Positions 1 to 64,000 of a stretch of 64,000 nt of DNA are shown here, in pieces; the stretch's first letter is position 1, and every line of letters starts with the position of its first letter. Under the pieces are notes generated by a model. It was not told the origin of the DNA. It ran no database searches and saw only the letters and a list, made by a program, of their open reading frames with translations. This DNA comes from Azolla caroliniana (lineage: Eukaryota; Plantae; Polypodiophyta). Where the stretch lies: positions 12,524,001 to 12,588,000 of the forward strand of contig JBHGNT010000014.1 of NCBI GenBank assembly GCA_043228905.1, written 5' to 3'. The position numbers were made by a program, and so were the translations under genes.

Positions 1-1785
1 ACAGCCACCAATTGATGCATTTTTTGTTGGTCCCCATACATTTGTATGTACCAAATCCAACAAATTTTTGCATACATGTCTTTCATGAGGGAAAGGTAAC
101 CTGTTTTGCTTTCCATATTGGCATGCTTCACATATTTTGCTCATCTCACAGTCTTTCAACTTAGGCAGTCCAACCACTACGTTTTTCCTCAACATATTTT
201 TCGAGGTTTGCATATTTATGTGACTAATTCTCTTATGCCACATCTCCACATCTGAGATTACATTCATTCCTTCTACAAACATTGTTGTAATCTTTTTAAG
301 CATATCCACATCCAAAACAAACATTCTTCCTTGTCGTTTTCCTTTTGCAATAAGCTTTCCATGTTTCTCTATAAAGCATCCACTTTGCTTAAACTTAACT
401 TGCATTCCTTGCTCTATTATCTGTCCAACAGAAATCAGATTTTTTGCAAGGTTTGGCACATGCATAACATTCTAAATATACTTTGTTTTCCCTTTTTCTT
501 CCCACAGTAGGATATCTCCAACATGCTCAATTGTATGAGTAGTATTATCACCTGTCTGTACATAACCAGGAATATCTGGTTCTCTTAGAATTTCAAGCCA
601 ATTTGCATGTCCAGTCATATGATTAGATGCCCCAGAATCTACATACCACACATACTCTTCATTGCATCTTTGTGAACATTCAGCCATTGCCGCTGTCTCA
701 TGTTGTATCATAAATGCATCTTCTTTATTACAGTTTTCACTAGTTGAAGCATAGTTATTTTGTTGTCTCTTCCCTCTTATTTCATCATTTTGCTTTTTAT
801 AGCATTTGGCTTGTGTATGGCCCGGTTTTCCACAATAACAACAACCATCATCATTCAAATAAGTTTGCTTACCTCTGCCTCGATTGCTCCCACTGCCTCT
901 GATGTTGTTTCTTCCACCTATAGCTTGTTGTCCTCTCCCTTGATAATTATTGTTGGTTTTAGCTGAACCAAATCTTCCTCGGCCTCTTCCTCGGCCTCTT
1001 CCAGCACTATTGTAGAGGGCTTGCCCCTCAGTCTCAGAGTTTCCTTTGTTTACATCATCCATTTGATTTCTTTCTTCCACTACAAGTATTGAAACTAGAT
1101 CTGGAAAACTTGGGATGATATCCCTTGTGAGAATAGATGTTTTGAAACTTTTATATTGAGGTCCTAAGCCTCTTAAGCATATTTCCACCTTATCATCATC
1201 TTCTACCTTCACATTAATAGAAGCAAGTAACTCACATATGCTCTTTATTTTTAGAGCATACTCATTACTAACATCTTACCTTTTTCCATGGTATTTAGCT
1301 CAGTCTTCAACTGAAGCTTTCTAGTCTTTGTGTTTAATGCAAACAGTTTCACCAAACTGTCCCAAGCTTCTTTTGGAAGCAAAGCATCTTGTATGTGTCC
1401 AAGCATCGAATCTAAGATGCTAAGGGATAGCCAATGCAATACTTTCCTTGCCCCTTGATTCCATTTCTTAAATGCTTTAATCTGTGCAGCAATTGCATTT
1501 TCTTCAGGGATATTTGGATCCTCTTCTAGGTCTTCGTCAATGTAATCCCAATATCCTTTTCCTATTAGGAAATTTGTCATTCTGAATTTCCATGCAGGGA
1601 AGTTGTTTTTGTCCAATTTTTCTGTGACTATTTGGCTTCCATTCTCAGCAGCCATTCTCTCTTTCAATTTAGGGCTTTTGGTACGATTAACTTCATAGAC
1701 AACTCTCTGATTCAGACCAACAACCAGAACTAAACTTCTCAGATTTGTACTATTCCTCTTTATGAGCAACTGTGCTCTGATACCA
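1..1785 (-). mobile_element. Decayed Ty1/Copia internal region (gag, zinc knuckle, protease, GAG-pre-integrase), runs off the window start
   Basis: ORF 1251-1769 (EKLDKNNFPAWKFRM, copia gag N-terminus) and ORF 472-1212 (CCYCGKPGHTQAKC knuckle, WYVDSGASNHM protease). Met PBS on the minus strand at 1774-1785; the LTR begins at 1786 and its far end is not resolved. Confidence 0.9.
1774..1785 (-). promoter_or_regulatory. Primer binding site, tRNA-iMet
   Basis: Plus strand gctctgatacca = TGGTATCAGAGC, directly next to the LTR end ...TAACA. Confidence 0.9.
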
Positions 1786-3112
1786 TGTTACAAATGCGCT
1801 CCGACCCTTCTTAATGCACAATGGATCGTGATGTGCCGGATCGTTTAAAGTGCTAAAGATAGAAAAGGAAGGGGGAAGGGGACTTACCTCTGTAGCAACC
1901 CAAAAGCTTCTATTACATTAGACGCAGAGAAAACCTCTCTCGCCTATTTTCTGTTTTTCTTCTCTTCACTCTTCTACTTGCCTACTCTCTCTCTTACTTT
2001 TTTTACCTAAGTATATAAGTCACTTACATATGCAGCTATTTAGCTAAATAGTTGTGAGTAGCTAAGTAGCTGTTTTGCCTATATGTCCACTAGTAGCTAA
2101 TTTTTCTAATAGCTACTATAGAAGATCTTATTTCCCAATAAGAATCACATGCTTTTGTTGAGCTTGTTTCTCAACAATATGGAATGACCCATCTTGGAGA
2201 CTCGAAGAGACGCGATAAGAGAACAGTTGAGGCTAGGTTGAATAAAAGTTAAGATTGAGTTAGAAGGGGAGAAGCAAAGAGATGTTGCACTAATAGACCT
2301 TGCTAGTTTTTGGAGAAAATAAGAGGGATGTTGCACTAATAGACATTGCTAGTTTTTGTAGAAAATAAGAATGCTCAAAGAATTGTTAAAGTTAGAGGTC
2401 AAACAAAAACGATTCTTCCAATGCATTAGACTTTTGCCAACATGTGTTGGATGTCAACCGGGACAACCAACCACTCCTCAACCAATTTTGTTATGGACTT
2501 TGTGTTATGGACTTTGAGGTGATGTTACAAGCCTCCAACTCAATCTCAGCAATCTCAAGACTCTTTGCGAAGCCTTTACACAACTCATGGACTAAGACAA
2601 TTAACTATTTGAATTCATCCAAGGGAAGTGCTCTTTTTCATCACATCACCTTATATCTACTTATGGCTAGATAAATCTACCCTAATTCCGAACAACCTAA
2701 TGGAAGTTGATAAGCCTAACCATCAATGAGGGGCAACAATGTTTTGCCAACATCTGTGCACCTATTGCAACATTCTTGGGTACATTGTTCATTTTTGTAT
2801 TTGTATTTGAAGGGAGCCAAACAATGTCTAGGAGTAGTAGGAGCCCTGCAACAAGACATTACTCATCACGGATGTTGATCCTTTGTAGATAACGTATCTT
2901 ATCTAACTAGACACCACTTTTCTTAATATGCATATATTAACTTAATCTAAAAATAGTGCATTTGTAATTGGAACATTATCTCATTTAGGGAGGTCCAATG
3001 TCACAAACATTGCATTGTGTAAGTTACGAGTAGTAATTACACATCGCTTAAGTATAAAGGATATGTACACAAGCCTTAACTAGTTAAGGGAGGGGGGGGG
3101 GGGGGGGGAAGA

Positions 3113-3154
<42 letters not shown>

Positions 3155-3179
3155 GGGAGAGAGAGAGAGAGCAACACTT

Positions 3180-3850
3180 GTATGGTTATAATCTAAGGTT
3201 GAAGAAGAATGGAGAATACACAAATCCTATCATGGGTGGTGGCAGATCTTACAACGTAGTTGGCATTCTAAATTGCCACTTGTAGCAAAGGTCTTCATTT
3301 CGAGAGTTTTGATTGGAGGATTGCCTTTGGGATTAGCTCTAAAGCGTCGTGGACTAGCAACGGATAATTGCTTTTTTTGCACTGTTCAAATGGAAGATAG
3401 TACTCATTGATTTATACAATATCCGATTGCTTGTCAGATTTGTAGTTACATTTCTCAAATTTGGCAAGTCTTATCACGGTGTTATTTGACACCTAGATAA
3501 TGGGTGTTTGCACAATTTACACAGGTTGACCCAAAATCAGAGATGGAGATCGTTTTTCTATTTTTGAGATATTGGGGATTGCATCATAATTGGAATATGC
3601 ACAACGCTTTTGTATTTGATGGTAAACATGGAGTGAAAGCATATCTACAAAAGTTGAAGGGAGTACTAATGTGGCAATTTTCTTTATTAGAGCAAGTGGA
3701 AATTCTTTCCTCGGTGGAGTGTTCTTCTTGCCTATTGACAATTCAACATGTTCCACTACCCATGTAGTGTAGTTAGTGGGTGACCATATTCCATTATCAC
3801 ACCCATGGTAAGTAGTGTTTTTTACACACATTTATTAATATAATTGTGTG
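3180..3850 (+). pseudogene. L1-type LINE 3' fragment (zf-RVT-like domain)
   Basis: Manual translation reads W..KLP..AKVF..RVLIGGLPLGLALKRRG...CFFC....EDSTH*F, a zf-RVT pattern. It follows a poly-G/(GA)n tract at about 3092-3171. Confidence 0.7.
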
Positions 3851-4680
3851 TTTTCACCAAAAGAAAAGAAAAGAGAGAGAGAGCAACACAAACTTCCACA
3901 ATTCCGTTGTAAATCTTATTGTCCATTCTTTGCGTTTACATTCACCTTTGTATGTTAGACTTGTACCTCTAATATTGTACGTGTTAGATCTAATTAGTGA
4001 TCAAACCCAAGTTGTCAATTTATCCCCACATGTATTCTTAAAGTGCAAATTTTGTGATAGCACCCCCGATGACGAGTAGGTATTGTGCAACTTGACCATA
4101 TGGGTGGATGAGGTATCATCGTAGATGAGTAGAACATAATGTATTTAGGAAAGAGGGAAGTAGGGTAATAGACTTTACTAGTTAGGTAAACTAGAAGAAT
4201 ATTCTCTATTAGCAAGTTAAGATGTACTTAGTCTTGAAGTATGTGTCATTGACTTTAACATAAGCACTATCTAGCACTAGCTTGTATCTAAGGAGATGGG
4301 GCATATTAAAATGACATGTCAGTTTACATAAAGGTAATATCCCCACTACTATAAACTAGCTTGCACATTTTATGTGACATTAAGACCAAATAGAGGAGAT
4401 AAATATTGTTGAGAATCAAACTGAACTTCCCTAGTTTGGGAACACACTTTAGTATACTTAAGTGTGTGAACACCACACCTCCTAGTATAGTAACTAGTGT
4501 GTCATAGAACATGAACTTCTATGACACATATTTAGTAGGTAGTTAAATCTCCACCTCCTTTTCAAGTGGTGGTTGTAGTGAGGGAACATAGAGAGAGGGT
4601 GACTACATAAGCACCTTCTCCCCCTCTTTGTAATGTTGTTGGTTCATTCTTGTTCTTGTTAATACAATTTTCTTATTTAT

Positions 4681-4731
<51 letters not shown>

Positions 4732-7030
4732 TCTCTTCTGATGCATAGAATCACTCTTGATTCTTTACATGGTATCAGAGTGATTGGTAGCTTGATCCAA
4801 GTCCATCTACGTGTGTTGTGCCAAAGCCCACGTTCATGAAGAACCGATCGATCACTGTAGCAGCAACTTGCATAGTTTGCATCACAGAGAAGAAGAAGAA
4901 ATTCAACATGAATACTCACATGGGAAGTGCTCTTCCTACCGAGAAACTCAATAGCAACAACTTCGCATCTTGGGAGTACAAGATGCACCAATACCTTGTC
5001 GGTCAAGGCTATTGGAGCTATGTCAAGGGAGCTCAAGAAAAACAACCTAACCCGACACATGCTAATCACCCAGTCTAGGAACAAGCGGCGAGTTGCGTGC
5101 TGTATTGCCTTGCATCATGCGTTCATGATCACATGCTCTGCTACATCTGAGAGGCCAAAACGCCAAAAGAGGCGCATGGGAACCTCAAAAAGATATTCGT
5201 GGCCAACACAACCACACGAACGCTTCAACTTCGCCAAGAGTTGAACAATATAGTTATAGTGGGATATGTCAATCAACAACTACACCTTGATAATCAAGGA
5301 GCTGTGCGACTCTGTCGGGTCGATCAATGTTAACATTGATGATGATGAAATGGTGCAGATATGCCTTGGAGCCCTAGCACCTCAGTTCAACGCCATGTGG
5401 TCAGTTTTCCTCGCAAGGAAGAATCCTCCCTCCTTCTTCGACCTTCAATCAATGCTACTGGTCGAAGAAAATCACGTCCAAACAAGGCACATGCTCTATT
5501 CGAACTCGGATGGAGGAAGGGGACAAAGTCGTGGAAGAAGAGGCCGATTCGGCCAACTTAGGTCATCACAACCAAGAACACCCCCGCGAACAGAACTTTT
5601 ACTACTAGCAAAATGTTGCAACCACGTGAGGTGGAATGCCTAGAAGAAGGGGGAGCAATCATGCTGGACCACGTCATCAAAACAACTTCGTCTAGTGCAA
5701 ATACTGTAGCAAATTCGGCCATTACAAGGCATAGTGTCGGAAGAAGAAAAGTGAGTCGGCCTTCACAAGCCGACAACTTACTAACTACGCCTCAAACTTT
5801 GACCACGAAGATCGTGGCGGAATGCTCATGATGAGGCATAGAGCGAATTCGATGATGGCATTGTGCCCACCCAGCCATCACCTCCAATTCAGAAATTGTA
5901 TGGTTTGTCGATTCGGGTGCATTCAATCACATGACGTCTCACGAAGATTGGTTTTGAGAACTATGAAACCCCTAACGACTTAGTTATGTGGAAACAGGGG
6001 ATGACACAATTCAACCTACATCAAGAACGTCTTGTATGTTCCTACAATAATGAAGAATCTGGTCTTGGTCAGCCAGATTGTGGAACAAGGCATGCAAGGT
6101 CGGTTCACCGGCGGAGGATGCTTCATCGAAAAGGAAGGCCAATTTATTGCTCGTGGATGAAGAGAAGGTCAAATGTTCATCCTCGACACTCACAAAATGA
6201 AATCGACAATGTTTGCAAAGGGCCATAAAGCGGGCACCGATATAGAGCTATGTCACAAAAGAATTAAGCCACATTAATCTCCAAAAGCTCAAAGGAATGC
6301 AGTTGTAAGGAGTTGTCATCGAACTCCCGACCTTTATCGAGAAGGAGATTACAGGTGTATCCGAAGCCTGCAAATTCGATAAAGAAAATTGTCAACCGTT
6401 CCCAAAAGAGAGGAACGTGAACAAAGGAACCCTAGATGTAATACATTTGGATGTATGGGGACCAACCCAGACAACAACATTCGATGGTTGCTCATATTAT
6501 GTGATGTTCATCGACGACTTCTCCACGCACACCTAGATATTCCCTATGTAGCAGAAGAGTGAAGTGTTTTCACACTTCCAGAAATTCAAAAATGAAGTTG
6601 AAAAGGCAACCGATCGGCAATCATGATGACACTCATATTATGCCTCGAAAGAATTTGAACCCACGATCTTGTTATACACATATCAAATTCTCAACCATTG
6701 TAATAATATGCTTATATTTATGGTTGTTAGAATATATAATCTAATATGATAAGAATATTCTATCACTCTACATTCTAGAATGACCTAGAATATTCTAGAG
6801 TGTTCTATATACTAGAACCTTCTAGAATACTCTAGAAACCTTCTAGATTACTCTATACTCTAGAATGTCCTAGAAGATTCTATAGTGTTCTATATTAATA
6901 ACTCTAGAGGGACTTATAAATAGAGATCTATCAATCATCCCAAAACCAAATTGGTTCAATGCCATTCTATAGCTCTCTTTAGCCTACTCTTTGTAATCCT
7001 TCTTATAGTGCAATATAATACTTTCGTTTC

Positions 7031-7071
<41 letters not shown>

Positions 7072-9457
7072 TCTTGACATTTTGAAGCAATTTTTTCATT
7101 TCCCTCTTCCACGAATCCTAACAAGTTCTCTTCTTTCTTCTCCTCTATCCTTGTAAGCTATGGAGTCCATGATCAAACAAGAATATGTGTGTGTTCTTTC
7201 TGAGCTCGCCATGCTCATGAATAAATTTGTGGCATTAGAGCATGAAAATCAAAGGCTACTTGGGGACCCACAACAAGTGAGTACTGAAAAAGCTCATTTG
7301 GTTATTCAGCTACATACCAATCGGTACCCAACTAACAATGCTTGTGTGGGATTAGTGGTAACCTTGCTATGCGGTACGCCATTAGCATGGTTTGCACCAC
7401 TCCTCGAGAAGAAATCACCATTGCTGGAGGATTTCAAGGCATTTGTTAAGGAGTTTCAAGTTAGTTTAGGAAGACATCCTTCACACAAGTTCCGAACACT
7501 TGGGCAGTTGTAGAGAGCCAACGTGAGACCCAAGAGATGGAAGGTGGTAGTAAGGGGAAGGACCAAGATGGTGACGAGAATATGCGGAATAATGCTCGAC
7601 CACAACTGAGTCTTCAATCACTTCGTTGAGAATTACAAACATAGCAATGGGAATGTGGAGATAGATGAACATATACACAAAACATTGAAAGAGAGTGTAC
7701 ACAGTATGTTAACGTGGAAAACCCTAAATGGGAAAAACCACGGGAAACGGACTCCAAACTATCACTATGTCAAAGGAATACAACGGGGGGGGGGGGGGGG
7801 GGGGGGGGAGGGGGCATAGAGGCAACAACCTCGTCCTCACTCTCTTCGCCTGGCGGCGGTTACAACAGAGAATCACTCTGTGTGTGTCTCTCTCTCTCTG
7901 TGTGTTACGCTCTGTACAACAGTTACACCAACAACACTATACAATGATAATAACAACACAATGATACACCCACCCTCAAGAGTTTGCTCTAGGTCATATT
8001 TATACTAATATAACTTTCGGGCTATTTACAAATATAGCCCCAGTGGGTTCTCTAGAACATATTTACATATATATCCCTTCATCCGGTGAGAGGTTCTCAC
8101 CAGGCCTGCAATATCCCATCCGGAGAAACCAAAATCCTAACAAACTCCCGCTTCACTCCGGCATAGGATGTCTAGTTAGTCCAAATCGCTTCCGGCATGC
8201 ATCCAGCTTGTCGGGCCTCAGCACCTTGGTCAGCATATCTGACCCATTCTCCTCCGTGTGGATCTTCGTTAGCACGAACTCTCGATCTTCCAATCGCTCC
8301 CGAATCCAGTGGTACCTCTGCTGGATGTGCTTCGTCCTGGAATGATACACTGCGTTCTTCGCAAGGTGGATGGCACTTTGATTGTCGCAATAGAGCCGGT
8401 ATTCCTCTTGCCGGATCCCTAGCTCTTCGATAAAGTCCTTCATCCATAGTGTTTCCTTGTCGGCTTCCATAGCCGCCATGTACTCCGCCTCCGTGGTTGA
8501 CAACGCAACCGTCTTCTGCAGCCTCGACTGCCATGAAACAACTCCCCCTGCATATGTCATAACATATCCTGATGTTGACCGGCTGGTATCTGCATCAGCC
8601 GGCATATCCGAATCGGTGAAACCGTCAAGTTGGGGTTTACCAGAGCGGAATCGGAGGCACATACTTGAGGTGCCTTTCAAGTACCAGAGTATCCATTTTA
8701 CCTGCATATGTCATAACATATCCTGATGTTGACCGGCTGGTATCCGCTGTCGAGGTATTCCTCGCGGATGCGTGGAGTGAGGCGGGACCTCGGGGGTCCT
8801 GTACCGAAGAGTAAGAGAGAGAGAGAAGGGACCCACTACGTGCGAGTGTAGATTCACAGGGACACGGCCCTTCGACGCAAAGACGCGAATGGAACAGCGA
8901 CACAGAAAGACACGAAAGTATGTATGTATTGACAAGACAAACAACAAGAACACGAAGACAACAAACACGAAGTCGGTTACAACCGAACAGGCCGGCGAAC
9001 AGATGCCGATACCTGCTCGTAAACGCACAGAGGGGAAAGAGTAGGTTGGAGGTGCTGCCAGAAGCACTCGGGCATTCCTCAGAGCAGCGCGAGCCTCCCG
9101 AAACCTGCACAGAAGGAAGCTATGGCGTTTGCAACCGGAAAGAGAGAGAGAGAGAAGCCTTCGCACGCAAACCGATAGCACTTCGTCCTCGACTCTCCGC
9201 GATCCCCTTACTCTCCTCGTCTCCCTCCTTTTTATAGGCAAGGAAGGAGCCGTTTCCCCTTTACTCCCTACCTACCGAATCTACCTAGGATCTCCTATGT
9301 ACAACTTAAGGCGCACGTGCATGAAGAGTCGGTTTCTACGCTTCGGTACACCGATTCCGCTTGTGGACGGTTTTCTTCACGACATCCGCCCCCACCTAAC
9401 CGCGCATCCACCGGCATGCGCCAAATTGGGTTGGGACGGAGAAAACCGGTCCAGCCT

Positions 9458-12400
9458 TTATCCCCCGCCCGTCGGTTCTTCCTCGGTTTCGGATCGCTTG
9501 TCGTCGCGGTCCAAGTCAACCTGATCTGGCTCGTCGTCGTGACGCTTCTTGAACGTCTTGATCCGCTTCCCAGCTACCGGTATCGTCATTCTCGTACCGT
9601 CGAGTTCCGCTAGATGGTACGTTCCGTTGTCGTTGGCGCTTTGTACCACGTAAGGCCCGAACCACCTTCTTGCGAACTTCCGCGTCGCTCGGTGCTGGTT
9701 GTCGAGGCTGCTGTCGTAGACTAGCACCCAGTCGCCTTCCTCGATCTTCTTCGGTCGGAGCCGGTGTGTTCGGTCGAACCGGGCTTTGTTCCTCATCCTT
9801 GCTTCCCGAAGCTTTTCCGCAGCCTGCTCCACGTCCTTCGGTCTCCGCTCGAGCTGTGGTATGCGCGCCGTCAACAGTTCCTCCCGGCTCATCTCGTCTC
9901 TCCAGTCCACGGTTGCCCATGAGGAGACCGTACGTTCGATCGGCATGATCGGCTTCTGCCCAAACATGAGCTCTGCCGGCATGAATCCGGTTACCGAACT
10001 GTGCGTAGTCCGGTCAGCCCACAACGCGTAAGGCAGTAGCCGCGGCCAGTTCCCGACTCGACCTCCGCATGCCCGAACTAACGCCTTGACGATCGGTCCG
10101 TGTCCGCGCTCCACCTTTCCATTCGCCTCCGGATTGTACGCAGTGGTAAGCGAGAGCTTGACTCCTAGCCGGTCGAACAACTCCTCGGCCTCTTCGGCGT
10201 CCAACTCCCGGCGATCAGCCACGATCTTCCCGACGCACCCGTACCGGCATATTACGTCCTCGAGCAGGAACTGACATACGACCGCAGTCGTTTTGTTCTG
10301 AAGGGCCTGACCTTCCACCTGGTTCGTTAGATCTTCCCGAGCCAGGACCAGATACCGCATCTATCCTACTCCTATCGGCATCGTTACCAGGTCTACCATC
10401 CATTTGAAGTGGATGGTCGGAGGGTACGTAGGGTGAAGTTCGTCCCGGTGTCGGACTATGGAGTGCATCTGACAGCTCTCGCAAGTTGTCACGAATCGAT
10501 GCACGTCCCGGTACAGTCCCGGCCACTAGTACTTCCCCTTTATCTTCTTGAACGTGGCCCAGGTTCCACGGTGTCCGGCCCAAGGGCTGTCGTGGTAGGC
10601 CGTTAGCAGCTCCTCCTGTTCTTCCTTCATCGCCACCACCCGGAGCGGAGCGCCGTCCCTCTTCTTCGGGTGCTTCCATAAGTATCCGTCCCGGAGAAAG
10701 AATCGGTAAGCTTTCTTCCGGATCCGGTTGGCCTCGTCCTTCGTCCATGACGCATCTGGCGTCATTGTCCTCAAGAATCCACCGATCTGGAGCCACTCGC
10801 CGTCGTACTTGCTCTTGTCGAAGTCGTTAAGTGCCGGAGTGCTCGTCCCATCGGTCGTCACGTACGCCGACTCGAAGAAGTCCACGCCGACTTCTTCGTC
10901 CTCCGAAACCATGCCGCCCTCGTCATCAAACCTTGCCCTCGAAAGCATGCCGGCCATGGCGTTATCCTTTCCGGAAATGTGCCGTATTTCCAGGTCCAGG
11001 GACTTGACGTACGCTATCCACCTGAGCATCGCCAGGTCCGGTGTCGCGCATCCGGAAACCATGCCGAGAATTGGCAGGCAATCCGTCTCGATAATCACTT
11101 CTGCCCCGATCAGGTAGTCTTTGTCGGCCTTTACTGCCGAAACGAGGGCGTACCCTCGCTGTCGCTCATTGAGGACCTTCGCGCCGAATCGGATCGGGAA
11201 CCGAATGCCGTCCTCGTCTTCTTGGTTGACGACCCATCCGATCCCGGTCGGACTCGTATCCACCGTTATGTATACCGGGGTACCCTTCCCGTAGACAGCC
11301 TTCTGGAGCGCCGGTGCTGCCGCAAGAGCTTCCTTCAGCTTTCGGACCGACTCCGTATGCTCGTCTCGCCACTCGAATTTTTGCCCTTTCTTCAGCAACC
11401 CGTATAGCAGCTCCGCAACGTGGACGTAATGCGGGATCCATATGTGGTAGAATGCGCATGCCCCCAGGAACCTCTGAACTTCCGTAACCGAGCCACAGTC
11501 GGTCTTCATCGCGGAGATGGCTTCTACCTTTGCCGGAGACGGCTTCCGGCCATATGGCCCACATAGGTGTCCGACTACCAGGATTTCCGATTGCCCGAAG
11601 GCCGATTTCTCCCCGGAGAAGGTGAGCCTAGCATCCTCTAGCCTTTGTAGCACCTTCTCGCAGTCGTCGATGTGTTTCTCCACGAATCGCCGGCATCCGT
11701 CCGGCCCGACTGTCTCGTCCTTCTCCTCCACCGGGCACCCTTTAATCGGGATGTCGTCCAGAAATGGCATGGTGATGTCGGGGATGCAATCCCTCAGTAC
11801 CTTGTTCATTGCATTTACCATGTGAGCCACCGAGTTAGTCCCTCCTTGTGGCAGGGTACACATTCGCACTAGGCCGAGGGGAGTTCGCATCGTCGTAATG
11901 TCTCTGCTCTCCACGGCTAGCTGGAACTGGTCGTACCCTGAGTACAGATCACCGACCGAGTAAATCGACCTTCCGGCAAAGGCCTCCGCGAATTCGTCTA
12001 TGGTCGGTCCGATTCCTGCGTTTCGAATGGTCACTCTGTTGACCGGCTGCAGGTCTTGAATGAAGCGCAACGTTCCGTTTTTCTTCGGTACGGTAAACCA
12101 TCGGTTCGAGTATGGGGCACTCGACGGTTCAAGAATGCCCATATCTACTTTCTGCCTCAATAGCTCCATCAACTTCGGGATGTGAGCTCTCGGTACCGGA
12201 ATCGGCTTGAGATTCCACGGCACATGCGATACCGTGAATATCACCATCGGCTCCACGATCGTCGGGTCTACGCACCCGATCTCTTCCGGTGAGAATGCGA
12301 AGGCTTTCCCGTGCCTTCCGAGCATCCTCCGAAACCGGTCTTCCTCCGCCGGCAGTAGGAACCCGCCCCCACCGATTTTGAGCTCCCGGAGCGTCCCGTG

Positions 12401-12904
12401 GGTGAAGGTGTGTCCTATGCAGGCCGGATCTCGTAAACTGGGGTCCGACGCAACCCCTCTGATCCGGGACTCGCTGCCCTCCGGTAAGGGTGCCGCGACT
12501 GGCCTTACCTTCCGGTCCACAGTCTTGTACTTTGTGCTAACTCGGGCCGTCCGATCCGACCCGAGCCCCCGACTGAAGTTCGCGATGACTTCGTACATCT
12601 CTTCGGAACATACTGGTATCGTCCGGTCTTCGTTAAGGTCTTCTCCGGCAACCTTCCTTAGCATCCCTAAGGTGTCGTCAAAGGAGACCGCCTCCACGGC
12701 TCCGCTGATTTCCTCGTCCGGGCCGAGAACTCCACACGCTCGAAGTCGCTCTTCTGCCCTTGTCTTTTCTTGGCCAACGATGTCGACCATCATACACCCT
12801 CCGTTGTCGGAGAAGCAAAATCCCCTACCTATCGTACAGTCGTGGGGTCTTTTCCGAGTGTCCGGGCTGTCTCGGCCCCACGCCTTGGCAGCCCTCTCTA
12901 AAAA
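9458..12904 (-). pseudogene. pol: Pol (RT-RNase H-integrase) in the -1 frame, with in-frame stops
   Basis: ORF 10526-12793 (PFLDD RT, RNase H) and ORF 9458-10360 (integrase, GPY motif) share a frame. The frame is open back to the slippery site. Confidence 0.92.
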
Positions 12905-15042
12905 TCCTCCCGGCTCTCGCCACCGAGAGATTCGCGGTTTCTCTCGTGGTTCGGCCGCACCGTCAAAAATTGCACCGAATGGCGCCCGTCCTGGCTTTTG
13001 ATCCTCGCGTAGGCCGAACCGTTGTCCAGCACCTTGGTCTCCATTCTCGCCGCCGTGATGTATGGTTCCCCTACTATGACCGGATGCGAGGACGTCTCCT
13101 GTACGAAGAAGTGCTGGTCAATCTCGACGTCGCCGATCTTTACTCGCACATTCGGGCAGGCCCTGTGCAGTTCCTCGGTGGCGCGCCTCGCCGCCCGTAT
13201 CTTTCACCCGTGCTTGGTGTTGATCGGCCACTTCCCCTTCTTATAGAAGTCCATGGACATTAGGTTTATTTCCAAACCGTGGTCCACCAACGGTTCCCGA
13301 ACATCTCCGATCTTTACCGGGGTCTCCGTGGTCGCTCGGGCCCAGTGTGGCCTCGAATAGTGGCTCTCCGCCCACTCATCTTCCAGCGCCGAGTCGTCGA
13401 TGTGCGTCGTCCGCACCTCCACCGGTTTTTCCGGTTCCGTCTCTGTCAACAGTCTCTTCCGTTTCACCAAGTCTACAATGGAGTCGTGGAACTCTTTCTT
13501 GGCGATCCCTAGCACCTCCCGTAATGACAGCTCCACTTTGCTGTCGAGGATCCGTTCTTCTAGGACCTTTCGTAGGTCCGTAGCCCTTTCTATTTCTGTC
13601 CCCAGTCGGTACCCGCCCTTCCTGGGGTTATCTTGCGGGCCGGGCCCACCGGCATCGTTCCGTTGTTGTCCGAATCGGGTCTCGTACCGTTGTGAGGGCC
13701 CGGTCGCTCCGACTTTCCCCACTCGTTTCTCTTCTACCAGAGCCTCGTAGTTCCGGCAAGCGGCTTCTACGAAGCCCGTCTTTTCCTCGACTGGATCGCT
13801 CCACCCGGTTATTTCCCGGACCCGTCTCTCAGCGCAGTCCGTTTCATCTTTCCTCAGCCGCGCGACGGCAAGGCCTTCCAGCATTGCCGACCAGAAACCG
13901 TCTTTACTCTCCTTTCGGGCCTCGCTGCCCCCGACCCGAATACCGGCTGACGCCGAGTAGTGGATGGCCTCCACGTGTCGGGCCGCTGCCTCTTCCATCA
14001 GTCTCTTCATACCTCCTCGCCCGTCGTTTCGGCTCAGGGCCCTCCTGGTGTCGCCAGCGTGCACCCGACCTTCCCACATGTACACCACCCGGTTTCTCAA
14101 CGGCTCTGCGAAATCGCCGCAGTCCTTCCGAATGTGGCCGACCTCGTCGCACCACATGCACCTGTTCCCCGCTGCCGGCCGTCGGTCACGAGCCGGTTCG
14201 CCGCCTTCCCTTCGAGTCTGGGCGATCTGGAGATCCTTTATCGCCCGCGTCAACTCCTCTAGCGCTGCTCCTCCGGACGAGCCATTGACCATGTTGGTCG
14301 AAGCCGGACTGGTTTCGAGCCATTCCCGGGTTTCTTCCCTTCGCACTTGCGGCGCCGGTTCAAGCCTCCTTGCTGTAACAGAGCCCGCACCGGCCGCCTC
14401 GTTGTCAGCCCATTCTCGCCGTTTGTCGAAACGGCCACAGACTCTCTTAACCGCAGCCCAGTCGGTCGTCAACCCGTCTTCAGTTTCCAGCAAGGAGCAG
14501 ACTTGATCCCGGTCCCGCTCGTCCACCGACTTGACGAACAGTAGGACCCGGCTCGTATCCAGGATGGTTCGGTCAAGCGCCGAAAGGCGCGCAAAGCGTT
14601 CTTCGAACTCCCGGAGGAGTGCCGACGCGTTTCTTCCTTTGCCGGGGGACTCCACCCATTCCATGAAGTCCCGTTTCGAAAGCCGGAGCGCGTCGTCCAA
14701 CCCATATTTCTCTAGGAGTCGGCCTTCGAACTCCTCCCAGGTACGGCTCTCCGCCCGTACCTCGAGCACCTCCGCATGGATGCTCGGCATCGCCACTCGA
14801 GGGAACCCGGCAAGACGCCTCTCTTCCGGAATGTCCCGCATCAGCATTTCCGCCCCGTAGGACGCCAAATACTTCGTAGCATCCTTTCCGCTGAAACGGC
14901 CGATCGTACCGACGACCGCCTCAATGGCTCTGTCGAGGGCACTGGTGCCCTCGCGTGTGCTCAATATCCAATCCACGGCCGAAGCCATGGCCTCTGCAAG
15001 ATCCGACCCCCTTATCTTCTGCTCTTCTGCCGCCTCTTTCAC
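12898..15042 (-). pseudogene. gag: Gag-protease polyprotein, broken by a W-to-stop change at 13204-13206
   Basis: ORFs 13204-15042 and 12898-13149 share a frame. CMWCDEVGHIRKDC knuckle and VDHGLEIN protease motif. Colinear with the intact ORF 55290-57416. Confidence 0.9.
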
Positions 15043-17014
15043 GTCGGGTTCACCAAATATGTCGAGGTATTCCTCGCGGATGCGTGGAGTGAGGCGGGAC
15101 CTCGGGGGTCCTGTACCGAAGAGTAAGAGAGAGAGAGAAGGGACCCACTACGTGCGAGTGTAGATTCACAGGGACACGGCCCTTCGACGCAAAGACGCGA
15201 ATGGAACAGCGACACAGAAAGACACGAAAGTATGTATGTATTGACAAGACAAACAACAAGAACATGAAGACAACAAACACGAAGTCGGTTACAACCGAAC
15301 AGGCCGGCGAACAGATGCCGATACCTGCTCGTAAACGCACAGAGGAGAAAGAGTAGGTTGGAGGTGCTGCCAGAAGCACTCGGGCATTCCTCAGAGCAGC
15401 GCGAGCCTCCTGAAACCTGCACAGAAGGAAGCTATGGCGTTTGCAACCGGAAAGAGAGAGAGAGAGAAGCCTTCGCACGCAAACCGATAGCACTTCGTCC
15501 TCGACTCTCCGCGATCCCCTTACTCTCCTCGTCTCCCTCCTTTTTATAGGCAAGGAAGGAGCCGTTTCCCCTTTACTCCCTACCTACCGAATCTACCTAG
15601 GATCTCCTATGTACAACTTAAGGCGCACGTGCATGAAGAGTCGGTTTCTACGCTTCGGTACACCGATTCCGCTTGTGGACGGTTTTCTTCACGACACCGC
15701 ATCAGCCGGCATATCCGAATCGGTGAAACCGGCAAGTTGGGGTTTACCAGAGCGGAATCGGAGGCACATACTTGAGGTGCCTTTCAAGTACCAGAGTATC
15801 CATTTTATTGCATTCCAATGCTCCTTGCCAGGATTGCTCATAAACCGGCTCACCATTCCGACTGCGTATCCGATAACCGGTTGGGTACACACCATTGCGT
15901 ACATTAAGCTCCCGACCGTAAAGGCATATGGTATCTTCATCATATCCGCCTTCTCTGCCTTTGTCTTCGGGCTTTGCTTATCGGATAACTTGCAGTTTGC
16001 CGAAAGTGTCGATCCGACCGGTTTCGCATCTGACATGTTGAACTGCTGAAGCACCTTTGTCACATACTTCTCCTGTGACAGCCACAATTGCTTCTTCGAC
16101 CGGTCATGGATGATATGCATCCCCAGTATCTATCTTGCTGAACCCAAGTCTTTCATTGAGAAGGTCCGGTTCAAAGCCTTCTTCAGAGCCTTCTTCAGAG
16201 CCTTCTTCAGCATCCGTATCTTGACTTGGTCTCGTCCGACGATCAGCATGTCGTCCACGTACAGGAGGAGTATCAGGAAGTCTCCACCTTCGAACTTCTT
16301 CACAAATACGCAGTGATCGGCCTCTGTCTTGTGGTACCCTTGATCGGTCATGAAGGAGTCGAACTTTTGGTACCATTTCCGGGGAGCCTGCTTTAATCCA
16401 TATAGGCTCTTCTTCAACCGGCAAACCAGGTGCTCCTTCCCTTTCTTCACAAATCCTTTCGGTTGCTGCATGTAGATCTCCTCTTCAAGGTCACCGTGAA
16501 GGAACTCCATCTTCATGTCTAATTGTTCTACCTCGAGATCCATGCTTGCCTCTATGCTCAGTACCGTCCGGATGGAAGTCATCTTTACTACCGGGGCAAA
16601 TATCTCGTCGAAGTCCACTCCTTTCTTCTGTTGGAATCCCTTCACCACGATCCTAGCTTTGTATCTTGGGGGGATGCCGACATCTCCTGGTTTTAGCTTG
16701 TACACCCACTTGTTTCGGAGTGCCCTCTTTCCTTTCGGCAACTCCACCAATTCATACGTGTGGTTCTCATGCGGGGAATCCATCTCATCCTGCATGGCAC
16801 TCAACCACTTGTGGCTGTGGGTGTCTCTCTTAGCTTCTTCGAAGATTTCCGGCTCCCCCTCATCGGTTAGCAGTACATGCTCTGGATCCAGAAATCTCCG
16901 GGGGACCCTTCTTTCTCTGAGGAGATATCTGCGTCCTTGGTTTCCGGCAACCAGCTCCTCTGTTTGTTCTTCATCCAAATCCGATTCGGGATCTTAGCCG
17001 ATTCCGGTTTTCGC

Positions 17015-18465
17015 TGTCGCGAAAATACGACGAGGATACGCGAACTTGAGGCAGGACCCTGGGGCCTCCGACCAGAGGATAATCACATTCGTGCGTTTAT
17101 ATTTTTAACAAATAACGGAAAGAAGAAATTTAATAATTTTCATTAACAAAGGAAAAAGAAATTACAATATGTCCCAAGATTGGGATTTAGAAGTTTTAGG
17201 TTTACTAAGATTAATAGAAAAGAAAAATTAGGGGTTTTGGTAGATATGGCTTCTGTAGGGAAGATTAGGGTTTTTGAGTGTTATGGCTTCCGTAGGGAAT
17301 TTTAGGGTTTTTGAGTGTTATCGCTTCCGTAGGGAATTTAGGAATTATGAGAGTTATGGCTTCCCTAAGATAAGGGAGTTGAGAAGAAAATTAAGATAAT
17401 ATGGAGAGTATATCCGTATAGGAAAAAAATGGAATTATATATGGAGTTCTCCCTTGATCATAGCTTTTCCACTTTTTGTTGCATGGCCTCTACTTTTAGT
17501 TGCCTAGCTTTTTCTTTTGGTTGCATGTGACTGTCCACATGACCTTTACTTTTTCCATGCACTCCTTTAGTTGCTTGTGTCCACATGGCCTTTACTTTAG
17601 TTCTCTTCACTTTATTTTAGTTTGTTGCATGATCCAATCTTTCGTCCGTCCGCGTCCAACCTCGTCCGGTAGCCGGTTCCGGTTTGCTTGCCGGTTCCAG
17701 TTCCGGTTTTGCTTGCCGGCCGGTTCCAGTTTGCTTGACGGTTCCGATTCCGGTTTCGCTTGCCAGCCGGTTCCGGTTCCGATTTTGCTTACCGGCCGGT
17801 TTCCGGTTTTGCTTACCGGCCGGTTCCGGTTTTGCTTGCCGATCGGTTCCGGTTTTGCTTGCCGGTCGGTTCCGGTTCCAATTTTGCTTGCCGGTCGGTT
17901 CCGGTTCCAATTTTGCTTGCCGGCCGGTTCCAGTTTTGCTGTCAGCCGGTTCTAGTTTTGCTTACCGGCCGGTTTCCGGGGTTGCTTGCCGGCCGGTTTC
18001 CGGTTTACTTGCCGACCGGTTCCGGTTCCAGTTCCGGTTTGCTTGCCGGCCGGTTCCAATTTTGCTTACCGGCCGGTTTGCATACCCATTCCGGTTCCGA
18101 TTTTGTTTGCCAGTTCCCGTTCCAAATTTGCTTACCGGCCCGTTTCCGGTTTTAAGGAATTTGGCCACCATCATCTATCAAGACAAGGTGGCCAAAGTGC
18201 TCTTTGCACAAATGAAGAATGAGGGAGCTCAAGGTGCTTATATAGCCAGGGCCTTAAGTTTCCTATCTATGTGGGATAGTTTTAATTTTTCTATCTTCTC
18301 AAACTTTATTTTCACATAACTTGATATGTATTTCTCCATTTTGTATATAGTAAAATATGTTTTGAAGCTCTTGAGTATATCCATCTTTCTATAGTAAGAT
18401 ACTAATCTAATCTATAATAATTATTTCATTATTTTTTTACATAGTGTGTGAAGATTCACACGACA
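17015..18465 (-). mobile_element. Solo LTR (1451 bp) of a Gypsy family with TGTCG...CGACA ends
   Basis: Termini TGTCG/CGACA and flanks TCGC/CCGC. It interrupts the Copia integrase-RT spacer. Confidence 0.85.
17665..18150. repeat. CCGG-rich degenerate minisatellite inside the solo LTR
   Basis: Many copies of units like gcttgccggccggttccggttt. Confidence 0.9.
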
Positions 18466-21400
18466 CCGCTTCTTCTTCTTCTTTTTCCGGTTCGGTGTCC
18501 TCTCCATAACCGGCCGGTTCATCGAGTGTCAACCGGCTCTTAGCTGGGTAGGTCCGTATCTCATCGAACCGATCCTTACCGGTCAACTCAGAGTTCATTA
18601 TCTTCTTCTTCGACTCCCAGTCGGAAAGGGTCTTGTCCTACATGAAGATAATATCTCGACTCCGGAAAACCTTCTTGTCGACTGGATCCCACACTCGGTA
18701 GCCGAACTCATCATCAACATATCCGAGGAATATGCAAGGCCGGGACTTTGGATCCAACTTTCCTCTCCGGTCCTTTGCAACATGCACATAAGCGAGACAC
18801 CCGAACACCTTCAGATGCCGGTAAGACACTTCCTTACCGGTCCATACTCTCTATGGTGTGTCTCCATCCAAGGGCACTGAGGGTGATCTGTTTATCACAT
18901 ACGTCGCTGTCGACAGCCCCTTAGCTCGAAACGTCTTGGGTAGCTTAGCATGTGCTAGCATACTCCGGACCCTCTCCATTATGGTTTGGTTCATCCTCTC
19001 GGTCAGCTCACTGAGTTCGAGCGTCTTCGACACGGTAAATTCGACCCGGATTCCCTTCAAGTGGCAATACTCCTCAAACTGCCCCCGGTATTCTCCTCCG
19101 TTATCTGCTCGAACCGCCTTCAGCTTTCGACCAGTTTCTCTTTCCACTCTTGCGTGTAGCTCCTTGAAGACGGATAACACCTGATCCTTCATCTTCAATG
19201 GTGTGGCCCACAGCTTCTGGCTGTGGTCGACTATGAACGTCACGAAGTATTGCGATCCGGCATGTGACTTCGTGTCCACTTGACACACATCGGTATGCAC
19301 TAGCTCTAGTGGTGCATTCCGTCTCATCGGTGGCCTTGAGTGGAAGGAGGTTCGGTTTTGCTTACTGGCCAGGCAGTCGGTGCACTTCTCAAGATGAACG
19401 TCTTACACCAGAATGAGGTTGTCATCGGCTAGCCTCCTCATCCCCTTCTCGCTCATGTGACACAGTCTCTTGTGCCACAACTCACCGACAGTGTTAGATG
19501 CAACGTTTACTTCTTCCCGGCATAATTGGGCATTCATTAGGTACAATGTGTTGACTTTCCGGGCCCGAGCCACTATTAGGCTCCCTTTGCTGAACTTCAT
19601 GACACCGTTTCAAATGCTACCCATGTAGTCTTCATCATCTAATCGACCGGCTGATATCAGGTTCAGTCGAACCTCCGGAATGTGTTAGACATCCTTCAAC
19701 AACAACTTGCATCCGATTGGTGTTGTCAGCCACATGTCTCCTATGCCGACAATTCAGCATGTATCTTCATTCCCCATACGGACACAGCCGTGCTCACCGG
19801 TTGTGTAGGATGAGAAGCATTTCCGGTCCGGGGTCAGGTGGAACGACGGTCCGGAAACGACAACCCACGTTGTCTCATCACTGGAAAGGTTCAACTCACT
19901 CTCCTCGGTGATGAGCATAAACTCTTCTTCACTTGCCGCGATTGCCGTCGTTCCCTTCTGGTTCGCCCCCCTTCGGTCTTTACCGTTCCGGTCCTGTGAC
20001 CGCTTCGAATCGGTACTGTCGGTTTCCTTGTCTTTTTGGAAATGCTGATAGTTCTTCTGGAAGTGTCCCAACTTGCCGCAATAGAAGCAAGTAGGCCTCC
20101 CCCTTGACTTTGACCGTGTCCCCGACTTTTCCCGGTTCTCGGGACTACAATTCCTTTGTCTTCCGTGTTCCAATTCGGTAAGGAGCGCTTTGGAGTCGGA
20201 GCTCGTATCCTTGTCTTTCTAATGCACCTCCTCATCTAGCAAGCTTGACTTGACTCTTGCTAGGGATAACTGTTTTCCTTCCGGCCCGGCGTTGCCCAAA
20301 GTGACAACTAACGTCTCCTAGCTATATGGGAGGGAACCGAGCAAGAGCAATGCTAGTACCTCATCGGCGAGAGGTACTTTCAACGATGTTTCCTGGTGAA
20401 TCAGCCCCTGGAAGGCATTCATGTGATCCGCCATGCTGGAGCCATCTTGGTACCAGAGTCTTACAAGCTTTCGGAAAACCGAAACCCGATTAACAACATT
20501 TTTGTTCTGAAACATAATGCTGATCTTCTCCTAGAGCTCATGAGCCTTGCTCTCCTCATTGAAGTTGTTGTACAAACTCATGTTGATGAAGCACCGGATG
20601 TATGTCGTTGTCTTCATGTGCATCACCTCCCACATTGTGGCATCGATCTTGTCCGGTCTCTTGCCCCCGAACAGAATCGGCAACCAAAGATCTTTAACCA
20701 CCAACATGTCCCTCATCTTCGACTTCCACACTAAGTAGTTGGAGCTGGTGAGCTTGAACATGCCGCCAAATGAATCTTCCATTTTTTGTGTCGTTTCGCT
20801 CTGATACTAGATTGACGAGAATATGTGGAATAATGCTCGGCCACAACCGAGTTTTCAATCACTTCGTTGAGAATTACAAACACAACAACGGGAATGTGGA
20901 GATAGATGAACGTATACACAAAACACTGAAAGAGAGTGTACACAGTATGTTAACGGCGAAAACCCTAAATGCGAAAAACCATGAGAGCCCACGAACTCCA
21001 AACTATCACTATGTCAAAGGAATAAAACGGGGGGGGCACAGAGGCAACGACCTCGTGCTCACTCTCTTCGCTTGGCGGTTACAACAGAGAATCACTCTGC
21101 GTCTCTCTCTCTCTCTCTCTTTCTCTCTGTGTTACGCTTTGTACATCAGTTACACCAACAACACTATACAATGATAATAACAACACAATGATACACCCAC
21201 CCTCAAGAGTTTGCCCTAGATCATATTTATACTAATATGACTTTCGGGCTATTTACAAATATAGCCCCAATGGGCTCTCTGGAACATATTTACATATATG
21301 TCCCTTCATCCGATGAGAGGTTCTCATCGGGCCTTCATCATCCCATCCGGAGGAACCGAAATCCTAACAGATGGTGTGCACAACATTGAGACGAAGATAG

Positions 21401-24204
21401 ATATGGACGAGTCGATGGTGAATGATGGCAGTGACAAGACTTTCTCCATACTAGTTCCAGAGACTTGGGCAGTTGCGTCTGAGAACCAATAGAAGACCCA
21501 AGAGAAGGAAGGTGGCAACAAGGGGGAGTTCAAATCTAATGTGAAAGATGACATCAAGACAAAGGTGCCAAAGGCAATTTACCAAAGACAAATGGATTCC
21601 TTCGCACATTTTCTAGAGACTTGGGCAGTTGTGGATCAAAGACAACGTGAGACCCAAGAGACAGAAGATGATGGCGGGGAAGAGAAGGTTCAAGCTGTTG
21701 CAAATAACAAAGTTGGGGAGTGGCCAACAAATACGCATGGATCTCTCCACACTCATTCCGGAGACTTGGGCATTAACCGATGTAAGACCCAAGAGAAGGA
21801 CAATGACGACGAAGAAGCAAGTGTTGAAGCTGATGTGTGGGAGGAAGAGGTCAAGAAAAGCATAGAGACAAAAGTTGATGTGTACAACAAAGAGTTTGAG
21901 CAAACTATGACAAGGGATGGCGATGGCCAAGCAAGCCATCAGGATCCGAAGGATGTGATCAAAATATCTAGCAAAGATACTAGTGTGAAGATTGTTGACT
22001 CGAATATGAGAATGTATCATGAAACTAGACAATGTGAGAAATATAGAGCATGGTTGCGTAAGGATCTCAAAGTAGGCATGCACTTGAAGGTACTACATGG
22101 GGTAGTCAATGTCATTATTCAGATAAAGGCTTGGGGAGAAAGACACGAAACAAAAATGTGCGATGGGTCAAAGTGCCTTGACTAAGGAGATGGTCGAAAC
22201 GAAAGTGGAACATGCATAAAGCGTAAACGGTTATGCTCGGAAGGAGAACAAGGGGCCATGACAACTTGTCATGGTAAAGCAAAGAATGAGCGAATGATAT
22301 GGTGGATTGGGTGGTGACAATGATTCGAATGAAAGGAATGGACATGCTAGAAATGGAGGAATCATACTAATCACCATAGCCGAAATCTCACACTCTCTTC
22401 TTGGCACGTACTGGAGGACGTGCGGTTTGGTGGGGGTGGATGTCGTGAAGATTTTTGGCAACGGTGTGAAAATTGTGTGCAATGAACGAAATTGAGAAGG
22501 TGCAATGTGCACGTGTGAAAGGGGAGAAGACAACGCATATGCTAGCATGGTGTAAATAAGATTGAAATGAGAATCGTAAAAGAAAAGCTAGATGTAAAGT
22601 TAAAACATGTGCACGTGTGATGTGCGCTCAATTGTAAATATAAAAATAAGACTAAAGCCTAGTAACATTTAAGTGCATAGATAAGGGTGGAAGCAAGGCT
22701 TGAACCTTGCACCTCCAAGATAAGAAACAAATTAACTTACCACTAAAGCCACTATTGAGTGCTGTAGAATTTGTATATTTTCTTTTCATATTCAGTATTT
22801 TGTAGGAAGCAAACATATAGAAACCGGGGGCATAAAACCATGGTTTTAGCCCGTGGGTTTAGCCCATGGTTTTTGCATGGAGAGACCTATAAAAGCCTAT
22901 AGTTGGGCTTGTGTAAGGGAGGCAAGTGATGTAAGTGAAAAAGAAACTTTTAATCAAAGATTCAAATTATCCTAATGGTGATGTATCTTGTCTCGTAAAA
23001 CTAAAGTCAAGGGTTCAATCTCTATCTGAATCTCTCTCTTCATCCATCTCGCTTAGGCTACTAAAAACATCGAATCCTTTTGGTCTAGGACCGCGGTGGT
23101 CCCGCTTCATTTCGCGAACACGCGAGGATTTCCTCGACATCTTAGTTGGTGAAGAGCGGCAGGGGAGGATGAAGATGGACGAGGATTATCTCATGCAAGC
23201 AATGTCGAAAATGTTGATGGAATTTTCAAGAGAAGGTAAAAGACAAGATGCAACCCAACAAGCCGTCGAAAGCGTGGTCGAGTGAGTTGGCTATTTCGAT
23301 GGGGGCACAGTCCAAAATTTTCTAAAGGCGTACAATGCCGAGATGTATTTGAGAGGTGTGAACGAAGCAATGAGGCTAGAGTACTTTTGTCTAGTGGTGG
23401 CCGAACCAATCTACAAAGAGATGAAAGATCTTCAAAAACTTCACGATTCATGGGTGTCCTTCGAGGAAACTTTACGAGAGGTATATGGTTATGAAGATCT
23501 ATAGGGACGAGGTCTATACGAGTTTGACCAATGGGTGTCATCAATGAAGACTCACCAGAGTGCTACGCATGCATTTGTTGAGTTTGAGTGTTGCTTCGCT
23601 CAACTCTCGGAGAGGGATCAAGATTGGTGGGGGCGAGTAAAGTCCTTATGTTCGTAAAGTCAGTTGATCGAAAGGAAAGGAAGGCACTTGGAATCCAACT
23701 TGAAGACGATGATGGAGCAAATGGCCTCACCGAGAATTGGGCCGAAGTTGAAAGAGTATGTCGATGACATGACAAGAGGAAGATGTGAATGTTGTCGACA
23801 TTGTCATGAACCATGAGGGAAGATCGAAGAGGAACGACATGCAACAATGCACCACCACTAAAGGAAGAGAGCTCGAAGTGGGAGATAGGTCGGTACTCGA
23901 CATAGAAGCCTTCGTAAAGGAGGCATATGAGAGTTTAAAGGTGCAAGTCAAGGCCAAAGAGAAGTTTAGAATGGAGCCAAAACCGAGGCAATTGGTGATC
24001 GACGAAGAGGAGACCTCCCGACAAATGCAGACTAATGATGCGGCCAATACGAAGGCCCAGGTTTGGTACGACAGTACCACGGGAGAAGGTGTGAAACAAG
24101 CCACCTTCTCGACTTACGGAGGAACGACGGTCAAGAGAAAGGCCGAAGACTCGAGAGAGGGAAATGCTGCTTTAAGAGTGGACGAGCATTTCTGAACATA
24201 TGCT

Positions 24205-25029
24205 TTGTCCGAAATATCGAGTGATGAAGGTGCAAGCATGAGGAAAGCTTGTGTGATCAAGGGATGTAAAGAGTGCGAGGTTGACGTGATTGAGGCAGTA
24301 GCCACGAGGAACGACATTGAGTCGCAGATGGTTATGGAAGAGTCCACGACGGATGACCGTCTCGAGACTTTCCCAACACTTGATCTAGAGACTTGGGTAG
24401 TTGCGTCCGAGAGCCAACATGAGACCCAAGAGATGGAAAGTGGTGGGGAAGCAAATATTGAAGACAATGCGAATAACAACATTGAGCAAAAGATGGCTAT
24501 GGATGAGAAGACGGTGACCGATGGTGTCGAGGTTCTCCCCACAATTGTTCCTGAGACTTCGGCAGTTGTGCCTGATTGCCAACGTGAGACCAGAGAGGCG
24601 GAAGGTGGCGATAGGAAATTGAATGACCGAAATGGCGATGAGGACGACGAGGTGAATGACCACAGACGAAGGGATCCCTCCACACCGGTTTCGGAGACTT
24701 CGACAGTTGTGTCCGAGAACCAACATAAGACCGGAGAGATGGAAGGTGGCGGCGAGGAGATGAGGGTCAAAGCCAACACATACAAAGGAATAGTGGCCAA
24801 CAAGCAGGCCAAAAACAAAGATACAATAGAGTTCGATGAAGAGCCAGAGAGCGGCAAGAAAGGAAGAACCGGAATACAATCTGGATTGAAGATGACGCGG
24901 TTGGTATTCCGACTCGAATGGAAGCCGACCCAGATGGGAACTGATCAACCGAACCCGACCCAACGGAAACCTGGATGGAAGCCGACCCCGGATGGAAGCC
25001 ATTTGTCTAAGTCCGATTTGGCCAAATGA
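24205..25029 (+). CDS. Acidic repeat-containing ORF of the non-autonomous Gypsy derivative, function unknown
   Basis: 274-aa open frame with three ETxxVxxExQxETxExEGG units. Confidence 0.35.
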   Translation: MSEISSDEGASMRKACVIKGCKECEVDVIEAVATRNDIESQMVMEESTTDDRLETFPTLDLETWVVASESQHETQEMESGGEANIEDNANNNIEQKMAMDEKTVTDGVEVLPTIVPETSAVVPDCQRETREAEGGDRKLNDRNGDEDDEVNDHRRRDPSTPVSETSTVVSENQHKTGEMEGGGEEMRVKANTYKGIVANKQAKNKDTIEFDEEPESGKKGRTGIQSGLKMTRLVFRLEWKPTQMGTDQPNPTQRKPGWKPTPDGSHLSKSDLAK

Positions 25030-28000
25030 AAATCCGGACGAAGGTCGACCAAGCGAGAAGTTGATTGGTTGAGACTTATCCAGATAGAAGTTGAGCCAAC
25101 CTAACCATAGGTTGAAGCAGACGAGCCACAACATGAGGAAAGGCAAGCATGAGACAAGAAAGGCCGATCGGAGGAAGTTTGATGACCAAGGAGATGGTCG
25201 GGATCAAGGCGGCACATGTATGATGCATGAAGGGTTATGCTCAGGAGGAGCAAAAGGGGCTATGCCAAGTGGTCATGACAATGCGAAGGGCGAGCGAATG
25301 ATATGGTTGATCGGGTGGCGACGATGGTTCAGGTGGAAGGAATGCATGTGCTTAAAATGGAGGACACCACCCGACGCAGGAGAGGCGTAAGAAAGAAAGA
25401 AATCAAAGGCCAACCACCTTTGAGTCCACCACATCACTCTTTTCTTCTTGGCACATGCCGAAGGATGTGCAGTTTGGTGGGGGTGGATGTCGTGATGTTG
25501 CGTGTCCATTGGGATAAATTGTGAAATAGTGTAGTTCCATGCACATTACACATACGATTATAAATATGAAAATTATCCTAGGGCCTAGTGGCATTCGAGT
25601 GCATATAGAGGGGTGCAAGCAAGATTTGAACCTTGCACCTCCGAGATAGAAGACATTTATCTTACCATCAGGGCAACTACCAAGTACTTTAGATGTTATG
25701 TAAATTTATTTTCATATTCAAAAGCCATAGGAAAACAACCGTACAAAACCGTGTGCACAAAACCATGTTCCAAGCCCATGGTTTTGTGCATGCCACAAGA
25801 AAAACCGTGTGCCCAAAAACCATGGGTCCAAGCCCATGGTTTTGTGCATGGATAGACCTATAAAAACCCTCATAAGGCTTGTGTAAAGGGGGGGCTCAAT
25901 ATGTGATATCATTATCATCACCATCAATATAATCTTCTTCTTAATATTCTTCTCGAAATCTATCTTCTTCTCAAGTGTGACATTAGTTTCCTCGATTCCT
26001 ACATACACATCGTCATCTTTTTGACAATTTCGCGAACGTCCTCCCTGGTCTGAGACCCCGGTGGTCCCGCTCAAGCGAAGCATGCACGCACGCGCATCTT
26101 CGCGACAAAGTCGAGGGCCTTTATCAGATGTTGAGAAGCAACGACGTCGAGTGCACCACCTATGTCTATATTGTGGCAGTCCAGGATATATAGCCGTGAA
26201 TTGTCCACATAAACCTAGACGTCAAGTCTACCAAGTAAGTGCACATGACAACCCTACTTCAAGTTCCATTGTTACTTCTAATAACATAAGTAAGCCTAAT
26301 AGTCCATGCCATGAGAATAGATTCGATGTCTTGAGACAATTAGAGGATGTGTTAAACGAAGTCCGACCAAAATAGGAGCCATTTAGTTGGACTATCCTAG
26401 CTATGTAGAGTTAGTTCCTAGTCGTGGTTCCATTTCATCAAATCAATTGAGTAGAGTTTTTTCTACACAAGTCGAGTTTTCCACATCTACATGTCATTGA
26501 GTCCTAGCCTCTGCCCTTCTAGATTCTAGAGCCAACTCTTGTTTCATGGATCGTGAATTTACATTATCACAAAACGTCCTCTTGAATAAGCTCCCGAACC
26601 CAGTAGCGGTAGTAGTCATTGATGGCCGTCCCATAGCATCAGGTGATATAGTCGAGGAGTCCGAGCCAATTTGTATAGTTCTTGGCGATTTGGCAAGCAT
26701 TATCTCTTTCAACATTATTCACAGTCCGGAACACCCAATAGTTCTAGGTCTCCTTTGGTTTAAGCTCCATAACTCCAAGATTGATTGGATGAAAAGAACA
26801 ATTGAGGACACCTTGGTTTCAACAAGTGAGGAAGGGGGGAATGAGGACATGTTCGTATTCGCAATAGTAGCAACTCCATCATCCACCTTACATGAAGTGG
26901 ACATTAAACTACCAGAGATATACAAACAATTCTCAAACATCTTTGATAAGGTGAAGGCCAATACATTGCCGGAGCATAGGCCATACGACTTCCCTATTGA
27001 CTTACAACCAAGGAAAGAACCTCCATGGGGCCCAATTTATAATCTCTGCCCTGTAGAGCTAGAGACTTTGTGAGAATATATCGACGAGAATCTGACAATC
27101 GGATTCATTCGACATTCTAGATCCCCTACTAGTGCACCTATCTTCTTTGTTAAGAAAAAGGACGGGTCTCTTCTGTTGGTTGTGGATTATCGAGGGTTAA
27201 ACAAAGTGACTATTCGGAATAGATATGCTATACCGTTAATCTTGAATCTTTTGGAACGTCTCTGTGGAGAAAAATATTTCACGAAGTTGGACCTTCGCGG
27301 TGCATATAATCTAGTTCGGATTCGTTCGGGGGATGAATGGAAGACTACTTTTCGCACTTGCTATGGATATTTTGAGTATACTGTAATGCTATTTGGTCTC
27401 ACGAATGCACCTGTAGTTTTCTAGCATATAGCAAATGATATTTTTCGAGATTTTCTCGATATCTTCACTATAGTTTACCTAGATGACATTTTGATCTACT
27501 CGAAGACCCAAGAGGAGCATGATGAACATGTTCATCAGGTATTACATCAACTACGAGAATATGGTCTCTACGCAAAATTAGAAAAGTGTAGTTTCGACCA
27601 GAATCAAGTGGAATATTTGGGGTATGTTGTATCATCCGATGGTATTTGCTATGAACCCCATGAAGGTTCAAGCAATTTTAGAGTGGCAAACGCCCCTTTT
27701 AGTGCATGATGAGCAAATTTTTCTTGGGTTTGCAAATTTTTATCGGGAATTTATTAACAATTATTCCAAGGTCGTGCTTCCGCTCACGCAACGAACATAC
27801 AAAATCAACCATTCATATGGAGTTCAGATGCAGCCGAGGCATTTGAAAGCTTAAAACGAGCTTTTACAACGACACCTATTTTAGCACATGTCAACCCAAC
27901 AAAACGCTTCATTCTTGAAGTTGATGCATTTGATTTTGCATTAGGGAGTGTCTTATCGCAGACTCGAGATGATGGACAACTACATCCTGTCGCCTTTCAT

Positions 28001-29748
28001 TCCCAAAAGTTTGAAGCTGTAGAGATAAACTACGAGATCCATGACAAAGAACTTCTTGCAATTGTGGATTCTTTTCAACAATGGTGACATTTTGTAGAAG
28101 GTTCATCTCAGCAGATCATTGTCTACAACGATAATAAGAACCTAACATATTTCCAAAATGCTCGAGTCTTGAGTCGGCGACAAGCTTGGTTGGCGCAATT
28201 TTTTGCTCACTTTGACTTTGTCAACATATATTTCCCTGGGATGCAACAAGGCAAAGCAGATGCTCTTTCTCGATGCTCTTATATGGAACTTCGTCTACGG
28301 GAACGTGCATTTGAGCATAAAAAAGAAATCCTTTTGGGTCCTAATCGTGTATGATTAATGGTAGTAAATGCCATAACAACACTTGAAGATTCCACTCTTC
28401 TTGATTCCATTCGAGATCATATGGCCGTTGATGAATTCCCCAATCATGCTTCTTGCTCGTAGTCGAAAAACCCTCATAATGACTATTGTTAGTTCTATTG
28501 GCATGGTGGTTTTCTGTTTCTACGAAACCTATTGTATGTTCTTGATGGTCCCCCATGACTACAAGTTTTACAACATTGCCATGACTCACCAATGGCTCAA
28601 CATTTTGGAGTTCACAGCCTTTGTCATTTTGTTGAGGAGTATGTTCGCAATTGTGATACATGTTGTCAATCAAAGAGTCCTCAACACCGATCCTATGGCT
28701 TACTACAACCACTTCCCATTCTGGAAAATCCCTGGAAGTCTATATCCTTGGATTTCATTACCGATCTTCCCATTTCAAAAGGTTTTGATGCCATTCTCAC
28801 GGTGGTTGATTGACTTACCAAAATGGCACATTTCTTGCCATGTACGAAGTCTATTACTAGTCAAGAGGCCGTCGATCTAGTTATGCGGGAGGTATTTAAT
28901 CATCATGGTCTTCTGGATGATATTATTAGTGATCGCGGTCCACAATTCATCTCAAAGTTTTGGAAGCACATGTTCAAACTTCTTTGAATTTCGGCTAAGC
29001 TTTCTTTGGGCTATCATCATGAGACTAATGGCAAAACTAGGCGTACCAACCAGACTTTGGAGCAATATTTTCGGTTTTTCCTCAACTACCAACAATATGA
29101 TTGGGTTGATTTTTTGCACTTGTCTGAATTCGCTTACAACAACTCAGTCCATTCTTCTTCAGGATATTCCCCATTTTTCACAAATACGGGCTGTCATCCT
29201 TAGTGGACGATGAATGTACATCCAAACGTTCCTACCAACCCTACTGTTGAGGATCCTCTTAGTGACCTCCAACAAATTCATGCTACCATTCTCCACAATT
29301 TGCATGATGCTCAAGTTACACACAAGAGGCTTGCGGATCGTCATCGCCTAGACTCCTCCAAAAAGTTTCGTGTTGGGGATCGTGTATGGCTTCTCTAGCA
29401 CAACATCAAGACCACTCGGCCTTGCGGTAAGTTGGATTACCAACGTTTTGGCCCATACATGATTATTGGTTGTTAGAATATATAATCTAATATCATAAGA
29501 ATATTCTATCACTCTACATTCTCGAATGACCTAGAATATCTAGAATGTTCTATATACTAGAACCTTCTAGATTACTCTATACTCTAGAATGTCCTAGAAG
29601 ATTCTAGAGTGTTCTATATTACTCTAGAGGGACTTATAAATAGGGATCTATCAATCATCCCAAAACCAAATTGGTTCAACGCCATTCTATAGCTCTCTTT
29701 TGCCTACTTTGCAATCCTTCTTACAGTGCAATATAATACTTTCCTTTC

Positions 29749-29798
<50 letters not shown>

Positions 29799-30867
29799 AC
29801 ATCGGAATGTTCGATGCCTTCGATCGGATGGCGGCAAAGAGTACTTCTTTGACACCATCACAACATACCTTCGACAAGGAATTGGCGGGAGTTTACTTGC
29901 CCCCACACACCTCAACAGAATAGAGTAGCCGAATGGAAGAACCGGAACATGCTCGAGGTGGCAAGGGTGATGATGAATGAAAAACATCTGCCAAAATCGT
30001 ACTGGGCTGAAGCGGCGAACACGACCGTCTATCTAATGAATTGGTGCACAATCCGGAGTGCACAATATTAACCCCCACGAGAAGTTCTATGGAAAGAAGC
30101 CGAACCTATCCCACATTAGGATATTCGGCTCTATTGCATTCATACATATTCCCGATGAAAAGTGGTAAAAGCTTGATCGCAAGTTAGAGAAATGTATCCT
30201 TGTAGCATACTCACTCGAACAAAAGGGGTATAAGTGTGTCAACCCCTCCACTAGGAAAGTACGAGTGAGTAGGGATGTTGTATTCGATGAATCAACATCT
30301 TGGTACATAATCGGCTTGGCTTCATCCGATCCAATGGAAACCGATTTCAAAATAATAGACTTGGAGGAGGATGATCAACTAAGGCTCACGCTAGAGGAGA
30401 GTCCAATCTCAACCAAATTGAGTGGACAACAAGAGCCATCGAGCCATCGAGCCACCGAGCCACCGAGCGACCACATCACATCGCGACCAAGTTCAAAATT
30501 GGACAAAGGAAAGGCCAAAATTCCCGAGTACGAAGACTCAGATGGAAACGAATCGACCCACTCACTCTACAGTGAGTACAGTGGAATGGATGTTCTTATT
30601 ATAAGTGTTGAGAGATCAAGCTCAACTTAGTCTAGTTATTTAGTCAACCATGTAACTTCGTAGTTACCTAGATAGAATCTACTTAGGAGTGTTGACTATA
30701 ACGCCTTAAATAGGACCTTGTACTTAGTGGGATATTCTAGATCCTCTACTCCCAAGTACATTTAATATAGGACTTACACCCTTGTACCTATATTCTCCTC
30801 ACACATGTGCACCCTTGCATAAGAGATCTATATATACCTCATTGTGGGTATTTTTGTATTTGATGAT

Positions 30868-33800
30868 AACACGTTCGCATTCACAAGTGGAAGGATCACG
30901 CACAAATGGAAGGATAAGGAATATTACGTTTGATTTTGGGGCATTTTTTGCCATTTCACAAGACACCTTGATACCAGTATCACATGTTCTCAAAAACTTG
31001 ATGAAAAAGCTAAAATTTTCACCATTTGGTAAAATTGAAAAATGCCAAAATTTGGCCAAATATGAAAAGTAACTTTGTGTATTTTTAAGGAGAAATTACA
31101 ACTAGTAGTAATTTAGATCCTAATGAAATCATAAGCGAAAGATGTCAAAACAATGAACTTTTTTATTTCATTCGATAAAATATTGTCTAAATTTCGTACA
31201 TATCATTGCACAATAAAGACATTTAAGAGTTATTTGCATCACTATCATCATTCCTTTCTTGAGAATCACTACTATAGCTAATATACAATTGTGACTCTTC
31301 CTCATTTTCAAATGTACCAATTAAATCATTGTCTTCACTAAATGGTGTCTCCAAATTGTGTGCACTAAATCTTGTTCGTCTTCAATTTGAGATATCTTCT
31401 AGTCTTGGTAATATCTTTTTTATTATGTCTATCGTTGTCGTCCTTAAACATCCAACTTTTGTCAATGTAAAGTCATACACAATGATATGCACCTCACTAA
31501 TGTTAATGATAGATGTATTACAAAAGTTTAATCCATCACCACGTCCAAAACTTTACCAATGCAAAATTAGTGCCCTAGGTGATGGCCATCTACATGGGTA
31601 GCTATTAATATCCCTACATTGAGTTCTTGCAAATTTCCTTATCACCTGAGTTATCCTCGTGTTGTCATCCTTAGTTCCACATAAATGTTTCTCTGTTGTA
31701 GATGAACCAAACTATGAAGATGAACATTAAGTGCTTGACGTGGTGATTAAGAACCACGAGAATATTTTATACACCACGTAAATGGCATTTGCAAGGTTCA
31801 ATTACCATCAACACAATTCTTAATGGTTTTTTGTTAATCAATGAAGCACATGTTCACCATAAGGTGTCTTGTTGTGCAACATACTTCTTTGCAGTATCGA
31901 TATGCATCTTTTTCTCTTGTAAAAACAGAGATTTTAGTACAATTCGAGTTCATGTAAACCCTAAACCTCTTTTATTTGAATAAAAAGATGATTTCTAAAC
32001 ATGAACTCCATACATTATATCGAGTTGATGTAAAAAACAGAGTTTTGATCACAATTACATACAATGTATCAAATTCATGTTCAAAGTTTTTTTCTCGGAT
32101 TTAAAAAAATAAAAAAATAAATCAATTTAGCTTGAGTTGATGAAAAAACCAGTTGTTTCACCACAATTCAATACAATGTATAGAGTTCATGTTTAAAGTA
32201 TTTTTTTTAATTTTTTTGATATTTATTTTTAATTTGTTTTTTGGGAAAAAAAACTTTAAACATGAATTCGATACATTGTATCGACTTGTGATAAAAACTC
32301 TAGTTTTTTCATCACTTCAAACTTAAAAAAAACAAAAAACAAAGAGACCCAAAATAGATAGAAAAAAAAAAACTTTAAATATGTTCACGTTGAAAACTCT
32401 GTTTTTAAACACGAACTCAATACGCTATATCGAGTTCGTGTTGAAACTCAGCTTTTGGACATGAACTCGATACAATTTATCGAGTTTGTGTTTAAAACAT
32501 TTAAACATGAACTTGATACGCCGTATCAAATTCATGCTGAAAAGTCAACTTTTTGACACGAACTGATACAATGTATTGAGTTCGTGTTGGAAAACAAAGT
32601 TTTCAAGAACAACTCAATACATTGTATCGAGTTCGTATAAAAAAACTGACTTTTTCTGTATCGAATTCATGTTTAAAGGTTTTTTTGGGGGGTTTAAAAA
32701 AAAACAATTTTGGTTTTTAATTATTTATTTTGGGTCCTTTTGGTTATTTTTTTAATTTTTTTTTTGAAATGATGAAAAAACTAGAGTTTTCATCACAAGT
32801 CGATACAATGTATCGAATTCATGTGTAAAGTTTTTTTTCCATTAAAAAAAATAAAAAAATAAAAAAAACAAATAAAAAAAATTGGAAAAAAATTGAAAAA
32901 ATTACTTTAAACCTGAACTAGGTACATTGTACTAAATTGTGGTGAAAAATCTGGTTTTTTCCTCAATTCAAGTTCAATTTTATTTTTTTTTTAAATTTAA
33001 GAAAAAAAACTTTGAACATAAATTTGATACATTGTATGGAATTGTGATGAAAACTCTGTTTTTAACGTCGATTCAATACAATGTATGGAGTTCATGTTTA
33101 GAAATCTTCTTTTTTTTTCAACTAAAAGAGGTTTAGGGTTTACATGAACTCGAATTGTACTAAAATATCTGTTTTGACAAGAGTAAAAGATGCATATCGA
33201 TGTTGTAAAGAATTATGTTGCACAACAAGATACCTTATGGTGAACATGTGCTTCCTTGATTAACAAAAAACCAGTAATAATTGTGTTGATGGTAATTGAA
33301 GCTTGCAAATGCCATTTACTTCACAAATTTTGTAGGGGAGCTCTCAAAATGAAGAAGAGGAGAGCATGTTGTGGATACCTTGATAAGTATGTGATATGTT
33401 CAAATTGATATATTAATGTTTACATCTAAGTTTGGCAGTTTTGATAGTTTATGAATATCATCTACATTTTAGGAGTTATGGATTTATCAAAATTGTTTAT
33501 GAATATTGTATACATTTCTTGAGTTGTGAATTTATGGATGTTAATGAGCACTAAATTTATAGATGATGGACCCAAGAGTTGTCTCGTACTAGTCATCAGT
33601 ACAGGGCATTGTTTTAGCTGTTGGTACTGACACTAAGTAGTCCGTCTGAAAGGCGTTGTAACTAGGCTCAATTTCTAGGACTTGAGCGGAGGGGGATTCC
33701 CCGTTCTATGCTTAAGCCTCCTTGTACAGTCTCTTTGTAATAATCTTACCTAACTAATGGGAAAGTAGCTTCATTTTGGAAAAAAAAAAAGGATTACAAT

Positions 33801-34177
33801 GTTACCTCTTATACTTAAAACATTTTCAAGTCTAACAATAGATGTAACTTCCACTTCTGGAACCTACATCTTCTCAAGATGGTGAAACCATTAATCTTAA
33901 CTTGTGTGTTAAGTTATCCATTGTGATTTTCTTTAAGCTAACTACATTTCATATTTGCAAACCATCAACGTTTAAGCATTTATTGAAAAACTATTCAATT
34001 TTAAAAATTATCATTTTGAAACTTGTTAAATGTCAAAAAACTAACAAATTTTACATGCTATTTAAAACATGTGATACTGGTGTATCAAGTTTCTGAAAAT
34101 CGCCTAAAATCGCAAGATTATAAAAGGAATGTATAAGTGGAATGCACGATCCTTCCACTTGTGAATGCAAACATGTT
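30868..34177. mobile_element. Non-autonomous TIR DNA transposon with probable 4-bp TSD TGAT
   Basis: Left end AACACGTTCGCATTCACAAGTGGAAGGATC; reverse complement of the right end AACATGTTTGCATTCACAAGTGGAAGGATC. Both ends share subterminal ACCAGTATCACATGTT. TGAT at 30864-30867 and 34178-34181. Confidence 0.85.
31778..33319. repeat. 1.5-kb imperfect inverted repeat (foldback) with internal palindromic subrepeats
   Basis: gtaaatggcatttgcaag at 31778 mirrors cttgcaaatgccatttac ending at 33319. The arms pair over roughly 600 bp. Motif CATGAACTCGATACA..GTATCGAGTTCATG is repeated. Confidence 0.92.
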
Positions 34178-34359
34178 TGATGATGATGCTAATTTACTAT
34201 AGAGTTAATCATCCCCCATCCTGTGTTGTTCATAAGTGTATCTTAGTCTCTCTCTTCCTCTCACACACATACACACACATATCACTTAATCTTCTGCTGC
34301 TTAATCATATAATTAGGTACTAATTAACCCATACTGAATTACCTAATTATTAACAGGGT

Positions 34360-35254
34360 GTAACTCCCTCACCAACTTTTCAGACTCTCCTTTGACAAAC
34401 TTATGTCATCTTTTGAAGTTTCCAAAAGTGTTACCTTTCTCTCGAGTAAGTAAACCCACATCTTTCTAGTAAAGTTGTCAACTACTAACATAGAGTAGAC
34501 AGATCTAGTCATTGCAAGAGTCGTCATTTTCCAGAGGTTTACATTTATCAAGTCTAGAGGAAACTTTGTCCAATTTTGACTCTCTTTGGAATGGACAATC
34601 TCTGATGCTTGCCCATCATACAAGCATCACACATATGACTTAATTCTAGAGGAAACTTTGTCCAATTTTGACTCTCTTTTGGAATGGACAATCTCTTATG
34701 CTTGCCCATCATACAAGCATCACACATATGACTTAAGTTGGATAGGGTCGATAAACAAACTACCATATTTGACTTCTTCATTGCCTTCAACATGACAACA
34801 TTGAGATTTCTAAATCTCTCATGCCATTGCTTTGTGTTTGTGTTGTACTTTGGTCCATAGAGATTGCAAGCACAATCAGCTCAAAGATATTGTTGCACCT
34901 TACCCCTAATCCTACATCCTTGCCATCGGAATCTATTATTTTCTACACCCAACTTCTTGAATCGAGCATCAAGACCCTTATCAGTCAATGCAAAGATGGA
35001 CATAGATTCTTCTTCAAATCCTACACATACACTGCTTGAGAGAGATGCTTTGTCCAACTGATCATTGCTTCGATGGTGACAGTTCCAATACTTCTTGCTT
35101 GTTATTAAGCATGGTTCCCCACAACATTCATGGGCTCTTGTAGAGTTTTCCTTGAGTTGTACCAATCGTGATTACTTGTCATATCTAGAGATGTTCCACT
35201 ATAGAGAATCCACAAGTCATCGACAACTTGATTGTCAACTGAAAAGCACACTTC
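34360..35254 (-). pseudogene. Decayed Copia protease/integrase fragment with a ~92-bp duplication (34553-34736)
   Basis: WILYSGTSLDMT protease-like motif; CDACMMGKH is duplicated; VVDNFTRKMWVY integrase motif. Confidence 0.75.
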
Positions 35255-36985
35255 TGTTGGGAATCTAGTCCCTCTAGATGGGATTTGGATGAGAATCGGA
35301 TGAGCCAGATCGGACGTGCTGAAGAAAGGAACCGGACCGGGTGGATCTAGAAGATATCCGGAAACCGGATCAGATGGATCCGGTTGGTATCTGGCCAGAC
35401 ATATAAGTATATGTATATGTTCCAATGTGACTATTGAGGTCACATTTGTAAATAATCCTAAAGCTATAAACATAACTAGGCAATAGTGTTAGTGAGGGTA
35501 ATTCTAGTGCTAATATATAGAAGTTGTACAGAGAGACAGAGAGTGAGAGAGAGACACACATAGAAAGCCTTTTTCTGTTGTGACCGCCTATTGATGAAGA
35601 TACAGAGCTTGAGGTCGTTGCCTCTGAGTTTCATTCTGTTGGGAGTTAGAGAACTCCCGTGGTTTTCCCCGATTAGGGTTTCCACGTTAATATCCTATGT
35701 CGACCCATTATTGTGTGTAAGTGGATTAATCTTTATTTATCTTCTAGTGCTGATATATAGAAGTTGTATAGAGAGACAAAGAGTGAGAGAGACACACACA
35801 TAGAAAGCCTTTTTCTGTTGTAACCGCCTATTGATGAAGATATAGAGCTTGAGGTCGTTGCCTCTGAGTTTCATTCTATTGGGAGTTAGAGAACTCCCGT
35901 GGTTTTCCCCGATTAGGGTTTCCACGTTAATATCCTATGTGGACCCATTATTGTGTGTAAGTGGATTAATCTTTATTTATCTTCTAGTGCTGATATATAG
36001 AAGTTGTATAGAGAGACAGAGAGTGAGAGAGAGACACACATAGAAAGCCTTTTTCTGTTGTAACCGCCTATTGATGAAGATATAGAGCTTGAGGTCGTTG
36101 CCTCTGAGTTTCATTCTGTTGGGAGTTAGAGAACTCCCGTGGTTTTCCCCGATTAGGGTTTCCACGTTAATATCCTATGTGGACCCATTATTGTGTGTAA
36201 GTGGATTAATCTTTATTTATCTTCTAGTGCTGATATATAGAAGTTGTATAGAGAGACAGAGAGTGAGAGAGAGACACACATAGAAAGCCTTTTTCTGTTG
36301 TAACCGCCTATTGATGAAGATATAGAGCTTGAGGTCGTTGCCTCTGAGTTTCATTCTGTTGGGAGTTAGAGAACTCCCGTGGTTTTCCCCGATTAGGGTT
36401 TCCACGTTAATATCCTATGTCGACCCATTATTGTGTGTAAGTGGATTAATCTTTATTTATCTTCTAGTGCTGATATATAGAAGTTGTATAGAGAGACAGA
36501 GAGTGAGAGAGAGACACACATAGAAAGCCTTTTTCTGTTGTAACCGCCTATTGATGAAGATATAGAGCTTGAGGTCGTTGCCTCTGAGTTTCATTCTGTT
36601 GGGAGTTAGAGAACTCCCGTGGTTTTCCCCGATTAGGGTTTCCACGTTAATATCCTATGTCGACCCATTATTGTGTGTAAGTGGATTAATCTTTATTTAT
36701 CTTCTAATTCTTCCATTGTGATTGAGACTCGGTTGTGGTCGAGCACTATTTGCAACAAATTGGTATTACACCGAAGTTCTAAACTTCAAACAAAAAAATG
36801 GAAGACTCATTCGGCGTCATGTTCAAGCTCACCGGCTCTAACTACCAAGTATGGAAGTCGAAGATGAGGTACATGTTGGTGGTTAAAGATCTCTGGCTGC
36901 CGGTACAGTTTGGGGACAAAAGACTGGACAAGTTCGATGCCACGACTTGGGAAATAATGCACATGAAAACGACGACATACATTCA
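35255..36985 (+). mobile_element. Copia LTR (35255-36757, expanded), degenerate PBS and gag start
   Basis: TGTTG...CAACA ends. Similar to the LTR of the 7572-21369 element. gag MEDSFGVMFKLTGSNYQVWKSKM at 36798. Confidence 0.85.
35502..36701. repeat. Five near-identical 240-bp tandem units
   Basis: Units start at 35502, 35742, 35982, 36222 and 36462. Confidence 0.98.
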
Positions 36986-37176
36986 ATCCTCAAATAGTAT
37001 CGTTCAATCAATGCTAATGGTTGAAGAGAACCACGCCCAAACCAAAACCAAGACATCGAAAGGACAAATTTTCTTCTCGAATTCGGATGGTGGCCAAGGA
37101 CGAGGTTGATTCCATCCATCACACGAAGGGAACTCAATCCTTCAACAACAAGACGGAATCCATCGAGGAACCTTCG

Positions 37177-40100
37177 TGTAATGTTCATTGGTTTAGACGT
37201 GCTTATTAGGGGGCTATCATACTGTAATATCTGAGTTGTCGGTTTGATTGGATTGACCTAACGTGTGTCATAGGGTACCCCACACATGATTGGTCAGGTA
37301 GATGTCATTACATGGCCTAGGTCCTATAAATAGGGGAGACTCTCCTTGGTTAAGGGGGAGCCCCATGAGTGGTTCAGAGGAAGCTCTCTTTGATGTGGAC
37401 TAGTCATCTACCAAGGTCCTGACGTGGAGATCCTAGCTGGTATGGGACAAATCGGGATTCCTCGTCTACGTTGTTGACTTTGGCGTGGGGGTGGATGGGT
37501 GATAACATGTATTTTCAATATGATTGTGTCATTTATATCTTTATTTTAGGATTAATGATCTTGGTTATTACATATGGTATCAGAGCGGTTTTAATCCTAA
37601 AAAAATAATGTTTGATTGGATTCGCGTTGTGTGCTTTAGTACGGGAAAATATGTTATATTTTTTTTACGTACTAATGAATGTTAAATGATGGATTGGGGA
37701 AGTGTCAAAAACACCACGGAGATTCCGTTTGGGGGAGATATGTTGATGTGTGGTATATTGTAGGGGGTTATGTATAATGAATATATTAAGGTTTTGACGA
37801 AATACACCTTATCACAACAAGATTTGTGTGATGGGTTGGCTAGTAGATTCTTGTTATAACCTTAAAAGTAAAGGCTATGAGTTCGATCCACTCTTACACA
37901 AAGAAAAACAAATCAAGGGGTTAAAAAAGTTTTACAAAATTATTGTTATTATTATTATGTGTTTGTTTTACATTTAGATATTTAATATATAGTTATTCAA
38001 ATAAAAGCATCATAAATATACTTATATTTTATTTTTCGTATACCCCTTTTGATCTAATGGCTATGCCCATGAGGCGGCCTTACGTGTGGAAATCGTATCT
38101 CTAGAGGTCGGCCACCTAATATACTATAGGTGATGCTTGATCGTCGAATTTTCGATAAAATAATTGATGATCATCATATATATGGATAATGATCCTTGAT
38201 AATCAATTTAATTAAAATTGGCTGATAGAACTAGGGTGATGATCGTTGATTGTTGATAATCAATTGATAATCGGCCCTAAGGTTTAATTGAAATGGCCAC
38301 AATCATCCATCACCACGGGTGTGTGTTAATTACATGATGATGGATGGATAATCCATAGATCATTAACGTTAATGGGTGGATTATATGGATGATTATATAG
38401 TTGATTAAAAGGATGATAATATAATTATATGGATAAGATCATCATAATTTATTAATCGATACGAAGGAGAGAGATAAGAGAAGAAATCAATGTTGAGAGG
38501 GATCATGAGTGATTCTCAAGAGGAATATTGGGATGATGAGTGAAGAGATCATCATTATTGGGATGATCATCATAATCATTTGGTTAGTACAATGATTTTC
38601 AAGGAAGTCACCTACTATCCCCACTGACTTCCAAAAAGGGGATGTTTATCTCTAAAATCAAAACTAGAAAATTTTGATAACTAAAAAAAGAGAAATTCCT
38701 AGTTTGGAAGCACTAAAAAAAGTAACCTTAGAGAGGTAGTCACCGACTATTCCGCACCGACTTCTTAAAAGGTAAGGTATTGCTCCTAATGTCTAATCTA
38801 GAAATTCCTATAGATAAAAAAGGGATAAATGCCTAAATTGGACATATCTAGGGGGAATTTTTTTTACTCACCGACTTAAGAAAATTGGGTATATAAGTAT
38901 TCCCACTCTCTCATTATCTATCACTCTTCATTTTCTCATCTAAATCCTAAAGTATTTTATAATACACTTTAGTACTTTAGACTTTAGTATACTTATTTCT
39001 TTCCTCTCTCAACTCTCCTTATTTTTCATGCCTTCCTCTCGTAATTCCGCACATCACACATCTCCCAATCATCATAGTTTTTCGACACATCCCACATCTC
39101 CCACCCGTCAAGGTCATCCAATTTCTCCTATGCGAGATGAGGACGACCGACCAATATCTCCAGTTCGTGACGCGGATATTAACGACGATATTGAATTCGT
39201 CACGAGGGATGATTTTCGCAAAACGCAAGACAATATTGTTAAGTCAATGACAATGGTCACGACTGCATTCTCCTCCAAACTTGAAGGGCTTCTTGATGCC
39301 AATAGGCATTAGTTTGTAAACCTTCAACAACAAATTTTGGAGTTAAAGGCACACGCTTCCACATCAAGCAATACAAAGAAACCTTCATTTACTCCTCAAC
39401 AGTTCTCGGGAAGGGATAAGCAACGGAACCACGAGTTTGTGAGCAGTTGGATAAACCGATGGAATGCTCACTTTCGCCTCGAGAATATTCAGAATGACTC
39501 TAAAAATATCGATATGGCGGTTCGTGAGATGATCGGTGCCGCAAACTCATGGTGGGAGCGGTTGGATAGAAAACCGGGAACGTGGGAGGCATTTGAAAAG
39601 ACTCTCAGGATGGAATTTGTCTGTCCCAAGACGACTTCTCAAGTGATACAAGATATGTGTCACTTGTCAAATAAGGGCAGTACTATTGACCAATTCAATT
39701 AGTATTTCCGTGCTTGATAACAAAGCATGGACTTTTGTCGACATCTAATGAGGAAATACTGATAGGATTATATATTAATAGTTTTCATAATAAAGATTTT
39801 CATTATGAGATCCATGCTCATCAACCCAAGACCTTGGGAGAAGCGATGGAACGTGCCCGCATTATGTTTGACACAAAAGCTCGTTACCAACCAAAAGAGT
39901 CGGAAGGAGAAAGTGGTAAACGTAGATACCAACCTTCTCTGATAGGTCAAGGCGACAATGCGACAATGCGGGTAATAATCTGCAACTTTGGTAAGAAGCC
40001 TGGGCATAAAGCCAACGAGTGTAGGTGGAGAAAGGAGAGCGGTAACTCCAACAATCCGCAAAGAAAGCCATCAACTTCCAATAAGCCAAGTATGTTCTTG

Positions 40101-43100
40101 AATTATTCGAATTCCCTTAGTTCTATTGCATTACAAAAAAATATTCTTGGACCGCACGATTTACTTAAAACTTATGGAACTATCCACAATCAAAGTGTAA
40201 CTATACTATTTGACTGTGGTAGCACTCATAATTTTCTTGACTCTAATATGGTGTAGATGTTACAAATAAAAACAACTAAAAGTGACCATGACTACAAAGT
40301 CCTTACTACGGGAGGCCATGTCCAAAGGCATTCATTAATTGCACATGGTGTACCCCTAATAATAAATATCTACATTCAACAGTTGACTTTTCATGTAATG
40401 CGTTTACCAACGGTAGATGTAGTTCTTGGTTACGTATGGTTTTATAATAGACATAGTCTTTATATAGATTGGCTGAATCATACCATTTCTTTTGAAGGAA
40501 ATAACAACCAACACGTTTTTATTCATGGGATTATGATAAACAATTTAATGTCTGCTAATCATCTTTATGCTTATGATCAAAACGTTGATGCACAATTTTA
40601 TGCATGTATATTAGAGCCCAATGATCCTCTGTATCAATTTGTAGATAAGAGTTCATTGGATGATTTTGAGAAAGATGCTCTACGTGACATCTTGTCAAAT
40701 TTTAAGGAGATATTCCCGGATAAGTTACCTCAAGGACTACCTCCTTCTCGGTCTATAGATCATAAGATAAACTTGGTTCCAGGTGCTAAACCTGTGAGCA
40801 TACCCCCATATTGGTTGAATCGAACCAAAGAGGATGAAATTGCTTGGCAAATCAAGGAATACTTGAGGATGGGACACATCCGGTACAGTAAATTGCCATG
40901 GGGAGCTCCCGTCATCTTAGCCAAGAAGAAGGATGGAACTTGGCAAATGTGTGTGAATTGCAAAGGTTTGAATAAACTCACCATTCGCAATTCCTACCCT
41001 TTGCCTCGTTTTGATGACTTGATAGATAGAATCCAAAGTGCAAGATACTTTACTAAGATAGACTTGCGCACTGGCTATCATCAGATCAGGGTTTTAGAAG
41101 AAGATGTTTCCAAACCAGCTTTCCGAACTCGTTATGGTCATTATGAGTTTTGGGTTCTACCATTTGGGTTGACTGATGCTCCAGCCACATTCCAGTAATT
41201 GATGAATGATATATTCAGAGATCTGCTTGGTGATTTCGTGGTCGTATTCCTTGATGATATCGTAGTATATAGTAATACATTTGAGGAGCATATGCGTCAT
41301 GTCCGAATAGTTTTGGACAAGCTTTGTGAATACAAGCTATTTGCCAAACTATCTAAATGTAATTTCTTTCAAAAGGAGATTACGTATCTTGGACACCACA
41401 TATCTAGGTCGGGTGTGTCTATTGATAAATCTAAGATAGAAGCAGTATTAAATTGGCCACGACCTTCAAATGTTAAGGAGCTATGATCTTTCTTAGGATT
41501 TTGTTGGATTCCTAAGAAGATCTCTTCAAAACTATTCATCCTACACTGCACCATTTACGGACCTATTGAAGGGTATTACCAGAAAGTCCACTAAACCTAT
41601 TGAGTGGAATGCCTCTCTTGAAGAAACCTTCAATAAGTTGAAGTCATTATTGTGAATGCACCTACTTTAGCTATACCTGATCCTAATCAAACATTCGAAG
41701 TTGAGATGGATGCAAGTGATTATGCTATTGGGGCTGCATTATTTCAAATTGGGAGACTGATTGCTTTTGAAAGAAAAAAATTGGATTTGGCCCAAAGAAA
41801 TTACTCGGTTCAAGAAAAAGAATTATTTGCTTTAATTTACGCCTTAAAGAAATCGCGACATTATTTATATGGTAGTAAATTTACTATTTTAACGGATCAC
41901 AAATCCTTGCAATACTTCCTCTCTCAAAAGAATTTTGAGGGTCGAAAGGCAAGATGGGCGGAGCTAATGCAAGACTTTGATTTCGAAATTAGATATCGAA
42001 AAGGGGCTTTGAATTCCGTTGCAGATGCCCTGAGTCGTATTCCATAAATTAATGCCCTAAGTTTCGTGGAATTTAACAACGACTTATATGATTCGATCTA
42101 GGGTAAACAAAAATACCTTGACGACAAAACATTCTCAAAGTTCTGGAAGAGAGCTGAAACAGGTATTGACGTCGATCATGGAACCATCTACCCCGAAGAA
42201 CCTTTACTATGTTGCAAATGGGTTATTGTACTGCAATAGTAAGGTTTGCATACCACACATAAAGGACATCAAGAATAAAATTCTGTATGAATGTCCTGAT
42301 GCCCCTTCTGCTGGACATCCAGGTGTGCAAAGAACATTAGCTTTGATTAAAGCTAGGTTTTTCTGACCAAAAATGAAACCTGAGGTAGAGTCCTATGTCA
42401 TTCGTTGTCCACAATGTCAAGTCATTAAGGCTAAGCGACAGAAAAAAGTTGGCTTATTGTAACCTCTCGATATTCCAGCTGAAAAGTGGCAAAGTATATC
42501 CATGGATTTCATAGTTGGATTACCTTGTTTCATTGAGGGAAATAATGCCATTTGGGTGGTTGTTGATCGGCTTACCAAGATGGCAAGATTCATTCCAACA
42601 AAATCCACAATTACCGCAAAGAAATTGGCTATTAAGTTTATTAAACATCTTTATAGCTTATATGGTCTACTAATGGAGATCGTAAGTGATCGAGACTCCA
42701 AGTTTACAAGTACATTTTGGTCAGAAGTTATGCAGAAACTGCAAACAACCTTGAGTCTCAGTTCTTCTGATCATCCTCAATCAGATGGGAGAGAGTGAAT
42801 AAGATATTAGAGGATATGTTGAGAGCATATGTAGCACAAAAACCCTCATTATGGGAGACTTACCTTCCTATGGTGGAATTTGCCTACAACAGTGCTAAGC
42901 ATACATAAAAAACATTCAGTCCGTTCATGTTGATGTATGGTTATACGCCACGTCCTCCTATTGATGTTTCGTTTGATTCACATACTTTGGATAGTACAAA
43001 GGATTTCCTGTCTGATATGTTTGAAGCACGTAAATTGGCAGAAGAAAACCTTAAGATAACATGGGACCGAAATGTCTTTTATGCAAATCATGATAGAAAA

Positions 43101-43955
43101 CAGAGGGAATTTCACGTAGGACAACTTTTTCTACGGGTTCCTAAGGACTTAGAAACATTGAGAACAGGACCGTGTGCAAAATTAGCCCCAAGGTATTGTG
43201 GACCATATAAGGTTTTAAAACGTATAGGTTCCAATGTTTATCATTTGGATTTGCCTTCCAATGTGATGGTTCATTCCGTATTCCACGTGAGTCAATTAAA
43301 GGAGGCGATTGGTTAGGATGATAATGTTGTAACATTGTCTAATTTATCGACATTAGAGGATGATCATTTTGCTCCACATGAACCTGAGAAAATCCTCGAA
43401 CATAGGTCTAGAAACCTAAGGTCAAAAGTTGTTCATCGCAATAAGGTTAAGTGGAAGGATAGATTGGAAGAAGACAGCACATGGGAAACTGAAGAGACAT
43501 TACGCAAACATTTTCCTAAATTCCCATTGCAAGAGTGCAATTAAATAGAGGGGGGATTATGTAATGTTCATTGGTTTAGACGTGCTTATTAGGGGGCTAT
43601 CATACTGTAATATTTGAGTCGTCGGCTTTATTGTACTGACCTAATGTGTGCCATAGGGTACCCCGCACATGATTGGTAAGGTAGATGTCATTACATGGCC
43701 TAGGTCCTATAAATAGGGGAGACTCTCCTTGGTTAAGGGGGAGCCCCATGAGTGGTTTAGATGAAGATCTCTTTGATGTGGACCAGTCATCTACCAAGGT
43801 CCTGACGTGGAGATCATAGCTGGTATGGGACAGATCATGATTTCCCATGTGCGCTGTCGACTTTGGCGCGGGGGCGGATGGGTGGTAACATGTATTTTCA
43901 GTATGATTGTGTCATCTATATCTTTATCTTAGGATTAATGATCTTGGTTATTACA
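37177..43955 (+). mobile_element. Full-length decayed chromovirus Ty3/Gypsy element
   Basis: 396-bp LTRs at 37177-37572 and 43560-43955; TSD CTTCG. Met PBS at 37575-37586; PPT at about 43547-43557. gag from 39028, protease FDCGS, RT FLDD, integrase with GPY motif. Confidence 0.96.
43335..43544 (+). pseudogene. Chromodomain at the integrase C-terminus
   Basis: EPEKILEHR...VKWK...DSTWE.E..L...FP pattern. Confidence 0.85.
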
Positions 43956-46900
43956 CTTCGGAAGAAGGGGGAGCTTCCATGCTGAACAAGGTCGGCAAAC
44001 GTGGTCCATTGCTTGCAACTATTGCGGCAAAATCAGCCACCGTGAAGAGGAGTGTCGGAAAAAGAGAAGTGAGTCAGCTTCGATAAGCCGACAACACACG
44101 AATTATGTCACCAACTCCTGCGTGGATTGGGGAAGGGATAAAAGTCGCTCGCGCCAGACTATTCGTAATGAGGCATAGAGCGAACTCTATGTCAACCTCC
44201 GACTTCGCAAGCACCTCCAATTCGGAAGACGTATCGTTCATCAATTCCGGCACCTCACATCATATGATGTCACACCAAGAGTGCTTTCATGACTTACGAA
44301 TGCTGGACCGACCCAGCTTCATAGAGACGGGAGACGACACCACACATCTCATTCAGCACATCGGCAATGTCCCATTCGGGAAAGAAGGCGAGTAAATTTG
44401 CATCAAGAATGTCTTGCATGTGCCCACAATAATAAAGAATTTGGTCTCCGTCAGTCCAATCGTAGAGCAAGGCATGCAAGTGCGTTTCAACAACGAAGGT
44501 TTTTTCATCGAGAAATATGGCCAACTCATAGCCAAGGGACGGAGAGACGGTCGAATGTTTATCCTTGATTCGGTCGAGGTGAGATCGGTCATGTATGCCA
44601 AAGGGCTCAAAACTAGGACAAATATTGAGTTGTGGCACGAAAGAATCGGCCACATAAACCTCCAACAACTTCAGGAAATGCAATCAAAGGGAGTCGTCAT
44701 CGGACTTCCGACATTCGAGTTGAAACGAGTCGACCGAGTATGCAAAGCATGGCAACTTGGCAAACAACATCGACTCCCATTCCCGAAGGAGAGCTCTGTA
44801 AGCAAATACCTTCTCGACATCATACACTCGGATGTATGGGGACTGGCTCAAACGCTGGCGAATGGCGGATGCCGATACTACGTCACCTTCATTGACGACT
44901 ACTCGTGCTACACGTGGATCTTCCTGATGAAGAAGAAGAGTGAAGTGTTCTCCTACTTCCAAAAGCTCAAGGGCCACTCGAAAAAGAAACCGGTCGACAC
45001 ATTCGATGCCTACGATCAGATGGAGGCAATGAGTACTTCTCCAAGGAATTCACCTCCTACCTCCAAAGTGAAGACATTCGGAGAGAATTCTTATGCCGAC
45101 ACACACCCCAACAAAATGGAGTCACCGAAAGGAAGAATCGGCAAATACTTGAGGTAGTACGGGCCATGTTACATGAGAAGCACATGCCGAACTTCTATTG
45201 GACCGAAGTGGCATCCACGGCCTTCTATCTCATGAATTGATGCACCACCAATGGAGTGCATGAGCTACCTCCATACGAGGTCCTTGTCAAAAGAAAGCAG
45301 ATCTTGTCGCACCTCAAGGTGTTCGGAAGCATTGCAAATGTATGCATCCCGAACAAACAACGACAGAAGCCCAACACGAAGTTGGAGGAATGTATCCTCA
45401 TAGGATACTCGTCCGAGAAGAAGGCATACAAGTGCTACAACCCTGCTACCTGGGCGGTTCGGGTATGTCGAGATGTAGTCTTCGACAAGTTCTCATCCTG
45501 GTACGCACCAGAGACAACTTCGACTTCGACTCCGCTCGACCCGGAATCCGCCGAAGAAGAGGTAGAAGATGGAGATTGCTTCGAACAGATGTTCGAAGAA
45601 AGTCCGATTACGACAAGGCTTAGTGGTCCACAACAGCCCCCGTGCGACCCAAGCACATTGTGGCCAAGTTTGCACTTGGAAAAAGGCAAAGGTAAGATGC
45701 CCGAATACGAAGTCGACCACCCTGACAACAAACGACTCTGATGTGTCGGCTCGTTGACTAGACAGTGAGTTTGGTGTATCCATCATGCAGATACCCAAAG
45801 CAAAGAAGGCGCTCACATAAGCGTGCGAAAAACTTCGACACTCATCTAGAGCTAAGAACCCCGTCACTCGGCTAGGCTACAACGAGTACATGGCCCATCA
45901 CTATGCCTTCGCGATGAAGGTAGCGGCCGAACAGGAGCCCAAGAGCTCCACTGAAGTGACTGGTAACCTATGATGGATGGAAGTAGTCGACCTTCACCCA
46001 CACACTACAAGCCTTCGTTACCAGCTTGAGGGGGAGGAACCGAGATTGCCATGACAAAGAAAGCCGAAGGACGGACAGAAGCACACGAAGCAGATGAAAG
46101 CCAAAGCGGATGTCAGACGCCTCACACTTGAGCTTGAATGGGCATGTTGAGAGATGAAGCTCAACTTAGTTTAGTTATTTAGTTAACCATGTAACTTTGT
46201 AGTTACCTAGATAGATTCTCCTCACACATGTACACCCTTGCACATGAGATCTATATATACCTCATTGTGGGTATTTTTGTATTTGAAGATGATGATTCTA
46301 ATTTAATATAAAGTTAATCATCCCCCATCTTGTGTTATTCATACGTGTATCTTCCTCTCTCTCTTCCTCACACACACATATCACTTAATCTTCCGCTGCT
46401 TAATCATATAATTAGGTACAAATTAACCCATACTTAATTACCTAATTATTAATAACACCAACATTTCCTAATTCATTATGCGATGAAGTAGTGAATACAA
46501 TAATTTACATCCTCAATTGAAGCCACAAGAAGGCACTTCAAGGGAAGACAACTCAAGAAGTGTATTTAGGCAAGAAACCTTCAATGCTGCACTTCAAGAC
46601 CTTTAGGGGTATATGCTATGCATAAGTTCTAGAGATAAACAAGAAGAAGTTAGATGCTAAAAGCAAGAAATATATCTTTCTCAGATATAGTGAAAAGTCA
46701 AAGGACTATTGACTCTATGATCTAGAGGTAAGAAAGTCATTTGATGAGGAATAGCCCACCTAGTTTAGAACAGGGATTCTAAAGTTATCTCATTAATTGA
46801 AGAAGTATTCCACCCAATAACGATGTCGTCGTGTGGGGAGCGCATAGGAGAAAATAAGTCAAATTTGAATATATAAGGTTCAAACAAATTGAAAAATATC

Positions 46901-47289
46901 ACAAATCAAAAGGCTTAGCCAAATTGATAAAAGCTTGTGTTATAAGTGGGAGGTCAAGAGTTTGAGTCTTGTTTGGATTATAGAAGAGCAAGCGAACAAA
47001 TTGATGGACATTATCAGGCACTAGAGAAAAACTAGAGCAGGCAAGTGGGAAAAAAATGTGAGATGCATGCTAAATAAAAAAAACATTACTCACAATTTTT
47101 ATTTGTGCGAGAGCCTCGAATCCAATAAAAGGGTGAGGAGATCTCATTGTTTAGCGGTATTAGTAGTAAGATTTTCACTATTATAGAGCCTGTTTGTAAA
47201 AAATGGTTAATAAAAAGACTGCTTAGTAGTTCCAATATATATTCTCACAACAACTCATTTTAAATGCCCTTACATAGAAAACACATGAT

Positions 47290-47790
47290 GTTCTATATAT
47301 GTTTGTATGTATGTATTGTATTATCTAAATTGTATTGCATTTCTTGTATATATTTTATTTATGGGTTGTGTATGTATGTATGTATGTATGTGTAATGTGT
47401 GTACGTGTGTATATATATATGTATGTATTATATTGTATTCCATCTTTATGTATGTTTATATTATATTTCATGTGTATGCATGCATCCATGTATGTATTCT
47501 ATTCCATGTTTATGTATGTATGTATGTATTGTATTTGATGTTTATGTATGTATATATTATATTGTATTGCATGTGTTGCATATATTGTATGTATGGCCTG
47601 TGTATATGTATCTATGTACTTTGTGGTGTGTGTGCTATGTGTGTGTGTGTGTGAATGTGTGTATGTATGTATGTATGTGTATGTGTGTGTATGTATACGT
47701 GCATGTGTGTTCTATATATGTGCTTGTTGTATCTATGTAGATGTGTGCATATGTGTTCTATATATGTGCATGTGTGTTCTATACATGTCA
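47290..47790. repeat. Degenerate (TGTA/TA/TG)n microsatellite, probably the 3' tail of the adjacent LINE
   Basis: Low-complexity tract lying 3' of the minus-strand RTE fragment. Confidence 0.85.
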
Positions 47791-47959
47791 TTACAACAAA
47801 ATAGGCTGGTAGTGATGCCAAACCACATCGCTAACAACATTCTTATTGGCATCATTTATATACCATCGTTCAACAACGCGTTCTTTAAAAATTTGTTTAA
47901 AATAAAATAAAATTAATAGTTATTTATTTTGTGTATTATTTTTTAATTTTATCTATTTA

Positions 47960-48900
47960 TTTATTTGTTTAAAATGTGTTTCTATGTATGGATGCAGTTT
48001 GTTTGTTTGCATAGCCGACCACTATTATCACTTGTGCCCCAACGCCACGTCTCACATTGCAATGCATGTGAGCTAAGTCGCATGGAAGCAATGGTTCGAA
48101 TGGCAGATAACGGTACGGGCTCTAACATGTATTGATGTGTACGGTTTCCTTGTTCTGCAAAGAATATGGTCTTTTAGCTAGGTGCAACATGTGTAGTATA
48201 ATGTGTGAAGCGTGAGCCTCCACATTTGTCCCATGTCTTGATACATTGGTGTTGCAAAAAGGCATCATTTACAGAGGAATCTAGTGATGCATCATGAAGC
48301 AAGTGTCTCGCATCCCATCTACCAAATCATTTTTCTATATCTTGCATCAAACCGGAACACAAAATTTTGCTTTTATGCGTCTTTTGGATCTTTTTGCTTG
48401 CTTTCCATGCAATTCTAAGAAGTCAATGTGAGGGACTTTTTTGAACCTTAAGCATGTATTCAACAACCCTTTCCATGGCCATGATCTCAATGGGAAGCGA
48501 TCCCGTCTAACGGAGGAGGTGTAGGGCCTTTGTTTCTTAACTTGTAGAAACTTTGTAAGAAAATGTTTTTGGACATTTTCAAACTCTTTCCGCATAGATT
48601 TAGGGATACTACCCCCCCATACTTCCACCCCATAGAGAAGAACCAGTGTCACCAAAGTGTCGAAAAGATATTTCTTTTGGACCCAACACTTAATATCTCC
48701 AACATTGCATGTGTTCTCAAATGCATAATATGCTTGCTTACCTGCCTCTAAGCGGCGTGTAGCACATTCATTCCATCTATGATTTGAAGGAACTTCAAGG
48801 TCAAGATATTTCAAGCTTTTCACACATTTAAGTAGCTCATTATTGTACATAATGCATGGTTTATCTCTTTTTTGGCTCTTCACAATCATAATCTTTGTTT

Positions 48901-48901
<1 letters not shown>
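47960..48901 (-). pseudogene. RTE-type LINE reverse-transcriptase C-terminal fragment
   Basis: ORF 48347-48889: VKSLKYLDL...RRLEAGKQAY...LLYGVEVW. Confidence 0.8.
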
Positions 48902-48930
<29 letters not shown>

Positions 48931-48932
<2 letters not shown>

Positions 48933-49290
48933 CTAGATGGATGTAGCTCAGTTGGTAAGGTTGCCCAATAAAAACTTGAAGGTCATGGGTTTAATGCCTA
49001 CATTCCAGAGTGGCATCTCGTGAATTAAGATATATAAAGTATTTTAATAAAGAGGTGAGAAAATTGGGTTTCGAACCCAAGACATAGTGCTTGTAGTATA
49101 ACAACTTACCACTAGAGTAAGCTAATTACAATAAAAAAGAGAGAGAGAGAGAGCCCAGATGGATGTAGCTCAATTGGTAAGGTTGCTCAATGGAGACCAG
49201 GAGGTCATGCTTTCAACCCCTACATTTCACAGTGGCATCTAGTTAATTAAAAGGGATATGTATTAAGTATCTAATAGAGAGGTGACCACT
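48931..49290. other. tRNA-derived SINE-like units in (GA)n
   Basis: A box TAGCTCAGTTGG at 48944 and TAGCTCAATTGG at 49166. An opposite-strand unit at 49062-49120 has the T-arm TTGGG-TTCGAAA-CCCAA. Confidence 0.6.
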
Positions 49291-49299
49291 AGGGTAAGG

Positions 49300-50390
49300 T
49301 ACTTAGGAGAGGAGAGGAGAGGAGACAAAGGAACATAACTACCTACTAACTATGTGTCATAGAAGTTAAGTTTTATGACACATTAGTTATGTTACATAGT
49401 GGTAGTTGTGTGTCCACACACTTGTGTTCTTAGGGTGTGTTCACACCATAGGGAAGTTGAGTTTCATTCTTGAAGCTCAACTCCCGGTCATTGGATAGTC
49501 GACTTTGGTCTTGCTGGTATCTAGGTCGGTATGGATAGTTGGCTCTCACTCTAGCTCATTGTACTTCCAGCGCACTCCCCCTCAAGATCACGTGAATTGC
49601 CGAAGCTTGTCAGCTCCTAAGGAATTTGTGAAGATGTCATCTGTTTGGAGATTTGTGATGATATGCTAAAGCTTGACATCTCCGACTAGGACACGTTCTC
49701 GAATGAAGTGATAGTGCACTTCGATGTGCTTAGTTTGAGCATGAAAAACCAGGTTGCAAGCAAGGTGCATGTTGTTGAGGTTGTCGAAGTGTAGCAGGAT
49801 TGGATTGGTAATGGAGACGTTCAGATCCTTTAGTATCCTCTTAAGCCAAACGGCTTCACATGAAGCAACAACCGCACCTCTGTATTCGGCCTTTGTGCCG
49901 GACAGTGCAATTGTCGGCTGCTTTTTGCTGCTCCATGATATGGCTCCGTGGCCAAGGTCCAAGGGAGAAGACGAATCCAGAAGCTGATCATCGGTCGACT
50001 TTGTTGCCCGTCCAGTCGGCATTTGTGTACCATTCGAGGCAAATCGGCACTACCAATTTGTATAGGATATCGTAATTCATAGTACCCCTTACATACCTTA
50101 GCACTTGCTTGACACAATCCAGATGAATGTCCCGAGGTGTTTGTATGAATTGGCTAAGGAGGCTGATCGGATAGCTGAGATTGGGTTGTGTAATGGTAAG
50201 AAAGATCAAGCTTCCGACCGGTTGCCGATAGCGAGTTAGCTCACACTCTTCTGTGTCGGAGTTTGCAGCTACCTTCAGGTTTCGATCGAGAGGGGTTACC
50301 AGAGATCTGCACTTAGTCACCGAGCTTATACAATAAGTTCAAAATGTAGTGCCGTTGGGAGGTCATGATGCCGTTTGGGGCCCGATTTTG
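49300..50390 (-). pseudogene. Copia RT/RNase H fragment plus partial 3' LTR
   Basis: ORFs 49988-50320 and 49666-50022 (SWSSKKQPTIALS, HAQTKHIEVHYHF). 49340-49470 resembles the reverse complement of LTR 4420-4545. Confidence 0.85.
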
Positions 50391-50408
50391 TTTCTTTTCA
50401 AAACAAAA

Positions 50409-52695
50409 TGTTGAGATATCAAGCTCAACTTAGTTTAGTCGTTTAGTCAACATGCGTAACTTAGTAGTTACTAGGGATCGACAACGGCTCAGCTTAAAGC
50501 CGCTTAGCGGCTCGGCTCGACTCGGTTTAGGCTTGAGCTTGCCTTAACGATTTGAGCTCGGCTCGGCTCGGCTTGAGCTTCGCCAAATCGGCTCAAGCCT
50601 TCTAAGTTGTCTAAGCCGTTTAAGTGATTCAATTAGTAATTACTATAGTTTATTACTAAAGTCTAAGTTCTAAGGTCTAACTAGTCACGGGTCTAAGTTC
50701 TAACTCAAGTCTAAGTAGTGGTGACTCAAGTCTAACTTCTAACTTCTAACTAGTCACGAGTCATGAGTCTATTTTCTGCACATAGACTCCAGAGTGACGA
50801 CTTAGGTAATAGGACTCTCGACACAGACAATGACCAGTCCATCGACCCAAACAATGCATTTCTGATTTTATGTTTTCTTGTTGTTTTTCTCTAAGCCTTG
50901 TAACCATTCTACATTTGGAGCATATTGGAGGGGGATTGTTCAATGACAAATTGTAACGGAATTGTATTATGAAGTTCAATATTCAATGTAAGATTATTGT
51001 TGTTTTCTCCCAAACTGGTTCACAAACCGGTTTCCAAGCCGTTTCCGAAACCGGTTTAGGGATCGGTTTGGTTCAGGTTTGAAAACCCCTAAACGGTTTA
51101 GGCTTAGCCGGTTTGGCTTTATCCAAGCCAAATCGGCTAAGCCTAAACTGAACTGTTGACGATCCCTAGTAGTTACCTAGATAGAATGTAGTTAGTGTGT
51201 TGACCTTAAAGCCTTAAATAGGATTTTGTACTCAAGTGGGATACATTGTAGATCCTCCACTCCCATGTTCATTTAGTATAGGACTTAGACGTTTGTACCT
51301 ATATTTTACTCACACATGTGCACCTTTGCACATGAGATGTATATATACCTCATTGTGGTTATTTTTGTATTTGATGATGCTTTTTAATATAATTAATCAT
51401 CCCCCATTTTGTCTCGTTGTTCATAAGTGTAACTTGCTCTCTCTCTTCCACTCACACACATACACACACATATCACATAACATTCTGTTGCCTAATCACA
51501 TAATTAGGTACTAATTAACCCGTGCTTAATTACCTAATTCTTAACATGGTATTAGAGCATGTGGTTCAGAAAATCCACAAAGCCCGCCCGTCTCCGTGAT
51601 TGTGTGTTCAAGACGTCGATGGAAAAATATGGCTTTTGGCTACCATAGTGCCGCTACGTAGCACGTGTACGTGACCGAAGGAAGAAAAACGAAAAAGGAA
51701 GGCATTATATCAACATGAACACACAAATGGGTAGTTCGCTCCCTAGTGAAGAGCTAGACTAGAGTAGTTATTCATCTTGGGAGTACAAGATGAACCAATA
51801 CCTTGTCGGCCAAGGGTATTGGAGCTACATCAATGGCACACTTGAAAACAAACCCGACATCACAAACGCCAACTACCCAACGTGGGAGCAAGGAGAGAGT
51901 CGGGTAATGTATTGCTTGGCAACATGTGTCCACGACCACATGCTTAGCCACATTCGAGACGCCAAGACGCCTAAAGAAGCATGGACGAACATAAAGAAAA
52001 TTTTTGCCTGCCAACACGATTGCCCAAAAGCTTCACCATCAACAGAGTTGAACAACATTTGGCAAAAAGATATGTACATGCTAGACAACTCTCTTGCCTC
52101 CATCAACGTAAACGTCGACGAAGGCGAGATGGTTCAAGTATGCTTGGGCGACCTCGCACAACGATTCAATTCATTGAGGATGGTAATATTAGCGAGGGAA
52201 AACCATGCCCGAATCAAGATCAAGACGTTGGAAGGACAAATGTTCTTCTCGAATTCGGATGGTGGCCGAGGACGAGGTCGATTCGTCCCTTCACACGAAG
52301 GGATCTCAAACCTTCGACAACAAGACGGAAGCCATCAAGGAATCTTTGAAAGAAGGGGGAGCTTCCATGCCGAACAAGGTCGGTAAATGTGGCCCATCAC
52401 TTGCAACTATTGTGGCAAAATCGGCCACCGCGAAGCGGAGTGCCGAAAAAGAAGAAGTGAGTCATCATCTGACTTCTGACAAGCTGAAACCTCACAAATT
52501 ACGCCACCAACTCCGAATAAGACGATTATGGTGGACTATTCGTAATGAGACATAGAGCGAACTCTATGTTTATCTCCGACTCCACAAGCACCTCCAACTC
52601 AGAAGACATGTGGTTCGTCGACTCTGGTGCCTCACATCATATGACGTCACACCAAGAGTGGTTTCGTGACTTATGAACGCCGGTTTCGTGACTTA
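50409..52695 (+). mobile_element. Truncated Copia element: LTR 50409-51546, PBS, gag, protease
   Basis: PBS TGGTATTAGAGC at 51547-51558; gag ORF 51790-52386; WFVDSGASHHM at about 52610. Confidence 0.88.
50472..51168. mobile_element. Non-autonomous hAT element (697 bp)
   Basis: TIRs TAGGGATCG.CAAC; 8-bp TSD GTAGTTAC at 50464-50471 and 51169-51176; subterminal GGCTC/AAACCG repeats. Confidence 0.92.
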
Positions 52696-52840
52696 TGTCT
52701 CTAACTCTTTGTTGCGTACTTGTTGCATCTTGTTTTCGGCTCATTTTGCCATTGATCTTTCTCATTTGTACATAATCTTATGATCTTCAAATAGAGAGGG
52801 TCGACTAAGTTCTGCATTAGATGGAGGTGTTACCAGCATT

Positions 52841-52852
52841 TGGTATCAGAGC
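52841..52852 (+). promoter_or_regulatory. Orphan tRNA-iMet PBS of another LTR-element fragment
   Basis: TGGTATCAGAGC following LTR-like sequence; the element's limits are unresolved. Confidence 0.6.
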
Positions 52853-55289
52853 TTGGTTGTCTGTTTGATTCTATTGCCGCCATCGACAACTCTCGTTTGT
52901 GTATCCTGAAGATCTTAGCTGATCTCGACAGGCAACCTACAACAAGATTGTGTAGGCAAAGAGAAACATGACGAAGTTTACACTCTATTGTTCTTGGTCA
53001 CTCTTGGTTATGTGATCGAAGCTGCTCGGAGTGAGACTTCTATCTTGACTAGGCCAAATCGTTGCTTCACTCGGCTAGGCGGAAAATTGAATAGGTCATC
53101 TGACCCTTTTCTCCTACTCGTTGTAGTAACCTGAAGCAAACACGATTCCAAGGGCAACCCCAATCTGTGTTTCATTCGACTGAATGACATTCGGGAGGAC
53201 CAGTCGGATCCGTCCCTCTCATCACTGCAGTTAACCAAAACAAGATTGGCCTAGAAAATTGCATATAATCCGTGTTGAGAAATTTCGGAAAAATCAAATC
53301 ATCAAATCAGGGTTCAACTCGACTAAGTCAACTGACAGTAGTCACTTTGAACAAGATTCATTGATATTCGTAATCAACACAACTTGTGTCCAACTTCGGC
53401 TAGTGTTACCGGCCGGCATAGGAGTCCAAAGTGTGAAACGATGGAGTTATTTAATTATTAAGGAATGGTTGTAAGTAAGCTATTAGTGTGAACGGACGGA
53501 CCAGAATCGGTATGCCGTTTCGGATACGGACCGATCCCGAACAGGTGCGGATGGCACCGTTTTGTACTACAAACCGGAAACCTATTTAAAGGCTCGGATA
53601 CAATGTAATGAGCAACGGATAATTAATAAAGCTTAGTGTTTTTGTATCTCTGTGTTAATTGCCGTTCTGCATTCATTGTTATATCTTACGCGTGTGATTA
53701 TTAAGGACGATCTTGCTAAGTAACCTAATTAAGTCGGATTAATCGTTGAGCCTAATCCTCTTGCCGTAACACCCCTTTGGTGAAGTGTCTTCCGTAGACA
53801 CCTTGTGTTAGGCCATTGTCTGGCCCTAAGAGTTAACACAGTTTTTGGCGACCACGACGGGATTGCAAAAATTACAAAGCATATATCAAAGGCAATTGAC
53901 GCATTACAAGGAGCAGGCGGAAGACAACGTCAAAATCATCAAGCAATTGAAGGAGGAACGACAAGCTGCGGAGATCAAATCGCAGATGGGAACGGGCCGG
54001 ATTCAGTGCATCCTCTAGGCATGGCTGAATCAGACAAAAGGCTTGATTGATGAAAGCTCCGTAAGATGGTGGACAAAGTGGACACAAAATATGGCGGAAC
54101 TCCAATTGCTACGGGCAGACGTGGCAAACCGGCGGAAGGAAGGAGATGATTGTTACACGTTGACTTCTGAGGACTTCACCGCCATACGGGACGAGCTGAC
54201 TGAAGACTTCCAAGTCCTGGCGGATGAACAACTAGTGCAGGTCCAGCAACTCGTAGTTCAGCTAGACGATGATAGGCTGGACGCTCAAATCCAGTTAGAG
54301 AGCTACGAGCGGTCCCGGGTTCGGGAAGAAAAAGCACGGGAAGCGGCAACGGTTAACCTTAGTGATGAGGAATCGTCGCCGGCTGAGGACCAGGCCGGAA
54401 CCAGTGAACCGGAGACCACTACGACGGAGGGAGCAACGACGGAAACGCCGGTGTCAGAGCAACAAACGGAGGAGGAGCTGCAACAGCCACCAACGGTGTC
54501 GTAGTGTAAGTTGCACACTATGTGGAAATTATATTTTTGTCCCTCCGGATAGAGAATGGAGTGCTCGGTGAGAACCGGAAGAAAACGGCATACCGGCAAG
54601 GAGGAAAAACGGCATGCCGGCAAGGAGGAAAACGGCATACCGGCAAGGAGGAAAACGGCAAGGAGGAAAACGGCATACCGGCAAGGAAGAGCCGGATAAA
54701 GAGACATAAATGCAAAAAGAAAGGAAATACTCACTACTGCGCAGGGCGTGATTCGAACTCTGCACCTTCACGTTGACAAACCCCAACCTTACCATTACAT
54801 TAAATTATCTTAAGTGTTTTAAATATAGATTTAATATGTATAAGACCTTTATTTATGCATACCTTTATTAAAAGGTAAATCGTGTATTTTTTTAATATAT
54901 GAAAAAGACGAGACACTAAAAATAACTCATGCACATCTAGCGTGCATGAGCCCTATACTTAGGAAATAAAAAAGCATCACATGCACATTTAGTGGACATG
55001 AACACTTTTTGTAAAAATAAAAAAGCATGAAGCCATGCTTAGCTCTTCCTTCCTTATATAAGGAGGAGAGAAATATGTAAAGGGTTGTTGATTATTTGGA
55101 TTAAGAATTAATCAATACAAAATTTATTCGTGGGATTCACGATTTATACATCTACTTCTCTCTTAACACCCTAAGTACCAATTAATATAGTATACTCGTG
55201 TGATTCACGAGTTTCTTATCTTTCTCTTTGCTATTTACTCATAATTAATCTCTATCTCACGAACTTCTTTCTCCTAGTCCAAGACCTCT

Positions 55290-57416
55290 GTGGTTCCCAC
55301 CCGACTCACGCAACGATCCGGAGCCGAAAGGCACGACACAGTTGGTGAACCCGACGTGAAGACGGGTGGCAAGGAGATGGAGGCTCAACAAGCTAACAAT
55401 ATGATGGCGATGTTCGAACGGATGCTTCAAGAACAACGCACGATGTCGGAGATTTCGGCATCAGTAGAGCGGCTCGTGCAACGCAACGGGCAATTTAATG
55501 GTAAGGATGTGTCGCGATATTTGCAGGACTACAAGGCGGAGATGCTCCGGTGCCGGGCTTCGGAAGGACTGCAAGTGACATCCTTTAACCGGGTGGCGAC
55601 CGACGGGCTTCAAGGGAGTATCCACGGGTTGCAACAACAAAATCCGACGTGGGAAGCATTCGAAGAGGCGTTAAAGACCACGTTTGCCATTGAGGACTCC
55701 TCCAAGGCAACGCGGAGGGGATTCGAGGATTGGGTGGAAACGTCAGGTAAGGGGCTGAAGGTCCTCGAAGTGTTTTCGACATTCGAAAGTCGGTTCGGGA
55801 GGTTGTCCGCGAGAGATCAAACTATTCTTGCACCGGACAAAGTCATCATGTTTTTGCGAGCTGTGGACGTCCGGGACCGGAAAGATCTCGGAGTGCTTCT
55901 TGAGGACACGACCACCGAAAGCGGCCTCACCGAAACATGGGAAAGCGTGCGGGATATCGTCGCGCGGTACACGAAGAGGGGGCAATGGCTTGCCAACGAA
56001 GAAAAGAGGGTTTCGGAACCGATTCCGAAACCGAGAACGGGACTGGAAGACCATCAACCGAGGGCTCGGGAGATTACGGCCGAGAAGGGAGTCGACGCGT
56101 CTACGGTGGAGCAGCTGCTGAAGGAGATGGAGAATCTAAAGATCGCGATGGTGAAGAAGTCGGATGACCGTCCCACAAGCTCCAAATATACGGATCGACG
56201 GTGCATATGGTGCGATAGCGCCGAACACGATCGGAGGGATTGCGACGACCATAAGGAGGCGCTACGACGGGATCTCATCTACTACGAGGGAAACCGGATT
56301 CATTCGATGGACTCTCGGAAGCCACTCCGACCGAACTTCCGGAAAGGCGGCATGAAGAAGGTGCTCGAGGAGGAGTTAGCGGCAAGAAGCAACTATGCGA
56401 CAACCGCGGGAATATGTGTCGGGGAGTCATCGGGAGCGAAGGCGTCTTTCTGGCCGGAGGTGCTAGGAAACACCGAGAAAACCGACTCCAACGATATCCG
56501 AAACACCGCGGAAGGCGTCCGGGAAGCTACGGGATGGGAGTGCCCTGTCGACAAGAATAGCATATACGCCCTGTGTCAATTACATGAGGTGTATGTGGAC
56601 GAGAAACGACGGCGCACGGAGGATGCGGCCGGACCATCAAAGATACCGGAAAGCTGGAACTCCGGAGGTAAGGGAAAAGAAAAGGCGACTCCGGCATTCA
56701 AGCTCGCCTCGGACATAGAACAACAAACCGACTTGAAAAGAGTGTTCGAGGAAAGAATCTTGGATAGCCGGGTAGATTTTTCGCTGCGGGAACTACTCGG
56801 AATAGCGAAGAAGGAGTTTCACGATCTTCTCGTGGATCTCGTGAAAAGGAAGAGACAAAGTACGGAGGAAAATGCTCCAAGGGTGAATGCAAATACCGTT
56901 TCAATGAACGACACCGAAGTGGAAGGCGAAATTCCGAACTCCCACTATACAAGGCCACACTGGGCACGTGCGACTACGGAGACTCCGGTCCGAATCGGCA
57001 ACATCAAAGAACCCGTGCTAGCATTGATTGATCACGGATCGGAGATCAACTTGATGTCCAAGGAGTTCTACCGAAAGGGGAAGTGGCCTATAAACACCAA
57101 CCATGGATGGAAGATTCGGGCAGCCACGAAAACGACAGAAGACCTATTTGCGGCTTGTCCGGATGTGACGGTAAAGATCGGGGATGTCGAAATTGACCAA
57201 AACTTCTTTGTGCAGGATGAGGTTTCACATTCTGTCATCCTCGGCCAACCCTTTATCACGGCTTCACGGATGGAGACGAAGGTGCTCGATAGTGGTGCGG
57301 CTTTTGCGCGAATTCGGAGCCAAAACGGAGGGAAATCCGTCCAATTCCTAACGGTGCCGGCAAATCACGAAAGGAACAAGAGGGAACTCTTGTCCCAAGT
57401 GAGAATGGATTTTTAA
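55290..57416 (+). CDS. gag: Gag-protease polyprotein (true start probably ATG at 55378)
   Basis: 708-aa ORF; CIWCDSAEHDRRDC knuckle; LIDHGSEIN aspartic protease motif followed by VILGQPF. Confidence 0.92.
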   Translation: MVPTRLTQRSGAERHDTVGEPDVKTGGKEMEAQQANNMMAMFERMLQEQRTMSEISASVERLVQRNGQFNGKDVSRYLQDYKAEMLRCRASEGLQVTSFNRVATDGLQGSIHGLQQQNPTWEAFEEALKTTFAIEDSSKATRRGFEDWVETSGKGLKVLEVFSTFESRFGRLSARDQTILAPDKVIMFLRAVDVRDRKDLGVLLEDTTTESGLTETWESVRDIVARYTKRGQWLANEEKRVSEPIPKPRTGLEDHQPRAREITAEKGVDASTVEQLLKEMENLKIAMVKKSDDRPTSSKYTDRRCIWCDSAEHDRRDCDDHKEALRRDLIYYEGNRIHSMDSRKPLRPNFRKGGMKKVLEEELAARSNYATTAGICVGESSGAKASFWPEVLGNTEKTDSNDIRNTAEGVREATGWECPVDKNSIYALCQLHEVYVDEKRRRTEDAAGPSKIPESWNSGGKGKEKATPAFKLASDIEQQTDLKRVFEERILDSRVDFSLRELLGIAKKEFHDLLVDLVKRKRQSTEENAPRVNANTVSMNDTEVEGEIPNSHYTRPHWARATTETPVRIGNIKEPVLALIDHGSEINLMSKEFYRKGKWPINTNHGWKIRAATKTTEDLFAACPDVTVKIGDVEIDQNFFVQDEVSHSVILGQPFITASRMETKVLDSGAAFARIRSQNGGKSVQFLTVPANHERNKRELLSQVRMDF

Positions 57417-60400
57417 AGCGGACTGTTGCGGAGTGGGGAAGTGATAGTCCGAGAAGCCCTGATACCCCACATAGGAAGAAAACTCTCGGAGCAAAACAAG
57501 TACGAATCGGGCCGGATGGGGCATCTACGTACACGGCCGTAACCGGAGGAATGAAGAAACAATACCGACAAGTGGAGGATAAGTTACGGTCGGCATCAAT
57601 AATAAAAGAAGACGAAGAAATCGTGGGAGTGATCGAGGAAGTGTTCTATGGGAATACACTACAACGGCTTGAAGAGCTTGCGGAAGATAAAAGCCAAGGG
57701 AACCGGGTAGTCCCGGTGGAATCGGTCGAGATGTACGAGATCGTTGCGAAAATGGGGCCGGATGCGCTCCGCAAAGAAGAAGCAATGGTAAGTACGAAAT
57801 ACAAGACCGTGGAGAAGAAGGTGAAACCGGCCGCGGGACCACTACCCGCCGATAGCGAACAAAAGAAGAAAGAAGTCTCGGGAGATCCGACACTTCGGAA
57901 GTCCGTGGATATCGGACATGCCTTCACAGATGAGACCCGGAAGAAACTTCGGATCGGTGGAGGTGGGTTCCTCTTACAAGAAGAAGAAAAACGGTTTCGA
58001 GAGATGTTGGAGCAACACGGCAAAGCATTCGCGTTCACATCGAGGGAGATCGGATGCATTGATCCAAAGATAGTGGAGCCGATGGTGATTTTCACGATTG
58101 ATCATGTACCGTGGAACCTGAAGCCGATTCCGGTGCCACGGGCGCATATTCCGAAAGTCATCGACTTGCTCAAGGAGAAGGTGGCGATGGGGATTCTAGA
58201 GCCATCAAGTGCTCCGTACTCAAATCGATGGTTTACGGTTCCAAAGAAGAATGGGTCACTCCGATTCATCCAAGACTTGCAACCGGTGAACAAGGTCACG
58301 ATCCGGAACTCGGGAGTCGGTCCGATAGTGGACGAATTCGCGGAAGCTTTTGCCGGGCGTGCGATATACTCCATCGGGGACCTATACTCCGGGTATGACC
58401 AATTCCAACTAGCCGTGGAGAGCCGAGACATCACTACCATGCGGACACCGATAGGACTAGTTCGAATGTGCACACTACCACAAGGAGCGACAAACTCGGT
58501 TGCACATATGATGAACGCGATGAACAAGGTGCTTCGAGATTGCATCCCGGAGATAACGATGCCGTTTCTAGATGACATTCCGATGAAAGGATGCGCGGTG
58601 GAAGAAAAAGATGAGACTATGGATGATCGGGGATGCCGAAAGTTCGTGGTCGACCATATTCATGATTGCGAGAAAGTGTTGCGAAAGCTAGAAGATGTGC
58701 ACCTAACACTTTCCGGGGAGAAATCGGCATTCGGGCAAGAAGAAATATTGGTGGTTGGACATCTATGTGGACCCTACGGCCGAAGACCGTCACCAACAAA
58801 GATCGATGCGATTCAAGCTATGAAGGAAGTATGTGAGTCAACGTCGGAAGTCCGAAGGTTTCTGGGTGCGTGTGCATTCTATCACATATGGATTCCGCAC
58901 TATGCACATATAGCGGACCCGCTCTATCACTTGTTGCGGAAAGGTAAGAAATTCGAGTGGAAACCGGAACACACTAAAGCCATGAGGAAGCTCAAGAAGA
59001 CACTATGGAGGGCGGAATCACTTAAGAAGCCAAGCTACGAGCGACCAATCATAGTAACGGTTGATACAAGTCCAACCGGTATCGGGTGGGTCATCAATCA
59101 AGCCGACTCGGATGGTTCGCGGTATCCGATCCGATTTGGAGCAAAGGTCCTCAACGAAAGGCAGCGCGGATATGCACAAGTCAAAAGAGAATTGTGGGGA
59201 GTCGTGTCAGCGATAAAATCGGATCGGGATTATTTGATCGGAGCTGAAGTGGTGATCGAGACGGATTGTCTTCCGATACTCGGGATGATGCGGTGTTGTA
59301 CGATACCGGATGTGGCTATGCTAAGGTGGATTGCATATGTCAAGTCACTTAATCCGGAGGTTCGACACATCTCGGGGAAGGACAACGCGGTAGCGGACAT
59401 GTTATCGAGGGCGCGGTTTGAAGACGACATAACCGAATCAGATAATGAAGAAGTTTCCGAAGACTACTTCACGTCAGAACACATATGCCGAGTGAACGTG
59501 ATCCGAGAATTCCGGGAAGAAGAATACGAGGGGGAAACCTTGATGATCGGGAAGATGCTACAAGAGGTCGAGGATTCAACCAATGATAAAGAAAGGAGAG
59601 CCGAGATCCGAAGGAAGAAGAGGCAAGTCCAAAAGTTCTTCTTGGAAAACGGTTTAATATGGAGGACGCCGAAAAGACCGGATGGGATACCACTTCGAGT
59701 AGTCGGGATGAAAGAACAACGAAACCGGATAATGTCTGAGTTCCACGAATCCGATTGGGCTGGACATCGAGGAACATGGGCAACTTTTGTGAAAATCAAG
59801 CAAAGATATTGGTGGAAGAACATGTATAAAGATGTCGCGGAGTTCACAGAAAGCTGCGAGAAATGTCAAGTCTACTCCGGGGTCCGACACCGAGATGAGC
59901 TGCATCCGACATTCTCACCGACAATCAACTTCAAGTGGATGGTCGACATTGTAGCTATGCCGACCGGGATTGGACAAAAGAAATACTTGGTGTTAGCTCG
60001 AGAAGATCTCACAAACCAAGTTGAAGGTCGAGCGCTTCGGAGGAAAACGTGTGCCGCGGTGTGCCAATTTCTTTTGGAAGAAGTGTTTTGTAGGTACGGC
60101 TGCGTAGGACAAGTGATTGCGGACCGGGGAGAACTCGACTCGGACAAAGCTAGGGGATTCTTCGCCAAACATGGAGTTCGGTTAACGTTGACAACGGCCT
60201 ACAATCCGGAGGCCAACGGGAAGATCGAACGAGGACATAGTCTGATCGTGAAAGCACTTGCGAAGGCATGCGACGGAAGGGTGAAGGATTGGCCACAAAT
60301 GCTTCCGTATGCACTATGGGCGGATCGGACGACGCATAGCTCCGTGACCGGTTACATGCCGGCAGAACTCATGACCGGACAAGCACCGGTAATGCCAACG

Positions 60401-61018
60401 GAAACCGCAATCGCGACATGGACAATACTACCGTGGAAGGAAGAGATGAGCCGGGAAGAACTACTAGCGGTCCGGATACGACAACTGGAGGGAAGACCGA
60501 AAGATGTAGCGGAAGCGTCACGCCGACAACAAGAAGCACGGTTCCGGAACAAAAGCCGGTTCGACACAAAGCACCGACTACGACCGAGGAGGATTGAAGA
60601 AGGAGATTGGGTGATCGTCTATGATAGTAGCTTGGACCATCAACATACAACGATGCGGAAATTCGCGAAAAGGTGGTTCGGGCCGTACGAGGTTCGGAAG
60701 GTCTTCGACAACGGGACGTACCGACTGTCCGAGTTGGATGGAACAATACTACGAGTGCCTATAGCCGGGAAGCGGGTAAAGATTTTCAAGAAGCGGACCG
60801 ACGACAAACCTTATGTGATCCAAGTCGAGGCCGACAACGAGGAGCAATCGGACAAAGACCACAATGATGCGGGAAGCGAAGAAAGTGGATTACAACTCAT
60901 AGTCGACATAAGGGGAGAATCGGAGGAAGCTTCGGATGAAGACGGATACGAAGAATCAAGAACTTCGGCACATACCGGAGGATGTGCGGGTTTGGAGGGG
61001 GCGAGTGTCGTAGTGTAA
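57410..61018 (+). CDS. pol: Pol (RT-RNase H-integrase), probably expressed by -1 frameshift
   Basis: 1155-aa ORF from 57551, with the frame open back to 57410. PFLDD, RNase H, HHCC, integrase core and GPY motifs; no chromodomain. Confidence 0.95.
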   Translation, partial: FLKRTVAEWGSDSPRSPDTPHRKKTLGAKQVRIGPDGASTYTAVTGGMKKQYRQVEDKLRSASIIKEDEEIVGVIEEVFYGNTLQRLEELAEDKSQGNRVVPVESVEMYEIVAKMGPDALRKEEAMVSTKYKTVEKKVKPAAGPLPADSEQKKKEVSGDPTLRKSVDIGHAFTDETRKKLRIGGGGFLLQEEEKRFREMLEQHGKAFAFTSREIGCIDPKIVEPMVIFTIDHVPWNLKPIPVPRAHIPKVIDLLKEKVAMGILEPSSAPYSNRWFTVPKKNGSLRFIQDLQPVNKVTIRNSGVGPIVDEFAEAFAGRAIYSIGDLYSGYDQFQLAVESRDITTMRTPIGLVRMCTLPQGATNSVAHMMNAMNKVLRDCIPEITMPFLDDIPMKGCAVEEKDETMDDRGCRKFVVDHIHDCEKVLRKLEDVHLTLSGEKSAFGQEEILVVGHLCGPYGRRPSPTKIDAIQAMKEVCESTSEVRRFLGACAFYHIWIPHYAHIADPLYHLLRKGKKFEWKPEHTKAMRKLKKTLWRAESLKKPSYERPIIVTVDTSPTGIGWVINQADSDGSRYPIRFGAKVLNERQRGYAQVKRELWGVVSAIKSDRDYLIGAEVVIETDCLPILGMMRCCTIPDVAMLRWIAYVKSLNPEVRHISGKDNAVADMLSRARFEDDITESDNEEVSEDYFTSEHICRVNVIREFREEEYEGETLMIGKMLQEVEDSTNDKERRAEIRRKKRQVQKFFLENGLIWRTPKRPDGIPLRVVGMKEQRNRIMSEFHESDWAGHRGTWATFVKIKQRYWWKNMYKDVAEFTESCEKCQVYSGVRHRDELHPTFSPTINFKWMVDIVAMPTGIGQKKYLVLAREDLTNQVEGRALRRKTCAAVCQFLLEEVFCRYGCVGQVIADRGELDSDKARGFFAKHGVRLTLTTAYNPEANGKIERGHSLIVKALAKACDGRVKDWPQMLPYALWADRTTHSSVTGYMPAELMTGQAPVMPTETAIATWTILPWKEEMSREELLAVRIRQLEGRPKDVAEASRRQQEARFRNKSRFDTKHRLRPRRIEEGDWVIVYDSSLDHQHTTMRKFAKRWFGPYEVRKVFDNGTYRLSELDGTILRVPIAGKRVKIFKKRTDDKPYVIQVEADNEEQSDKDHNDAGSEESGLQLIVDIRGESEEASDEDGYEESRTSAHTGGCAGLEGASVVV

Positions 61019-61944
61019 GTTGCACACTATGTGGAAATTATATTTTTGTCCCTCCGGATAGAGAATGGAGTGCTCGGTGAGAACCGGAAGAAAACGGCAT
61101 ACCGGCAAGGAGGAAAAACGGCATGCCGGCAAGGAGGAAAACGGCATACCGGCAAGGAGGAAAACGGCATACCGGCAAGGAAGAGCCGGATAAAGAGACA
61201 TAAATGCAAAAAGAAAGGAAATACTCACTACTGCGCAGGGCGTGATTCGAACTCTGCACCTTCACGTTGACAAACCCCAACCTTACCATTACATTAAATT
61301 ATCTTAAGTGTTTTAAATATAGATTTAATATGTATAAGACCTTTATTTATGCATACCTTTATTAAAAGGTAAATCGTGTATTTTTTTAATATATGAAAAA
61401 GACGAGACACTAAAAATAACTCATGCACATCTAGCGTGCATGAGCCCTATACTTAGGAAATAAAAAAGCATCACATGCACATTTAGTGGACATGAACACT
61501 TTTTGTAAAAATAAAAAAGCATGAAGCCATGCTTAGCTCTTCCTTCCTTATATAAGGAGGAGAGAAATATGTAAAGGGTTGTTGATTATTTGGATTAAGA
61601 ATTAATCAATACAAAATTTATTCGTGGGATTCACGATTTATACATCTACTTCTCTCTTAACACCCTAAGTACCAATTAATATAGTATACTCGTGTGATTC
61701 ACGAGTTTCTTATCTTTCTCTTTGCTATTTACTCATAATTAATCTCTATCTCACGAACTTCTTTCTCCTAGTCCAAGACCTCTGTGGTTCCCACCCGACT
61801 CACGCAACGATCCGGAGCCGAAAGGCACGACAACGGACTAGTCGCAGCAGCCATCAACGGAGCAACAACAGCAGCAACAACAACCACAACAACCAATTCC
61901 AGATGAACCATTGGAGACTCTCGAACAAAGCATTCTGGATAACA

Positions 61945-63197
61945 AGGCACTCATCATTGACATCTTTGGGGAGCCTCCGCATATGCGGCAAGCACGTCTT
62001 CTTCTGGTCCATGCCATCTATCATTAAGCACATGTATTGTTCGGGCCTCTTCAAACACTTCTCTCTATGATGCATCGCCTTCTTTCGTTCTAATGATTAT
62101 GCCTCATGATGCTCTTGTAGTAACTTCTTACTCATATCCTTTTCCATTGATGTCTTTGCACCTTTAACCAAACTTTTAAGATTTGCACAAATGGAGCAAT
62201 ACCCCATACGTACTTTACGAGGAATGATAACATTTGAAAACCGAGCTCTCCATAATCTTGTGAATTGGCTATAGGTGATAGACTTATTACGTTAGCCCAG
62301 CATATCAGATCGATAGACATCATAAACTTCCCGACGTGTATAATTATCAGAAAGGTGCATCCTACCTGTAGTGGGCATTACTTCACAATTTAACTGAAAG
62401 TAAGTTTTCATCCAACCAATAGCATGTCTTCCAATTGCACCTTTCATACTTGGAACCTCTTTACAATTGAGCATCTGATCCCCGCTAAGTAGACGTTGTT
62501 GTACTCTATGTAGCCGCATGTTACTAACACAGAACGCAATTTTGAATGCAACTCTACATATTTGTTGCGCATGGAAGATATAATACTCGAATGATACTTT
62601 GATCCCCGTACATTTGTCAAATACTAGTTGCATATGTGACCCGAGGTAAGTGTCTTGCTCATCACCAGTCATCGAAAAATAGTATCTCCTTAATTCTCGC
62701 AACTTTGATTTTCCAATCATAGACATACAACCACGGGCACAACATAGTTTTTTGACATCAAATCCAATCTGTTTAGCTGATGTCACCAAGCTAAATCTAG
62801 CCAAAGGAATTCTTCGTGGGATTCTTCTAATATGCATAGGGCTCCCAGATTTCTCTTCCTGCATAGAGGTTGGTGTAACCTTGTTACAATCTAATTCTTT
62901 GTTGTGACCATCGCCAATGTTATTCAATGTTTCCTTGGCACTACCTTCATTCTCCGTATCTTTATTAATATCGTATTCTTCAATAGAGAACTCTTCACAT
63001 GTGTCATTATTTACATTCCCTATAGGTGAAGATGAGTTGAGACAATATTCTTCGATAGAATATGGTGAGTCTGTCGACAAACAATATTCTTCAATAGAAT
63101 ATGGTGAGTCTATCGACAAACAATACTCTTCAATAGAAAACGATGAGTCTGATGACAAACAATATTCTTCAATCAAGAACGGTGAATCTTCACTCAT
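61945..63197 (-). pseudogene. 3'-truncated DDE/RNase H-fold transposase-like gene (DUF7869-type; superfamily uncertain)
   Basis: One frame with two TAA stops: CCARGC, CRVAF, SQFTRLW..F, CSIC, IDGMDQKKTCLPH. Confidence 0.7.
63028..63188 (-). repeat. Four 39-bp coding repeats (DSPxSIEEYCLSx)
   Basis: Visible in ORF 62292-63197; a fifth partial copy reads FSIEEY. Confidence 0.9.
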
Positions 63198-64000
63198 GGC
63201 TTAAGGTCTAGATGGGGCTCTGCAAGTTATGTGCTTAGGGTAAGGCAAAAAACTAATAAGCTCCTCTCTAAACATAAACTTCTCTCTAAACAAAAGCCAA
63301 ATCAATAGAATGTCTATATTATTTAATATTATATTAATACAATACATAAAAAATTTATTTTTAATATAGTAATTGTATTTAAAATATCAGTAATTATTTA
63401 AACTACATCTATATGAAGTTAAATCAAGTATAATATAACTCTAATCATTACCAAGCCATAAATATTTTGGATTAATGTTAAAATCATTGGCTAATTAATG
63501 GCACCCATATTTGATATAGAACCTCTCACTCATTGGTTCTTTAATGCTCACCATTTTAAATATTAGACTTATCAATCATTGGTTAATTCATGCCCACATC
63601 TTTAATACACAGCATTTGAGAGTCATAAAAATTGTTGCTTTTAGTAATCAATCATTGGTACATTCATGAACCTCTATCATTGTCTCCTTCATGACCTTTG
63701 AAGTCATTGCAAGTTGTTATGACTACAAAAGATTGATCAATATGTTAGTTTGACTTTGTAATCATTAATGCAATCATAAGTTACTCTAGTTAATGTGACT
63801 GTGGTTACCAACTAACTATCCTCAAACTTACCAACCTTGGTTAAGGTGACTATGGTTACTTTAACCAATGTGGTCAATCCCTATAAATAGGAAGACCTCG
63901 TCATATTTCACTCACAAGAGCACACAAGAGCATACAAGAGCACACAGAGCACACAAAGCACGAAGCACGAAAGCGCGATCTCCGCCTCCACTGCCACACG

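Follow-up and report, generated by a model that had tools for sequence, protein, structure and literature searches.

Among LTR elements, Pol III promoters have been described in TRIMs, which are non-autonomous and presumably use them to make template RNA. The closest described system is that of the Helenus TRIMs (TRIMp3), non-autonomous elements of 311-1263 bp with one known plant family, in Selaginella (Kojima, 2024; PMC10886601; this and all further statements on published systems refer to the accessible part of each paper). Their autonomous partners are argued to need Pol II and to be unlikely sharers of a long LTR stretch, and many Repbase LTRs hold part of a tRNA that was left undescribed (PMC10886601). 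Modules similar to those reported here may thus be deposited but unremarked. Cassandra and Ajax TRIMs are also non-autonomous, but their promoters are 5S-derived (boxes A, IE and C), whereas the modules described here are tRNA-type; in Cassandra the Pol III promoter drives the element's own transcript, unlike the modules here (PMC10886601).

The working analogy is provided by the cen1 tDNA and the B-box (IR) boundaries of fission yeast, where an assembled Pol III complex blocks heterochromatin in any orientation; the cen1 barrier, however, is a genuine tRNA gene of the host, whereas here we deal with a mobile, cloverleaf-less mimic and a putative barrier (PMC2040200). BLV likewise carries Pol III-type promoters in a mobile element, there for a defined miRNA cluster, unlike the modules here (PMC12498455).

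The stretch of DNA analyzed here (64 kb, hereafter the window) consists of nested LTR retrotransposons, several of which carry a tRNA-gene-like A/B-box module in the LTR. As in Helenus, this tRNA-like sequence is conserved around boxes A and B and is unlikely to yield a working tRNA; unlike the short Helenus elements with their non-coding interior, the modules lie in autonomous 7-kb gag-pol elements with a TATA box (PMC10886601). The Helenus boxes are proposed to make template RNA, whereas 12 of the 15 perfect modules found here (among the best 80 of 256 loci) are antisense and a T5 run follows the first module of the window, M1, after 31 nt. In addition, LTRs here often hold two to three modules, which can bracket the TATA box, and this is not so in the accessible Helenus description (PMC10886601). 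Judged from the sequences, this is a real, selected, multi-family feature, namely the capture of a predicted Pol III promoter in the LTRs of coding elements. A literature search, with subscription journals mostly outside its reach and including the accessible part of a preprint (10.64898/2026.03.01.708851), found no account of autonomous LTR elements of plants in which A/B modules are under selection, lie antisense or bracket the promoter.

Retrotransposons of the window

The best-preserved context for the module is E1, for which the following features were assigned, together with the LTR of a second element (E2) that serves as negative control:

54497-61832, + strand: element E1, Phygy-like Ty3/gypsy, intact, 7.3 kb, gag and pol frames open
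54497..55338, + strand: 5' LTR of E1, 842 bp, 98% identity to the 3' LTR
55055..55062, + strand: TATA box, predicted Pol II promoter of the E1 5' LTR, 253 bp from the M1 A box
55278..57416, + strand: gag ORF of E1, stop to stop, DUF4100
55343..55359, + strand: primer-binding site (PBS) of E1, just 3' of the 5' LTR
57293..61018, + strand: pol ORF of E1, open, with RT, RNase H and integrase
61006..61832, + strand: 3' LTR of E1, 827 bp, preceded by a polypurine tract
15060..15696, - strand: 5' LTR of E2, negative control, G+C-rich, with a short U3 and without module

E1 is flanked by a 4-bp target-site duplication (ACGG at 54493-54496 and 61833-61836). Its PBS, which we take to be of the tRNA-Trp type, is intact, and a degenerate Trp-type PBS follows the LTR at 22441. 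Among named sequences, the E1 RT-RNase H (RT-RH) has its nearest relatives in Riccia, a liverwort, and Adiantum, a fern, with up to ~69-72% identity, which makes a seed-free land plant the likely host. No relatives were found among the viral contigs searched. Sequencing runs of three organisms contain the E1 LTR at high contig depth, and those of a fourth contain part of it. E2 is a relative with 77% RT-RH identity and a GCGG target duplication. A Pfam search of the E1 pol gave no chromodomain match, and no extra RNase H was found. With their NCGN targets (ACGG, GCGG), compact gag-pol and no chromodomain match, these elements resemble, by description, the Phygy clade, for which the accessible description mentions no LTR module (Neumann et al., 2019; PMC6317226).

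The LTRs of E1, 22441 and 25488 have the same termini and represent one Phygy-like lineage; the 2.3-kb piece between the latter two yielded no Pfam match in the one ORF searched. Where the preliminary description of this DNA had attributed the modules to several Gypsy families, three of its four LTRs thus belong to a single lineage, and only the fourth, which bears module M4, comes from another.

In the case of this fourth LTR, a Copia integrase is split at 6618/29802 by a Tcn1-like element with the duplication TCGGC/TCGGA, and its 5' LTR can therefore be placed at ~6619-7079. A position of M4 outside the Tcn1-like LTR was considered and rejected, since the split integrase and the duplication put it inside the 5' LTR, as had been proposed. 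The 3' LTR (29471-29801) lacks its first ~105 nt, so that the counterpart of M4 is deleted there; the 3' end of pol is deleted as well, and two ORF pieces of the element gave no Pfam match. The LTR is followed by a 12-mer with an 11-of-12 match at 6948 in the LTR itself, a self-priming complementarity in place of a tRNA PBS. Likewise, Tcn1 chromoviruses have no tRNA PBS and are self-priming (PMC6317226). An apparent Tcn1/Ty3-like insertion 21 nt upstream of M4 was rejected as well, being a deletion junction in the twin LTR.

A/B-box modules and their placement

Within these and other LTRs of the window the following modules and flanking signals were located:

54750..54802, - strand: module M1 in the E1 5' LTR, A box 54792-54802, B box 54750-54758
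61244..61296, - strand: identical copy of M1 in the E1 3' LTR, from the consensus scan
54810..54850, - strand: A/T-rich stretch upstream of M1, putative (predicted) TFIIIB site
54714..54718, - strand: T5 run 31 nt after the M1 B box, candidate Pol III terminator
22697..22750, - strand: module M2 in the U3 of LTR 22441-23139, gap 34, 138 bp upstream of the TATA box (22888)
22968..23021, + strand: second module of LTR 22441, sense, 80 bp downstream of the TATA box, 28.5 bits, absent from the preliminary description
25623..25675, - strand: module M3 in the U3 of LTR 25488-26107, gap 33, 184 bp upstream of the TATA box (25859)
6653..6705, - strand: module M4 in the 5' LTR of the Tcn1-like element, weak by profile (14 bits)
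48945 (+), 49068-49119 (-) and 49167 (+): three tRNA-like modules in a Copia-type LTR fragment (48945..49220)

M1 has zero mismatches to TRRYNNARYGG and GWTCRANNC, with starts 44 nt apart and a gap of 33 nt, and carries the conserved AGGT (tRNA positions 44-47) at 54764-54767 of the minus strand. The antisense boxes originally noticed at this site and in the other E1 LTR are thus a perfect consensus match. Three perfect A+B pairs occur in the window, in both E1 LTRs and at 5343 in a Copia coding region; 30 block shuffles averaged 0.1 and never exceeded 2. The A-B gap of 33-34 nt equals tRNA-gene spacing, as in a type 2 Pol III promoter. In tRNA numbering, the distance from G19 to G53 is 33 nt in a tRNA with a short variable loop. 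The yeast A-B spacing ranges from 31 to 93, with 32 as the commonest value (PMC11724288).

M2 and M3 have two A-box mismatches apiece, and by bare consensus they do not rise above chance (25 pairs in the window vs 16 +/- 4 expected). A profile that excludes their own family nevertheless scores them at 35 and 40 bits, respectively, against a shuffle maximum of 16 over 1.97 million positions, which bears out their designation as similar modules. The 14 bits of M4 do not exceed that maximum, and M4 is weak. The modules at 48945 and 49167 are weak by profile, and a further profile match lies at 46916. ARAGORN predicted no tRNA gene in the window or in any of the 59 loci scanned, and no Rfam tRNA match was obtained for the window, M1 alone or the L040 LTR.

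A SINE origin of the individual copies finds no counterpart in these data: there is no body or tail conservation, and the module is present in both LTRs and in contigs of four organisms. No TSD-like repeat was found around the four window modules, with a longest shared flank word of 6 nt. The copy-specific SINE insertion that had been named as the finding that would overturn the initial proposal is thus not what is seen.

The modules lie mostly antisense in U3. From A box to TATA box the distances are 253 (M1), 138 (M2), 184 (M3) and ~210 bp (M4), in agreement with the initial estimate of roughly 130-250 bp, and in all 10 LTR types that bear an antisense module and for which a TATA box was called, the nearest antisense A box lies 138-253 bp upstream of it. 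The orientation had been given as antisense throughout; this holds for most modules, but sense copies occur as well. Those of L014, LTR 22441, L037, L040 and L072 lie 73-128 bp after the TATA box, so that divergent module pairs bracket it in L014, L040, L072 and LTR 22441. L040 and L072 have two antisense copies each, and L036 combines two antisense copies and one sense copy over its two LTR pieces. In L008-L011 and L027, sense modules lie upstream of the TATA box and do not fit a strictly outward-facing design.

Spread and conservation among related elements

Relatives were collected by a pol-alignment scan, from which the best 80 of 256 loci were used; 49 of these 80 provided LTR sequence (76 segments, 53,181 nt, not dereplicated and some with flank). 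Scanning gaps of 20-60 nt gave the 15 perfect A+B pairs in this LTR sequence, with a gap of 33 in 12 and of 34 in three, a count which, like the B-box-first tally below, includes a module of L080 that sits in a neighboring Copia-type LTR. Not a single pair turned up in the 159,613 nt of pol, and shuffled sequences averaged 0.025.

After dereplication, 16 of the 31 element types among these best 80 loci have the module and 15 do not; 31 of 45 tree rows were kept, with L029, L074, L078 and near-duplicates dropped. L029 and L074 had figured as carriers in a first tree and were rejected, as the modules at these two loci belong to nested LTRs from a different family. Carriers reach down to 71% RT-RH identity with E1. 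On a quick RT-RH tree, gains and losses add up to at least 6 changes, three of them forced by well-supported branches, and close relatives can differ: L044 and L045 have the module while L047 has a tandem repeat in its place, and in L037 the module has decayed by a ~10-nt spacer deletion. Copia-type LTRs (49068 in the window; L080) and nested LTRs of further families are also hosts. Mosaic U3 regions recur in distant families; exchange of U3 segments together with local duplication would likely have spread the module between families.

Conservation is limited to tRNA positions 8-61 in a set of 25 modules (L029 still included, as in the profile used above). Mean pairwise identity in this set is 0.63 for the A box, 0.86 for positions 44-47 and 0.83 for the B box, compared to 0.35 for the spacer (positions 22-43), 0.35 for the 5' flank and 0.29 for positions 62-72. 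The box values are partly circular, as modules were chosen by their boxes, whereas spacing and positions 44-47 are free of this circularity. Outside the search pattern the kept positions are T20 (84%), A21 (80%), A44 (88%), G45 (92%), G46 (100%), T47 (92%) and G52 (80%). Starting instead from the B box, 48 distinct LTR sites comprise 26 with AGGT and a placed A box, six with AGGT only, three with the A box only and 13 with neither; of the 32 AGGT-bearing B boxes, 26 are accompanied by an A box exactly 33-34 nt away. In pol, 0 of 23 sites have AGGT or an A box, and both features together occur 0 times in 20 shuffles.

The same pattern returns within families. Among E1-family variants (at 2% or more, in contigs of four runs), 0 of 17 core positions vary vs 23 of 65 other positions (Fisher p = 0.002), or vs 11 of 36 non-core positions within the module (p = 0.008), p-values that, like all others given here, are optimistic since modules share descent and were motif-picked. 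Core positions, the B-box CpG included, are spared, and A-box changes hit degenerate positions with one exception (position 10, one run). No contig joint skips the module, and one low-depth joint removes part of it. E1, L064 and L002 have nearly identical pol, a rewritten spacer and retained boxes. The check suggested at the outset, a comparison of box conservation with that of the remaining U3, thus comes out in favor of the boxes, by pairwise identity as well as by within-family variants.

The tRNA fold has not been kept along with the boxes. Pairing in the acceptor, D, anticodon and canonical T stems is not above permuted partners (p = 0.41-0.87, 25 modules); the proposed loss of the acceptor and anticodon stems therefore stands, whereas a T-arm that is often kept does not, the canonical T-stem being no better than chance and a one-base-shifted hairpin being kept in one subtype only. 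Boxes, spacing and the conservation of positions 44-47 do support the notion of a tRNA-derived module, read here as a selected Pol III promoter unit.

With regard to the flanks, upstream of antisense modules A+T amounts to 0.78-0.87 in the three 10-nt bins that span 11-40 nt, and whichever the orientation, A is enriched in the 40 nt before the module and T in the 20-40 nt downstream. In a 30-module set that still includes L029 and L074, T4 runs occur inside one module vs 5.5 expected (P = 0.009), and within 50 nt downstream in 15 (11 of 19 antisense, 4 of 11 sense); six have no T4 within 120 nt, and terminators are thus irregular. Upstream A/T and downstream oligo-T flanks of Pol III genes are weaker in non-angiosperms (PMC13437025). 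For M1, an RNA of ~100 nt ended by the T5 run is predicted.

Possible role of the modules and competing explanations

Because the boxes, their spacing and positions 44-47 are kept while the spacer is randomized and no stem covaries, the selected unit is likely a DNA-level Pol III promoter, neither a tRNA nor a copy-specific SINE. In yeast, TFIIIC touches the base at position 47 through a winged-helix residue, and binding or transcription is affected when +44 to +47 are changed; the A box brings little gain in TFIIIC affinity but is needed to place TFIIIB (PMC11724288); B-box readout is conserved across eukaryotes (PMC11811891). The kept positions of the module appear to match what TFIIIC reads, and this evolutionary footprint (boxes, 44-47, spacing) agrees with the contacts in the accessible account of the yeast TFIIIC structure. 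Factor binding is very probably what selection acts on. Retention of the A box and its spacing probably serves TFIIIB and Pol III, and the expected product would be a short RNA (~100 nt) directed mostly away from the Pol II promoter.

LTR modules would assemble the predicted TFIIIC, TFIIIB and Pol III beside the element's Pol II promoter, and the assembled complex would act as a chromatin barrier or as a seed of open chromatin, so that the element stays transcribable; the antisense orientation would leave the start of the genomic transcript free of Pol III. A chromatin role is favored because the 7-kb genomic RNA cannot be a Pol III product and the majority of modules face outward from the element. 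The barrier itself we infer from the fission-yeast cen1 tDNA, which requires the A box, TATA and Pol III and is orientation-independent (PMC2040200). That the benefit to the element is protection from silencing has, on this analogy, about even chances of being correct, and we regard the whole, a Pol III-promoter mimic that assembles factors as chromatin barrier or seed, as the best explanation, one that could equally turn out right or wrong. The broader picture, in which autonomous LTR elements of several lineages recruited a stripped tRNA-gene mimic, placed one to three modules around their Pol II promoter and use them as a portable anti-silencing barrier, is put forward tentatively. Against the barrier reading, half of the relatives have no module and some copies are decayed. 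Methylation silences clustered tDNAs of Arabidopsis although their signals are intact (PMC7544208), and the module may accordingly be off in most copies.

Should the modules be barriers, they would help to explain how some LTR elements stay active in heterochromatin-rich plant genomes, tDNA-type boundaries would work in plants, and every insertion or solo LTR would seed TFIIIC sites. The modules would then act in cis against silencing and offer, with a thousand copies, a natural test of plant tDNA barriers. CTCF is, to our knowledge, absent from plants. The mouse B2 SINE is another mobile Pol III-type promoter with boundary effects, which are CTCF-linked (PMC8136502).

The coding elements studied here appear to keep modules for some purpose other than template RNA, reversed and around the TATA box, and this purpose could instead reside in the product: a short (~100 nt), mostly antisense U3 Pol III RNA with a 3' hairpin, tuning silencing as a decoy or small-RNA source, or tuning replication. 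We consider this rather unlikely. Depletion of T4 inside the modules and T-runs after them would suit such an RNA, and BLV miRNAs do arise from type 2 Pol III promoters (PMC12498455). Folding is also stronger than in shuffles on the B-box side (mean z -1.1, with 6 of 26 below -2), but not on the A-box side (mean z -0.1). In a hand-picked set of six sequences from one subtype, both partners have changed in 4 of the 14 pairs, a count reached by 7 of 500 shuffles, with a structure derived from, and scored on, these same sequences; this B-box hairpin possibly reflects RNA-level selection in that subtype. Yet no cloverleaf stem covaries in the 25 modules, the spacer is randomized, and the hairpin varies in register by subtype and has no strand preference (p = 0.10). 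In E1 the hairpin is broken and the predicted whole M1 RNA folds worse than shuffles (z = +1.9), while its boxes are still perfect. A TFIIIC-only (ETC-like) site, at which B-box binding alone matters and the element is tethered or insulated without Pol III, accounts for the conservation peaks at positions 44-47 and the B box and for the six of 48 LTR B boxes that have AGGT without a placed A box, and fission yeast has B-box-only boundaries (PMC2040200). It leaves unexplained why 26 of 32 AGGT B boxes retain an A box at 33-34 nt, given the small affinity gain (PMC11724288), and such an A box kept at a fixed distance favors full TFIIIB/Pol III assembly; we hold the TFIIIC-only site to be improbable.

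Hardly more than a slim chance is given to a neutral tRNA or SINE-head relic that was captured in U3 and then propagated passively as elements amplified and exchanged U3 segments. The patchy distribution, decayed copies (L037; M4 at 14 bits), mosaic U3 regions and the tRNA-like pieces in many Repbase LTRs (PMC10886601) speak for it, but in the spacer identity is no higher than in the flank, whereas boxes, positions 44-47 and spacing persist down to 71% RT-RH identity, within-family variants spare the core including the B-box CpG, and the window modules have no TSD-like flank repeat; pairwise identities, within-family variants and the B-box-first scan thus largely refute it. Finally, a bound Pol III complex might dampen the adjacent Pol II promoter, as in the tRNA position effect by which budding-yeast tDNAs repress nearby Pol II reporters (cited in PMC2040200), or serve as an integration landing pad. 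Inspection showed an insertion just upstream of the module in 0 of 5 module-bearing Gypsy LTRs of the window, the apparent one near M4 being the deletion junction mentioned above, and both variants are considered very improbable.

The promoter-mimic reading can be approached through sister families with and without the module, which provide a ready comparison. In a comparison of 15 vs 16 LTR types, module presence is not significantly related to low U3 G+C or CpG (p = 0.51 and 0.09, respectively), and for whole-LTR G+C the same comparison gives p = 0.046.

Modular organization of U3

U3 is modular, as seen in the intact Phygy-like Ty3/gypsy element E1 (54497-61832) and at the related loci L002 and L064, L045, and L036, L014, L029 and L074. 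Different LTRs are found on elements whose pol is 95-99% identical, and two distinct U3 types occur on one contig. A CATGCA-rich block between the tRNA-like module (A box plus B box) and the TATA box is common to distant families and resembles RY elements.

Modules in Copia-type sequences and outside mapped LTRs

A fragment of a Copia-type LTR at 48900-49480 carries three tRNA-like modules, two of which are convergent and were apparently duplicated as a unit. Its plus-strand modules are reminiscent of tRNA-Ala. The related LTR at 4409-4771 lacks such modules. Two further sequences fall within no mapped LTR.

Module-like sequences outside mapped LTRs
46916-46969, plus strand: module-like sequence, profile score 31 bits
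37829-37889, plus strand: looser module-like sequence in the leader of a Copia element; gap 41 nt

Nested and tandem elements

The region 6619-29801 is a 23-kb nest of elements, in which the host, a self-priming chromovirus-like element, itself interrupts a Copia integrase. It has received a Copia element, the E1-related element E2, a Phygy-like LTR (17015-18465) and a two-LTR Phygy-like piece. The host's 3' LTR is missing its U3, which was deleted together with the polypurine tract at a microhomology of 4 nt. The two-LTR piece (21380-26107), with a degenerate primer site, has the tandem order interior-LTR-interior-LTR, its LTRs being only about 73% identical; possibly one non-autonomous element inserted beside another. 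In seven related loci (L022, L027, L031, L033, L035, L063 and L072) a second primer site directly follows the 3' LTR, which suggests either frequent tandem (three-LTR) arrangements in the Phygy-like lineage or assembly collapse.

Other repeat arrays

Units of 240 bp, 87-98% identical, are repeated in tandem at 35502-36761; they are related to a Copia LTR that occurs at 7572-8142 and again at 20813-21369. Short palindromic repeats with numerous hairpins form another array at 31980-33120, which is also found in L013 and L064.
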